A DNA stretch of 64,000 nucleotides, taken from the NCBI GenBank assembly GCA_963714015.1, contig OY970223.1:3296001-3360000 (forward strand). Reading direction: 5' to 3'. Both the position numbers and the translations under genes were made by a program. This stretch comes from Vulcanimicrobiota bacterium. GTDB lineage: Bacteria; Vulcanimicrobiota; Vulcanimicrobiia; Vulcanimicrobiales; Vulcanimicrobiaceae. The notes beneath the pieces were generated by a model that was not told the origin of the DNA, did not search any database, and saw only the letters and a list, made by a program, of their open reading frames with translations. This document shows positions 1-64,000 of the stretch, one piece after another. Position 1 is the stretch's first letter; each line of letters opens with the position of its first letter.

Positions 1-2
1 AC

Positions 3-1241
3 CTGCTGACGTTCTCGGCCGAGGGAACGTCCGCCCAGAGCACCGACTATTCGATCTTCTCGGGAAACTCCTATTCGTTCAATCTGCCGCCGGGCACGAC
101 GCAGCAGCTCTGGACCTATCTCCTTCGCGGACACTTTTACTTCGGATCGAAGCTCGAGACGACCGTAAGCAACTACTTCAACACCTACCGCAGCACGTAT
201 CCGATCAACTGCGTCGGAGGCAACTGCAACACGCAGGCGGCTTCCCAGTTCGGCACCGGTGTGGTATTCGATACCACGAACAACACGCACGACGATCCGC
301 GCCTTGCCTTCGTGTACCGCCCGAATCCTTCGTCTTCATTGCGTTTCTCGCTGGGGAGTTCGATTGCGCCGCCGTTTTTGGGTCTGCTCAATCAGATCAC
401 CTCGACGCCGAGTTACGATGCGAGCAATCACGTCGCAACCGAAGGGCAGAGCAACGGTAATTTGAAGCCTGAGACGGGCTTTGGCTACGACTTGGGCGCC
501 GACGTTCGCGTGCACGATCCGGTCACGATTGCCTCCGGCGACGTCTATCTCACGAATCTGTACAACCGCTTCTTCGCACAGACCATCGATACGGGGCTGG
601 TTTGCGGCGCTGCAAACCCCTGCAGCGGCGGCGCGCCTGCCGGAACCCCGATCCTCAATCAGACCAATGATAACATCAGCAACGCGCGGTTCGAAGGTAT
701 CGAACTCTCCCTGCGCCGCACGCCGGAGTTCGGGTTCGGCTTCAATCTCTCGGGCGCGCTGCAAAAAGGCTACTACTACAATCTGCCGCCCTACTTCTAT
801 TGCGCCGTTCCGGGACCGGGATGCACGCCGGATCAAAACTTGAACATCATTGCCGGACAAAATACGAACGGCGACGGCATCGGGGTCGGCGGCCTTTCCT
901 ACAACGGCAACATGCGGATTCCGTATTCGCAGGGCAATGCGGAATTCTCTTATACGTTCCGGAACGGCGCGTTTGCCCAGTTCGGCGATACGTATTACGG
1001 GTTCAACAACTCGCTGAACGAACCGGCTTTCGGCATCGCGTATGCGACGCTGCGCTACCCTATTACCACGATGCTGCAGCTGCAGATCTCCGGTGACAAC
1101 ATCTTCAATGCATATCCCGGATATCTGCCGATCTACGGCGGCGGCGTAGCCATTCCGCTGTACGGTGGACAGACCGCGGCGACCGTGGCGAACGTGCTCG
1201 GGCCGGCCACGTGGAGAATCGTTCTTTCGACGCGGCCCTAA
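3..1241 (+). CDS. TonB-dependent receptor, C-terminal part (5'-truncated by window)
   Basis: Frame open from position 3; motif NGNLKPETGFGYDLGAD, SNARFEGIELSL and C-terminal LQISGDNIFN, typical of TBDR beta-barrels. Confidence 0.8.
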   Translation: MLTFSAEGTSAQSTDYSIFSGNSYSFNLPPGTTQQLWTYLLRGHFYFGSKLETTVSNYFNTYRSTYPINCVGGNCNTQAASQFGTGVVFDTTNNTHDDPRLAFVYRPNPSSSLRFSLGSSIAPPFLGLLNQITSTPSYDASNHVATEGQSNGNLKPETGFGYDLGADVRVHDPVTIASGDVYLTNLYNRFFAQTIDTGLVCGAANPCSGGAPAGTPILNQTNDNISNARFEGIELSLRRTPEFGFGFNLSGALQKGYYYNLPPYFYCAVPGPGCTPDQNLNIIAGQNTNGDGIGVGGLSYNGNMRIPYSQGNAEFSYTFRNGAFAQFGDTYYGFNNSLNEPAFGIAYATLRYPITTMLQLQISGDNIFNAYPGYLPIYGGGVAIPLYGGQTAATVANVLGPATWRIVLSTRP

Positions 1242-1606
1242 CGAACGCTCAAGAGATCCGCGGCAACGAGCGCACCGATTGCCGCGACGAGCGCGGCGCC
1301 CACGTACGCCACGTTGGGCCGCAGCGAAGACACGCGCCCTTCCCGAAGCGCTTTTTCGGCTGCCGCGTAACGGAGCGCGCCGACAACGGCCACCATTGCT
1401 CCCAATATTGCCATTGCCGTGCCGAAAATTCCCGAGTCGCCCGCACGCGGTACGCGAATGTGCGTCACCGCGGCGATTTCGCGTGAGAATAACGCAAAGC
1501 GGGCAATCACGAATCCGAACGCAACGAAAGCCAGCGCGGTGCGGACGTATGCCAGATACGTTCGCTCGTTGGCAAGAACGTCCGTGGCCTTCAGCTGCTC
1601 GGTCAC
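1238..1606 (-). CDS. DUF202 / YidH-family membrane protein
   Basis: DVLANERTYLAYVRTALAFVAFGFVIARF signature; GTG start overlaps upstream stop (GTGA). Confidence 0.85.
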   Translation of the reverse strand: MTEQLKATDVLANERTYLAYVRTALAFVAFGFVIARFALFSREIAAVTHIRVPRAGDSGIFGTAMAILGAMVAVVGALRYAAAEKALREGRVSSLRPNVAYVGAALVAAIGALVAADLLSVR

Positions 1607-2517
1607 GGAGTCGACTGGGCGCAGAGCGTTTGCTGCGATTTCATCGCGCTGGAATCCGCCTTCTCGCTGGACGGATGCATATACATCAGCATGTACAAGC
1701 CCGCAGTACCTTGCGTCGCCGCTATGTGCATGTCGAGCGGCATCGACGGTACGTTCATGTGCATCGTGACAAAGAGCGCGGGCCGGCCGCAAAGCGATCC
1801 TCGCTTTTGCTCGCTTATGCTCAGGACCGAATGCGCGACGGTGACTTGGCCGGGCGGTTTGGCAGCCGCGAGCGCCTGCTGCAGTGACGCGGTCTTGGGA
1901 CCTTCCATCAGAACCATCATCTGCATCGGCTGCAATCCCAGCCAAACTCCACGCTGCTCGAACCCGTTTGCCGGCGAGCTTTTCCAATTCGGCGGAATCG
2001 GCAGTGCCGCAATCTGACCGTTCTTTCCCGGACAGAATCCCGACATCACGTTTTCGATCGCGGAATCGGCAGGCGAGTCTTCCGGGCGCGAGTACACGAG
2101 CATGTACGTGTAGCCGTCGCGACTACCTTGCTCCGTTTCGATAGTCGACGTTTTTCCCGCAATAGTCGCATGCATCGATATACGGCTCGCAGGCAACCCG
2201 CAGAGCACGATTTTCTTAGTAGCGGCCGCTGCGGAAGTATTGGGCATACTCGGAATCGGAAGCTCGATCTCCGAAAATGACTCCGTTTTATTTCCCGGCG
2301 CGGATCGCGTCCACGAATTTTTCACCTGCGTTCGCAGTGCTGCCGGCATTTGAGTCCAGCCGGCGGGCGGCGTGAAAGGCAGCGGTTCGGCCGGCGCCGC
2401 CGGTGTTGCCGAAACAACAGGCGCCGCCGAAACAGCCGGAGCCGGTGAAACGGCCGGAGAAGGTGTCGCTGAAGGCACCGCCGTCGCAGCCGCTAGCGCA
2501 AGCGCAAATAACGTCAT
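1603..2517 (-). CDS. Secreted hypothetical protein (Pro/Ala-rich N-terminus, two-fold internal repeat)
   Basis: Signal-peptide-like start; two similar halves each with LCG.PA...M...YSRP/YMHP; translationally coupled to kbl. Confidence 0.6.
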   Translation of the reverse strand: MTLFALALAAATAVPSATPSPAVSPAPAVSAAPVVSATPAAPAEPLPFTPPAGWTQMPAALRTQVKNSWTRSAPGNKTESFSEIELPIPSMPNTSAAAATKKIVLCGLPASRISMHATIAGKTSTIETEQGSRDGYTYMLVYSRPEDSPADSAIENVMSGFCPGKNGQIAALPIPPNWKSSPANGFEQRGVWLGLQPMQMMVLMEGPKTASLQQALAAAKPPGQVTVAHSVLSISEQKRGSLCGRPALFVTMHMNVPSMPLDMHIAATQGTAGLYMLMYMHPSSEKADSSAMKSQQTLCAQSTP

Positions 2518-3719
2518 CGTGCAACTCCCTCGAGCAGACCCACTTCCTTGCCGACCGTTTCAAAGGCGGAAAGCGCGCGGTCCATCTCTGCTTTCGTCAG
2601 TTTGGCGCTGATCTGCACGCGAATGCGCGCCGTGCCTTCCGGAACGACCGGAAAGCCGAAGCCCGTTACGAAGATCCCGCGCTCCAGCAACTTGTTGCTC
2701 ATCGAAATGGCGAAGGCCGTATCGCCTACGATAATCGGCACGATCGCGCTCTCGCCCTCGAGCGGCTTGAAACCCAGCCGCTTCAGGCCTTCGCGGAAAT
2801 ATGCGACGTTCTCGCGCAGTTGCTCAGCAAGTTCCGGATGCTCGTCCAGATAGTCGATCGCAGCGAGTGCACTCGCCGCTACCGTCGCCGGCAGCGCGTT
2901 CGAAAATAACTGAGGGCGCGATTTTTGAATCAGCGTGTCGATAAGCGCGTGGCTGCCCGCAACAAAGCCGCCCGCCGCTCCGCCGAGCGCTTTGCCCAGC
3001 GTGCCGGTGATGATGTCGATTTGGCCGTCCAGATCGAAGTACTCGATGGTACCCCGCCCGGTCTTGCCCATGACGCCGGTCCCATGCGAGTCGTCGACGA
3101 CGGTAACCGCTCCGTACTTCTTAGCGAGTTCCGCGATTTGCGGAAGCTTGGCAAGGCTGCCTTCCATCGAAAAGACGCCGTCGGTGACGATCACGATCGG
3201 CGCGCTGCCCTGCACGGCCTTGAGTTTCTCCTCGAGATCGCGCATGTCGCCGTGCTTATAGCGTTCGCGTCGCGACTTCGAGGCCAAACGGCAGCCGTCG
3301 ATGATGGAGGCATGGTTCAGCTCGTCGGAGACGATCGCCGACCCGTCCTCGCAAATCACGGGAAAGAGTCCGGTGTTCGCGTTCCAGCACGAGACGTACG
3401 TAAGCGAAGCTTCCGTGCGCAGGAATTGCGCTATGCGATCTTCCAGCGTGCGGTGGATGTCGAACGTACCGCAGATGAACCGCACGGATGCGGTCCCGGC
3501 GCCGTACTTGTCCAACGCGCGCTTACCGGCTTCGATGACCGAAGGTTCGTCCGAGAGCCCCAGATAGTTGTTGCTCGAGAGCACCAGCACGTCGCCCGCT
3601 TCTTCCATATGAACTTCGGGCGCCATCGGCGTCGTGAGATGCCGCAGCGACTTGTACGTTCCGGCCGCCTTGAGTTTTTCGATGTCCGCTTGCAGTTTCT
3701 GTTCGAACGTGGAGTTCAC
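2514..3719 (-). CDS. kbl: Glycine C-acetyltransferase (2-amino-3-ketobutyrate CoA ligase)
   Basis: SSNNYLGL, SVRFICGT, SDELNHASIIDG, TLGKALGG PLP motif; coupled to tdh. Confidence 0.92.
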   Translation of the reverse strand: MNSTFEQKLQADIEKLKAAGTYKSLRHLTTPMAPEVHMEEAGDVLVLSSNNYLGLSDEPSVIEAGKRALDKYGAGTASVRFICGTFDIHRTLEDRIAQFLRTEASLTYVSCWNANTGLFPVICEDGSAIVSDELNHASIIDGCRLASKSRRERYKHGDMRDLEEKLKAVQGSAPIVIVTDGVFSMEGSLAKLPQIAELAKKYGAVTVVDDSHGTGVMGKTGRGTIEYFDLDGQIDIITGTLGKALGGAAGGFVAGSHALIDTLIQKSRPQLFSNALPATVAASALAAIDYLDEHPELAEQLRENVAYFREGLKRLGFKPLEGESAIVPIIVGDTAFAISMSNKLLERGIFVTGFGFPVVPEGTARIRVQISAKLTKAEMDRALSAFETVGKEVGLLEGVAR

Positions 3720-4759
3720 GCAAGATCCCCTTTCAAGTCCAGCACGATCTTCGCGGCATCGCCGCCGTGCATCAATTCGAATGCGCGATCGAATTCTTCG
3801 AAAGGAAGCACGTGAGTGATAATCGGTCGTAAATCGACGCGACCGCTGCGCACGAGCGCCTGCGTTTGATACCAAGTCTCGAACATGCGGCGGCCGTTGA
3901 TTCCGAGCACGGTCAGTCCTTTGAAGATGATGCGTTCGGCTAAATTGATGTTCACGTTGTCGCTCGGAATGCCGAGCAGCGCGGCGCGTCCGCCGTTGCG
4001 CACCATGCGTAAGCCGTTGTCGATTGCCGCTCCGCTGCCGGACATCTCCAGCAGAACGTCGACGCCGTCACCGCCGGTGCGCTCGACAATCTCGCCGACG
4101 TGATTCGGATCCAAAGCGGAGAAGGTTTCATCCGCGCCGAGCTTCTTGGCGAGCTTCAACTTCGCGGGGTTGACGTCGACGGCATACACGGCCGAAGCTC
4201 CGGCTGCGCGCGCTACCGGAATCGCCATGAGCCCGATCGATCCGACGCCGGTTATGACGACCGACTTCGCGCTCACGCCGGCTGCCATCACCGTGTGCAC
4301 CGCATTGCCGAGCGGATCGAAGATTGCAGCAAACTCGTCGGGGATTGCCGGGTCGAGTTTCCAAACGTTCTGCTGCGGCATCACGATGTAATCGGCGAAG
4401 GCACCGTCCCGATCGACGCCGATGATCTCGACTTTCTCGCAGATATGCTCCTCGCCGATGCGGCACAGGTAACACGTGCCGTCCGCGATGTGGCCTTCAG
4501 CCGAAACGCGGTCGCCCACCTTGTAGATCGCAACTGCGGAACCGACGGCGGCAACCGTTCCCATGAACTCGTGCCCGATGGTCAGCGCAGGATGAATCCG
4601 GTTCTGCGCCCACTTGTCCCACTCGTAAATATGCGCGTCGGTTCCGCAGACGCCGGCTTTTTCGACGCGGATCAGCACGTCGGAGGGGCCAACTGCGGGA
4701 ACCGGCACTTCCGCCAGTACAAAGCCGGGTTGCGGCTTCGTCTTGCGAAGCGCTCGCAT
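3716..4759 (-). CDS. tdh: L-threonine 3-dehydrogenase
   Basis: CGTDAHIYEWDKWAQ, GHEFMG, VSAEGHI, GINGRRMFETWY motifs. Confidence 0.93.
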   Translation of the reverse strand: MRALRKTKPQPGFVLAEVPVPAVGPSDVLIRVEKAGVCGTDAHIYEWDKWAQNRIHPALTIGHEFMGTVAAVGSAVAIYKVGDRVSAEGHIADGTCYLCRIGEEHICEKVEIIGVDRDGAFADYIVMPQQNVWKLDPAIPDEFAAIFDPLGNAVHTVMAAGVSAKSVVITGVGSIGLMAIPVARAAGASAVYAVDVNPAKLKLAKKLGADETFSALDPNHVGEIVERTGGDGVDVLLEMSGSGAAIDNGLRMVRNGGRAALLGIPSDNVNINLAERIIFKGLTVLGINGRRMFETWYQTQALVRSGRVDLRPIITHVLPFEEFDRAFELMHGGDAAKIVLDLKGDLA

Positions 4760-4869
4760 GGTCGAGGGGAGTTCCGCTAACATAACGGGCCGGTCTATTC
4801 GCGACGGGCCCGTCATGCTCATGCGCCCCCGGGCCGGCTCGGGACGCCAGTTAGGATGCTGAGTTCGCG

Positions 4870-5673
4870 CTATCCGAAGCGTCCCGTGATGTAGTCTTCG
4901 GTGCGTTTGTCTCGCGGCTTCAAAAAGATGTCGCTCGTATCTCCGATCTCGATGAGCTCGCCCATCAAGAAGAATGCCGTGTGATCCGAAATGCGCGCCG
5001 CTTGCTGCATCGAGTGCGTCACGATGACGACGGTGTACTGGGCCTTGAGCATCGAGATCAGATCTTCAATTTTGCTCGTAGCGATCGGATCGAGTGCCGA
5101 TGCCGGCTCGTCCATCAGGATCACTTCGGGTTCGACCGCAAGCACGCGCGCGATGCAGAGCCGCTGCTGCTGACCGCCGGAGAGTTCCAGTGCGGAGCTG
5201 CCCAGGCGATCCTTTACCTCGTCCCAAAGCGCCGCGCTGCGCAAGCTGCGTTCTCCGATCTCCATCAGCTTCGCGCGGTTGCGCTCGCCGTGGATCCGCG
5301 GTCCGTAGACGACGTTTTCAAAGATCGACTTCGGGAAGGGGTTTGGACGCTGGAATACCATGCCGACGCGATGGCGGATCGCAGTGGGATCTATTGCCGG
5401 CGCGTAAATGTCCTCACCGTCGAGCGTAACTTTACCTTCGACTCGCACGCCGGGCGTAAGATCGTGCATGCGATTCAGCGCTCTAAGAAACGTCGACTTG
5501 CCGCATCCCGACGGACCAATCAGCGCCATGACCAGGTTTTGCGGAACCTGAAGCGACGCGTTTTTAATTGCATGGAAATTGCCGTAATAGACGTTCAGAT
5601 CGTCGATGCAGACTTTGACGACAGGATCGGGTTGAGCAGCTGCATCCACAGGCGCGGACATCATGACGTCCAT
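4870..5673 (-). CDS. pstB: Phosphate ABC transporter ATP-binding protein
   Basis: [51 protein letters not shown]. Confidence 0.95.
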
Positions 5674-5712
5674 TTTCCCTGATTTTTGGCGCCCGGCGGA
5701 CCCGCCCTGCGA

Positions 5713-5733
5713 TAGATTAAGGAACATTAAGTT
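5713..5733 (-). promoter_or_regulatory. Possible Pho-box-like direct repeat upstream of pstB
   Basis: Minus strand CTTAAT-GTTC-CTTAAT, an AT-rich direct repeat in the phoR-pstB gap. Confidence 0.3.
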
Positions 5734-5740
5734 CAACTCC

Positions 5741-6940
5741 TCACGGTTCTACCGCGATCATCGGGATGCGCACGGTAAATTGCGTTCCGGCGCCGAGCGT
5801 GGATTCGACGCTCGCGTCGCCGTGATGTGCTTCGGCGATCTCCTTGACGATGGAAAGTCCCAGCCCGGCGCCGCCGAACCCGCGCGCCCGCGAACGATCG
5901 ACGACGTAGAAGCGCTCGAAAACGTAGGGGATGTCTTTGTACGGGATGCCGATTCCCGTGTCGGCGACGCGGATAAGCGCATAGCCGCCCTCGACGTCGA
6001 GCGTGGCCGTCACGGTGCCGCCTTCCGGCGTGTAACGCAGCGCGTTGTCGATCAGGTTCACAAAGATCTGTGCGAGGCGATGCTGGTCGGCTTCGACGAT
6101 GGCGGGACGGAGCGGTCGCAGTTCCAAATGGACGCTCTTGGCTGCGGCTTGCGGTTCGAACGACTGAACGATCGGGCGCGCGATCTCTTCGAGATCGATC
6201 TCACGTATGTCCAGGACCATCTTGCCCGACTCTACGCGCGCCTGCTCCAAGAGCCGTTGCACCAGCGTCGCCAGGCGATCGACTTGCGCGAGCGCTTGCG
6301 GAAGAAAGAGCCCTTGCGCCTCGTCATCGCCGGACTCCACCACGGTCTCGAGCATCAATTTGATCGACGAGAGCGGCGTGCGCAGTTCGTGCGAAACGTT
6401 GGTCAGAAACTCTTGCCTGGCGCGCTCCAGCGCCAAAAGCTCGGTCTGATCCTCTGCAAGCACCAGCACGCCGGAGATGCTCGCGTTTTCGCTCTCTTCC
6501 AGGCCGACGCTGCGAGCCAGCGGATATACCGACACGGCGTAGCTGCGATTGACGCTCTTGCCGCTGATGATCATGGGCGTGCCGAAACGCTCGCCGCGCA
6601 ATGCTGCTGCAGCGCGCGCTTCCAGCTCGATCAGCGGCGCGGCGACGATGATGTGTTTGCCGCGGATCCGCGATCGCTCGAAGCCGAAGATCGCCGCCGC
6701 GGCGCGGTTGGCAAACCGCACGCGCAGCGTCGCATCCAGCATGATGACGCCGAGCGGCAGCGCGCGAACCAGCGCGTCGAAACGTTCGTCGGAGGGGCGT
6801 TCGCGCTCGTGTTCGGGCTGATCGCGTTCGGCCGGACTAGTGCCGCTGCGGGCGGCCCGCGATGCAAAGCGCGCGCGCAGCGCAAAACCTGCGGCGGCGC
6901 CTCCGGCAAACGTGCACAGCGCGACGATCTCCGGATTCAT
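5741..6940 (-). CDS. phoR: PhoR-like sensor histidine kinase (PAS-HisKA-HATPase)
   Basis: [11 protein letters not shown]-box, [31 protein letters not shown]; between response regulator and pstB. Confidence 0.8.
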
Positions 6941-6952
6941 GGAGCGTCACGG

Positions 6953-7690
6953 CTACTCTTTGAACATATAGCCGCGGCTTCGGACGGTGATGATGTGCCG
7001 CGGATTGCGCGAATCTTCTTCGATTTTTTCACGCAGCCAGCGGATGTGCACGCTGACCGTCTGTTGCTCGCCTTCGAAATCGTATCCCCACACTTTGTCG
7101 AGCAGCGTTTGCCGTGTCACGACGCGCCCGCAATTTTCCATGAGCACCCGCAGCAGCGCAAACTCTTTTGGAGCCAGCGAGACGTCTTTGCCGCGCACCG
7201 TCAAATGCTGGCGCGACGGATCGAGCACGATTCCGCCGAGCGAGAGTGCCTGATTGCGATCCGGCGCTGTCAGCGGCGCGGGCCGGCGCAGACGCGCTTT
7301 CACGCGGGCAAGAAATTCGTGCAGCGCAAACGGCTTGGTCACGTAGTCGTCGGCGCCGAGTTCGAGCGCAAGAACCTTGTCGATCTCCTGATCCTTAGCG
7401 GTGAGCATGATGATCGGTACCGAGCTGTTCTTGCGGATTTCCTTACATGCTTCGACGCCGTCCAGCACCGGAAGCATGATATCCAGGATCACCAAATCGG
7501 GCTGCTCTCGTGCCGCCATCGCCACCGCGCTGCGTCCGTCGCCGGCCGTCACGACCGTGTAGCCGCTGCGCTCCAGGTTATAGCGCAGCGTCTGCAAGAT
7601 CGCCGCCTCGTCGTCGACGACGAGGATCTTCTTGTTGAAGTCGGGGTGTTTGTTGAAGCTCCCCCGTTTAGTCTCCAGCGACGTGCTCAT
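6953..7690 (-). CDS. OmpR/PhoB-family response regulator
   Basis: KILVVDDE, LDIMLP, GADDYVTKPF, winged helix VHIRWLREKIE...TVRSRGY. Confidence 0.9.
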   Translation of the reverse strand: MSTSLETKRGSFNKHPDFNKKILVVDDEAAILQTLRYNLERSGYTVVTAGDGRSAVAMAAREQPDLVILDIMLPVLDGVEACKEIRKNSSVPIIMLTAKDQEIDKVLALELGADDYVTKPFALHEFLARVKARLRRPAPLTAPDRNQALSLGGIVLDPSRQHLTVRGKDVSLAPKEFALLRVLMENCGRVVTRQTLLDKVWGYDFEGEQQTVSVHIRWLREKIEEDSRNPRHIITVRSRGYMFKE

Positions 7691-8552
7691 AGAACTTCGC
7701 GACGGCGCTATAGTCCAGCGCTCCGTCGCCTTCTGCGGATCTGAGTGTGTAAAGTTGGTACGCAAATGCGGATGCCGGCATAGGCATCTTCATTTCGCGG
7801 GCAGCGTCCAACGCCGCTGCCAAGTCCTTTCGCAGTAGGTCCAGCGCGAAGCCTCCTTCATACGTCCCGGCAAACCATGTTTTGGGCAGCCACTGCTCGA
7901 GCAGGTAATTCGACGCCGTTGCGGTGGACAAGACCTTACGAACTGCTTCGACGTCCGCTCCGGCCTTCTTCGCGAACGTCAACGCCTCCACGTCTGCTAT
8001 CATGACGCTCGAAATGATCAGTTGATTCACCAGCTTCACGGTCTCGCCGAGGCCAACAGGTCCCAGGTGATGCGGCGTCCCCATCGCTTCGAGCACCGGC
8101 TTTGCGTCCTCGAAATCTTGCGCAGATGCGCCCGCCATAATCGTCAGCGTGCCGCTTTGCGCCCGTACGGGGCCGCCGCTCACCGGCGCGTCGACAAAGC
8201 GCAGTCCCTTCTCGTTCAGGCGCTGCGCGAACCGGCGCGATGCCACCGGCGAAATCGTCGACATGTCGATGAACAGCGTGCCCGGGGCCGCTCCCAGGGA
8301 GGCGCCGTCGGGGCCGAAGAGCGCTTCTTCCACCTGAGGGGAGTCCGGGACGCAGGTAATAAGGATGTCGCTCTGCTCGGCGACCGCGCGCGGACCCGCC
8401 GCTTCGCTCACGCCCTCAGAAAGCACGCGCTCGAGCCGCTCCCGATTGCGGTGTGCGGTCGCCGTCACGGCGAAGCCGGCGCGACGCAGGGAAAGAATCA
8501 TCGGCTCCCCCATGGCGCCGACTCCGACAAATCCGATACGAGGGGAGGTCAC
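7668..8552 (-). CDS. NAD(P)-dependent oxidoreductase, beta-hydroxyacid dehydrogenase (GarR/MmsB) family
   Basis: GFVGVGAMGEPM, IDMSTISP, FVDAPVSGG, KLVNQ. Confidence 0.88.
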   Translation of the reverse strand: MTSPRIGFVGVGAMGEPMILSLRRAGFAVTATAHRNRERLERVLSEGVSEAAGPRAVAEQSDILITCVPDSPQVEEALFGPDGASLGAAPGTLFIDMSTISPVASRRFAQRLNEKGLRFVDAPVSGGPVRAQSGTLTIMAGASAQDFEDAKPVLEAMGTPHHLGPVGLGETVKLVNQLIISSVMIADVEALTFAKKAGADVEAVRKVLSTATASNYLLEQWLPKTWFAGTYEGGFALDLLRKDLAAALDAAREMKMPMPASAFAYQLYTLRSAEGDGALDYSAVAKFYEHVAGD

Positions 8553-8633
8553 GGGCGCGTCCTTATCCGCAAGGAGCCCGCGCCCCTCGGAGTGTCAGCT
8601 TCGCCGGACACCCCACACGAGGAGACTGATACG

Positions 8634-9542
8634 ATGTTAGCAGCGGTTCGCCGGCCGACGTTCGACGACATGAACCTGTCCACGGGCAAGCGGGTTCGCT
8701 TGCATCGCCTGATGTACGAGCACGGCCCGGCAAACGGAACGCTGATGCTGCTTCCGATCGATCAGGGTCTGGAACACGGTCCGGTCGACTTTTTCGCCAA
8801 CCCCGAATCGATCGATACCGATTGGATCTACCGCCTTGCGGTCGAAGGCAACTTCTCCGGGATCGCGCTCCATATCGGGCTGGCGGAAAAATATCACAAG
8901 AACTATGCCGGCAAAGTTCCGCTGGTGCTCAAGGTAAACGGCAAGACGAACGTGCCGAACGACGATGAGTCGTTCAGCTCGCTCACATCGTCGGTCGAGG
9001 ATGCGGTACGACTCGGGGCGGACGCGGTCGGCTATACGCTGTACGTTGGAAGCCCTGCGCAAGACGTCGACATCGCACAATGCAACGAGGTGCGGCACGA
9101 ATGCGAAAAGGCGGGAATGCCGATGATCGTGTGGGCGTATCCACGCGGCACCGCCATCAAGGCCAAGGGCGGCATCGACTCACTCTACGCGATCGACTAT
9201 GCGGCGCGGGTTGCCTGCGAGATGGGCACCGACATCATCAAGCTCAACGTGCCCAAGTGGGACGCTGCAAGCGCAGACAAGATGCCGAAACCTTACAACA
9301 CGCTCGAGCTGTCTGAGCTCGATGGACTGCGCAAAGTCGTCAAATCCGCCGGCCGCTCGCTGGTCCTGGTCTCGGGCGGAAGCAAGATCAGCGACGACGA
9401 CACGCTTCATAAAGCGAAAATCGCCATGGAAGCGGGCTGCGTGGGGCTCATCTTCGGCCGTAACATGTGGCAGCGCGAATGGAACGATGCGGTGTCGGTG
9501 GCAAGTCGAATGCACGAAGTCATGAAGGACTATGGACAGTAG
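8634..9542 (+). CDS. Class I fructose-bisphosphate aldolase (DhnA/FbaB family)
   Basis: LPIDQGLEHGP, AVRLGADAVGYTLYVGS, WAYPRG, GLIFGRNMWQR; GAGGAG RBS before ATG 8634. Confidence 0.88.
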   Translation: MLAAVRRPTFDDMNLSTGKRVRLHRLMYEHGPANGTLMLLPIDQGLEHGPVDFFANPESIDTDWIYRLAVEGNFSGIALHIGLAEKYHKNYAGKVPLVLKVNGKTNVPNDDESFSSLTSSVEDAVRLGADAVGYTLYVGSPAQDVDIAQCNEVRHECEKAGMPMIVWAYPRGTAIKAKGGIDSLYAIDYAARVACEMGTDIIKLNVPKWDAASADKMPKPYNTLELSELDGLRKVVKSAGRSLVLVSGGSKISDDDTLHKAKIAMEAGCVGLIFGRNMWQREWNDAVSVASRMHEVMKDYGQ

Positions 9543-9765
9543 CACAATCGAAGATCGCGTGAACGCCGCGCTGGACAAGGTTCGCCCGGGCATTCAAATG
9601 GACGGCGGCGAAGTTTGGCTTCTCAAAGTCGAGAACGGCACGGCGTTCGTGCAGATGCTGGGCGCGTGCGGCGGCTGCCCGGCTTCGAATATGACGCTCA
9701 AAGGCGCGATCGAACAAGTCGTCTGCGCCGACGTTCCCGAGATCAAAGAAGTCGTCCAAGTCTAA
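9532..9765 (+). CDS. NifU-family (Nfu) Fe-S cluster protein
   Basis: VRPGIQMDGGEV...LGACGGCPASNMTLKGAIE. Confidence 0.9.
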   Translation: MDSSTIEDRVNAALDKVRPGIQMDGGEVWLLKVENGTAFVQMLGACGGCPASNMTLKGAIEQVVCADVPEIKEVVQV

Positions 9766-9819
9766 CTCGCTAACAAAACGGCGCCCGCTTACGTTTCCGG
9801 CACAATGAGGTACGGAGTT

Positions 9820-10257
9820 ATGAAGAAGTATCTGGTCGCCGCCGCCGTCGTTGCGGCCTTCGGCTTGGGAGCATTGACCGTCAAGGCCCAGGATCAAGCG
9901 CCCGCCGCCGTCAGCGCAGGGCAGGCTTTCTCGCAAATTCAGCCCGACATGCAGGGCATGGTCACGCAGCCGATCACGCATTCGGCTGCCGGCGACGTGC
10001 TGGCCGCGTACATCGGTCACGCGCCGCGTCAGGTCTACCACAAACAGGACGAACTGATCTACGTGATCAGCGGAAACGGTACGGCCGCCGTCGGCTATCC
10101 CTCGTATCCGATCGGCCCAGGTTCGGTGCTCTCGATTCCGCGCAGCACGTCATTCGAAATCACGGCCGCCGGCCGCTCCCCGATCAAAGCGATCGTCATT
10201 GCATCCCCTCAAAACGATCCATCGGACAAACAAATCCTCGACCAACCCGCTCAGTAA
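9820..10257 (+). CDS. Secreted cupin-domain protein
   Basis: Signal peptide; HKQDELIYVISGNG...GPGSVLSIPR cupin pattern. Confidence 0.7.
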   Translation: MKKYLVAAAVVAAFGLGALTVKAQDQAPAAVSAGQAFSQIQPDMQGMVTQPITHSAAGDVLAAYIGHAPRQVYHKQDELIYVISGNGTAAVGYPSYPIGPGSVLSIPRSTSFEITAAGRSPIKAIVIASPQNDPSDKQILDQPAQ

Positions 10258-10604
10258 TTTTCCGCTTCGTCATCCCGGCAACGCGAAGCTTAGTACGTCA
10301 TCGCTTTCGGCGTCGCTTTGCGTACGAACAACCGAGATCCGTTGATTCGTCGACATCTCGGTGTCTGTGGTTCGCGGAACGTCAAGCGGCAACGTGGCAG
10401 CGCATCTGCCGACACAAGACCATCACGCTTGCTCAAGGCAACGCCGCATAATATATTGCGCACAGGACTACGCTGCTCCGAGAATTTCCCCGAAAATCGG
10501 CGCGAGCTCGACGACCGTCATCGAGAACGGCTTGCTTCACTCACTTGCGAGCCGCATGTCGGGCTAAATCGGAACTGCCGACCCAACCGGATCATCTGCA
10601 GAAT

Positions 10605-10994
10605 TCACCGCCGCAGCGCGGACACAACGAAGCATCCGCGATAATTTTCCGTGGTTCTACCCATGTAGCGGAGAACTAAGTCGACGTAGTGAGTGCCCCG
10701 GGACAGCTTAGGAACCCTTAAACTGAAGCCTTCCATGCGGGAAATCCCTTTGAAGGAGAATTCAATCGGTCGCCGATCGTCAAGTTGAAATGCCAATAAC
10801 AAACCATCGGTGCCTCGATCGATGGATGCCCATCTCGCGTTCGGTGTGTCAAACGCGATCACACCAACCCAGTCTCTTGCAACGACACGCGACTTAAGAT
10901 TGAATTGTGGAACGTCTGAAGTGTTAAAAGTATGTACGATGCTACAGTCTGATGCCGTCACTGCGGTTTTGCATACGGCTTCGGAAAGAAGCAT
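10605..10994 (-). CDS. Hypothetical protein in lower-GC insertion
   Basis: 129-aa ORF, lower GC than flanks; no family recognised. Confidence 0.4.
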   Translation of the reverse strand: MLLSEAVCKTAVTASDCSIVHTFNTSDVPQFNLKSRVVARDWVGVIAFDTPNARWASIDRGTDGLLLAFQLDDRRPIEFSFKGISRMEGFSLRVPKLSRGTHYVDLVLRYMGRTTENYRGCFVVSALRR

Positions 10995-11346
10995 TAAAGC
11001 AACGGCGCAGGTCTTCCTAAGGAGTGCCCGTCCAGGGACGGGTAGCCTCTCCTTGAATATGTTATGTCGAGCATCAGCATTGGTAATTGGTTGAAAAAGC
11101 TTGTTTCAAACACAAACTTGCGGCTTTTAAAGGGCATCGTGTGAGCCAATCACGATCGACGCTGACCGAGCAAGAGATCAACCGGCGTCCGGGACTCGCT
11201 TTTCTCTGGTTGGCCATTTAGTTGGTGGGCCGTACCGAAGGTAATTTCGTGGGATTAAGCATTGTTATGTCGCCTTGGTTGTCATTGATCTAGCCCCATT
11301 CGCTAGGCCGCTTCAAATTGTGGCGTAGTGTTTTGGGTCGAAAAAA

Positions 11347-12576
11347 TGGACTTGACCCATTCGTTAGGCCAGCGGCCGTTGTGAGATTCACCGCCTAGCT
11401 CGCTATTTTCGCCGACAGGGCATAGGCTTTCGGCGTTTGGTTGGCCAGCGATCGATGCGGACGAATCTCGTTGTACTCGCGTCGCCACGCTCGCGCGGCT
11501 CTCCGAGCGTCTTCTAGGGTATCAAACCACGACGTGTTGAGCAACTCTTTGCGTACGCTCGCATTGAACGACTCCACGAACGCGTTGTCCGTCGGTTTTC
11601 CGGGTCGGGAGAAATCGAGTTCGATGCCGATTGTTGTACGCCCACTGATCGAGCGCTTCGGCGGTGAATTCCGTGCCTTGATCGCAGCGGATCGCCGTTG
11701 GAGCGCCGCGCTTGACGACGATGCGATCCAGTATCCGTACGACGTCGGCAGCTTTAAAGCCAGGAGCGACCTCGATGCGCGAGGCATTCGCGCGTGAAGA
11801 TGTCGACGACGTTGAGCAAGCGGAATTTGCGCCGTTGTTCGCCTTTGAGCGTGTCATGCATGAAATCCATGCTCCATACTTGATTTGGTACCGTTGGCGA
11901 CAAGACGAATGCGCTGCGCCGCCGACCGCCGCCGGCGTTTCGGTCCTTTGGCGCGTAAATTCAGGCCTTCCTGCGTGTACAGGCGTGCGACGCGCTTGGC
12001 GTTGACCTTCCAGCCTTCGCGTCGCAAGAACACATGAATGCGCCGATACCCGTACCGAACGCGCGCGGCGGCAATCTCTTTGATGCGTTCGCGCAGCACC
12101 TCGTTCAGCGCATTGCGTTTGGGCGGTATTGCAGCGATGCGCGATTGAATCGTAGCGCCGCGCTGACGCGCCGCTGGCTCACGCCAAACTGTTCTTGCAC
12201 TTCGCCGGCGAGCTCGCGCTGCTTGGCCGGCTTCAGAGTTTTTTTGAGAGCACGTCCTGCAACATCGCCTTGTCGAGCGAGAGATCGGCGACCAGGCGTT
12301 TGAGCCGCGTATTTTCATCGCGCAGTTCGTTCATCTCGCGAATCTCGCTCGTGCCGAACTGACCGTATTTTTTCTTCCAGAGGTGAATCGTGTTCTCGTG
12401 CACACCGGCTTGGCGCGCGAGCTGCGCTATCGGAATGCCGGATTCGGCCTTACGCAAGACCGCGGCGATCGATTCGGGCGAGTGGCGTTTGCGTGCCATG
12501 GGGACCTCCGTTCGGCGAGCCGATTAGCCGGCTCGAAATTGTGGTCCCGCTGGCCTAGTTTTTGGGGAGCCCACCA
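11347..12576 (-). mobile_element. IS3-family insertion sequence (near full length; orfB frameshifted)
   Basis: Imperfect terminal IRs TGGTGGGCTCCCCAAAAACTAGGCCAGCGG / TGGACTTGACCCATTCGTTAGGCCAGCGG; orfA 12233-12499 ends at an A7 slip site; orfB motifs RYGYRRI, WSMDF, DQGTEF, PGKPTDNAFVESFN, YNEIRPHRSL. Confidence 0.93.
12233..12499 (-). CDS. IS3 transposase OrfA
   Basis: MARKRHSPE...ELRDENTRLKRLVADLSLDKAMLQDVLSKKL. Confidence 0.9.
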   Translation of the reverse strand: MARKRHSPESIAAVLRKAESGIPIAQLARQAGVHENTIHLWKKKYGQFGTSEIREMNELRDENTRLKRLVADLSLDKAMLQDVLSKKL

Positions 12577-12754
12577 TGAGGGCGTCATGCGGCAACGCGG
12601 AACTCTTCGTCGGCAGTCTACCAAACGAATCGTTCTACCGGATGAGGTGTGGACATCGGCCCGCGCACGACGGGATGGTCGTGTAAGCGCTCACATAGTT
12701 CAAAATGGTACGCCGTATCAAACGTCTTGAGAGGCTCCGCGGGCGCCACGTCGG

Positions 12755-13463
12755 TTATAACCCCTGCGAATTTCGCTGCGGAAGCGGCTCTAGAAAAAGA
12801 AGCAGTCTACTCAACTGCGCCTCAAGCTGCTCGACGGGATCCCAGTCAGAAGGCGGCTCCGTGTCAATGTACCAAGGGCAGCCGTTATTGATCCATTCCT
12901 CGCGGTATAATGAAAACGTATATCCAAAAAGAACATCGGTCACCCCAAATTCGAAACCGCAGCCTGGGGCATAATTCTTCGGAGCCTCGCGCACCGTTGT
13001 ACGGCGGAAGCCTGAGCCCTTTGTAGTGGCAAACGGGGCATACATAAGAGGTACCAGCACTGTCAAACGTCCGCTTAGCCGCCGGCGCCTGGGTTTGTTC
13101 GCGCGTTCTATACCTTTGTAGGCTCTCACGCGACCTTGGCCCCAGAAACTGCGCTAGTTCCATAGATCGATATTCATCGATGTCTTCCAAGGGCTCGATC
13201 ATTTCTATCTCGATGAGATCCCGAATGTTGTCGTCGCCCTTAGCTAACGCTTTTTCCACCACACCGAATATGCGACTAGTTACATCGACATTTTCCGCTT
13301 TCCACGACTCTGCTGCAAAGGCAAGCAATCTTGGGACAAGGCTATACCCTTGAGCCGTCATGCCCCACTTGCCTATATGTGCCCGAAACGTATCGCCAAA
13401 CTCGGGAATCTGAGATGCAATTAGCTGCCGAAGCTGAACCGGGCCTATTTCATCGTCGTTCAT
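12755..13463 (-). pseudogene. Two tandem/fused orphan immunity-like proteins (helical domain plus Cys-rich CPxC...CPxCG domain), frameshift ~12970
   Basis: N-half ...FGVVEKALAKGDDNIRDLIEIEMIEPL...LGPRS; C-half YVCPVCHY..L..PPY....SEELCP|GCGFEFGVTD...YREEWINNGCPW...PPSDWDPVEQL; both resemble proteins found beside polymorphic toxins. Confidence 0.5.
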
Positions 13464-13557
13464 TTTATATCACGTTTTAAAGGTTCGAATTATTTCGTTG
13501 AAACGTGCTACTTGCAAATCGTGGCATCAATGATCACGAATTGCCTGCCTTAGGTCC

Positions 13558-13968
13558 CTATAGTGACGCCGATCCGATTTGGTGCAGATTTACAGCCACG
13601 ATCTCGTCAGCACCCAAAAGTGGCCCCGACGTTGAATAGAAGGCGCAAGGATGAGTGGCCTTCCCGGCGATGCAATCCGGACCTTCCCAGTACAGAACGG
13701 CCACACGCGTTTTTCCCGGGACAAACGTCGGTGGGAACGTGTCGCACATACGCTCGCTCGATACGGCCGGAGCGAACATCGTCGGCACGTCCTTGTACGT
13801 ACTCGCCGAACTGCTATCACATTGGAACGGTACACCGTTTACCGTAGTCCTATCGGACAGAAAATAATAGGCTCGCTTTCCAGTCGATGGATCTAGCAGA
13901 GTAGCGCTCAAAAATCCCCGTAGCGACCGAAATGTCCGCGAATTGGCAGGTCGTCGCGTAATAAACAC
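13558..13968 (-). CDS. Hypothetical protein
   Basis: 136-aa Cys-containing ORF in lower-GC region; no family recognised. Confidence 0.35.
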   Translation of the reverse strand: MFITRRPANSRTFRSLRGFLSATLLDPSTGKRAYYFLSDRTTVNGVPFQCDSSSASTYKDVPTMFAPAVSSERMCDTFPPTFVPGKTRVAVLYWEGPDCIAGKATHPCAFYSTSGPLLGADEIVAVNLHQIGSASL

Positions 13969-14025
13969 ATCGACACTCGGTGATGCCTGCGTTCTAATCG
14001 ACGCATGTTGGCTTTCGTGTAGGGA

Positions 14026-14859
14026 CTACAATAACGGTGGTGCCGAGTGAAGCCAGGCTCTGTCTCCGCGTTCGGCGGCCAGGCGCTGACGGACGGCGGC
14101 AATTAATGGCAAACCTTTCAGCTGGGCGCGAGCGCTCGCAAGCGCTTCTGCCTGGCCGGCGTCTCCGCCGCTCCAGACCTCTTGCGCGAGTTGCGGCCAC
14201 AGACAGACGCTGCCGGAGATGCAGCCGGCGAATCCGTGCGTGCGCGCCGTCAGCAGATGCTCTTCCGATCCGGGATAGATCGCGAGCGACGGAAAGCGAT
14301 CGTGTAGAGCAATCTCGAAATCCGCATCGTTCGAACTGTCTTTGACGCCCGCAATCTCGTTCGGAAACTCCGATACGAGGCGGTCGATCAGATCGATCGT
14401 AAACGTGATGCCGCTCATGCGAGGGAAATTGTAGAGCAGCAAGCTGTTCGCGGGTGGACGAACTGCGTCGATGAGCGCCGCGAAAAAACGAACGATTCCG
14501 CTGTCCGTCGCGTCGCGATAATAAAACGGCGGAATGATCAGCGCTCCGGCAAAGCCCAGATCGAATGCCGCTCGTGTAAGACGAGTCACGTCGCCCAGCG
14601 CGCAGGCGCCCGTGCCGACGATAAGGCGTTCGCCGGGGATGCCGCTCTGGCCCAAGGCTTGCATGAATGCAAGCCGATCGTCCAGACCGATAGAAACGCC
14701 CTCGCCGGTCGTACCCAGCAGGTTCAAGCCGTCGCAGCCGCTCTCCAAGAGCTCGCGGTAGTACGGAATCGCACGCGCTGCGTCGGGTCGCCCGGCTCGG
14801 TCGAACGGCGTAATCGTCGCAGGCACGACGCCCCGAATCGCAAACGCCTTCGTAATCAT
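14026..14859 (-). CDS. Dihydrodipicolinate synthase family protein
   Basis: ATITPF, LLGTTGEG, IPPFYY, LLYNFP, GVKDSS. Confidence 0.88.
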   Translation of the reverse strand: MITKAFAIRGVVPATITPFDRAGRPDAARAIPYYRELLESGCDGLNLLGTTGEGVSIGLDDRLAFMQALGQSGIPGERLIVGTGACALGDVTRLTRAAFDLGFAGALIIPPFYYRDATDSGIVRFFAALIDAVRPPANSLLLYNFPRMSGITFTIDLIDRLVSEFPNEIAGVKDSSNDADFEIALHDRFPSLAIYPGSEEHLLTARTHGFAGCISGSVCLWPQLAQEVWSGGDAGQAEALASARAQLKGLPLIAAVRQRLAAERGDRAWLHSAPPLL

Positions 14860-15808
14860 CGCGAGAAAGCGCCCTTCAGCACGAATGCAAGATTCGCGGG
14901 ACGCTCCGCCAAACGGCGCATCAAATACGGAAACCAATAGTCGCCGAACGGAATGGCGAGCCGCACGCGATAGCCGCGTTCGACCAAATCGCGCGCTTGC
15001 GGTGCGGCGATTCCGTACAACATCTGAAACTCGAACCGCCCGCGCAGCGGAAGCGCGCGTTCCTTCGCAAACGCGCAAATCGCCGCAATAATCGCGGGGT
15101 CGTGCGTCGCCACGGCAACATAGCAGCCGCCGTCCAGCGCTTCTTGCACCATCCGCACGTAATTGGCGTCCACGTCGCTCTTGCGCGAATACGCGATGGC
15201 CGGCGGCTCCAAGTATGCGCCCTTCACGATGCGCAAATTCGGGCGCAAGGGCAGCAGCGCGCGCAAATCATCCAGCTTCGGAACAAATACGCCTGAAGCA
15301 CGCACCCGGCCGCGTCGGTCTGTTCGCGCAGCCGGCGGTAAATCGAGAGCGTCGCGTCGACATAGCGCGCCTGCTCCATGTCCAAGCGCATCGTATTTCC
15401 CAGCCGCTCGGCCGTCTGCGCCACTTCCAGCGCGTTCCGAAACGCTAGATCGCGCTCTATGTCCAGCCCCAAGTGCGTGAGTTTGAACGCAACGTTTGCG
15501 TCGATTCCGTCCCTGGCGAATGTTTCCAACAGATCGCAATAACGCCGGGCCGCCGCGGCGGCGCCCGCGGGATCGTCAACGCCTTCGCCTAGGATACCCG
15601 CTGCGACGGCAAACCCTCGAGCATTGGCCGCTTTCGCGGCGGTGAGAAAATCCTCGAGCGTATCTCCGGCGACAAAGCGCTTTGCGCCGAGGCGATCGCC
15701 GTAACGCTTCACCGCGCGTTGCACAATCGTGCTTTCGGCGGCGGCCAAAATCGCCGCGCGCAGCGGCTTGTCCAGAACGTTCAGTGGGAGCAGCGGGCGC
15801 AGTACCAC
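14856..15808 (-). CDS. Proline dehydrogenase (frameshift ~15280, likely sequencing error)
   Basis: RFVAGDTLE, KLTHLGL, RLDMEQ, VLQAYL in one frame; LRIVKGAYLEP, VATHD, FEFQMLYG, PYLMRRLAERPAN in the next. Confidence 0.85.
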
Positions 15809-16008
15809 ACGACCGCGCCTTCATGCGTGACCGGCACCATGTGCTCGCGATTGCCGCGCCGGCCGCAGCTCGCGCAGGAGTACGTTTTTCCGAATGCCCC
15901 TTGCGCCGGTGCCGGTTGGCGCAACGTGTAGTACGCGACGACAACGATGACGATGAGCACCGTGAGCGGCGCCCACGCGAAGAAGAGTGTGATGATCTCG
16001 CCAGTCAT
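15781..16008 (-). CDS. Small membrane protein with CxxC...CxxC zinc-ribbon
   Basis: N-terminal TM helix; CASCG...YCARC. Confidence 0.55.
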   Translation of the reverse strand: MTGEIITLFFAWAPLTVLIVIVVVAYYTLRQPAPAQGAFGKTYSCASCGRRGNREHMVPVTHEGAVVWYCARCSH

Positions 16009-16071
16009 GCGGATAGCATTGGCCTCCCCGGCGCACCGGTCCTGGAAGCAGCCTGCCGCCCGCGCGCAGTC

Positions 16072-16947
16072 CTACCGCATGCGGCGGTAGATCGGGAACA
16101 CCTCGTCGACTTTGCGGAACGCGCCTTCGTGAGGCGTAGCGTGCAGCGACTCGGCGGACGAGAGGCACAGAAAGCCGAACCGGCTCAGACTCTGCAGCAG
16201 CAGATTGTGGACCCGGTACTGAAGCGTCTTGTTGAACTGCGTCAGCACGCCGCGCGCAATGATGCATTGAAATTCGTTGAGCGACGCGTCGGTCGCCAGG
16301 CTGTGGCTCGAAAAAATGATCTGCCGCTGCACCGAAGGAGCGAACCGCGCTGCGCCGTCGCTGTATTCGCAGATGTCCGCTAAGGTCGAGCGTCCGCCGC
16401 TGAGCCGGTAGTCGTTGGCGAACTCTTCGAGCGCTCCCACGTGGAATAGACCGTTGCGAGCCTGCGCGAGCGCGATGTCGCTCAGATCCGTCGCATAGAT
16501 CATGCAGCGCTCCAGCATGCCCTCTTCCTGCAGAATTGCGGCCACGCTGAAGACGTCCTCGCCCGTCGCGCATCCCGGCACCCAGATGCGCACGAACGAG
16601 TACGTGCGCAAGAAGGGAATCACGCGCTCGCGGAATGCTTTGAAGTACTCGGGCGCTCGAAACAGACGATTCGCCGTATGCGACATTGCAAAGACGAACC
16701 GTCGCAACGCATCGCCGTCGTGCAAAATCCGCTCCTGCAGCCCGGAGATCGTTTCGACGCCTTCGGCGCGCATACGGTCGATCACGCGCCGTTTGAGCAG
16801 ACCCGGCGCGTAGTCGCGAAAGTCGTAGCCGCCCCAGCGCAGCAGCGCTTCGAGCAGCAACGAGAGTTCGACCGACGAACGTTCGTCACCGCGTTCGGGT
16901 GGAGAAACCGCCGGGGCCGGCGCTTCGCCGATTATCGATTCAACCAT
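16072..16947 (-). CDS. cheR: CheR-family protein-glutamate O-methyltransferase
   Basis: [40 protein letters not shown]. Confidence 0.88.
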
Positions 16948-19900
16948 ACACGCAACAGCGAGATTAAATGGTCCGTATCGACGGGTTTGCTGATGTATTC
17001 GGAAGCGCCCGCCGCGATACAGCCTTCGCGATCGCCCTTCATGGCCTTGGCCGTGAGCGCGATGATGGGCAAATCGCGGAATGCCGGATTGGCGCGGATG
17101 CGGCGAATCGTCTCGTAGCCGTCCATTTCCGGCATCATGATGTCCATGAGAACCAGGTCGATCTCCGGGTCGCTCTCCAGGCGGTCGATCCCGTCCTTGC
17201 CGCTTTCGGCCGAAACCACGCGCAGGTGATGGTTCTCCAGGGCAGCGGAAAGGGCAAAGATGTTGCGCGAGTCGTCGTCGACGATCAGGACCTTGCGCCC
17301 GTCCAGCGACGCCGTCCCGAGTGGCGGGATTTCGGAAGCGCGCTTGGCCGCCGGCAGCCTCGATTCGACCTGGTGCAAGAAGAACCGGGTTTCGTCGAGC
17401 AAGCGTTCCGGCGACATCGCATCCTTGATGATGACCGCTTCGCTCAATTTGTTGATCTTCGCCTCCTCCGTGCGATCCAGTTCGCGGCCGGTGTAGACGA
17501 TGATCGGCGTGCGCGCGTGTTCGCGGTGCGACCGGATGCGCGAGATGAGTTCGTCTCCGGCGAGATCGGGCAAGCCCAAATCCACGACGATACAATCGAA
17601 CTTGCCGCCGTCGAGTGCCTCGAGCGCTTCGGCGGCGCTGCGAACGGCGGTAATCGCCACCTCACCGCTGCCGATGAGGCCGACCATCGCATTGAGTTGC
17701 GTAAGATCGTCTTCGATGACGAGCACGCTCTTGGTGCGAGGCTCGGCGAACCCGAGCAAATTGTCGAACGTCTGCGTGAGCGTCTCTTCCGTGACGGGCT
17801 TGCGCAGATGCGCTATGGCGCCCGCGTCCAATGCGCGCTGCCACTGTTCCTCGCCCGAGATGACGTGGATCGGAATATTGCCGGTATTCGGATCTTCTTT
17901 CAATTCGGCGAGCAGACTCCAGCCGTCGGTATCCGGCAAGCCGATATCGAGCGTAATGGCATCGGGCAAGTGTTTGCGAGCCAGATCGATGCCTTCCGCG
18001 CCGCTCCTGGCGACGATGCCTTTGAATCCGCGGTCGCGCGCCAGTCCCAGGAGAATGCGCGCGAAGATCGGATCGTCTTCGATGATCAAAAGGACGCGAT
18101 CGGTACTCTCGATGCCTTGCCGGTCGTCGCGCACGACTTCGTAGCCCGCGGGCATCGAAACTTCGCGCGTGAGTGCCGGGCGGCTCGCCCGGGCCTTCAA
18201 GATGTCGGCCGCAGCCGACGACCGCACTATCGAAGACGGCGCGTTGCGTTCAAGCGGATGGAATAACGTGAACGTGCTGCCCTCGCCGAGCGTCGACTCG
18301 ACGCCGATCTCGCCGCCGAGCAGTCCCGCAATTTCGCGGCTGATTGCCAGACCAAGGCCGGTGCCGCCGAATTTACGCGACGTTCCCATGTCCGCCTGTT
18401 GGAACGCTTCAAAGATGACGTTGAACTTGTCGGGCGGGATGCCGATACCGGTGTCCTGCACCGAGAACGCGATCGCCGGACCTTGTATCGACGACAAATG
18501 GTGCTCTCGCATCAACGAGACGTCAAGCGTTACGCATCCGTCGATCGTAAACTTGAACGCGTTCGAGAGCAGGTTCTTGAGGATCTGCTGCAGGCGGGTC
18601 GGGTCGGTAGCAAGGTTTTCCGGGACGTCGTCGTGGCGCCGAATCACGAACTCGAGGTTCTTGTCCTTCGCGATTTGATCGAACGTGCGGATAACGTCGT
18701 CCTCGATCGCGTCGAAGCTCACTTCTTGCAGATCGATGGACGTGGTCCCCGATTCGATCTTCGAAAGGTCCAGAATGTCATTGATCAGCGTCAGCAGGTC
18801 GCTTCCGGCAGCGCGAATCGTCTGCGCGAATTCCACCTGCTTGGACGACATGTTGCCTTCGGGATTATCGGCCAGCGACTTGGAGAGAATCAGCAGCGAG
18901 TTGAGCGGCGTGCGCAACTCGTGCGACATGTTGGCCAAGAACTGCGATTTGTATTTGGACGTAAGCGCCAGCTGCTCGGCCTTCTTCTCCAGTTCCTGAC
19001 GCGCTTCGTCGATCTCGCGCGTGCGGCGCTCGATCTCTTCGTTGCGTTCCTGCAGCAGGCGGGCTTTCTCTTCGAGCTCGTCGTTCGTCTGCTGCAGCTC
19101 CATCTGCTGGCTCTGCAGTTCCGACGTCAGCGACTGCGACTGCTTGAGCAGTTCTTCGGTGCGCATCGACGCGGCGATGGTGTTCAGAATGACGCCGATG
19201 GACTCGGTCAGCTGTTCGAAGAACTGAAGTTGGATCTCGCTGAAGCGATCGACCGAAGCCAGCTCGATCACGGCCTTGACGTCGCCCTCGAAGAGCACCG
19301 GCAGCACGATCAGCGAGAGCGGAGGCGTTTCTCCCAGTCCCGAGTTGATCGTCATGTAGTCGCCCGGCACTTCGGTCAGCAGCACGCGCTGCTTCTCCAG
19401 CAGCACCTGACCGACGAGTCCCTCGCCTTCGCGAATCGTGCGCTGGGCGAACTTCTTGCGGTTGAGCGCGTAGCTCGCCACCAGACGCAGCATCTCCTGA
19501 TTGCCGATGGGCTCGTTCAGATAGAAGGCGCCCGCGTGAGCATTCACCAGCGGCGCGATCTCCGACATGATCAACCGGCTGACCGTCCGGATGTCGCGCT
19601 GTCCTTGAAGCATGGCCGTGAAGCGCGCCAGATTCGTCTTCAGCCAGTCTTGTTCGGTGTTCTTTCGCGTCGTGTCGCGCAGGTTCTGAATCATCTCGTT
19701 GACGTTGCGCGTCAGTTCCGCAACTTCACCGCGGGCTTCGACCTCGACCGCGCGCGAGAGGTCACCCTTGGTGACGGCGGTGGCGACTTCGCCGATTGCG
19801 CGAATCTGCGACGTAAGCTGCTCGGCCAGCTGGTTGACGGAATCCGTGAGATCTTTCCACAGACCGGCCGCGCCGGGAACCTGGGCTTGTCCGCCGAGTT

Positions 19901-22694
19901 TGCCTTCGAATCCGACTTCGCGTGCAACGGTCGTTACCTGGTCGGCAAACGTCGCCAGCGTGTCGATCATGAAATTGATCGTGTCGGCGAGCTGCGCGAT
20001 TTCGCCCTTCGCATCGACCGTCAGTTTGCGCTTCAGGTCGCCGTTGGCGACGCTGGTGACGACCTGCGCGATGCCGCGAACCTGGTTCGTGAGGTTTGCG
20101 GCCATGAAGTTCACGTTGTCCGTAAGGTCTTTCCACGTGCCCGACACGCCCGGCACCTGTGCCTGGCCGCCGAGTTTACCTTCGGAACCCACTTCGCGCG
20201 CGACGCGGGTGACTTCCGATGCGAAGCCGTTCAGCTGATCGACCATCGTGTTGATGGTGTCTTTCAACTCGAGAATCTCGCCGCGAACGTCGACGGTGAT
20301 CTTCTTCGAAAGATCGCCGAGGGCGACCGCCGTGGTAACCTTCGCGATGTTGCGGACCTGCGAGGTCAGGTTCGAGGCCATGGTGTTAACGGAGTCGGTG
20401 AGGTCTTTCCACGTTCCGCCGACGCCGCGCACGAATGCCTGACCGCCCAGACGCCCTTCGGAACCGACTTCGCGCGCCACGCGCGTGACCTCGGATGCGA
20501 AGGCGTTCAGCTGGTCGACCATCGTGTTGATCGTGTTCTTGAGCTCGAGGATTTCGCCGCGAACGTCGACCGTGATCTTCTTGGAGAGATCCCCGTTTGC
20601 GACGGCGGTCGTGACGTCGGCAATGTTGCGGACCTGATTCGTCAGGTTCGACGCCATCGTGTTGACGGAGTCGGTCAGGTCGCGCCACGTGCCGGAGACG
20701 CCCGTAACCTCCGCCTGGCCGCCGAGTTTACCTTCGGAACCGACTTCGCGGGCGACGCGCGTGACCTCGCCGGCGAACGAGTTCAGCTGGTCGACCATCG
20801 TGTTGATCGTGTTCTTCAGCTCGAGGATTTCGCCGCGAACGTCGACGGTGATCTTCTTGGAGAGGTCGCCCTTGGCGACGGCGGTCGTCACTTCCGCGAT
20901 GTTGCGAACCTGCGAGGTCAGGTTCGAGGCCATGAAGTTCACTGATTCGGTGAGGTCGCGCCACGTGCCCGAGACGCCGGCCACCTGCGCCTGACCGCCG
21001 AGTCTTCCTTCCGAGCCGACTTCGCGCGCGACGCGCGTAACTTCACCGGCGAACGAGTTGAGCTGGTCGACCATCGTGTTGATCGTGTTTTTCGACTCCA
21101 AGATTTCGCCGCGAACGTCGACGGTGATCTTGCGCGAGAGATCGCCCTTTGCGACGGCAGTCGTAACGTCGGCGATGTTACGCACCTGAGAGGTCAGGTT
21201 CGAGGCCATGGTGTTGACCGAGTCGGTCAAGTCTTTCCACGTGCCCGAAACGCCGGCGACCTCTGCTTGACCGCCCAGTTTACCTTCGGATCCGACTTCG
21301 CGCGCGACACGCGTCACCTCGCCGGCGAACGAGTTGAGCTGATCGACCATGGTATTGATCGTGTTCTTCAACTCGAGGATCTCGCCGCGCACGTTGACGG
21401 TGATCTTCTTCGAGAGGTCGCCCTTTGCAACGGCGGTGGTGACGTCTGCGATGTTGCGAACCTGCGAGGTCAGGTTCGAGGCCATGAAGTTCACCGACTC
21501 GGTGAGGTCTTTCCACGTACCGGAGACGCCGGTGACCTGCGCTTGTCCGCCCAAGATGCCTTCCGAACCCACTTCGCGCGCGACGCGCGTGACTTCGCCG
21601 GCGAACGAGTTGAGCTGGTCGACCATCGTGTTGATCGTGTTTTTGAGTTCGAGAATCTCGCCTTTGACGTCGACGGTGATCTTCTTGGAGAGGTCGCCCT
21701 TCGCAACGGCCGTCGTGACGTCCGCGATGTTGCGAACCTGCGAGGTCAGGTTCGACGCCATGAAGTTCACCGACTCGGTGAGGTCTTTCCACGTGCCGGC
21801 AACGCCTTGCACCTCGGCTTGACCGCCCAGCTTACCTTCGGATCCGACTTCGCGAGCAACGCGCGTAACTTCCGATGCGAAAGCGTTCAGCTGATCGACC
21901 ATCGTGTTGATGGTGTTCTTCAGCTCGAGAATCTCGCCGCGCGCTTCGACGGTGATCTTGCGTGAGAGATCGCCTTTTGCGACCGCGGTCGTGACGTCCG
22001 CAACGTTGCGAACTTGGTTCGTCAGGTTGCCGGCCATCGTGTTGACGGAGTCCGTCAGCTCTTTCCACATGCCCGCGACGCCTTTGACCTGCGCCTGGCC
22101 GCCGAGTTTGCCTTCGGATCCGACTTCGCGAGCGACGCGCGTAACTTCCGATGCGAAGGCGTTCAGCTGATCCACCATCGTGTTGATGACGCGCGCCGAT
22201 CGCAGGAAGTCGCCGCGAATCGGACGCCCGTCGATCTCCAGCACGGTGCGCTGCGAGAGGTCGCCTTGCGCAACCGCACCGATGACGCGGTTCGTTTCCG
22301 CCATAGGCGCGGCGACCGATTCGATCAGCTCGTTGAAGACGTCGATGTGCTCCTGCCATCCTCCGGACGCGCCCTCGAGTACGGCGCGGTTCGAAAGGCG
22401 CCCGTCGCGCGCGATCGTGCGGCTGACGCGACGCACCTCGTTGAGCATCCGCGTCTTCATCTCGAGGCAATCGTTGAAAGCGGCGGCTATTTCGGCCTCG
22501 ATGCCGTCTCCCGACACCGAAAGGCGTACGCCGAACTCGCCGCGTCGGAAGGCGTGCAGCGCTTGGAGGAGCCGTCGTTCTTGCGCGGTGCCCTCGTGCT
22601 GCCTGGAATGGGAGCCGCCGTTTGCGGAGCCGTTCCCGCCCGAAATCGAATACTTATTAGCGGAACGCTTACGCGTTGCCGTTGCTGAAGGCAT
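16932..22694 (-). CDS. Poly-HAMP-GAF hybrid histidine kinase with three receiver domains
   Basis: Nine ~92-aa [17 protein letters not shown] repeats, [28 protein letters not shown], three REC domains. Confidence 0.93.
19700..22270 (-). repeat. Intragenic ~276-bp tandem repeats encoding the poly-HAMP array
   Basis: Recurring gaccatcgtgttgat... and ttccacgtgcc... units at ~276-bp period; nine units counted in the protein. Confidence 0.9.
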
Positions 22695-22806
22695 AAAACA
22701 AGACTCCCTGCAGGCAGTTACCGAATAATCATATCCAAATCGCACAAGCGCCAAACTATGGCTCGCCAGGTTTAGCAAGCTGGCTCCAAGGGGGAGAACG
22801 TAGTAA

Positions 22807-24343
22807 ATGCCCACCGGTGTCTCTGCAAAACCGGATGCCCTTGATTTGCTGGCCGAAGCTAATGCCCGGCTGGCGTCGTCGTTCGATTTGTCAGTAACCT
22901 TACCGCAAGTCGCGGATCTCTGCGTTTCGAAATTCGCGGATTATTGCGCCGTTTACGCGACGCACGGCGACGGCGGCACCTTCGCGTTCGAGGCCTCGCG
23001 CGAAGAGGGCTTTCACGTCGAGATTCAAGACGCCGAGAATCTTCGCGACGTCCTGACGGCATTCGGGTTCGAAACCATTGTCGTCACGCCGCTTGCCGGC
23101 CGCCAGGACACGGCGGGAACCTTCGTCGTGGCGTCCCGGCATCGGTCCGCGTTCAACGGTCAGACGCAGAAACTCGCGCGCGTTCTCGCCCTGCAGATTT
23201 CCAATGCGCTCGACCAGTCGATGCTGTTCGAACGAACCTACCGCGTGGCCGACCGCCTGCAGCGAGCGTTGCTGCCGGATACCTTCCCGCGCGTCCCCGG
23301 CGCGATATTCCATGCGGCCTACCGCCCGGCAAGCGACGAGGCGGAGGTCGGCGGCGATTGGTACGACGCCTTCGCGCTGCCCGACGGGCGCGTAGCCATC
23401 TCCATGGGCGACGTAGCCGGGCATGGCTTGGAAGCCGCGACCGTAATGGGCGAAATCCGCCAAGCGATGCGCACGACGGCCCTCGGTGAAAGCTCGCCCT
23501 CGGCGCTGCTCGAACATATCAATTCCGTGATCAATTTGCGTAAAGGCATCGGCATGGTCACGGCAATCTTTGCGTACTACGAGCCCAAGCGCCGCGAATT
23601 GACGTACGCGGTCGCCGGACACCCGCCGCCGATTCTGACCATCGACGGCGGCGGCTTCAACGGCTTTCTGCCGGGCGGCGGCGTTCCGCTGGGCGTCGAA
23701 TCGCAAGTCCGCGCGCGAGATTGCACGATCGCGCTTGCCGCCGCGCAGCTGCGTGATCTTCTATACGGACGGAATGACCGAGTACTCACGCGACGTTTTG
23801 GCGGGTGAAGAACGCCTGCTGCAAGCCTGCGCGCGCGCCTTTCACGCGGACCCGGAGAATCCGGCAATCGCACTTCAGGAGCGCGTTTTCGATGCAACGA
23901 TCAACCGTGACGACGCCGCAACGCTCACGCTCTCTTGCGAAGACGGCAGCATCCCCGCCGGCATGACCTTCTCGGCCGTGCCGCTCGCAGCGCCCATCGT
24001 GCGATCGATGCTGCACCGGTTCTGCGACGAGAACGGGCTTTCGAGCGGGCAGCGCTTTTCGATCGTCACGGCGGTCGGCGAAGCCGTGGCAAACGCGGTG
24101 GAGCACGCGTACCGGGGCGAAGAACCGGGACTCTTACGTTTGCGCGTTTCCTGCGAGGGCGACGCGATCGCGATCGACGTCGAGGACTACGGCCGCTGGA
24201 GACCGTTCCAACGAAGGGACGAACGCGGACGCGGACTCGTGCTGATGCACGAACTGATGGACAGCGTGCGGATTACGTCCGAGCAGACGCGCACCGTGAT
24301 CTCGCTCTTACTCAAGCGCTCCGCAGAGCGCTTTACGATTTGA
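22807..24343 (+). CDS. GAF-SpoIIE/PP2C phosphatase fused to RsbW-like ATPase (frameshift ~23740)
   Basis: VGGDWYD, GDVAGHG, AGHPPP, then [32 protein letters not shown]. Confidence 0.87.
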
Positions 24344-24575
24344 AATATTCGGCGTTGATGGCGGTGAAGTTTTCCCACTTCGCCGGGACGTCGGAGTCGG
24401 CAAAGATCGCTTCGACCGGACAAGCCGAGACGCACGCGCCGCAATCGATGCACACTTCGGGGTCGATGTAGAGCATCTCGTCCTCGTCTTTTCCGTGGAT
24501 GCAGTCGACCGGACACACGTCGACGCACGACTTGTCCTTGGTGCCAATGCACGGTTCGGTGATGACGTAGGCCAT
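24333..24575 (-). CDS. Ferredoxin (7Fe/8Fe, FdxA type)
   Basis: MAYVITEPCIGTKDKSCVDVCPVDCI...CIDCGACVSACPV. Confidence 0.95.
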   Translation of the reverse strand: MAYVITEPCIGTKDKSCVDVCPVDCIHGKDEDEMLYIDPEVCIDCGACVSACPVEAIFADSDVPAKWENFTAINAEYFKS

Positions 24576-24663
24576 GGTTTCGAGCTCAATCCTTTACTGC
24601 GGACGGATTAGTGCGGGAAAGCGTCAGTTATACGCACTGCGGCTGCTCACGCCTCTCCGGCCG

Positions 24664-24924
24664 CTATGTGTAGGTTCGGCGCCCCGTCAAGGCCCGCAGG
24701 ATCAACAGTAGCACGACCGCCCCGATTAGCGCGTAGAGAAAACTCCAAAGCGGCGTCAGTCCGCCGTGGCCAAACTGCCGGTAGAGCCAGCCGCCGATCA
24801 GCGCGCCGATGATGCCGACGACGATGTCGGTCAATATTCCGCCCGGAACCGCGCCGGGGACCAGCCACCGGGCGATGAGCCCGACGATAAGCCCGAAGAT
24901 GATGATGCCGATAATCGTCCACAT
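24664..24924 (-). CDS. GlsB/YeaQ/YmgE-family membrane protein
   Basis: GLIVGLIARWLVPG...IVVGIIGALIGG. Confidence 0.88.
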   Translation of the reverse strand: MWTIIGIIIFGLIVGLIARWLVPGAVPGGILTDIVVGIIGALIGGWLYRQFGHGGLTPLWSFLYALIGAVVLLLILRALTGRRTYT

Positions 24925-24944
24925 GCCAGCCCTTTACCCCAAAG

Positions 24945-25202
24945 CTAGGGCGAGATTGTCCTGCGTCCGGCTATCGACCGGCTGAAGATAATCAAGACCA
25001 GCGCGCCTGCAGCCGCCGCAATCACGCTCCAGGCGTCGAACTGATCGAGGCTCAGGCGGTGGCCGAAGAGCTTGAAGATGAAGCCCGCTGTTCCGCCGCC
25101 GACGATACCGAGCAGGGTATCCGGGCCCATACCGCGCGAGTCCGGGACGAAGAAGCGCGCCACCGCCCCGACCAAAAACCCGGCGAGACATTCCACCGCC
25201 AT
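24945..25202 (-). CDS. GlsB/YeaQ/YmgE-family membrane protein (tandem paralog)
   Basis: GFLVGAVARFFVP...LLGIVGG...AAAGALVLII. Confidence 0.75.
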   Translation of the reverse strand: MAVECLAGFLVGAVARFFVPDSRGMGPDTLLGIVGGGTAGFIFKLFGHRLSLDQFDAWSVIAAAAGALVLIIFSRSIAGRRTISP

Positions 25203-25236
25203 AACGGATTTTTTCCCCGAAAGCGAATCGCTACGC

Positions 25237-25926
25237 ATGCGCATCTTCATGGCTCTGCTGATCCTCGTTTGCCCGGCACTTCCGGCTGCGGCCGCGACGA
25301 CCGAAATCGTCGTTTCCGGGCAAGGCACCGCGAGCGCCGCGCCCGACATGGCGACGATCTCGTTCACCATCAACACCTATGCCGCGTCCGCGCAGAACGC
25401 CATCTCGGCAAACAACGCCCGCTATCAGCGGCTCGATTCGGCGATGCACGCGTTGGGAGTGCCGGCCGCGGACGTTCAGACCACGAGCTTTACGCTCGAC
25501 TACAATCCGGCGCCCAAGCCGCCGGAAGCTCCCTCGCCCGGCGAGCGGTACGGCTTCAACGCAGCCCGCTCGGTGGACGTCATCGTCCATCAGCTTTCGC
25601 TCGTCGGCAAGAGCATCGATGCGGCCGCTGCGGCCGGCGTGACCGACGTGGGGGGCGTGCAGTTCGCCGTCTCGGATACGTCCGCGCAAAATGTGGCGGC
25701 ACTGAAATCTGCAGTGCTCGATGCTCGAGCGCAAGCGGACGCGTTAGCCGAGGCGGCGGGACTGCGGATCATCGGCATTCGGAGCATCCGGCAAGGCGGC
25801 GGCATCTTCCAACCACAGCCGGCCGCCAACGTGAGCACGATGATGGCGGCGCGCGTTCCGACGGTCATCCGGCCCAGCGCCGTTCAAACCAGTACCACGG
25901 TCAGCATCATCTTCATCGCCCAGTAG
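25237..25926 (+). CDS. SIMPL (DUF541) domain protein
   Basis: Signal peptide; [35 protein letters not shown]. Confidence 0.88.
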
Positions 25927-25966
25927 AAACGAAACCGGAGGCGGCGCCGGGTGGTAGCATTGTACG

Positions 25967-27910
25967 ATGACGACCACGTGCGAACTCTGCGGCCGTGAGC
26001 CGGCGCCTTTGACCGAAGGCGGAAAGCGGCTCTGCGCGCAGTGCGCCGCCCGGCAGGCTGCGACCAAGGCGGCCCTTCCCTTACTAGGCGCGGCGCTGAC
26101 TGCCGCGGCTTTGGTCGCCGGCGGTGCGTACGTGATCGAGAAGCTCAACGAGCAGCAATCGGGCGGACGCGCTCCAAATCCGCTCGAGGATTTGACCCGC
26201 CGTTTTCGCAGCGCGACGCCGACGCTCGCTGCCTTCTCGCGCGACCTGACGGACCTCGCCCGCAACAACAAGCTGGATCCGGTAATCGGCCGCGCGACCG
26301 AAGTTGAGCGCGTCGTCTCGATCTTGGCGCGTCGCAGCAAGAATAATCCGGTGCTGGTCGGCGAGCCCGGAGTCGGGAAAACGGCGATCGTCGAAGGCCT
26401 TGCCCAGCGAATCGTCGCGGGCGACGTTCCCGGAGCGCTGCGTGACAAACGCGTGCTCGCGCTTTCACTGGGCCCGCTCGTCGCCGGAACCAAGTACCGC
26501 GGCGAGTTTGAATCGCGCGTAAAGCGCATTCTGGACGAAGTGCGCAAAGCGTCGCGCGACGTCGTTCTCTTTATCGACGAACTGCACACGCTGGTCGGCG
26601 CCGGAGCAGCCGAAGGATCGCTGGACTTGAGTTCAATGATCAAACCGGAACTCGCGCGCGGCGATTTGCAATGCATCGGCGCTACGACGTTCGACGAATA
26701 TCGAAAGTACATCGAATCGGACGCGGCGTTGGAACGGCGTTTTCAGCCGGTGATGGTCGAGGAACCCTCGATCGACCAAACGGTCGAGATTTTGCGCGGC
26801 CTGCGCGCGCGCTACAGCGATCACCATAACGTCCAAATCGAGGACGAAGCGGTTCGGGCGGCGGCGGCGCTCGGCGCTCGTTACATCGCGGACCGCTTTC
26901 TTCCGGACAAAGCGATCGATCTCATGGACGAGGCCGCAGCCTCGGTCGCCCTTGCAAATCGCGGCGCGGTGCCCCGTCCGCGCGTTACGGCCGAACATGT
27001 CGCCGCCGTCGTGACCAAATGGACCGGAATTCCGCAAGACACGCTCTCGGAATCGCAAGCGAACAATCTCCTCTCGCTCGAACAGACGCTCGCGAAGCGC
27101 GTCATCGGACAGCAGCAGGCGATTTCAGCAGTGAGCGAAGCGATTCGCCGCGCGCGCGCCGGCTTGCACGATCCGCGAAGACCGCTGGGCAGCTTTCTGT
27201 TCATGGGATCGAGCGGCGTCGGCAAAACGGAACTGGCCAAAGCGCTGGCCGAGGCGCTCTTCGGCACGGAAGAGGCGCTCGTGCGCGTCGATCTTTCGGA
27301 GTATACCGAGGCGCACACGATCTCACGTCTCTTGGGCGCTCCTCCGGGATATCAGGGCCATGAAGAAGCGGGGCAGCTCACCGAACCGGTTCGACGCCGT
27401 CCCTACTGCGTGGTGCTCTTCGACGAACTTGAAAAAGCGCACCCCGATGTTGCCGCCGTGCTTTTACAGATTCTCGACGACGGCCGCGTCACCGATGCCA
27501 AAGGGCGCACGATCGATTTTCGTCATGCACTCATCATCATGACGACCAACCTGAGCGACGACGAGCTGTCCGATGCGTTCCGCCCGGAATTTCTGAATCG
27601 CATCGACGACGTCGTGCACTTCAACGATTTGGGGCTGGCCGGCATCGAGCAGATCGTCGCGATTCACGTCGAAGCGCTGGGCGCGCGGCTGGGCGCGCGG
27701 AACGTTCGCCTGGTTTTAGCCGAAGGCGCGCGTCAGTTTCTGGCGAGCGAAGCGATGAATGCCGGCAGCGGCGCCCGTTACGTGCACCGCACGGTTGCGC
27801 GCCACGTCAGCACACCGCTCTCCACTGCAATTCTGCGCGGCGAATTGCCGCAAGGTTCTTGTGCCGAGGTTCGGCTGCAAGACGGTGCGCTGGTAGTCCG
27901 CGCCGCTTAG
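25967..27910 (+). CDS. Clp/Hsp100 ATPase with N-terminal Zn-finger and hydrophobic helix
   Basis: [63 protein letters not shown]. Confidence 0.9.
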
Positions 27911-28241
27911 GGAGCCCGCTCCCCGTCTTCCGCACAAAGAGCGAAGCGCTCGCGAAACCACTTGGCAAAGAACGCTTTGCCCTGAAGGGTGCAGTCGATG
28001 AATCCTCGCGGCGGAAGCCCGTCGAAGGCGCCGTCCAACATTGCCTGCTCGATCTTGCGCTCCGCAACAAACGCGACGATGTCCATGCCACATCAACGTA
28101 ACGGGCGCGCCGGCCGTGACCTCCGCAAGAAACGACATTCCCTACGAAACAGGCGAGCGGCACTCGGTGCAGTTTCGGCGACAAGATCGTTATCGATGGC
28201 CGGGGATGGGGGATTTTCCGCCTGCGGCGTAAGAAGGCGCC

Positions 28242-29216
28242 ATGCGTCGCCGCGCAAAGCAGCAGAACTCGCTTCGACTCGGCATTTTCGCGGTCAGCGC
28301 GATTGCGCTACTTTATGTCTTCGTTTTGGTCTTCATGCATTTTCAAGGCGTCCGCGGCTACCGGATCGGCGTGCGCTTTGCGACGGTCTCCGGATTGTCG
28401 CCGGGAGCGCCTGTGTACGTGAGCGGCGTCCAGATCGGAGCGGTGGAGAAGATTGAGGTCCTGCCCGACAACAGCGTTGAAGTGATCCTCGCCATCACCC
28501 GTGACATCGATCTGCCGACGACCTCGCGCATTACAATCCATTCGCCGCTTACCGGCTCGCCGGACGTTACGATTATACCGCCGATAACGCGCGTCGCGGC
28601 CGGATCCATTCCGGCGCCGCTGCCGCCGAACCTGATCATCCCCAAGCGCGTTTTGCCGCTCGACGAACAACCCATCGGAAGACCGCCGATAAGTCCGAAA
28701 GAATTGATCGCGCAGTCTCAGGAGCTCTTGGACCAGTCAGGGCACATCGTCGGAATGTTCCTAGGCCGGCGGCGCACGCTGCTTGCGCAGGTGGACAGCA
28801 TTCGCGACAATTCCGCGGGGCTGGCGACGGACTTACGCTCGCTGCCTCAGACGCTACGCGCTAACCTTGCCGGAACGTTGAACGACGCGAAAGCGGAGGT
28901 CAGCCGGACGCAAGCGCTGGTCATGAACAGTCGGAACCAGGCGGTCTTGGCGCAGCTTTCGGCATCGCTTAACGCCGCCTCCGCGTCGCTGGAACAGACG
29001 AGCAATGCATTGAACGGCGTGCGGACCGATCGCGCCACGCTCGCGAATACCGCTGCGGCGATGAACAACGTCAAACAAGCATCCGCGACGATGCACGCGG
29101 CACGTATTGATTTTCAGACGATCGGCGCCAATCCCCAGACTCGCGCGGAACTCCTCGACGCCGGCGTGCAGCTGCGCGCTTCCGTTGAGAGGTTACGATC
29201 CTTGATTATCCCGTAA
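28242..29216 (+). CDS. MlaD/MCE-family protein
   Basis: N-terminal TM, FATVSGLSPGAPVYVSGVQIGAV, long helical C-terminus. Confidence 0.85.
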   Translation: MRRRAKQQNSLRLGIFAVSAIALLYVFVLVFMHFQGVRGYRIGVRFATVSGLSPGAPVYVSGVQIGAVEKIEVLPDNSVEVILAITRDIDLPTTSRITIHSPLTGSPDVTIIPPITRVAAGSIPAPLPPNLIIPKRVLPLDEQPIGRPPISPKELIAQSQELLDQSGHIVGMFLGRRRTLLAQVDSIRDNSAGLATDLRSLPQTLRANLAGTLNDAKAEVSRTQALVMNSRNQAVLAQLSASLNAASASLEQTSNALNGVRTDRATLANTAAAMNNVKQASATMHAARIDFQTIGANPQTRAELLDAGVQLRASVERLRSLIIP

Positions 29217-29338
29217 TCGCTCCAAGCGCTTAGAAATGGCCTCAACTCGTAGGACCTTGGATGGCCGAAGGGGCCATTCAGGTAGGGACGCAAAGGAAAA
29301 GCGGCAGAATTTCATGCGCAAGAAATCGCCTAAATAAC

Positions 29339-29605
29339 ATGGTGTGGGCTCGTGGTGAACCCATTCTCGGGGCCGTTATCGCTGTGGCGGGAGCGGCTTT
29401 CATAGCCTATGCCGGGCCGTATGCCACCTGGGTCGTATCGTTGCCTCAGCCGCTGAGATGGCTACTGAGTCTAGGGCGGAGCTTTGATAAAAGCCGGGAA
29501 CAAATTCGAATCAATGTCATTGTTTTTGGCGTTGGCTGCCTTGTGATCGGGGGAGGACTACTCGTCGCTATGGCCGCGGGATTGCCTATCACGTGGATTC
29601 ACTAG
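29339..29605 (+). CDS. Small hypothetical membrane protein
   Basis: Two hydrophobic segments, lower GC. Confidence 0.45.
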   Translation: MVWARGEPILGAVIAVAGAAFIAYAGPYATWVVSLPQPLRWLLSLGRSFDKSREQIRINVIVFGVGCLVIGGGLLVAMAAGLPITWIH

Positions 29606-29698
29606 CTAACTCTTTCCGTTAGCGTCGGGGTGCGCTGATCGGCTTTCATGGATCATTTCGGCTTGGGCGCTTGATACGCGAGCGCAAGAATCAAAGCG

Positions 29699-29717
29699 CG
29701 AGTAGGGTTTCCCCCAC
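29699..29717 (+). promoter_or_regulatory. 19-bp box CGAGTAGGGTTTCCCCCAC (copy 1), putative LuxR/NarL-type operator
   Basis: Exact inverted copy at 33531-33549; TACACT -10-like hexamer 22 nt downstream. Confidence 0.5.
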
Positions 29718-29738
29718 CGTGCAAACGGCCCCAACGCG

Positions 29739-32441
29739 CTACACTGGACGCATGGAGATGGAATCGTTCCGGCGATGAAAATGGGTTGCGAGCTGCGCCC
29801 GCGACGAGATCGCCAGCTTTCCGTAGATCGAACTCAAATGCTTCTCCACGGCCTTGACCGTAATCGAAAGCTTTTGCGCCACGGCGGAGTTGCTCGCTCC
29901 CGACGCTACGAGCTCCGCTACCTCGCGTTCACGCGGCGAGAGCGCCTCGGCTGCCGCGCGCACCGGGGAAGGCGGGCCGCCGGTCTGCCGCACCAATGCG
30001 TTTCGTAACGGAAGAACGGCGCCGATGCGGCGATAGATTGCTGCAGCGCGATCGACGTCGCCCTGTAGTTCCAACGCCTGCGCTTCCCACAGTGGAAAGG
30101 CGAGGATTCTGAAATGCTCTGCCGCCGCGGCTGCGTGCACTGCGCTTTCCGCGAAATTGCCGCATCCGGCAGCGACGAGGGCGTCGAACAGGGGCAGCGC
30201 TGCACGGAAGATGCGGTCGTGCGGGCGAACGGCAAGGCCGGCAAGAGATGCTCGCGCCTTCGCCTGCACGGCACTATCGCCGACTTGAGCGGCCGTAAGA
30301 TGAAGGATGAATAACGCCCTAGAGCCTTCATCAGCACTGAGCGCCTCCGAGACAAGCGCCGAGGCTTCAGCCTGGCGTCCTAAATCGTGCAGACGCAAGG
30401 CGGTAGCCGCAACCAAGTGCGGCGGAGGCGACGGCATATCGAGCTGCGGCGTAAAGTAGCGGTCGCACATCGACGCGTCATCCAGGAGCCGGCCGACGAA
30501 CAAGCCCCATCCGGAAATCAGCGCGCGTAGATCGGCACTCTCGGCGACCTCACGCGCGCATTGCTCGATCATCGAGCGCGCATCCGGCAGCGCTCCGCAC
30601 AGCACCGTGCGCGCGATCTCGGTCAGCTGCAGAAACTTTGATACGACGGTAAGATTTCTTCGGCTTACCATCGCTTGCGCTTCGCGCGAGATTTCCGCGG
30701 CCTCGTCCAGATATGCGAGCAGCGTCAATCCAGACGCAAGATTGGACAGGATCATCGCGGGCTCCGAGGTGAGCCCACCCTCGCGCGCAGCGTCGATTGC
30801 GCAACGCATCGCCTCGATGTACTTGGGCACATCGCCGTCTCGCTGCGCAAGCATGCCGCGCATCGCGTGGTACGTTACCACGGTGCGCAGCTCGTCGAGC
30901 GCGGGATCGATGCGCATGCCCGCGAGCATCTGCGCACCGCGCGCAAAATCTCCTCGCAAAAGGTAGATTTGCGCAAGCGCAACGTCGGCACGCCGGCGCA
31001 GTCGCGCATTGGTCAGGCGCGGCCGCACGTCCAGAATCGGTTGTTCCGGTTCCCGTTCGCCCAGTATGAACCGCGCCGCAGCCAGCTCGATCGCCGCCTC
31101 ACATTCGCCGGCGAGATCGCCGGCAAGAGCATACGCCGCCTTTGCCTGCGCTATCGCCTCGTGCGCGAGCTTCTTCAGGCCCAGCCGGCCGTAAGCCAAT
31201 CCCATCTTCATCAGCGGGCCTGCGGCGCGTTCGGATGTTTTGTCGACGTAGGCAAAAGCGTAGGAGTACGCGAGCGTCGCTTCCTCGTACGCAAAGAGCG
31301 CCATCGCTTCGTCCCCGGCTTGCACGCCGTACGTGAATGCGCGCTCCGCATCGCGCGCCGCCCACCAGTGGTAGGCCAAGTCGTGAATGTTTCGCGCGTC
31401 CGTCGACTCGAGCGCGAGTGCCGCCCGGCGATGCAGTTCCGTCGCCTGCGCCTCGAGCAGGGTGGCGCGCACGGCTTCGCGCGTTAGCGCGTGTGCGAAA
31501 GCAAATGTGCCGGCGTCTTCTTCCACAATCAGATGCAGATCGCGCGCCGCCCGCAGCGAGCGCAGCAGCTCCTCGCGCGAGAGATGCAGAATGCCGGCGA
31601 GCATCTCCAATGAAAAGCGCCGGCCCAGAATCGAAGCCTGCGCCAAGACCTCGCGGTCGGCGGGCGGCAAGGCATGAAACCGTTCTTGCAGCAGCGCGCG
31701 AACCGCGAACGGCAGATGCGCGGATCGGTTGACGGCCTGCCGCTCCATCGCCGCGTTCCGCAGCAGCTCTTCGGCGAAAAACGGATTGCCTTCACACAGA
31801 CGTACGATCCGGCGGCGCACGTCGAGCGGAACGTTCTCGGCCGCATCTTGAAGCAGTTCGCCGACAACCGCGTCGGAGAGCGGCTCCAAAATGATGTGCG
31901 TGGTTTGCGTAAGACGATGCAGCCGCACCAACGCTTTGAACGCCGGCGAGTCTTCGTCGGGATCGCCCGACCGATGCGTCGCCACGACGAGCAGCCGCAT
32001 CGATGCCGCATCGGAGACGATCGCTTCCAAAAGTTCGAGCGTGTCGGACGTCGCCCAGTGGAGGTCTTCGATCGTCAGCACGGCGCTGCGGCGCTGCGTG
32101 AGCGAACGCATGCGTTGCTGGATCTGCGCAAATTGCTCGGCGCGGCTGAGCGCCGGCTGCACTTGCGCGGCGTCTTCGCCCAAGCGCGAAAGACCGTCGA
32201 GCACGGCCGAGTAGGGACGATTGCTGGATTCGCGGCACTGCGCGACCGCAACATGCAGCCGCGCGGAATCGAGCTTCGCGCGAAATTCAGCGAGCAACCG
32301 CGACTTGCCGGCGCCCGCCTCTCCGGAGATCAGGACCATGCCGCCGCGCCCCGCACTCGCGTCGCGCCGGCGCTGCAGAAGATGTTCCAGTTCGGCCGAG
32401 CGGCCGCGAAACGAACGAAAAGCAATCGCCGTGGCAAGCAT
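29739..32441 (-). CDS. Large ATP-binding LuxR-family regulator (AAA-TPR-HTH, LAL/MalT-like)
   Basis: GEAGAGKSRL, IEDLHWA, GNPFFAEEL, FAHALTRE, LSPREREVAELV...KAVEKHLSSIYGKL. Confidence 0.9.
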   Translation of the reverse strand: MLATAIAFRSFRGRSAELEHLLQRRRDASAGRGGMVLISGEAGAGKSRLLAEFRAKLDSARLHVAVAQCRESSNRPYSAVLDGLSRLGEDAAQVQPALSRAEQFAQIQQRMRSLTQRRSAVLTIEDLHWATSDTLELLEAIVSDAASMRLLVVATHRSGDPDEDSPAFKALVRLHRLTQTTHIILEPLSDAVVGELLQDAAENVPLDVRRRIVRLCEGNPFFAEELLRNAAMERQAVNRSAHLPFAVRALLQERFHALPPADREVLAQASILGRRFSLEMLAGILHLSREELLRSLRAARDLHLIVEEDAGTFAFAHALTREAVRATLLEAQATELHRRAALALESTDARNIHDLAYHWWAARDAERAFTYGVQAGDEAMALFAYEEATLAYSYAFAYVDKTSERAAGPLMKMGLAYGRLGLKKLAHEAIAQAKAAYALAGDLAGECEAAIELAAARFILGEREPEQPILDVRPRLTNARLRRRADVALAQIYLLRGDFARGAQMLAGMRIDPALDELRTVVTYHAMRGMLAQRDGDVPKYIEAMRCAIDAAREGGLTSEPAMILSNLASGLTLLAYLDEAAEISREAQAMVSRRNLTVVSKFLQLTEIARTVLCGALPDARSMIEQCAREVAESADLRALISGWGLFVGRLLDDASMCDRYFTPQLDMPSPPPHLVAATALRLHDLGRQAEASALVSEALSADEGSRALFILHLTAAQVGDSAVQAKARASLAGLAVRPHDRIFRAALPLFDALVAAGCGNFAESAVHAAAAAEHFRILAFPLWEAQALELQGDVDRAAAIYRRIGAVLPLRNALVRQTGGPPSPVRAAAEALSPREREVAELVASGASNSAVAQKLSITVKAVEKHLSSIYGKLAISSRAQLATHFHRRNDSISMRPV

Positions 32442-32513
32442 GTAAAACAGCGTCCCTCGAACGCCTATTTGGCGCTGCGGGACGCTGTTTCATCTACCGG
32501 TGGCGAGGCGCAG

Positions 32514-33467
32514 TTAGTACGCGGGGCCGGGCGCCAGCGCTAAGCCGGGTGCCGCGCCGCCCTGCTCGGCAGTCGTCGACTCCACGGCTCCGGTGCTGGG
32601 ATTGAGCGCGATGATCTGCGCCGTGCCTGTGTCGGTAAGCCACAGATGCTTCCAACCCGCATCGAAGCGGATGAACGTCGCCGTATTGAATCCCGTTGCT
32701 AGTTGTTTGCAATTCTTCGTGCCGGTGCACTTGAAGACGCCGTTCGCCTGATCGACGTAGTACAGATTATCCGATCCGTCCACGGCCAGACCACCCGCCG
32801 CATCGTCTTTCGGCGTCGTTACCAGCACCTTGGCGTTTCCGGCGCAATTGAGAAACTCGACGACGTCCGCATTGAAATTTTTGAGGTCGTCGACCATCCA
32901 ATAACAATTGCCTTGGCTGTCGGTCGCGACGCCGAACCCCGCGCCTTGTCCGCCGCTCGGGACATAATGCAGCGTGCGTGACGGCGTTTTTGCGCCGTTC
33001 AAAAACACTTTCACATTCGCCGGTCCGTTGTTTGCGCCGAATTCGTTCGAGACGGCGACCAGTTTGTGCGCGGTGTTCACGGTCACGTCGATCGGCATCG
33101 CGCCCGTGTCCGCAAGGGTGCCCTTCGGACCCACGGGTCCATTGGCGGTCGAGCTGTACGTGACGGCTTCGTCCGCACTCACCAGCGCCTCGTACCACCT
33201 TCCCGCCGTGGTTGCGAATCCGCCGAGCGGTCTGCCCGGAGGCGTCAACGTGCTCTTAAAGGTCAGTGCGGTGCCGCTGACCGTGTACGTCTCGCAGTTC
33301 CCCGTTGATGCCGCGCACGTATAAAGCCAGCTCCCAATACCGGCCGATTCATGCATTGCCGCCATCGGCAGCAGCGGCGACGGTCCCGGTGCGGACGGTC
33401 CGCCGGAACACGCGCTCACCCACGCCGCCGCAATCATCACCGCGATACGCCAAATGATACTCTTCAC
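32514..33467 (-). CDS. Secreted lipoprotein, probable beta-propeller
   Basis: Lipobox-like VSAC; repeated GxAxDxxGN blades; GGAG RBS. Confidence 0.65.
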   Translation of the reverse strand: MKSIIWRIAVMIAAAWVSACSGGPSAPGPSPLLPMAAMHESAGIGSWLYTCAASTGNCETYTVSGTALTFKSTLTPPGRPLGGFATTAGRWYEALVSADEAVTYSSTANGPVGPKGTLADTGAMPIDVTVNTAHKLVAVSNEFGANNGPANVKVFLNGAKTPSRTLHYVPSGGQGAGFGVATDSQGNCYWMVDDLKNFNADVVEFLNCAGNAKVLVTTPKDDAAGGLAVDGSDNLYYVDQANGVFKCTGTKNCKQLATGFNTATFIRFDAGWKHLWLTDTGTAQIIALNPSTGAVESTTAEQGGAAPGLALAPGPAY

Positions 33468-33530
33468 GAAAAACGCTCCTCCCGAGATTGCTCTTGGGAA
33501 GAGCGTAGCGGTTTTTCGGCACCCGCCGCA

Positions 33531-33549
33531 GTGGGGGAAACCCTACTCG
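33531..33549 (-). promoter_or_regulatory. 19-bp box (copy 2) upstream of the secreted lipoprotein gene
   Basis: GTGGGGGAAACCCTACTCG; on the minus strand followed 23 nt later by TACGCT, then RBS and start at 33467. Confidence 0.55.
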
Positions 33550-35362
33550 GTCGCGGCCGGCGCGCTCAAGATGACGATCGCGCTGCGCGAGGCGTCGCTC
33601 CAGACGGCCTGTCCGACCAGCGGATCGGTCAGGTGCGAAAATGCCGCTTGTACCTCCTCGCGGGTGCACGCTTGAACGGAACCGGCCGCGCGCAATGCCG
33701 CATCGACCAGCAGCATCGCCGCGTCAAGGGTTAGCAGCGGCGCATTGGCCGGACCGCCTTGCTGCGTCGCGGTGACCTGCGCCTTCCAGCCTTCTTGCCG
33801 AACCAGGTGCGCGACGACCGCGATCCGTTTGCGCACGCCGTGCGTGCGTTCCCAGAGCAGATCGCTCAGCAGGTCGCAGGCAAAGCCCGGCTTGAGCAGT
33901 TGCCGGATTTCGAGCGGCGTCGCGCCCAGCGAGAGCAGCGTGCGCAAATCGGACACCGTGAGCGCCGTGACGCCGTGCGTGTGCAGTTCGGTAACGAGCT
34001 CTTCTTCCTCCGGAAACTCCGGGCCGATGATCGTGTTGTACTGCGCCTTGTACGCGGCAGCGTATTTGGAGGCCTCGACGCAATCGGGCTGCGTCACGAC
34101 GCCTTTGGCCGTTTTACATTCCAGCATGACGCGGTAGCCCAGCACGCCGACTGCGCGTCGGCGTAGCCGTCCGGTGCGAGGTACCCGCCGACGTGCGTTG
34201 CGCCAAAGCCCAAATGCGCAAACGCATCGCAGACCGCGATTTCGAACGCGGCCGGATCGGCGCCGGTCGAAGTAGCCTCTAGACGATCGATGAGCGCTTG
34301 CGTGGTTGCGCCGATCGCCGGCCGCACTTCAGGTTCGAGGTCCGGCCAGTCGTCGGGCGGCTGATTAATTCGGAACGTTCGATCCTGATTCTGCACGATC
34401 AGCGGTTTGCGACCGTGACCGATGGCGCGCGCGATGTACTCGATGAGCGCCGTATACATGTACTTTTTCACCATGTTCGGCTGCACGAGGCCGCGCTTGA
34501 GCGCTTCTTCAAGAATCTGCTGGGCGCTGCGCGCTTTGCCGTCTTCCAGGATGTCGAAGGCGGCCGTGATGGCGCTGCCGCGCGGCTGCGCCAGCATCAG
34601 GGTCGGCGCAGCGTTGATCTGCGCGAACTTTTGCGGCGGAATGGCCGCCACGACGTCACCGAAGACGTCACCGTGGGTCTTCCAGCGCTGCACGAACGCA
34701 TCGGCTTTGAGAGCGCCGTTCAGCGCGTCGAGTTCGTCCCAGCGGAACGGCGTTGCGACGGGGAATCCGTCAGCGCCGCGCAGGCTGTAAGGAAGAACGC
34801 TGAAATGCCAAGGCGCGTTGCTCGAGACGTGAAGATGGACGCGCTTGACGTCGTGCGTGTTGTACTCGGTCGTGAAGAGGTCGGGTCGGCGCGCCACCGC
34901 GTCGTTACAGAACGCGTGCAGCCAGGTGCGAACGTCCTGCGCCGCCGGCGCGTCGGCGAACGGAATCCAAAGTGCGATGCCGTCTTTGCCGTCGAAGAGC
35001 GGCGCCGCTTGCAGTTCGTGCTCAGCGAGCATATCACGCAAGGTTGCGGCCGCGAGGTTCCGACGGGCGGCGTCAGGCGAGCGCTCCAGCAGGATGCGCG
35101 CGAAGCGCAAGCGATCGACCTCATTCGGCACCGGCGCCCAGCCGTGAAACTCGACCGCGAACATGCGATGGCACAGCCAGAGCAGCTTGTTGGTGGACAT
35201 CGGCACATGCGTGCGATGCCAGTGCGGTGCCTGATCAAAACCAGCCGGAAAATTCGCGAAACAAATCGGCTCGTCCGCAAAGTGCTTTGCCATGGTTTCC
35301 GCGACGAGATAGTAATGGGAAAGAACGCGCGTTTCTAACGCGTCATTTAAGAGCAGCGCCAT
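33543..35362 (-). CDS. Inactive LigD-polymerase (AEP)-like domain + HARE-type HTH + Mrr-like PD-(D/E)xK endonuclease fusion (1-nt frameshift ~34150)
   Basis: AVEFHGW, VLPYSLRGADGFPVATPFRWDEL (LigD Pol); AAFDILEDGKARSAQQILEEALKRGL (HTH); FEIAVCDAFAHLGF...APDGYADA|GVLGYRVMLECKT (REase). Confidence 0.7.
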
Positions 35363-35383
35363 AGCCGCCTTAAATTGGCCGCG

Positions 35384-35445
35384 GGGTCCGTCGAGGGCCT
35401 TTAAGGGAGTGTCAGGGTCCCTCGAGGGCCTTTAAGTGAGTGCAA
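35384..35445. repeat. Two tandem 31-bp repeats
   Basis: GGGTCCGTCGAGGGCCTTTAAGGGAGTGTCA / GGGTCCCTCGAGGGCCTTTAAGTGAGTGCAA (27/31 identical). Confidence 0.85.
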
Positions 35446-35772
35446 AGCCCTCGTTAAGACGAAGCGGGCCCCGAGGAGAATCTATCCGTACCTCTTAGCA
35501 GGCGCTATCGCGCATAGGCAACCCCACTTTATCGCGGTTTTACGCCGGCTTCGCTTCTGATTGATGCTCGTAACCGGGCCCGCAGGGGTTGCGCTTTGCT
35601 GCATTTTGGAGCCCCCGATTGCGCGCTTTTGCGTCATCGGCGTCCGCAATAGACGGAACCAACAGTCGATGGTAACGCGGGCCTTAACGCAAATGCCCCT
35701 TGTCCCGATGAGGGCTTCCAACTTGGAATTTCAGGAAATCGTCACCGTTCTTGTCCTTGTGACGACGGGATA

Positions 35773-35867
35773 GGAGTTAAGGCCTTTTAAAACGAGGCCC
35801 CCCTCCTGGGCGCCTCGCGGCGTCGCGGCTAAGTCAATTCGATGGACTTAAGGCCTTCGAAAACGAG
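35773..35867. repeat. Two 24-bp direct repeats
   Basis: GGAGTTAAGGCCTTTTAAAACGAG (35773-35796) / GGACTTAAGGCCTTCGAAAACGAG (35844-35867), 21/24 identical. Confidence 0.75.
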
Positions 35868-35874
35868 CTTCCGC

Positions 35875-36828
35875 CTAAGTCGGGTCAGAGACCGTTGCTA
35901 ATTTTGGACCGATATAGCCGATCAATATTTTGCCGTTAACCCGCTCGTTCCATATGTAATATCGCCAGGCCTGAGGTGTGATTCGGCCGTGAAGCGAAAA
36001 CGTACGTTGTACCCCATCAGGACAACTAAATGTGCGCTCTGCCGCGTAGCGCTGCATAGTTTGATCGCTTTCGCCAGATACATTCTCTCCCAACGTCAAT
36101 TTTGTTAACTGATTGCTAACCAACGTCGGCGCCACATCACTTAGCGCTGTAAGGTGCTTTATCATTTGAAAGAGAATAGGGTCGTTTTTGCTGAGCGCAT
36201 TCAAATTGTCCTTTGCAGACTCGCAAAATGTTAAACCAGGAAAAAGGCCTGCGCGTTGCTCCCAAACATCGCCCCCACAAGTGATACCATGCCTAAGTAT
36301 CCTTGCCGGCTCATTACAGTGGCGTGCCGCATGCTCCACGTTGCTGGCATGCAAAACGCGCTCATCGCGTTCCAGAATCCGGTCACCGTCTAGTACAGTA
36401 CTGCACGAATGACGAGTTCGTGAGTATCCCATGGATGCTCCGCACTCATGCTGACAGCAACTCCTTCGAATAAGAAGGCGAAACCAAGGCCCTTGCATGG
36501 GTTATCCGCAATGGAGAACTCACGAATTAACGTCTGCTCCTTCAGCGCGACCTCCTCATCGGCTATATACGGTGCCGCAGTAGCGACCGTAAGAAATGCG
36601 CGTCTAGTATCCACTTCAACGCCCCTATCGTTGACCCACTTAAGTATCGGATAGTCTGGCGCGATCTCCAACGTGGCTATCGTGTCTTGGGTACGCAAAC
36701 GGTTGTTGAAGCCATTTTTTATTAACCGCAATAATGTCAATGTAAATCGGCCCATCATAGCGCAAGCTGAACGTCGGTCTCGATAGGTCGCAATACCGTC
36801 ACCCGTTTAAGAAAATATCTAAGGGCAC
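35875..36828 (-). pseudogene. Menshen NsnC-like third gene (frameshifted)
   Basis: Starts GTG PLDIFLN; GLGFAFLFEGVAVSM; C-terminus SGESDQTMQRYAAERTFSCPDGVQRTFSLHGRI...ILIGYIGPKL; directly follows the DUF3696 ATPase. Confidence 0.55.
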
Positions 36829-36835
36829 GCGTACC

Positions 36836-37935
36836 CTACACTAACAGCTCTGTCAGGTTCTTTTCCCACTCGTCGAAGAATCCGTCCGGCCACTCGTTTA
36901 TGCGTCCGTTTTTATCCAACTTTGGAGAAACGATCGTCGATCCGGATGTGGGATCGCGCTGAAAATAGTGCAGTGCTATGTCCTCGGGTTGCAGCATTTC
37001 GCGGTGAACGGCCAGTCTCACACCGTTAAGTAAGTGGTCGCTATGCGTTTCTACTATAACCTGCACGCCGCCGAATGCTACTGGGGCGAGCAGCTCCCCC
37101 ATGATGGTTTGTCCTCGTGGGTGCAAGTGGGCCTCGGGGTTTTCAACTATAAACAGCGAGCCCGATATAGCGGCAAGGCTCGCGACTATCACGGGCAGCA
37201 CATACGTAAGTCCGAATCCAACGTTAGTGGCCCGGTAAGGGTTAGATAGGCCCGACGCTGATTCGAAGTGATACGCAAGCCCCACAAGGTCCATTGTGGC
37301 TTGTCGCGCCGTTGTAATACGCGTGCCGGGACAAAAGCTCGCCAAGCCATGCCTCGACTTGATCTTGTAAGCGCGGCGATGGCGCAGACTTTATGCAGTG
37401 TCGACTCGTTCCGTACCGGCTCATCCTTGAAAACATCAAGATAATGGATAGCGAACTCACCGCGTACCCCAACTCTTCGTTGTTGTCGAACGGCATAGTC
37501 AGCCATGACAGAATAAGGGCGCGGCCCCAAACGCTCCGCAGTCAAATAGGTAAACATATCATCAAACAAATTCGACGAATAGCCGTAGGAATTGGGGTCT
37601 CGAGCCAAAGGGCTTAAGACTTCCGCCTCGCGATCGTAATTAAAGGACCACGTAGCACCCCCCCCGCTAAATTGTAAATCGAAGGATATTATGTCATCGG
37701 TAGCGTTCTCGTACAAGGCATCCTTTGCGGAGCCAATTTCAGTCAGTTCTCCGTTTAACGCAAGGCCTATATCTGGCAGGTAACCAACAGAGCGCGACTG
37801 ACGCAGAAGTAGGAGGCTTTGCACAAGCGAAGACTTCCCCATCCCGTTAAGGCCTGAGAGAATCGTCAGTTTACTGAACGGGACTCGACAACGTTCAAAG
37901 CACTTAAAGTTGTGTATAGAAATACTATCCAGCAT
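36836..37935 (-). pseudogene. AAA/ABC ATPase with DUF3696 (Menshen NsnB-like), two frameshifts
   Basis: IHNFKCF, GLNGMGKSS, YLTAERLGPR, NVGFGLTYVLP, ENPEAHLHPRGQ, ETHSDHLLNG, WPDGFFDEWE. Confidence 0.8.
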
Positions 37936-39097
37936 CGAGCACCTTTCTAACTGCCTTCTCAACCTTCTCAAATCTGAAACGAATTCGGTCTGGATTACCG
38001 GTTGCGACTGAGATCGTTTCCTCAAATCGAGTGTTTCGTAGTAGTTCCTCGTATGCGCGCCGGCAATCGTTCTTCCGATTACGTAACAATTGCTGCCGTT
38101 CGATAGGCACTTTTGCTAGATTTACGGACCACGTTTCGAACAGCGCCTTATTAATGGGAGGGCGTGGCAGGCTTCTCTCGCTTGATTTTACGAAATGCAT
38201 TCGCCCCGAAAAGATCGTGTGCGAGAGACATTGTTGATACGAATGACCGCCGAATTTCTTCAATCTCGCTTTGAGGCAAGGTATTTAATTCGCTCATTGC
38301 AGTGCTTAGGAAACTATCGAAGTCGCGCGCTTTGTACGATTTGTATGACATTCGAAAGAACGCGACAAATCGCAAAACGCATTCCCTATCACCCATGCGA
38401 TCATCGCGAATACCGAAGTCCGTTGCGATCCCGAATTCTGGCGCTTTTGCCAATTCGCTAAGTATGTCGCTTGCCTGCCCTTGGTTAAGCGCGTGGCGAA
38501 TCTCTTGAGCGGACAACGGCAAGCCACCCGTATTAATGCGTTTGAACACGGTGTATTTAACAGGTGGAGGCGTACCCTGCTGAATTCGATAAGCTGTAGT
38601 TGTGTTTCGTTAATTCGTCTCTGGATATTCCTTGTGAGATCGTCGTAGCGCTTTCCATCTAAGTTCGTTAGAAACTCCATGTCTTTCAGTCGTAACGACC
38701 GGTCAATTACAAAGCGCTTCAGAGTAATCAGTCGCTGCAGCCCGTCTACGACAAGCCACTTATCGTCATCTGTCGCGTCAAAATAGAATGCTGGAAGCGG
38801 TATTCTAACCAATATTGACTCGATGAGGCGGCTTTGCGTTGTGTCATTCCAGATGCCACCCTTACGCTGAAAGCCAGGGTTGAGATCGATTTCGTTAAGG
38901 GCAATCCGTTGCAACACCAAATCGATCGTCGGCTGCGTTGTTTCCATCCGAACAAGGTTCGGGTCAAACGGCTCAGTTATCGGTGTATCCGCGGAGGTGT
39001 CGTCTTCCTCTATACCGGGCTCAATCTCGTTGATTGACGCTGTACGCCCGGTTAGATCAAACAGTTTGTCCTGCTTCACTCCCATTTGCTTCGCCAT
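37925..39097 (-). pseudogene. DUF262 (ParB-like) protein (Menshen NsnA-like), two frameshifts
   Basis: LNPGFQR, SRLIESIL, VVDGLQRL, FKRINTGGLPLSAQEIRHA, PINKALFETWS. Confidence 0.82.
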
Positions 39098-40852
39098 TTT
39101 CGACAATATCTTGAAGTTTCCGCTGGTTGATTGGGTGCGGACGTCGCCCCGCGCGAATCGCCTGGAGCGCTGCGCGCGACACGCTACTGCGCTCTTGTAG
39201 TGTTTGTAGCGGCATAGCCTTGAGCTTTGGCAGAATCTTCGTGACCCATGCATCGCGCAGATTGTCCGGGTACTCCGTGTAAATGCTGCTCGCGTCCGAG
39301 GTGCTTTGCTGCTCGACCTCTTCCAGGTGATTCGACTCCTTGCCAATGTACCGAACGCAATCAATTGCGACGTGGCGCCGTGCCAGAAGCCCAGTCGTCC
39401 TTTGAGTTGAGGGCTCGCCGTCTGGAGTCGCGCACTTGGATTCCGGATGATATTCGTACGACGTAAGAACGTCATTGTACGTCTTTAGGCCGGCAGCCTT
39501 ACTGTCGCGGGTCGGCAACGTTGATACGCGATAGCGCCGCGCAGAGTACTCATCAATCCACTGTAGTCGTAGCCACTTCATCGGATTCGACTCGTACGGA
39601 GCAATGAGGTGAAAGCGCTCGGGATCGACGCCTAGCGGATGCCCCAATTGCTGAACATGTGCGCTGAGGAGGAAATTGAACGGCTTGATTTGCTTCGCAT
39701 AGTCCTTGCACCGATTGAGCTTTTCAAATAGGCGCGCGACATGCGGGCTGCTCACGGTGATACGACTGACGGCTGGCACGTATGCAAACGTAGCAGGCGT
39801 TGCCTTGAGACCGAACGCCTTGCGAATGATGCGAAGCCATGCATCGGCAACCAATCGCGATCGTCGCCCTCCGGATCGGTAGGGTTGAGCAAATGTCCTA
39901 ATCCATGCTCGGACCAATGGTTCTTGCCATTATTGATACCGGCGCGCAAAAGACTGTGGAACGCCCTTTGCATCCCGAAGAAAGAGCACATAGCGCTTTG
40001 CCGATATCGCGTAACACCACAAGCTGTCGCTGTTTGCCGCTTTTCGGGTCGAAGTTATCGTCTTCGATCTCCAGAATGGAACCTCGCACGGCCTCGCGGT
40101 CGTACGGGTTGAGCCTCGCAAACAAGTCCACAATCTCTTGGACTTGCCCCCAGGAAAGCGCCCGGATTGCCTCCCGCCCGCCGCGCATGCGAAGGGGGCC
40201 GCCAGGACAGGCTACAGGGCCGCCGCCGCGCGTGGCCGCTATCGCCATGGAGTCGGTATCCTCCATTGCGTACGTGCCGCCCCGATCGGTGACAAGGCGC
40301 TCCAGGAGGGACAGGAACAGCCTTCCACCGCTCGTGACCAGCGATGCGAGAGGCGGAAAGCAATACTCGCCAGGCGCTTCGGGATGCGAGACCGCGCACG
40401 CATACGGGCTATCATCGATGCCGTAGCATTGCAGGCGCACTTTCTTATCGGATTCCTGGCGGTCCATTTGCGCAAAAATGCCATAGGCTGTCGCGCTACC
40501 GAACGTCTTGAGGGCTTTATCTAAGCGCTCCCGCTCGGCCGGCTCAATGTCCTTGCGCGACGCGAGACGCTTGCGTTCCTCGATCACCTTTCGGAAAAAA
40601 TCGTCCCTGCGGGGGTTGATCGGGACCCGCCCTCGGAATGCGATCGGCGTCAGTAAATCGACCTCGCCGATCGGTTTGATTCGAAACGCCTCCACGATCC
40701 GAGGGATCTTACCGGTCAGCAAAACCGAGGCGACGAGATCCGGCCACGCATACCAGAGTGCGTCTTCCTGGCGCGAGGCATACAGATAGTTCACACCGAT
40801 TTGCCACGCATTGCTCCCGTACTTTGCTCGCACGGGAAGAACGTCGCCATCC
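39057..40852 (-). pseudogene. Family-B DNA polymerase, casposon-like; N-terminus lost at IS3 junction, three frameshifts
   Basis: Motif B ALKTFGSATAYGIF, FPPLASLVTSGGRL, motif C YAMEDTDS, YAISAKRY, WSEHGLGHLLNP, YIGKESN, C-terminal HTH. Confidence 0.72.
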
Positions 40853-41606
40853 GATCGCAGCGGATTGCCGTTGGAGCACCGCGCTTGACGACGATGCGAT
40901 CCAGTATCCGTACGACGTCCGCAGGCTTTGAATCCAGGCGCGACCTCGATGGCGAGGCATTCGCGCGTGAAGACATCGACGATGTTGAGCAAGCGAAACT
41001 TTCGTCGTTGCTCGCCCTTGAGCGTGTCGTGCATAAAATCCATGCTCCATACTTGATTGGGTCCCGCTGGCGAAAGACGAATGCGCTGCGCCGCCGACCG
41101 CCGCCGGCGTTTCGGTCCTTTGGCCCGTAAATTCAGGCCTTCCAACGTGTAGAGGCGTGCGACGCGCTTGGCGTTGACCTTCCAACCTTCGCGTTGCAAG
41201 AGCACATGGATGCGCCGATAGCCGTACCGCACGCGCGCGGCGGCAATCGCTATTATTCGTCCGCGCAGCACGGTTCAACGCATTGCGCTTGGGTTTGTAC
41301 TGCGGTGATGCGCGATGAATCGTAGCGCCGCGCTTACGCGCCGCTGGCTCACGCCAAACTGTTCTTGCACTTCGCCGGCGAGCTCGCGCTGCTTGGCCGG
41401 CCTCAGAGTTTTTTTTAGAGCACGTCCTGCAACATCGCCTTGTCGAGCGAGAGATCGGCGACCAGGCGTTTGAGCCGCGTATTTTCATCGCGCAGTTCGT
41501 TCATCTCGCGAATCTCGCTCGTGCCGAACTGACCGTATTTTTTCTTCCAAAAGTGAATCGTGTTCTCGTGCACGCCAGCTTGGCGCGCGAGTGCTGCGCT
41601 ATCGGA
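40853..41606 (-). mobile_element. Internal fragment of the same IS3 element (no terminal IRs)
   Basis: Near-identical to 11680-12435 and to the 46812 copy. Confidence 0.88.
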
Positions 41607-41627
41607 TCACGCAAACGCGCGGCGCGC

Positions 41628-42911
41628 TTATAAGACGCTTACCTTTATCGACACGCTGTTGGAGACGTTGTCGCTTATTTTTATCGTGCAATTTCCCGAG
41701 CCCGTAGCCGTTACGGTGAACGTTGAAGCCGAACCGCCTTGAGCGACCGTTGCAACGGCGGTATTCGACGACTTTGCGGTCCATGCGCTTACCGTGCTTT
41801 CACTAACCGTGAGCGTTCCGGTTTGTCCTGCAGCAGTAAACGATAGTTTGAGAGGCGACACAGTCATTGGATTCGTCACGAGTACATCCAGGGCGTTGCC
41901 GCCGAGCGTATCGATCCACACATTTCCGTCAGGCCCCGCGGAAAGGGCATCCACGTTTACCAACTCCGGAAGCGGAGGCGTAAAGATCGTCACGGTTTGG
42001 CTCGCGGTGTTTACCCTGAAGATGTTGTCGTCGGTGCGGCTCGCACACCATGGTTCACCATCGGGGCCACGCGCGCAGAATTGTTCCGTTTCATTTCCCT
42101 CGAACGAACCGCCGATCGGATAAACGGAAATCACTCCGGCCGGAGTGATGCGGCCCATCTGGGGTGCTGAGGCTAAGCATGCAAACCAGACGTTATTGTC
42201 TTTGGCTAAGACAACGGCGGCCGGGGTGCACGACACCGGAATCTGAAACATGCTGATTGTGCCGGTGGACGGAACGATGCGTCCGATCGCGTTTTGCGAC
42301 GATTCGGCGAACCACACGTTGCCGTCGGATCCGGCCGTGACGCCGCCATATTGATTCGTCCCCGGCTGCGTGGGATACGCATATTCCGTAATCACGCCTG
42401 CCGGCGTAACCTTACCGATGTGGTTGACTTCGGCGAACCAAACATTTCCGTCCGGCCCCGCGCCTATTCCGTCGAGCGACGTGTTGTCACCGCTTGGTAT
42501 CGCGATCGACTTCGACTTGCCTGCGGTCGTCGCAACGGCGATGCTTGTCGTCTCGTCGCTTATATAGAATTTCTTGTCGGCGCCGAGAGCCAACGAAACC
42601 GGACTGCCGCCAAGCGAGCCCGAGAGAGAGAATTCTTTGACGATTCCGGCCATCGAAACGCGCGCCAGCGCGCCCGCACCTTCGTCAAGGAACCACATAT
42701 TGCCGTCGGGACCCGCCACGATTGCCGCACCCTGTCCGCCGGCGCCCTTCAACGCAAACCGTACGTATTGCGCGCCTTTTCCTTTTTGTGCCACGTCGGG
42801 CCGTAACGAAGAAAGCGAGGGCAGTGACGAAGCGGTCCCGCTAGTGTGAGCGCCGCAAGCGGCGCATATACAAGCCAACAGCGCAAGGGACGCGAGGCGA
42901 TAGTTGGTCAT
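41628..42911 (-). CDS. Secreted Vgb-lyase-like beta-propeller with C-terminal Ig-like domain
   Basis: Lipobox CAAC; repeated AGPDGNxWF blades; WTAKSSNTAVATV. Confidence 0.8.
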   Translation of the reverse strand: MTNYRLASLALLACICAACGAHTSGTASSLPSLSSLRPDVAQKGKGAQYVRFALKGAGGQGAAIVAGPDGNMWFLDEGAGALARVSMAGIVKEFSLSGSLGGSPVSLALGADKKFYISDETTSIAVATTAGKSKSIAIPSGDNTSLDGIGAGPDGNVWFAEVNHIGKVTPAGVITEYAYPTQPGTNQYGGVTAGSDGNVWFAESSQNAIGRIVPSTGTISMFQIPVSCTPAAVVLAKDNNVWFACLASAPQMGRITPAGVISVYPIGGSFEGNETEQFCARGPDGEPWCASRTDDNIFRVNTASQTVTIFTPPLPELVNVDALSAGPDGNVWIDTLGGNALDVLVTNPMTVSPLKLSFTAAGQTGTLTVSESTVSAWTAKSSNTAVATVAQGGSASTFTVTATGSGNCTIKISDNVSNSVSIKVSVL

Positions 42912-43189
42912 AAAATGACCTCCGCAGCGACTAGAGAGTCGAAGCGTTCGTTGAGCCGCCATAAGCGCCTGTGTTTGGAATGGTTCAAAAGGCTCACTCG
43001 CGCGTGGGCTCTTCGCGCGAAAGGGCCTGCGCCGCCCGCCTAGCGCGCTTTTCATCGGGGGTGAGGTCCAGTGCGCGGCGTCGGTTACTTTCGGCTATCT
43101 TAGCGCCGCGTATCTTTGCCGCCTCTCCCGCATGGCCAGGGCTAAAACCGCGGTTAAGCCTTGTTTGTGCTATTGAAATCGATAACCAG

Positions 43190-43901
43190 AATGGATAATG
43201 CTGGGCGGAAGCGGCTATCCGGGTGGTTGTCGAAATCAGCAACTCCGGATTCGTAGCGAGTATCACGCCGGAAACTGATTCGTCGAATCCATGGATCACG
43301 CAATATCCCTCAGGCGCATCAACTACGTCAGGACACGCCATCGCGCTCGACCAACAACTTTGGAGAATTTCAACTCCTAAAATTGCGAATCCGGATGGCG
43401 TGCAAATCATCAACAAGGCGAGCGGCTTCGCAATAGACTTGCCGATCGGAGGCACCGAAGCAAGTCGGGCTGAAGCGATGCACGCGGGCAGGAAGATACA
43501 GGAATATTCGATTAACAATGCCGCCAATCAGCAATGGGCATTTGAGGCCTACCTCGGGAAATGGTTTACCCCAAGTCGCAATCACCGGCATTAACGAAGG
43601 GACGTACAGTACTTTGTCGATAAACGGGAGCGGCTTCAGCGACTATGTAGGACAAGAAGTCTACTACTGGTTGGATAGTACGCTACCGAGCATTGTAGAC
43701 TACGGGTTCCCTGAGCGCGCAGGGATTCGAGTGAGCAGTGCTGGCGATTTTACGACGTCATGGACGCAACCGTTCTCGGCGACGTTGTCGCAGCAAGATG
43801 CCCAAAGTAATTGGGTTGTATTACATGTGGAAGACTCCGCTAGGGGACTACTGGCACTTGGCTCCATACAGATATCCTATTGGGTCGGAACACCGAAATG
43901 A
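43190..43901 (+). pseudogene. Ricin-B lectin domain protein fragment (frameshift ~43565)
   Basis: DQQLW, QIINKASGFAIDL, IQEYSINNAANQQW. Confidence 0.55.
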
Positions 43902-44001
43902 ATTCAAAGATGGTTTAAACCATCGACGTGTCGCGGGGGTCAGCCGCGGATGTTGTTGACGCCGGGCGAAAATTGACCCACTTTCCTAGCGGATCGCCGG
44001 T

Positions 44002-45814
<1,813 letters not shown>

Positions 45815-45919
45815 CGCGAACTAGTGTTCGCGCAGAGTCAGGTGGGTCAATTTTCATCCGGCGGGGTGGATCAATTTTACTCCGGCGCTAACAGTAATGG
45901 ATATAACGTCTCTGAAGGC

Positions 45920-46560
45920 GGGTCTACCCCCAAGTTCTTACTCCGCGGATAACTGGAAAATGGCGGCGAACTCCGACCCGTAAGGAGGGCCGCCCATGCG
46001 CAAATCGCGCTACTCCGATGAACAGATCGCCGCGGCATTGCGGCAAGCCGAAATCCGTACGCCGGTCGCTGAGATCACCCGCAAACTCGGGATCAGCGAA
46101 GCCACGTTTTACACCCGGAAGAAACGCTTCGGGAGCCTTGGCACCCCCGAGATCCACGAACTGCGCCAGCTGCGCAATGAGAACGCCAAGCTGAAGCAGG
46201 TCGTCGCGGACTTGTCACTCGATCGCGCCGTCTTGCAGGATGTGCTCAAAAACAAGTGGTGAGCCGGGTGCGGCGCAAAACGGTGCTCCCGGAGATTCGC
46301 CAGGCTTGGCGCTTGAGCGAACGGCGCGCGTGCGCGATTCTCTCCGTAACCGGAGAGCCGTCCGCTATCATTCCGTGCGCAGCAGTGAAGATGCGGCTTT
46401 GCGCATGCGCATCAAAAACCTCGCAGCCGCTCGGGTTCGGTTCGGGCAACGGCGTATCTACGTGTTACCGCGCCGCGAAGGCTGGGTCGTAAACATTAAA
46501 CGCGTTGCTCGCATCTATCGCGCCGAAGGCCTAGCCATACGAACCAAAACGCCACGCCCG
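45920..46560 (+). mobile_element. Truncated IS3-family element (orfA 45996-46262 plus start of orfB)
   Basis: MRKSRYSDEQI...ELRQLRNENAKLKQVVADLSLD; RFGQRRIYV...REGWVVNIKRVARIYR. Confidence 0.85.
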
Positions 46561-46567
46561 GCTACTG

Positions 46568-46696
46568 ATGATGGGTCGCTGGCGTAAACCAGCCCAAGTC
46601 TTCGGCTTGATCCTTGGCATCGCGATGCTTTTGGTCATCACGCTGTTCATCGTCTTCCTGGTCGGCGCCACGACTTTCTGCAATCCGTGCCTGTGA
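46568..46696 (+). CDS. Possible 42-aa single-TM peptide
   Basis: MMGRWRKPAQVFGLILGIAMLLVITLFIVFLVGATTFCNPCL. Confidence 0.35.
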   Translation: MMGRWRKPAQVFGLILGIAMLLVITLFIVFLVGATTFCNPCL

Positions 46697-46811
46697 GTGA
46701 TCGTGGCGGGGCCGGGGCGAGTGGCGTAAGGCACTGCGCGCGTTACGTTGCTTCGGTCGTCATCTTCGAGACCAGCACGCGGCGAACGCTTTGCGCGTGC
46801 CACGCCTTGCC

Positions 46812-47585
46812 TGGTGGGCTCCCCAAAAACTAGGCCAGCGGGACCACAAAACCGAGTCGGCTAATCGGCTCGCCGAAGGAGGTCCCCATGGCACGCAAAC
46901 GCCACTCGCCCGAATCGATCGCCGCCGTCTTACGTAAGGCCGAATCCGGCATTCCGATAGCGCAGCTCGCGCGCCAAGCCGGCGTGCACGAGAACACGAT
47001 TCACTTTTGGAAGAAAAAATACGGTCAGTTCGGCACGAGCGAGATTCGCGAGATGAACGAACTGCGCGATGAAAATACGCGGCTCAAACGCCTGGTCGCC
47101 GATCTCTCGCTCGACAAGGCGATGTTGCAGGACGTGCTCTAAAAAAAACTCTGAGGCCGGCCAAGCAGCGCGAGCTCGCCGGCGAAGTGCAAGAACAGTT
47201 TGGCGTGAGCCAGCGGCGCGTAAGCGCGGCGCTACGATTCAATCGCGCATCACTGCAGTACAAACCCAAGCGCAATGCGTTGAACCAGGTGCTGCGCGGA
47301 CGAATCAAAGCGATTGCCGCCGCGCGCGTGCGGTACGGCTATCGGCGCATCCATGTGCTCTTGCAACGCGAAGGTTGGAAGGTCAACGCCAAGCGCGTCG
47401 CACGCCTCTACACGTTGGAAGGCCTGAATTTACGGGCCAAAGGACCGAAACGCCGGCGGCGGTCGGCGGCGCAGCGCATTCGTCTTTCGCCAGCGGGACC
47501 CAATCAAGTATGGAGCATGGATTTTATGCACGACACGCTCAAGGGCGAGCAACGACGAAAGTTTCGCTTGTCAACATCGTCGATG
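46812..47585 (+). mobile_element. 3'-truncated copy of the IS3 element at 11347-12576
   Basis: Identical left IR TGGTGGGCTCCCCAAAAACTAGGCCAGCGGGACCAC; orfA 46888-47142; orfB breaks off after WSMDF...NIVD. Confidence 0.92.
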
Positions 47586-48100
47586 CGAGGACGTCTCTTC
47601 TCGGGAAAGATTGTTGGTCCAACGCCTTGTCGACCAACAGAAGCACAGTTGGAAGAACGGTCGGACGGAATAGCAAACATCACGAAAGTCTGCTGGCGTC
47701 GCTACCGTCAAGCGCAATGGAACAAGATCGACGTTTCTCACCGGAATCCTTGCGAACATCAAGAGCGACGTTTGGAAACGGCGTCGGCACTGGTGCTTCT
47801 TGTTACGTTTGGCCGCGACACACTCTGCCCATGGTCGCGAGCAACCCAGGCAGACCATCTGCATCGCTCGATGGGGCACGAGTTGCCGTGGTTCGATCGT
47901 GCCGTTGAACGCTCGGACACATGAAGCCGTAACCATTGCGCGGATGATCTTCGGTCGAGGGACGGTGGATTGTATGCTGCGCTTTGCATATTTTCTAGCT
48001 TACCGGCTTTACTTACCTAGTCCGGTTTTGCCTCCTATAGTTAGTTACGGAGATTCTTAGAAGCCTCTGCCTTACCCTGAGCCCACATATTCACGGAAAT

Positions 48101-48131
48101 GATAGTCGACCTGAGCCGGATGTCGACTATC
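48101..48131. terminator. 10-bp hairpin at the end of the 48127-48714 gene
   Basis: GATAGTCGAC-N11-GTCGACTATC. Confidence 0.4.
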
Positions 48132-48714
48132 CGAGCCTACCGCTTCCGTCATTAAGGCTCCTGCGAGCATTATTGAGCAAAGATAAGGCATATTCATTGA
48201 GTTCCGATTCGTGCGGAGCGAGCACCCTTACGATGTTAACATCATCGTTCCCCTGGGCGTAGACCGTGGCTACGCGTGACGCTACTATCCAAGCCGGCTC
48301 GTCCTCAAGAAGCTTTGGCGCATTTACCTCCATACGCGCAACTTGGTTTAAGAACATAGAATTAGGGTCCAGCGCTGCTTCGCGAAACGAGCGTAGCTGT
48401 TCGCTCATTTCCGATACAGTTTCCCGTAGTTCGTCGTCATTGCAGGCAGTCGGCACCCAAAATAGATCTGGTCCGGGATTTCCAACATTCGACTTTAATT
48501 CGCCGCGAAAACGGCGCATGGATTGCAAATCCACAAGATCAAACCCCGCTTTTTTTACTCCCACAAATAGCTCACGCGTTTGCTCATCCATAATTATGGA
48601 GATCGATATGTTGCCTTTGGTGTATCGAGCACGGCTGCTTGAAAGTGTTTCAAAAGCATAGCCATCGTCGACAAGCCAGGAGTATACGCGTCGAACGGTA
48701 TCGATAAAGTTCAC
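48127..48714 (-). CDS. Hypothetical protein, putative immunity protein
   Basis: Low-GC 195-aa ORF directly downstream of a toxin-like C-terminus, GGAGG RBS. Confidence 0.5.
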   Translation of the reverse strand: MNFIDTVRRVYSWLVDDGYAFETLSSSRARYTKGNISISIIMDEQTRELFVGVKKAGFDLVDLQSMRRFRGELKSNVGNPGPDLFWVPTACNDDELRETVSEMSEQLRSFREAALDPNSMFLNQVARMEVNAPKLLEDEPAWIVASRVATVYAQGNDDVNIVRVLAPHESELNEYALSLLNNARRSLNDGSGRLG

Positions 48715-48715
48715 T

Positions 48716-48990
48716 CTACCTCCGCAGCATAGGCCTCACCCATTCCCCGGTAACGCAATCCAAACGGTAGCCTAAATCGTACAAGTTGCTTCTTTCCAAT
48801 TCGAAGAACGAGCCTTGAATAGGGAAACCCTCCCCGTCGACGTCCAATCTCCCGGTCCTTAGGTAGGTTGCATCGAAGATGCGCGTCCCCTTTTGGGCCG
48901 CTTCGGTGATTACCGCTTGGTTTTGCGCCCTATTTAATGCTCTGCTGCCGCGGTCAGGTCGCTTGTCCAAGAACGTCAAATCGCGGTCTA
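48716..48990 (-). pseudogene. Putative polymorphic-toxin C-terminal fragment
   Basis: NQAVITEAAQKG...GSFFELERSNLYDLGY...GEW pattern; cut at IS end at 49001. Confidence 0.4.
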
Positions 48991-49000
48991 TGCGCTCAAG

Positions 49001-49140
49001 TGGAGCTGATCCGGTTTGGTGGATACTTTCGGCTTAGCCGAGAAGGGTCCATCCAATGCGAAAACATCCCCGATCCTACCCACCGGAGTTTCGGCGTAAG
49101 GTCGTCGAGCTGGCTCGGACCGGCCGACGCCTGGACGATC
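49001..49140 (+). mobile_element. Left end of another IS3-family element
   Basis: TGGAGCTGATCCGGTTTGGTGGATAC IR-like end; ATG 49056 MRKHPRSYPPEFRRKVVELARTG. Confidence 0.7.
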
Positions 49141-49640
49141 TTTAATGCGTGCGCGCAGCAGAGCGTTGAGCGGGCCCGCTTTGGACTTGCAGTAATACGT
49201 TGCGCGATTGAAGCGAACGACCGCACACGCGCGGCGCACGCCAACGCCGAAGGTGCGCATCAGGAAGCCGACGCGTTCGCGCTGCACGGCCGGCCTCACA
49301 GTTTTTTTGCAATGATCTCCTGGAGCGTTTTCCGGTCCAGGCTCAAATCCGCGACAATGCTTTTCATCTTGGCGTTCTCTTCGCGCAATTGGCGCAGTTC
49401 GCGGATCTCCGGTGTCCCCAGGCCGCCGAAGCGGCGCTTCCAAGTATAAAACGCGTTCTCATGGATGCCGAGTTTGCGGATGATCTCGGCGACAGGCGTG
49501 CCGGCCTCAGCCTGCCGCAGGGCCGCCGCAATCTGCTCGGGGGAGTGGCGTTTTCGCACGGGCAAAACCTCCGACGTTGGGAAGGGTGTTTTGCCGATTT
49601 TTCGCGGGTCCCGCCGGTCCGGGTACTAGTCAGGGTAACA
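49140..49640 (-). mobile_element. Truncated IS3-family element (orfA 49296-49565)
   Basis: RKRHSPEQIAAALRQAEAG...LRQLREENAKMKSIVADLSLD; A7 slip site; TGTTACCCTG end at 49640. Confidence 0.85.
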
Positions 49641-50250
49641 TCAAATCGTCATTTTGCCGACTAGGGTCAAAGGCGTTCGGCGTTTTGTTGGCTAGCGATC
49701 GATGCGGGCGAAATCGACCACGATTTGCGGCACACGATAGCGCGCGACGGGGTTGCAATTTATGTTGGTGACGTCTCGGTAAGGCACAAGGCATCTGACT
49801 GCCGCTGCTGCTTTCATTAGGATTCTTCGCAGCCGAACCTGTGCCGCGCTTGCCCGGTCGCCTGGACGCGCATTACCACCGCCGAGTTGGTGTGGCATAG
49901 GCTCTATCGGGTTAGTGCTGCTGCCGGTCGATTTTCTATATTGAATCTTCGCATTGCGGGTGGAGCGAACAGAGTCAATCGAGGGTCTTCGCGGCGCCGA
50001 ATACGGCGGGAATTATGAGCAGCGTGGCGTCGCGCCCCGGCATGCGTTCGACGTTCAGTTTCCAGAATCTGCTCTGGATCGTTTTTCGAACTGCGCGCGT
50101 CGAGCGTTCAAGCGTGGGAACAAACGAATGAGCCCTTTGGCCTGCCTGAAGTTATAGGACACCCGAAAGAACCGTAAGCAAAACGACGCCAGCAAGGCGC
50201 TGCAAAAAATGCGGCGAACGGGCCCCTTCTAGAACTATCTCTCGGGGGGT

Positions 50251-51546
50251 GTGCCTATCATGAAGGGATTGTTTTTCGCGTTTGGCGTCGTCGCTCTGGC
50301 GGCTTCCACTGCAGCACCTTGTAGTTCCGTTTTGGCCGCCGCGCGTCACGCGGGCGGTTCGGGGAGTTCGTCACCGAGTTCGTCACCGAGCCCGACGCCA
50401 ACACCTACGCCGCTTAAGGTTCCCGGCGCTGGGTTCATCACGGTACCGAAGAATGACTTGTATGAAGAGTCTGCAGACAAAGTTGATTACGCAAAGGTGC
50501 TGCTGATAACGATTGAAGGCAACGACCCTGGAGCGCTCAGCATCGATCCACAAGTAGCGTATGCCTACAATTCTTTTCGGCGAATTTATGGAATGCATGG
50601 TATCCTCGCGCTTCCTATAGCCTTTCCCGCCACGGATGCCCAGGTCCAAGACTTTTGTGGCGGCCCCCTCGGGAAGAGCCCGATGCTGGTGTTGGACATG
50701 GCAAAGGATGCAAAAAGTAATACCTACTTAGACGCGATCTATACCGGCGTCCAGTTCGACGGCGTAGTCGAACAATGCGTCGAAACTCATGGGAATTCGG
50801 ACAATGGCATTTCGCCATCGCCATCGCCTTCGCCGTCCACGACCCCCACCGCCGAACCCAGGATAGCCCCCAAGCTGGGTACTGCAACCCCCAAACCGAA
50901 TCACGGCTCGAAACCAGCGAAAGCCAACAAACGCGGCAGCAAGGGCGCCGGTAAAGGCGTGAAGGGCAAAGGCAACAGCGCCAATGGTCGCGGTACTCCT
51001 GGAAACGGCGGCGCCGCGACCGGCGGAACGGGGAGCGGCGAGAGCAGATTGTCCGGTGACAATTCTAAGAACGATCAGTATGTACTCGCGCCCGTCAGCG
51101 AAGAGTACAGCGGAACGTATCGTCGGGCGTACTATCGCAACTTCATAGCGGGCGTGCAGGCGTCGGCCGCATATTCGTCATCGCCGTGGGTGACGAAGTA
51201 CAAGTCTTGGCTGCTGTTTCCGCTCGCACTGCTCGGCAGTTTCGCGCACGAGACGGAGGACTACAACGGCACCGTTTACTGCGCAGCGGTCGACCTTGTA
51301 AATAAGCACTTAGTACATCTCCTGAATGAGGGCAAGATTTCCTCGATGGGACCGCCGTGGACGGAAGTGCCGCGACAGCAGGCAACTGTTCCCGCCGCGG
51401 GAGCGTCGCCGCTGCCTGCACAGCCGCCGCCCACGTTGCCGCCACTCTCGCCAACCATCCCCCCATCGCCGACGCCCACACCAAGAAATTTGACGCCGAA
51501 TTGCGGTGGTCCAGGCGCTTTTGGCGCAGCACCTATGAACATTTAA
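50251..51546 (+). CDS. Secreted hypothetical protein with Pro/Ser- and Gly/Lys-rich linkers
   Basis: Signal peptide, SPSPSP/PTPTP tracts. Confidence 0.6.
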   Translation: MPIMKGLFFAFGVVALAASTAAPCSSVLAAARHAGGSGSSSPSSSPSPTPTPTPLKVPGAGFITVPKNDLYEESADKVDYAKVLLITIEGNDPGALSIDPQVAYAYNSFRRIYGMHGILALPIAFPATDAQVQDFCGGPLGKSPMLVLDMAKDAKSNTYLDAIYTGVQFDGVVEQCVETHGNSDNGISPSPSPSPSTTPTAEPRIAPKLGTATPKPNHGSKPAKANKRGSKGAGKGVKGKGNSANGRGTPGNGGAATGGTGSGESRLSGDNSKNDQYVLAPVSEEYSGTYRRAYYRNFIAGVQASAAYSSSPWVTKYKSWLLFPLALLGSFAHETEDYNGTVYCAAVDLVNKHLVHLLNEGKISSMGPPWTEVPRQQATVPAAGASPLPAQPPPTLPPLSPTIPPSPTPTPRNLTPNCGGPGAFGAAPMNI

Positions 51547-51571
51547 ATCGTTTTTGAGCTGGAGAAGCGCC

Positions 51572-52823
51572 ATGTCGCTAAGAGGCGGAAAGAAATACGA
51601 TATCTTCGTCAGCTCGACGTTCGAGGATTTGAAGGACGAGCGGCGTACGCTGCAGGCGCACATCCTCAAGCAAGGCCATTCGCCCGTCGGGATGGAGTTA
51701 TTCAGCGCTGGAAACGACGACCAGTGGGCGATCATCAAGAACGTCATTGACGCTTGCGACTATTATATTGTCATCATCGCAGGCCGCTACGGGTCGCGAA
51801 CGCGAACCGGTATAAGTTACACGGAGCGTGAATTTCGATACGCGCGGAAGTCTGCGCAAGAAGATCATGGCATTCGTGCTTTCCGACGACGGCTACCGCT
51901 CATGGCCGACCGAAAAGAAGGAGACCGATGAGCAAGCCAAGGCGAGCCTCGCGGATTTCAAGAATCTGGTAAGAAGCCGCTACGTTTACCAGTGGAAAGA
52001 CTCAGCTGATCTCAAGGATTTGATTCAGAACAATTTCCTAAAATGGATCGAAACGAATCCGATGCCTGGATGGATTCGGGCTGAGATCGACAGCCGTAGA
52101 GATGGTTACGCATATCAGTATGTCCTAAACAAGATGAAGTCCGACGAACCGCACTTCAGCCTTCCAGAAGATGCCGACGAACTGTTTGCCCGAGGAACAG
52201 CCCTTGACAGCGCCCGGGGAGTTGTCGGAAGCATTAACGCGCTCATCAATTACTACGCACGCTCGCGCCTCGATCGAGGCGTGAGGATGTACTTTGCCTA
52301 CCAGCTTTCGAAGCCGCTTTACCTTCCCGAAACCCCCGAATCCCCGGCTTTCACGGCGCGGTATCGGATCGGCATCGCAAATACACTGGAGAAGCCTTGG
52401 GGAAGGGGGTTGTACGTTGGCGAACGCTCGAACATCCATCGCGTCTACGATGGAGGCGGGGATCACTATATCCCCGACACGCACGTTGCGACGCCGGCTG
52501 GCGAAAATCAGGAGGTTGCAAAGGAAGGTAGCGTGTACGCCGTTGCCGTCTCCTATGGCAGAAAATCAATAGGCGTTATCGGGTTGAGCTCTTCTAGAAT
52601 TGGCGGCATTTCGAACGATCAGATCGCCCTCGGACAACAACTCTCAATACTCTTCGGCGCGTTGGCCTACGCGTTTGCGATACGGATCAGAGCCAGAGTC
52701 TCAGAGCAGGAGACGGTGCACCAAATACGGACACAGATCGCAGATCACTTTGCCGAGGATCTGGGGGACAAGGTTGCAATCCCGTTCGAGCAGGCCGCAG
52801 CCTTGGAGATGAAACGGGTTTAG
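51572..52823 (+). CDS. DUF4062 domain protein with C-terminal GAF-like domain (frameshift ~51850)
   Basis: KYDIFVSSTFEDLKDER...PVGMELF...IDACDYYIVIIAGRYGS...SYTEREF; C-terminus EGSVYAVAVSYGRKSIGVIGLSS. Confidence 0.75.
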
Positions 52824-52843
52824 GCTCGTTGTGAGGTGATGAA

Positions 52844-53783
52844 ATGACTAGCCAAAACCCGGTTCTTTCCGACCCTGTGGCGGGCGGAGACGCCCCCCCC
52901 GCATGGGAGGTGGGTGCGATCGGGATTACATTGGCAGTAGCGTTTGCGCTATTCTTATATTTGCTGCTCTGCCTATGGCCGACAAAGACCCCCGTGTCGA
53001 CGACGGTTAAACCGGTTTCAGCGAGCGCAACGGTTCGGCTAACTGCGGTTCCAACGCCGGAGCCTGTGACCGCGCCTCCCGGATCAAACGCCGGCGATTG
53101 GTATCCATTCGTCAGCATATTTGGAAGTGCGCCCATTCCGCTCGATAGCGATAAGCGATTCTTATTAGTTGTCGTCCTTTCGGCTGCGCTCGGGAGTTTC
53201 GTGCAGATCGCTACGTCGTTCACCACGTTTGTCGGGAACAAGAAATTTATTCGAAGTTGGATTTGGTGGTATCTCCTCCGTATCCCGATCGGCATGGCGC
53301 TGGCACTACTATTCTTCTTCGCAGTGCGCGGCGGGCTGTTCACGAGCGTTTCGGCCGCCGATCTGAGTCCATACGGTACGGCTGCGGTCGGCGGATTAGT
53401 TGGGATGTTTTCGAAGCAAGCGTCCGACAAACTTCAAGACGTCTTCGAAGAGCGTATTCAAAAGCAGCCAGGATCAAAGTCGAGCGGACAAGTTGACCGG
53501 CCCGGTCGTCAGTGCGACAAATCCAGCTCGCCTGACGCCGAGCGCAAATCAAATGACCGTATTGGGAAGTGGCTTCGTCGCAGGCTCGTCCGTTTCGGTT
53601 AACGGAGCCGCCCAGAAGGCGGCGTTCGTCGATTCGAACACGCTGGCCGTAACGCTCGACCCCGCAGCCCTGAAGGGCGCCAGCTTCGTCAACGTCATCG
53701 TAGCGAATCCTGGTCCGTCCGGTGGAACGTCGTCGCCTGTATATCCGGTGGCAATCGATCAAGGCGCGTCTCCTGGGATCTAA
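52844..53783 (+). CDS. Multi-TM membrane protein with C-terminal IPT/TIG domain (frameshift ~53450)
   Basis: ALGSFVQ...SWIWWYLLRIPIGMALAL...VGGLVGMFSKQASDKL; TVLGSGFVAGSSVSVNG...VIVANPGPSGG. Confidence 0.65.
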
Positions 53784-54029
53784 TTCGCTAAGGCCGATTG
53801 CATGGCCCAGCCGGGGAGAGAGCGGTGCCAATGTTCAGATCCGCAACAGTGCTCATGGTCGCGACTTCGCGCGTGGGACGCTGCCATCGACCGATAGTAC
53901 TCAAGGTCCGTTGCGGGCAAAGATTTCCGTCGTAATAATTGCCGTCGCATAAACCATGATGGCATAAGATAATCCTCGGGACGGCGATCGGCCCTAGCGA
54001 AGCGGGAGCCCTTCTGGGCCGAATTCTTG

Positions 54030-54560
54030 CATAACTTAAGCCGCTGGCGCTCGCGGGGTTAAACCCGTCATCTCCAACACGCACATTGGCTTGAAAGCAG
54101 CGATGGTGAGCGTCTTCAAGGCCACATGGCAACGCTGCCTGGTGCACTTCATGCGCAAATGCGTTGGCGTACGCCGGCAAAGGCCAGCGGCAGATGGTGC
54201 TCGCGCTGATCGATCCGTCTTCCCGCAAGAAACGGTGGAGGCGGCAAGCGCGCATGGCGCTGCGTTGTTGCGGATCAGTTGCGCGTGAAATTTCCCGAAA
54301 TCGCCCCCATGCTCAATGATGCAGAATCGGAAGTTTTGGCCTACATGCAATTCCCGAAAGCACATCGCGTTCAGATAGCCTCAACCAAAACCCCCAAGTG
54401 GCTGACCGCCGAAATAAAACGCCGCACGAACATTGTTTGGATCTTCCAAACGACGCGTCGATCGACCGCCTTGGTGGCGCGCTGCGTCTTGAGCAGAACG
54501 ATTAATGGCAGCTCCATAGGCGCTAAATGCAGCTCGAAGGACATCAGACTGCAGCCACAA
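54030..54560 (+). pseudogene. IS256-family transposase remnant
   Basis: RGVKPVISNTHIGLKAAM...TWQRCLVHFMR; AESEVLAYMQFPKAHRVQIAST...EIKRRT. Confidence 0.8.
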
Positions 54561-54583
54561 CACCTTACATCGCATCTTAGCTC

Positions 54584-54997
54584 TTGACCGGAACCGCGCT
54601 GATGGCCACGTTCGTATACCACACACTGGGGTACAATCCAACGAACCGAGCGCTGAACGGCGACATCGCCCCATTGCGCCAATTTTCGATGTACGAGGAA
54701 ATATCTGTACGCTGCTTTCTCCTGTCTTTTCTAAATGTGTCCGTCGAAAAGTTCGACGTCTCAGACGCACAATTCGCATTTCCACATAGACAAGGCGGCG
54801 ACGCGGGTGGTAGGGGCGCTACTCATGGATCGATACGAGCTTGGCTGGATTCTCGGTATCTCGACACGGTTGGTTACCATGAATGGCGCGAGCGAGCGAA
54901 TCGTAAGGCGGTCGCCTTCACGAGGACCGCAAAGAAGACGGCGCAGCCAACTATGGGGCCGAAGTCGAATTTACAGCAGTGGGGCTTGACTCGATAA
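54584..54997 (+). CDS. Hypothetical protein
   Basis: 137-aa ORF only. Confidence 0.3.
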   Translation: MTGTALMATFVYHTLGYNPTNRALNGDIAPLRQFSMYEEISVRCFLLSFLNVSVEKFDVSDAQFAFPHRQGGDAGGRGATHGSIRAWLDSRYLDTVGYHEWRERANRKAVAFTRTAKKTAQPTMGPKSNLQQWGLTR

Positions 54998-55039
54998 TCC
55001 AGCACCCGCACCCTTCATCATTATTATACCGTATCGACC

Positions 55040-55058
55040 GGGGCTTGCCGCAAGCCCC
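55040..55058. promoter_or_regulatory. RAE-like (rifamycin-associated element) 19-bp palindrome
   Basis: GGGGCTTG-CCG-CAAGCCCC, 57 nt upstream of the monooxygenase ATG, followed by TATGAT. Confidence 0.65.
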
Positions 55059-55115
55059 CTGTCGCGCGTTATGATTGCCGGCCGGAGCACTGAAACCGAC
55101 CGATAGGAGTTGCGA

Positions 55116-56580
55116 ATGTTCGATCATTCAGTACTGATTGCCGGGGCTGGTCCAACGGGTCTAATGTTGGCAGGTGAGTTGGCGTTAGCCGGCGTCGACG
55201 TTGCGGTTGTGGAGCGCCGTGCCGGCAGAGAGGTCGGCGGCTCACGCGCGGGCGGTCTGCACGCACGCACGATCGAGATCCTCGACCAGCGTGGAATCGC
55301 GGATCGATTTCTCGCTGAAGGACAACGGGTTCAAGTTGCGACTTTTGCGCGAACCACTTTGGATATTAGCGACTTTCCCACCAGGCACAACTATGGTCTC
55401 GGACTATGGCAGAACGACTTCGAACGCATATTGGCCGGTTGGGTGGAAGAACTTCATGTGCAGATCTACTGCGGCCGTGAAGTAACCGGCTTCGCGCAAC
55501 ACGCCGAGGGGGTCAATGTCTCGATGAGCGACGGCGAATCCTTGCGCGTGCAATATCTCGTCGGATGCGACGGCGCGCGCAGTACGATCCGTAAGGCAGC
55601 CGGCATCGAATTCGCCGGATGCGATCCGACCACGAGCTGGCTGATCGCCGAAGCCCAAATGGCGGACGAACCCGAATGGGGCATGCGCTATGATGCCCTG
55701 GGCATGCACGGAATCGGAAAACTGAAGAATGGGACCGCGCGAATCGTTGTGAACGAGAAGCACCTCGTACGCGCGGAACCCACTCTTCGAGATTTGAGCG
55801 AGGCGCTCATCACGGTCTACGGGACCGACTTCGGAGTCCATAGTCCTACACGGCTCGCTCGATTCAACGATATGGCACGACAAGCCGCGGCCTACCGCGA
55901 CGGACGCGTTTTGCTGGCGGGCGATGCGGCGCACGTGCATTCGCCCATAGGTGGGCAGGGGCTCAACCTCGGCGTACAAGATGCAGTAAACCTAGGATGG
56001 AAACTCGCTCAAGTCGTCAAGCGAACATCGCCGGATAAGCCTGCTCGATACCTACCATGCCGAGCGCTACCCGATCGGCGCACGCGTTCTGCGTAATAGC
56101 ATGGCGCAAATCGCGCTGCGCCGCTCAGACGAGCGCACTAACGCCTTGCTCGAATCAATGTCGGAGCTCCTAAGCATGGACGAGCCTCGCAAACGGTTCG
56201 GAGCGATGATGTCCGGTCTGGACATCCGTTACGACTTCGGCGAAGGGCATCCGTTGCTCGGGCGTCGCATGCCCGATCTCGACGTGATCAGCAAACGCGG
56301 TCCGCTGCGGATCTATACGCTATTGCACAAAGCCCAGCCCGCGCTGCTTAATTTCAATGCGAACGACGGCACTTTCGACATCATGCATTGGAGGGATCGC
56401 GTTCAGTCGATCGACTGCAGGTATGATGGCGCCTGGGAGCTTCCGGCATTGGGAAACGTCGCGGCTCCTTCTGCTGTGTTAATTCGGCCGGACGGACACG
56501 TGGCATGGGTGGGAGATTCATCTGGCGAGGGGCTCACCGATGCGCTAACGACGTGGTTTGGACCGCCCCGCGCCGCATAG
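55116..56580 (+). CDS. FAD-dependent monooxygenase, rifampin monooxygenase (Rox)-like (frameshift ~56040)
   Basis: GAGPTGLMLAGEL, GLHARTIEILDQRG, LVGCDGARS, LAGDAAHVHSPIGGQGLNLG, RYDFGEGHPLLGRRM, LIRPDGHVAW; AGGAG RBS. Confidence 0.8.
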
Positions 56581-56822
56581 CTGCATCGGCTTCCGCAACG
56601 CGGGCCGGGCCCGCAATTGCGGTGTCTCGCCTGACCGCGATCGCGACCGCTTGGACGCAAGCTCGGGCTGAAGGATCACGATCGATACGGAAGATGGAAG
56701 GCGAAGGTTCTTTTGTTTTAATGGGACGGTTGCTGGTGTAACTACGTAAAGCAATCGCGCTTTCGCGAGGTCAGCTATCAGAGAAGGCTCAAAACAAGGT
56801 TGCTCCGCTTCGAACGCGATTT

Positions 56823-57239
56823 TCAATCACAGTTGCCGACTCCGGTTATCCCTTTGAACTTAACCTCTTGAGCCGGCGTTATGGGGCTGGCGACTAGGCG
56901 AAAATTGCTTGGATTGCGGTTGATTGGAACCACCGTCACCATAATCACTGCGCCAACGTGAAGCCAGTGCGGCACGGCGTTTGCCATGATGATCCGTTCG
57001 GTGTCTATATTTTCAAAGCCGTTGCACCACGGCCGATAATGAACCCTCAACACCAGCGAATCGTCCGCCTTGCGTTCGATCCTATCTATGCGTACGGGGT
57101 ATGACGGAAGATCAGCCGGAGCACTGGACGCATACGATCCGTATACGGTGGGATGCTGTGCGGCAAATGCGCAATCAACAGATGCGATGGCCGCGAGGAG
57201 CACGATACGTAATATTACAAGTACTGGCGACGGTATCAT
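56823..57239 (-). CDS. Secreted hypothetical protein
   Basis: Signal-like N-terminus, lower GC. Confidence 0.4.
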   Translation of the reverse strand: MIPSPVLVILRIVLLAAIASVDCAFAAQHPTVYGSYASSAPADLPSYPVRIDRIERKADDSLVLRVHYRPWCNGFENIDTERIIMANAVPHWLHVGAVIMVTVVPINRNPSNFRLVASPITPAQEVKFKGITGVGNCD

Positions 57240-57652
57240 GGTAACCACTAAACGATTATGGAAGATAGAACGTCCCGGTCCACGCGGCATCGGTTCCAGA
57301 TCCCGTGTGAACGGGTGAGCTGCAGCCACGCGGTTCAACTGTAGGCATCGGCGGTGTCCCCGTAACCGTTACCGTGTAGACGCCCGTTTGCGCAGACGCG
57401 GACGAGTACGCCCCGGCTCCGCATTTGCGGAAGTAACGACTTGAGCTCCAGCGCATGCGCTTAACTATGTCATATCGATATGCATAAGTAAACAAATATT
57501 GAACCGGCGGCACCGATCGTTTGAGGAAGTTCTGGAGACCGACGTTCCTGTTGCAAGCGCCGCCATGCCGGACAAGCCTTGTTTGAATCCGAAATGCGCG
57601 TCCCTGCGGCTTCTGTTGCTTTGAGCCGAATTGGTTGACCGGAGCCATTCGA

Positions 57653-58573
57653 TCAGCCAGGTGCCGCTGTGCCGGCTTGGAGTGAATGCGCTTCGTACGC
57701 AAGCTTTGCGGCATACAGATCTTCTACGGCAAGTCCGCCGGACTTGAAAATCGTCGTCGCCGTCTTCGGCGGCGGCGGCACGGAGCAGGCAAAGATCTCC
57801 CCGATTTCCGCGTACGGCTGAGCGCCCGACAGGATCACGTCGCCGGATTCCTTGGCCATTGCTTCGCGCGAATCCACGACGACGACGTTTGCCATCGCTT
57901 CGTCGTCGAGTTCCCGCCAGTCCGGATGGTTCGCTCCGACCGCATTGACGTGCGCACCCGGCTTAAGCCACTCTCCGCGGAGCACCGGCTGCTGTGAACT
58001 CGTCGCAACGACGACGACGTCCGCTCCGCGCACAGCGGCTTCCGCATCGAGAGCGCGCGCATGGTGTTCGCGCGCAAAGCGCGCGGCATGTGCCGAATTG
58101 CGGCTCCAGACACGGATGTCCTCGAACGTTGCGACGTGCGAGAGCGCTTCCAGATGCGCGCGGGCCTGAACGCCGCTCCCAAGAATGCCGAGCACGTGCG
58201 CTTCAGGCGGCATGAGATAGCGCGTGATGGCCGCTGAGACTGCGGCCGTGCGCATCTCGGTGATGAGCCGTCCGTCCATCGCCGCCAGCGGCGCACCGGT
58301 CCGCGTATCGAACAGCACGATCGTCGCCTGGTGCGTGGGAAATTCGCTGCCTTCGTTGGCGGGATAGAAGCTCACGAGCTTAGCGCCCATGACGTCATCC
58401 GCTACAGCGGGCATGACCCCGAGGAAACGGCGATGTTCTTCGACTGTAATGACCGAGCGCACCGGCTGGCGGACTTTGCCGGCTGAAAATGCGGCAAGCG
58501 CGTTTTCCATCGCTGCGATCAAAGCGTCCCAGTCCAGAAGCGCGCGAATCCGATTCTCATCGAGATAAATCAT
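57653..58573 (-). CDS. Ornithine cyclodeaminase / mu-crystallin family protein
   Basis: GAKLVS, ITEMRTAAVS, GSGVQARAH, FKSGGLAVED. Confidence 0.9.
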   Translation of the reverse strand: MIYLDENRIRALLDWDALIAAMENALAAFSAGKVRQPVRSVITVEEHRRFLGVMPAVADDVMGAKLVSFYPANEGSEFPTHQATIVLFDTRTGAPLAAMDGRLITEMRTAAVSAAITRYLMPPEAHVLGILGSGVQARAHLEALSHVATFEDIRVWSRNSAHAARFAREHHARALDAEAAVRGADVVVVATSSQQPVLRGEWLKPGAHVNAVGANHPDWRELDDEAMANVVVVDSREAMAKESGDVILSGAQPYAEIGEIFACSVPPPPKTATTIFKSGGLAVEDLYAAKLAYEAHSLQAGTAAPG

Positions 58574-58602
58574 GGCGTCCCCGGTAAAGTTACTGCCCGA
58601 GT

Positions 58603-59079
58603 CTACAGAATCGTCCGAATGGCTGAAGCGATCTGCGCTCGGTCCATTTGACCGACGACGATTTTCGCAATGACACCCGAACGATTGATGAAGACGTGCA
58701 CGGGCAAGCCGTTTACGGAATACTGCGTCTGCAGCTTGCCGTCGTCAACCACCGCAGGGTAGACCAAGTGATATTTCGCGATGAACTGCTGCGCTTTCTT
58801 CCGGCTCTCCAACTCGTCGACGCCGACGATCTGGAGGCCGCGAGCGGCATAAATCTTTTGGAAATCGTTGATGTACGGCGCTTCCTCATTGCACGGGTCG
58901 CACCAAGTGGCGAAGAAGTTCAAGTAGACGGGGCGCCCGCGCAGCGAATCCAGCGTAAGCTGTGTCCCCGAAGCCGTCGGCTCGGTCCAATTCGGCGCAA
59001 CGGCTCCCGTGCGTGCGGTGCTGGACGCGCTTGCACATGCTGCTAATGCTGCAACGCTCAGCGCCGCAGCAAGGGTCAC
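58603..59079 (-). CDS. TlpA/ResA-family thiol-disulfide lipoprotein
   Basis: LAAC lipobox; LNFFATWCDPCNEEAP. Confidence 0.88.
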   Translation of the reverse strand: MTLAAALSVAALAACASASSTARTGAVAPNWTEPTASGTQLTLDSLRGRPVYLNFFATWCDPCNEEAPYINDFQKIYAARGLQIVGVDELESRKKAQQFIAKYHLVYPAVVDDGKLQTQYSVNGLPVHVFINRSGVIAKIVVGQMDRAQIASAIRTIL

Positions 59080-59080
59080 T

Positions 59081-59998
59081 CTAACCGTACGAAGGATACG
59101 CAACGGCTTGCAGATCGCGCTGCATTTGGTCCAGAAGCGCATCCGCGCTGCCGAATCGCTCTTGATCGCGAACGAATCGCAGCTCTCGAAGCCAAAGTTC
59201 TTTGCCATAGATCGTCTCCTCGAAATCCCGCAGCCAGGCCTCGACCGTGCGCTGCGTCCCGTCGAACGTCGGATTGGTCCCGATGGACAGGAGCGCCGCG
59301 TAGTCCCGGCCGTCGAAGCGCGCCACCGCAGCATAAACCCCGTCTTTCGGTAAGAGTTTCCGCGGCACGCAGATGTTAGCGGTCGGAAAACCCAAGTCGT
59401 GACCGCGGCCGGCACCCAACTCGACCGCACCCCGCAGCTCGTAGCTATGTCCCAGCAGCTCGTCCGCGCGCGTCAAGTCGCCCTTCTCGATAGCGAGCCG
59501 GATGCGCGTGCTCGAGATACGCTCGCCGCTCTCGTCGAGTGTAGCATCCAGAGCAGCGAACTCGACCCCGCATTCCGCAAATACGCGCTGCATGAGTTGC
59601 GTATCTCCCTTGCGCAAGTGTCCAAAGCGGAAACTCTTTCCGACGACGACTCCCCGAACGCCGAGATCGCGCACGAGCGTATCGCGCAGGAAATGCTCGG
59701 CCTCTTGTGAGGCAATTCGCTCGTCGAACCCCGGCACAAAACATTCGTCATATCCGGCGCTTGCGATCAGGTCGACGCGCTCCTCGAGCGTCGTTATCAG
59801 CGGCGGCTCCGTCCCCGGCCGCAGGTATGATGCCGGATGATTCGCAAACGTCAATGCCGCCGTCTTCCATCCAAGCTTGCGCATCCGCATAACTTGGCGC
59901 GCGATGTCGCGATGCCCGCGATGCATCCCGTCGAAAAACCCGATCGAAATCACGAGCGGTTCTTTGGAATCACGCCGAAGTTCGTGATGCAGTTTCAC
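59081..59998 (-). CDS. ribF: Riboflavin kinase / FAD synthetase
   Basis: IGFFDGMHRGH, ISSTRIR, LGFPTAN, IGTNPTF. Confidence 0.95.
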   Translation of the reverse strand: MKLHHELRRDSKEPLVISIGFFDGMHRGHRDIARQVMRMRKLGWKTAALTFANHPASYLRPGTEPPLITTLEERVDLIASAGYDECFVPGFDERIASQEAEHFLRDTLVRDLGVRGVVVGKSFRFGHLRKGDTQLMQRVFAECGVEFAALDATLDESGERISSTRIRLAIEKGDLTRADELLGHSYELRGAVELGAGRGHDLGFPTANICVPRKLLPKDGVYAAVARFDGRDYAALLSIGTNPTFDGTQRTVEAWLRDFEETIYGKELWLRELRFVRDQERFGSADALLDQMQRDLQAVAYPSYG

Positions 59999-59999
59999 T

Positions 60000-60875
60000 C
60001 TAGACGAAAACCTTGCGGGGTGCCAGCAACGCGCCGTGCATTTCGCCGACGCCCACGAGCGTACGCGATTCGTCGCGAACGAAGACGTGCTTTCCGGCGG
60101 CTCCGGCCGGCAGCGGCACGACGCGTCCGGCGCGGAAATCGGCCGAATGACGCAGATCCAGAACGATCGTCGGAAACGGAATGATGTGTTCCGGCGCGAT
60201 GAGCGCCTCGCGCGGTTCCAGAGCGATCTCGTCGAGCGTGCGGCTCTCGAACAATACAAACGGTCCCGAAGCTTCGCGCACCAGCGCCCCCATGTGCGCC
60301 GGCAGATCGATCGCGCGGCCCAGATCCTCGCACAGCGTGCGCACGTACGTGCCCTCGCTGCATGCGATTCTCAAACGCGCCGCACCCATACGATCGATTC
60401 CCAGCAGCGTAATGCCGTAAACGGTGATCGACCGAGCTTTGCGTTCGACTACGCGACCTTCACGCGCAAGCTGATAAAGACGCTTTCCCTCGTGGTGTAC
60501 TGCGCTGTACATCGGCGGAATCTGATCGCGTTTGCCGACGAAGTCCGGCAGTATTTGCGAGAGCTTGCGCTCCCAGCCGTGCGGAACCGCTTTGCATTCC
60601 ACTTCTTCACCGAGTGCATCCCCAGTCGTCGTCGACCGCCCCGGTACGAGTGTGCAGACGTACGCTTTGCGCTGATCGGTCAGCAGCGGAATCAAACGTG
60701 TCGCTTTACCGACCGCAATGGGTAAAACCCCGGCCGCTTGCGGGTCCAGCGTGCCCAAATGACCAACGCCGATGTGCCGGTCGCGGGAATAGATCGCGTA
60801 AATGCGACGCAGGCGCGCCACGACTTGCGCCGAGCTGGGACCGGCGGGTTTGAAGACGTTGATGAAACCGAGCAC
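60000..60875 (-). CDS. truB: tRNA pseudouridine(55) synthase
   Basis: GHLGTLDP, QIPPMYSAV, CSEGTYVRTL. Confidence 0.95.
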   Translation of the reverse strand: MLGFINVFKPAGPSSAQVVARLRRIYAIYSRDRHIGVGHLGTLDPQAAGVLPIAVGKATRLIPLLTDQRKAYVCTLVPGRSTTTGDALGEEVECKAVPHGWERKLSQILPDFVGKRDQIPPMYSAVHHEGKRLYQLAREGRVVERKARSITVYGITLLGIDRMGAARLRIACSEGTYVRTLCEDLGRAIDLPAHMGALVREASGPFVLFESRTLDEIALEPREALIAPEHIIPFPTIVLDLRHSADFRAGRVVPLPAGAAGKHVFVRDESRTLVGVGEMHGALLAPRKVFV

Positions 60876-61123
60876 TACTTCGGCTTGGAGATATAGAGCT
60901 GCTCGCGCCGCGCGAAGCGGCCGTAGTAATAGACGACTACGCCCGCGATTGCCAGAATTGCGCCGGCGATTACGCCGCGCACGGTGAAGATTGCGGATGC
61001 AGCGATGCATAAAACGCCGACCAGCGTCACGACGATTCCCCAACGCATGAACGGCGTCTCGCGCCTGGTTCCGAAAAGCATTCCGGCAGCCAGAACGACC
61101 GCTACGATGAGGAGCAGTCTCAT
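60875..61123 (-). CDS. Small 3-TM hypothetical protein
   Basis: Coupled between nrnA and truB. Confidence 0.65.
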   Translation of the reverse strand: MRLLLIVAVVLAAGMLFGTRRETPFMRWGIVVTLVGVLCIAASAIFTVRGVIAGAILAIAGVVVYYYGRFARREQLYISKPK

Positions 61124-62106
61124 TAGAGTCCTTCGGCTACGAGCGCCTCGTCGACCGCTCGCACGCCGGCTGCAAGCGAACCGTTGTACGTCAATCCGGA
61201 AGCGCGGAAATGACCGCCGCCGCCCAAGCGCGCTGCCGCAGCCTGCACGTTGACGCGTCCGCTGCTGCGCAAACTCACGCGCAGTTCGCCGTCATAGTCC
61301 TTGAACAGCGCGGCAACCTCGACGCCTTCGACGGATCGCAGGTGATTGACGATCTCTTCCGTGTCTTCGCCGTCGGCCTTGCACTGCGCCAGCATTGCCT
61401 GGTCGACGTACGACCAGATGTAGCGCCCGTCATGTTCGACCTTCGCTTCGCCCAGCGCGCGGCCGAGCAGCTTGAGCGCTGCAAGCCGTTTGTTCGCGAA
61501 GATTTCTTGCGTGATCGCTTCTTTGTCCGCACCAAGCCGCATCAGCTCGGCGGATAGGCTCAGCACGTCCGGCGTCGTGTTGCTGTGAATGAAGCCGCCC
61601 GTATCGGTCATGATCGTCGTCAGCAGACACGTCGCGATATCGGCGTCAATCTTCACGCCGAGCTTTCGCAGCAAATGCATAACGCAAGTACCGGTCGAGC
61701 ACTCGTGCGTGAGCACATAGTTCAGAGCGCCGAAGTGATCGTTCCCCAAATGGTGATCGATATCCAAAATGTTCTCGCGCCGCAGTTCGGGCAAGAATTC
61801 TCCCGCGCGCGACGGGCTGCTCATGTCGCCGAAGACCCAAAGCGCATCTGACGGCAGATCGGAGGGAATCTCACGCGAAACGAACTGCGTATCGGCCAGA
61901 AACCGCAGATTGCGCGGAACCGGATCCTGTTGGAAGTAATGCACGCGCTTGCCGAGTTTTTTCAGTGCAAGTCCGAGCGCCAGCCCTGCTCCCAGCGTGT
62001 CGCCGTCAGGTTTCACGTGGCTAACCATCACAAAAGCCGCACGCTTGAGCAGCTCCGCCACGACCTCTTCCGTCGTTGCGCTAACCTTGCTCGGGTTTTG
62101 AATCAC
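61123..62106 (-). CDS. nrnA: DHH/DHHA1 oligoribonuclease / pAp phosphatase
   Basis: HVKPDGD, IDHH, TDTGGF, RVSLRS, GGGGH. Confidence 0.88.
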   Translation of the reverse strand: MIQNPSKVSATTEEVVAELLKRAAFVMVSHVKPDGDTLGAGLALGLALKKLGKRVHYFQQDPVPRNLRFLADTQFVSREIPSDLPSDALWVFGDMSSPSRAGEFLPELRRENILDIDHHLGNDHFGALNYVLTHECSTGTCVMHLLRKLGVKIDADIATCLLTTIMTDTGGFIHSNTTPDVLSLSAELMRLGADKEAITQEIFANKRLAALKLLGRALGEAKVEHDGRYIWSYVDQAMLAQCKADGEDTEEIVNHLRSVEGVEVAALFKDYDGELRVSLRSSGRVNVQAAAARLGGGGHFRASGLTYNGSLAAGVRAVDEALVAEGL

Positions 62107-62453
62107 GCGTTGCCACCGGCGGCGTCGCGCAGCCTCTTACTCAGATTGATGGCGCGCTCAGTGGAACGATCCTCGACGAACACCAATTCCGGCGTATGGC
62201 GCAATTTGATCTCCCGTCCAAGCTGCCCGCGCAAGAATCCGCCCGCGTGCCCGAGCGCCTCCATCGTCTGAGCGGCGACGTGCCGGTCCCCGATGATCGA
62301 CACGAAAACCTTCGCATGATGGAGATCCTGCGTAATCTCGACGCGCGTCACCGTCGTAAATCCCATCCGCGGATCTTTCAACTCCTGCGAGATCAACGTC
62401 CCCAGCACCCGTTGAATCTCATGATCGATTTTCTGCATTCTTTGGAATTTCAT
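62103..62453 (-). CDS. rbfA: Ribosome-binding factor A
   Basis: LKDPRMGFTTVTRVEITQDLHHAKVFVS...LRHTPEL. Confidence 0.95.
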   Translation of the reverse strand: MKFQRMQKIDHEIQRVLGTLISQELKDPRMGFTTVTRVEITQDLHHAKVFVSIIGDRHVAAQTMEALGHAGGFLRGQLGREIKLRHTPELVFVEDRSTERAINLSKRLRDAAGGNA

Positions 62454-62531
62454 AATGCTGGATTTTCCCATGCTCGAATCGCCGAAGCACCATTTCGGTG
62501 AGCCTGGCGCCGGCAACCACTGCGCCGTAGG

Positions 62532-62832
62532 GCCACTCGGAAATCCGACATCGTGTCGGATTCCTGTTCGCGCCGCATTTTCGGCAAAGTAAATTTTGAA
62601 ATCGCCATCCATGGCAGGGCCAAAAAGTCGAGCGCGCGACCCCGGCGCCCAGTGAGTCTGCACGCCGACAGCAGCCTCGCGCCGAACTGCATGAGTGGCG
62701 CGCGATGGGTTACCTGTGCCCGGGGCGCGCTCGAACTTTTTCGCGCTCGCCAGGATGGCGATTTCAAAACTTCGTTCACGCGAAAAAGTCGCGCGAACAG
62801 GAAATTCACACGATGTCGAATTTCCGAGTGGC
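62532..62832. repeat. ~300-bp imperfect palindrome (MITE-like or long RNA hairpin)
   Basis: Arms GCCACTCGGAAAT.CGACATCGTGT...TTCCTGTTCGCGC...TTTTGAAATCGCCATCC...AAAAAGT.CGAGCGCGC match in inverted orientation. Confidence 0.85.
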
Positions 62833-62887
62833 GCCAGGGGGTATGACGGCGCTCCCGGCAAGATCGCGCGTGAGCCGCTCGCGCGAA

Positions 62888-64000
62888 TCATGCGTGAGCG
62901 AGCTCCGCTGCGATGGTCTCCGTGGTGAAGGCTTCGACGACGTCGCCGACTTTGAGGTCTTGGTAGCGGGCGACTTGGATGCCGCATTCGTAGCCTTCGG
63001 CGACTTCGCGCACGTCGTCTTTGAAGCGGCGCAGCGATTCCAGTTCGCCTTCGAAGATGACGACCGAATCGCGCAGGACGCGCACTTTGGCGTTGCGTTG
63101 GATCTTGCCGTTCTTGACGTAGCAGCCGGCGATGGAGCCGACCTTGCTGACCTTGAATATCTCGCGCACTTCGGCATGGCCGAGCGTGACTTCGCGCGTG
63201 ATTGGAGCCAGCATGCCGCGCATGGCTTTCTTGAGATCGTCTTCCACTTCGTAGATGACTTGGTACAAGCGCAGATCGACGGCTTCGTTGTCTGCAAGGC
63301 GTTTGACCGTCTCGTCGGGTCGAATGTTGAACCCGATGAGCACGGCGTTGGACGCGCTCGCAAGGTTCACGTCGTTCGGAGTGATCGCGCCGACGCCGCC
63401 GTGAATCACGCGGATGTCGACTTCCTCCGTGGAGAGCGACTCCATGCGCGCGCGCAGCGCTTCGACCGAGCCTTGACCGTCGGCTTTGACGATGATGTTC
63501 AGCGTCTTCTTGCCTTCGGCGGGCATCGTCATGAACGTCTCGAGGGAGACGCGCTGTCCGCCGCTTGCAGCGATGCGCACGTCGCGGCGGCGCGTCTTGC
63601 GCTTCTCGGCCGTTTCACGCGCGACGCGTTCGTCGCTGACGACCATGAGCGTGTCGCCCGCAGAAGGCACATCTTGCAGACCCATAATCTCGACCGGAAT
63701 CGAGGGGCCGGCTTTCTTGACCTGTTTGCCCTTGTCGTCGACGAGCGCGCGAACTTTACCGAACGTTCCGCCGACGACGACGATGTCGCCGACGCGCAGC
63801 GTGCCGTTCTGAATCAGCGCGGTCGCAACGGCGCCGCGGCCTTTGTGCAAAGCGGCTTCGATCACGACGCCCGTGGCGCGGCGAGTCTTGTTCGCTTTCA
63901 AATCGCGGATGTCGGCTTCGAGCAGCACCGTTTCGAGCAGCTGATCGATCCCGATGCCGTTTTTCGCGGAGACCGGAACCATCTCGATATTGCCGCCCCA
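62888..64000 (-). CDS. infB: Translation initiation factor IF-2 (C-terminal part)
   Basis: [49 protein letters not shown]. Confidence 0.97.

Follow-up and report, generated by a model that had tools for sequence, protein, structure and literature searches.

Comparison with intact relatives showed that the gene studied here belongs to a modular family of nucleases in the Eremiobacterota and carries a frameshift. The gene lies in a 64,000-nt window of contig OY970223.1 (the window being the whole stretch of DNA that was analysed). Its putative product joins a domain derived from the polymerase of LigD, designated PolL, to a PD-(D/E)xK nuclease of the FokI/Mrr type. We give an even chance to the reading that this nuclease, which has no methylase partner, is gated by the pseudo-enzyme PolL and has a restriction-like defence or conflict role. 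The new elements are the linkage of PolL and nuclease in several layouts and the presence, in some cases, of a thermolysin-type protease as a third module.

The window gene and its frameshift

The whole gene occupied positions 33543..35362 of the minus strand, where a -1 frameshift divides it into an ORF of 422 aa (35362..34094) and another of 200 aa (34145..33543). Alignment to intact relatives, which are single ORFs of about 603-620 aa, showed the two to be one gene. Three intact relatives of 603-606 aa shared 83-86% identity with the window gene, and the closest of the intact relatives was P0002. Against these three, the window sequence read ...APDGYADAQ, shifted frame, and continued as GVLGYRVMLECK. 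The frameshift site was located at 34149..34150 (minus strand), where two bases stand in place of a three-base Leu codon in the relatives; no homopolymer was present at this site. The preliminary description had reported a fusion gene whose nuclease was split by a missing base at about 34150. Both points were borne out: the two ORFs rejoin as one gene, intact relatives are single proteins, and the PD-(D/E)xK triad is unchanged in 64 of 64 relatives.

One run of public reads contained 0.15 of the sampled words. Public contigs covered 33949-34140 and 34185-34369, and none spanned the break. An assembly error could account for the frameshift; as it stands, the window copy is broken and may be non-functional. 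Other split genes in the window lie at 55110-56577 and 22807-24340. An Rfam scan of 33000-36600 gave no match, and the promoter and terminator scan gave no signal exceeding the shuffled background.

PolL, linker, nuclease and C-terminal domain

PolL (residues 1-245; 34628..35362, minus strand) was assigned by Pfam, PDB profile and residue mapping. Residues 56-234 matched Pfam PF21686 (LigD_Prim-Pol) with an E-value of 3.4e-26, and all 64 relatives matched the same family. A profile of the 64 relatives matched the LigD polymerase chains 5dmu (1.2e-26), 2iru (4.1e-25) and 2fao (7.2e-21) over positions 12-240, nearly the whole LigD polymerase domain. PolL is thus homologous to LigD polymerase over the whole domain (profile E-values of the order of 1e-21 to 1e-26), in keeping with the LigD Pol scaffold motifs noted earlier in the N-terminal ~245 aa. 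Scores with the NCBIfam model TIGR02778 (ligD_pol) lay at 61-69 bits, below its cut-off of 214.7.

The residue roles in LigD were taken from PMC8656161 and follow Mycobacterium tuberculosis (Mtb) numbering. The metal-holding residues, namely the DxD of motif I and the Asp of motif III (Asp137, Asp139 and Asp227), were not retained in PolL, nor were Ser172 and His178 of motif II, which contact the incoming nucleotide. Motif I had changed from DxD to E-x-(P/A/R/...), with Glu at the first position in 55/64 relatives and the second Asp retained in 5/64. Motif II had changed from SGxxGxH to DGxxGxA (D in 54/64, A in 61/64), and the motif III Asp was His in 61/64, with another invariant His two residues upstream. 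PolL therefore differs from LigD polymerase by Asp137 to Glu, loss of Asp139, Asp227 to His, Ser172 to Asp and His178 to Ala. The alteration of all three AEP catalytic motifs, noted at the outset from the window gene, was conserved across most of the 64 relatives. Like LigD polymerase, PolL keeps the arginine of PYSLRG (Arg244, a nucleotide-phosphate contact; R in 63/64), an aromatic residue of the Phe64 type (base-stacking; 63/64) and the motif III Asn. The codons of key PolL residues on the minus strand were W48 (35219-35221), E93 (35084-35086), D124 (34991-34993), A130 (34973-34975), H176 (34835-34837), H178 (34829-34831) and R195 (34778-34780).

The 5'-phosphate pocket of LigD consists of Asn13, Lys16 and Lys26 (PMC8656161). 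The Lys26 column held K in none of the 64 relatives, and the segment of Asn13 and Lys16 was short and unconserved, with a median of 19 residues ahead of the conserved Tyr. The first interpretation of PolL as an NHEJ end-binding module was not supported, none of the three pocket residues being kept. PolL also lacks a stretch of ~23 aa that each of the three solved LigD POL chains contains.

In the fused clade, PolL had gained a conserved cluster of Glu, His-x-His and Asp at the former active site, and split PolL proteins carried the same altered motifs as the fused form. The PolL genes linked to a GNAT acetyltransferase keep the motif III Asp, and those linked to M4 have His-x-Ser, so the His-x-His cluster is not universal. 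On the strength of its sequence, PolL is a pseudo-enzyme under purifying selection.

The linker (residues 246-362; 34277..34627, minus strand) contained a conserved block resembling a winged HTH in the alignment of 64 relatives, with a mean pairwise identity of 0.56. A HARE-type HTH had been proposed for this region and was not confirmed. Two linker sequences matched no Pfam family at E-values up to 10, none of the 64 relatives matched PF05066 (HARE-HTH) at E <= 0.01, and hhalign of the linker against one true HARE-HTH protein gave a probability of 0.2. A PF05066 scan of 41 genomes matched only two genes, both unrelated to the family. The sole hint of HARE-HTH was an Atlas feature match of 0.83. 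The conserved linker, lying ahead of the nuclease, probably binds DNA.

The nuclease domain (34032..34276, minus strand, interrupted by the frameshift) was assigned to the FokI/Mrr type of PD-(D/E)xK nucleases by its triad, by Mrr_cat and by alignment with FokI. Its motifs lie on the minus strand at 34241-34246 (FE), 34169-34171 (the D of PDG) and 34113-34121 (ECK). F374, E375, D399, E416 and K418 were each present in 64/64 relatives. The nuclease core matched the FokI chain 2fok_A with an E-value of 0.0034, with D450, D467 and K469 of FokI aligned. Pfam Mrr_cat was matched by 46/64 relatives at E <= 0.01; P0002 scored 18.7 bits, the gathering cut-off being 21. The earlier view of an intact PD-(D/E)xK domain (FE...PDG...ECK) was upheld by these invariant catalytic residues, and the nuclease looks active.

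A conserved C-terminal domain of ~160 aa (33546..34031, minus strand) was defined by alignment, with G494, W505, H509, K513 and Q530 (P0002 numbering) as invariants. It matched no Pfam family, and Atlas gave unnamed clusters only. Mean pairwise identity was 0.49 in PolL, 0.56 in the linker, and then 0.64 and 0.53 in the two domains that follow. Of 10 domain-by-pair comparisons, 9 gave a dN/dS of 0.04-0.17, and the remaining one, on a piece of 40 codons, gave 0.34. These values indicate long-term purifying selection on every domain.

Family layouts, proposed mechanism and known systems

PolL and the nuclease were found on one strand, fused or adjacent, at 65 of 80 loci. Divergent PolL/nuclease pairs with overlapping promoter regions were found at 10 distinct loci and formed one clade (support 100/99). 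Locus L094 is an example of a split pair, with its two genes at 1306-2118 and 190-1263. Locus L104 had the order nuclease-PolL, L103 an M4-nuclease fusion with a separate PolL, L109 the order M4-PolL-nuclease, and L111 the order nuclease-PolL-M4. In P0127 and P0165 the N-terminal domain was an M4 peptidase with an intact HExxH, and in P0129 a domain of an unrecognised family stood in the place of PolL. At 12/80 loci, some of them at contig edges, PolL was missing from the 400 nt around the nuclease module, so it is not an obligatory partner. The recurrence of the pair in fused, divergent and permuted layouts argues for a functional link between PolL and the nuclease. The nuclease module was present in 128 of 401 genomes of the phylum (about a third), in three Eremiobacterota families only, a patchy distribution of the accessory kind.

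In the mechanism that we propose, the effector is the FokI/Mrr-type DNA nuclease, with the conserved linker before it and the conserved C-terminal domain after it. Its partner is PolL, a descendant of LigD polymerase. Both the catalytic aspartates for the two metals and the Ser and His of motif II have been lost from PolL, as has the pocket for the 5'-phosphate, and PolL would no longer polymerise. It keeps the Arg and the aromatic residue with which LigD holds an incoming nucleotide. Its ligand may be a nucleotide, a flipped base or the 3' end of a nucleic acid, possibly with a metal. Ligand-bound PolL would then license or restrain the nuclease, in cis where the two are fused and in trans where they are separate; both ligand binding and gating are suggested by residue conservation. 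Because no methyltransferase accompanies the nuclease, some such control would be needed to spare the host chromosome. At a minority of loci, a putatively cytoplasmic protease of the thermolysin type (M4) would serve as a third module. The biological role would most likely be restriction-like defence or another genetic-conflict function.

A further proposal is put forward tentatively. In it, PolL would be a new pseudo-enzyme sensor, whose emptied site has been refitted with Glu, His and His (and Asp) and still has the Arg and the aromatic residue for holding a nucleotide. It would switch on the FokI-like nuclease on sensing a modified base, a nucleotide or a 3' end. With the optional cytoplasmic M4 protease, PolL and the nuclease might make up a new immune or conflict system of two or three modules, restricted to the Eremiobacterota. 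The PolL scaffold itself has also been re-used with a GNAT acetyltransferase.

No named system fitted the gene, as the preliminary description had also judged: PADLOC 2.0 gave no match to it, and none was found in the literature searched. A fusion of a LigD-POL-like domain with an Mrr/FokI-like nuclease was likewise undescribed in that literature, of which supplements such as the 79-cluster N-terminal table of Shedu or the PMC5862659 files may mention it. The family resembles FokI/Mrr enzymes in the aligned nuclease core and in having a DNA-binding-like module ahead of the cleavage domain, and resembles Type IV enzymes in being a solitary gene. It differs from Type II/IIS restriction-modification systems in lacking a cognate methyltransferase, and from FokI/Mrr in its extra C-terminal domain and in an N-terminal partner that is a pseudo-polymerase and not a known reader of sequence or modification.

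Shedu (SduA) shares with the family a PD-(D/E)xK effector, swappable N-terminal domains and single-gene units (10.1101/2023.08.10.552793); the N-terminal options of the family are PolL, an M4 protease, an unrecognised domain or none. Unlike Shedu, the family nuclease is not DUF4263 and had no Shedu match in PADLOC or Pfam, and the family is confined to one phylum and not enriched in defence islands. Fusions of HARE-HTH with REase domains, which the Aravind laboratory has studied by comparative genomics and proposed as readers of modified DNA (PMC10853773), are similar in having an HTH-like block directly upstream of the REase domain. However, the family had no Pfam or hhalign support for HARE, and a PolL partner is not described in the available text of that source. 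Antiviral systems include DNA nucleases that are gated by a protease (PMC12799240); the proteases described there are of the trypsin or caspase type, whereas the protease of the family is M4. An AEP-superfamily domain occurs in the defence protein DRT7 (10.64898/2026.02.16.706125). Its primase is active, and catalysis by it is described as necessary, whereas in PolL the catalytic residues are missing.

If the gated-nuclease reading is correct, an AEP/LigD polymerase domain has been turned into a non-catalytic nuclease regulator, of which the literature searched held no earlier example, and the known pattern, in which many sensors serve one nuclease core, would gain a sensor class. The naturally fused, split and permuted forms would provide a ready series for studying how a pseudo-enzyme gates an effector, and FokI-like cleavage that a ligand can switch might interest enzyme engineers. 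To our knowledge, the Eremiobacterota have no cultured model organisms and next to nothing has been explored of their conflict systems. The family is abundant in this phylum, at about a third of the genomes searched.

Genomic neighbourhood and alternative explanations

The neighbour census covered 150 proteins at 38 loci, two genes on each side, with PADLOC at E <= 1e-10. Known defence genes were a clear PD-Lambda-2 pair at L021 and a weak match at L018; the remaining 7 PADLOC matches were generic domains. One clear and one weak case in 38 loci do not amount to the defence-island context that had been expected. No DNA methyltransferase was present among the 150 neighbours, which included one generic Methyltransf_11 protein (L043). 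When 1276 ORFs from 80 loci and the window were clustered, no recurrent neighbour was found, the top cluster occurring at most 3 times per position. The family was not found on 2.9 million viral contigs or in phage records, and plasmids yielded one weak nuclease-core match and nothing more. With no defence-gene enrichment and no phage or clear plasmid presence, the guilt-by-association argument for defence is absent.

A role as an accessory of double-strand-break repair, in which PolL would still bind broken DNA, Ku or LigD and bring the FokI-like nuclease for trimming of NHEJ ends, appears improbable. It is consistent with the descent of PolL from LigD polymerase and with the retained Arg244 and Phe64 contacts to nucleotide or primer end. 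The window had been noted to hold no Ku or ATP-ligase gene, which was correct; both are encoded elsewhere in the genome, in two NHEJ loci where they accompany a true LigD POL. However, the 5'-phosphate pocket is not conserved, the ~23-aa segment of the solved LigD POL chains is missing, and PolL, unlike LigD polymerase, was never beside Ku or ligase (0/150 neighbours at 38 loci). Nor do the M4 protease and GNAT partners resemble those of NHEJ. Moreover, canonical LigD POL matches were near-universal in the same genomes, whereas the nuclease family was patchy even inside genera, and several genomes carried 2-5 matches each, which are old paralogs. Should the family prove to be an NHEJ end-processing factor instead, bacteria would have in it a new equivalent of the nucleases that trim ends.

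It is also unlikely that the family is a selfish or addiction module, with the nuclease as toxin and PolL as antidote or regulator in cis or trans, persisting by post-segregational killing or moving as a free-standing gene of the homing type. In favour of this explanation, the gene was solitary and stood in unrelated contexts even in one genus, with DNA similarity ending at the ORF ends, and toxin-antitoxin genes lay within two genes' distance at 7/38 loci. The divergent two-gene forms share very short control regions, and broken copies were frequent (L032, L034, L052, L065 and the second copy in L056). Against this explanation, the second copy in the genome of P0002 shared 40% identity with P0002, and in-genome paralogs at only ~40% identity indicate no recent copying. 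Terminal repeats and conserved flanks were not seen around the family loci, the viral, phage and plasmid searches gave nothing beyond the single weak plasmid match, and all four domains are under long-term purifying selection. Neither same-genus synteny nor an empty site was recovered, the flanks being too diverged or rearranged. Genome G210 was the source of two loci, L002 and L024.

PADLOC identified NsnC, NsnB (in two pieces) and NsnA at 35875-39475 beside the window gene, so that the Menshen-like operon of the preliminary description does adjoin it. The linkage that had been read into this did not hold. The Menshen genes belong to an island of foreign DNA that contains IS elements and has 48-56% GC, whereas the window gene has a host-like 62-66% GC, and none of the other family loci among the 38 adjoined Menshen, the nearest case being one weak NsnC-like match (1e-10) in a small neighbour at L018. 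The adjacency is an accident of this low-GC, IS-rich island. The original proposal of a sensor of 5'-phosphorylated ends that aims the nuclease at linear invading DNA from a defence island with Menshen is very unlikely: LigD POL binds the 5'-phosphate at breaks (PMC8656161), end-sensing nucleases have been proposed for Shedu (10.1101/2023.08.10.552793) and the Menshen genes are adjacent, but the pocket residues are gone and Menshen, itself fragmented, belongs to a separate island.

The 5' flank at 35363-35874, which the preliminary description had singled out, was not conserved in relatives. It contains two 28-nt direct repeats (35384..35442, no strand assigned), each with a CTCGAG-centred palindrome, which lie 22-80 nt upstream of the start codon. 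These repeats were absent upstream of 15 relatives, and their membership of the unit is uncertain. They are unique in the genome and are a possible operator or promoter element.

Reading frame of the gene and its relatives

The gene under study was located on the minus strand (window 33543-35362) and was read as two overlapping ORFs in different frames, ORF A of 422 aa (35362..34094) and ORF B of 200 aa (34145..33543). A protein search with 8000 candidates scored revealed 315 relatives of ORF A at E ≤ 0.001; among 120 listed relatives, the majority were single proteins of about 600-620 aa spanning both ORFs. The closest relatives P0002, P0003 and P0004 (83-86% identical) read ...APDGYADAQLGVLGYRVMLECK at the break site, while the window read ...APDGYADAQ, two stray bases (34149-34150) and then GVLGYRVMLECK in the next frame. 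Compared with these three proteins, a Leu codon was short by one base at a site that was not a homopolymer, so the preliminary description had correctly placed one missing base at about 34150. The public contigs on the region ended at 34140 and restarted at 34185. Downstream of the break (158-160 codons), dN/dS was 0.10-0.11 between the window's copy and two intact orthologs and 0.104 between two intact copies; since these values are similar, the break either happened very recently or is an artefact.

The assembly was a single contig of 3.56 Mb with a completeness of 89.6%, and other genes in it were split or truncated by frame changes like the gene under study. FAD_binding_3 (window 55110-56093) and Rng_hyd_C (56101-56577) did not share a frame, SpoIIE (22807-23805) was truncated and overlapped the next ORF (the pair spanning 22807-24340), proline dehydrogenase was truncated (15227-15808), and the canonical LigD POL, a neighbour of Ku, occupied two frames (contig C1:819539-820331). 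The Menshen operon described below was likewise in pieces. These split ordinary genes, with such completeness for a single contig, suggest scattered indel errors or a pseudogene-rich genome. An intact 614-aa paralog was found in the same genome (locus L084:1312-3156), and this second copy was only 40% identical to P0002, which among intact relatives is the nearest to the gene under study.

PolL residues and the nuclease module

Residues 56-234, in the LigD-polymerase-derived N-terminal domain (PolL), matched Pfam LigD_Prim-Pol (E 3.4e-26), as did all 64 aligned relatives, and the 64-relative profile aligned with nearly the entire polymerase domain of solved LigD chains (5dmu, E 1.2e-26; 2iru, E 4.1e-25; 2fao, E 7.2e-21). 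The family scores fell far short of the LigD equivalog cut-offs of NCBIfam. Residues were mapped through the 2iru alignment (chain numbering being Mtb numbering plus 3, checked on Asp227, Ser172, His178 and Arg244), with residue roles from the available text of a review (PMC8656161) and family positions in P0002 numbering, which equals window numbering up to residue 250. The motif I metal residues Asp137 and Asp139 of Mtb LigD corresponded to Glu93 (55/64) and to a variable position 95 (P24, A13, R7, D5, others); the motif III metal residue Asp227 corresponded to His178 (61/64), and His176, two residues earlier, was invariant. The motif II nucleotide residues Ser172 and His178 were replaced by Asp124 (54/64) and Ala130 (61/64). 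The early observation that all three AEP catalytic motifs are altered thus extended to most of the 64 relatives, and with the metal and nucleotide residues replaced PolL would be unable to use the canonical two-metal mechanism.

The equivalents of Arg244 (nucleotide phosphates) and Phe64 (base stacking) were Arg195 and an aromatic residue at 48, each in 63/64 relatives. For the 2'-OH contacts His111 and Thr236, the family had His or Tyr (57/64) and Phe or Tyr (60/64). At Lys26 of the 5'-phosphate pocket, the family had Q, M, E, L, A and others, with K in 0/64, and the segment expected to hold Asn13 and Lys16 was short and unconserved. By its residues, PolL has lost the end-anchoring pocket and retained two nucleotide contacts. 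The family lacked about 23 residues after Phe64 that each of the three solved chains possessed, as did the LigD POL encoded by this genome. By sequence, PolL is a pseudo-polymerase under selection and not a decaying domain: its mean pairwise identity was 0.49 (0.53-0.64 for the other domains) and its dN/dS was about 0.1.

The nuclease module comprised a linker, a PD-(D/E)xK nuclease and a C-terminal domain. The triad E375, D399 and E416-x-K418 was invariant (each 64/64), and Mrr_cat matched 46/64 relatives. A profile of this module only matched the FokI cleavage domain (2fok_A, E 0.0034), with the family PD on FokI D450 and ExK on D467/K469. The predicted nuclease is of the FokI/Mrr type; it is intact, as it had looked at first. 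The linker (246-362) contained a well-conserved block, winged-HTH-like in appearance; its earlier assignment as a HARE-type HTH was supported by none of Pfam, hhalign and a PF05066 genome scan, the only pointer being an Atlas feature hit (0.83). The last ~160 residues were conserved (W505, H509, K513 and Q530 invariant) and matched no Pfam family and only unnamed Atlas clusters.

Arrangements of PolL and the nuclease module

The main new result was that PolL and the nuclease module occurred in many arrangements, from which repeated fusion, fission and permutation can be read. Architectures were counted in the best 80 loci found with the fused form as query, a choice that over-represents fusions; genes of relatives were called with our own ORF heuristic (length, GC3). 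The two parts were fused or adjacent on the same strand in 65/80 loci, the nuclease module stood alone in 12/80 (some at contig edges), and in L104 the nuclease preceded PolL. Divergent PolL and nuclease genes, a few tens of bases apart, were found at 10 distinct loci (L071=L094, L076=L100, L080, L093, L095-L099 and L101). The split PolLs kept the same altered motifs and, when 52 PolL domains were placed in a tree, grouped as one clade (100/99) within the fused forms. The tree suggests that the divergent forms came from one fission event, although the LigD outgroup branch was very long and the root unsure. A degraded second copy at L056:12841-14758 stood in tandem with an intact one, about 1 kb downstream of it; its PolL part and its nuclease part each had an ORF of their own.

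Some relatives were linked to an M4 (thermolysin-type) peptidase with HExxH and the downstream Glu intact; this peptidase was cytoplasmic-looking and N-terminally shortened. M4 was fused where PolL would be in P0127 and P0165, and an M4-nuclease fusion was followed by a separate PolL gene in L103 (680-3804). The order was M4, PolL, nuclease in L109 (2525-5349, TGA within the M4 part) and nuclease, PolL, M4 in L111 (2564-5519); in L110 (2875-8001), the nuclease was convergent with M4, and PolL was absent. The L110 nuclease module adjoined a large RHS-repeat (DUF6531 + RHS) gene of polymorphic-toxin type. The M4 link was rare, occurring in 0/80 genome_contigs loci.

At all five orphan PolL loci examined, a GNAT (Acetyltransf_3) gene and, directly after it, the stand-alone PolL gene formed a conserved operon (L112:3857-5288, L113:3239-4830, L114:4915-7340, L116:4779-6202 and L117:2966-4360), with one ORF between the two in L114. 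Cysteine dioxygenase or DUF3465 genes recurred nearby. These PolLs shared the altered motifs I and II and kept the motif III Asp (RVRLDASTNA), and the M4-linked PolLs had His-x-Ser; the His-x-His signature is therefore a mark of the nuclease-fused clade and not of all PolLs.

Proposed role, genomic context and distribution

PolL may serve as a subunit without catalytic activity that binds a ligand and thereby gates the nuclease. Judging by which residues survive, a nucleotide, a 3' end or a flipped base would be a likelier ligand than a 5'-phosphorylated end. In this view, a pseudo-enzyme serves as the sensor of a restriction-type nuclease, and the protein would act in restriction-like defence or another conflict function. 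As a working principle, we give a sensor-gated nuclease about an even chance; a specifically anti-phage role is rated lower because the usual defence-island signal was absent. Of the PADLOC hits among 150 neighbour proteins (two genes each side, 38 loci), seven were to generic domains, one was weak and NsnC-like (L018), and a PD-Lambda-2 pair in L021 was the one clear defence match; these hits did not bear out the defence-island context expected earlier. By Pfam, these neighbours were ordinary metabolic and housekeeping genes, besides toxin-antitoxin genes in 7 of the 38 loci and one ISL3 transposase. ORF clustering of 80 loci gave no recurrent neighbour, and the closest loci, one of them from the same genus, were similar in DNA (81% and 80%) no further than the ORF limits.

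DNA methyltransferase, Ku and ligase were absent among the 150 proteins by Pfam, and the nuclease has no methyltransferase partner in these loci. An accessory of NHEJ, which the LigD ancestry of PolL might bring to mind, is unlikely. The genome had two NHEJ loci, both outside the window, one with ligase, frameshifted LigD POL and Ku (C1:818497-820991) and one with a full-length LigD POL (264 bits) and then a ligase domain (C1:3268136-3269575, 28 kb before the window start). A selfish or addiction module is equally doubtful. The toxin-antitoxin genes near some loci would speak for it; against it, viral contigs and phage records contained no relative, and plasmids gave one weak nuclease-core hit.

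Least probable is the 5'-phosphate-end sensor tied to Menshen of the preliminary description, given the Lys26 column and the unconserved Asn13/Lys16 segment. Menshen genes did adjoin the gene, as a fragmented NsnABC operon (window 35875-39475, PADLOC), but the link to them did not hold: their stretch had 48-56% GC and bore IS fragments, and the gene had 62-66%, like flanking host DNA. About the first 140 profile positions of NsnC were missing, NsnB was split into overlapping ORFs (36836-37345 and 37189-38025), and the NsnA match was confined to profile positions 22-164 of 385. IS fragments in the low-GC stretch extended to about position 49 kb. IS-type genes in the window were a broken rve integrase (39901-41271), an IS21 IstA/IstB pair (44005-45814), an HTH_21 fragment (47187-47921) and an rve_3 fragment (11398-11787). 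The most likely reading of the adjacency is that an island was inserted beside the gene. The region ~35.4-49 kb looked like a mobile-element-rich island. Between the gene and what is left of NsnC lay a 512-bp spacer, which contained direct-repeat pairs of 28 nt (35384-35442) and 24 nt (35773-35867), the former unique in the genome and containing the palindrome CCCTCGAGGG.

None of the PADLOC 2.0 models corresponded to the protein in any of its forms, and a full-text literature search yielded no description of it, in agreement with the initial view that this is not a named system. The available text of an Antarctic repair-enzyme survey (PMC10140301), an AEP survey (PMC5862659), a Menshen analysis (PMC12065111) and a Dnd/HARE-HTH analysis (PMC10853773) did not mention it. 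Source annotations of relatives were 'hypothetical', 'DNA primase', 'LigD' and 'restriction endonuclease'. The closest concepts were Shedu (in which many sensors share one nuclease core), HARE-HTH-REase fusions, protease-gated nucleases and DRT7, whose AEP primase is active.

The genome_contigs search revealed 136 stretches encoding a relative; the best 80 were nearly all labelled Eremiobacterota or Vulcanimicrobiota, except single records labelled Dormibacterota, Acidiferrales, Rhodospirillales and Actinomycetes. With the nuclease-bearing P0127 as query, 128/401 genomes of the phylum matched (E ≤ 1e-40): 117/296 of the family of the window's genome plus that genome itself, 4/5 of a second family, 6/30 of a third and 0 in 18 other families, with two matching genomes (G263 and G361) flagged unpublished. 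In the window's family, 89/207 genomes had a best E ≤ 1e-70 by hand count (87/199 excluding unpublished), weaker matches in that table being canonical LigD POL. Presence within genera was mixed, for example 33/80 in g4, and multiple matches per genome were frequent. Elsewhere in the window, a 1960-aa hybrid histidine kinase (16935-22814) had about eight HAMP repeats, GAF, HisKA/HATPase and three receiver domains.
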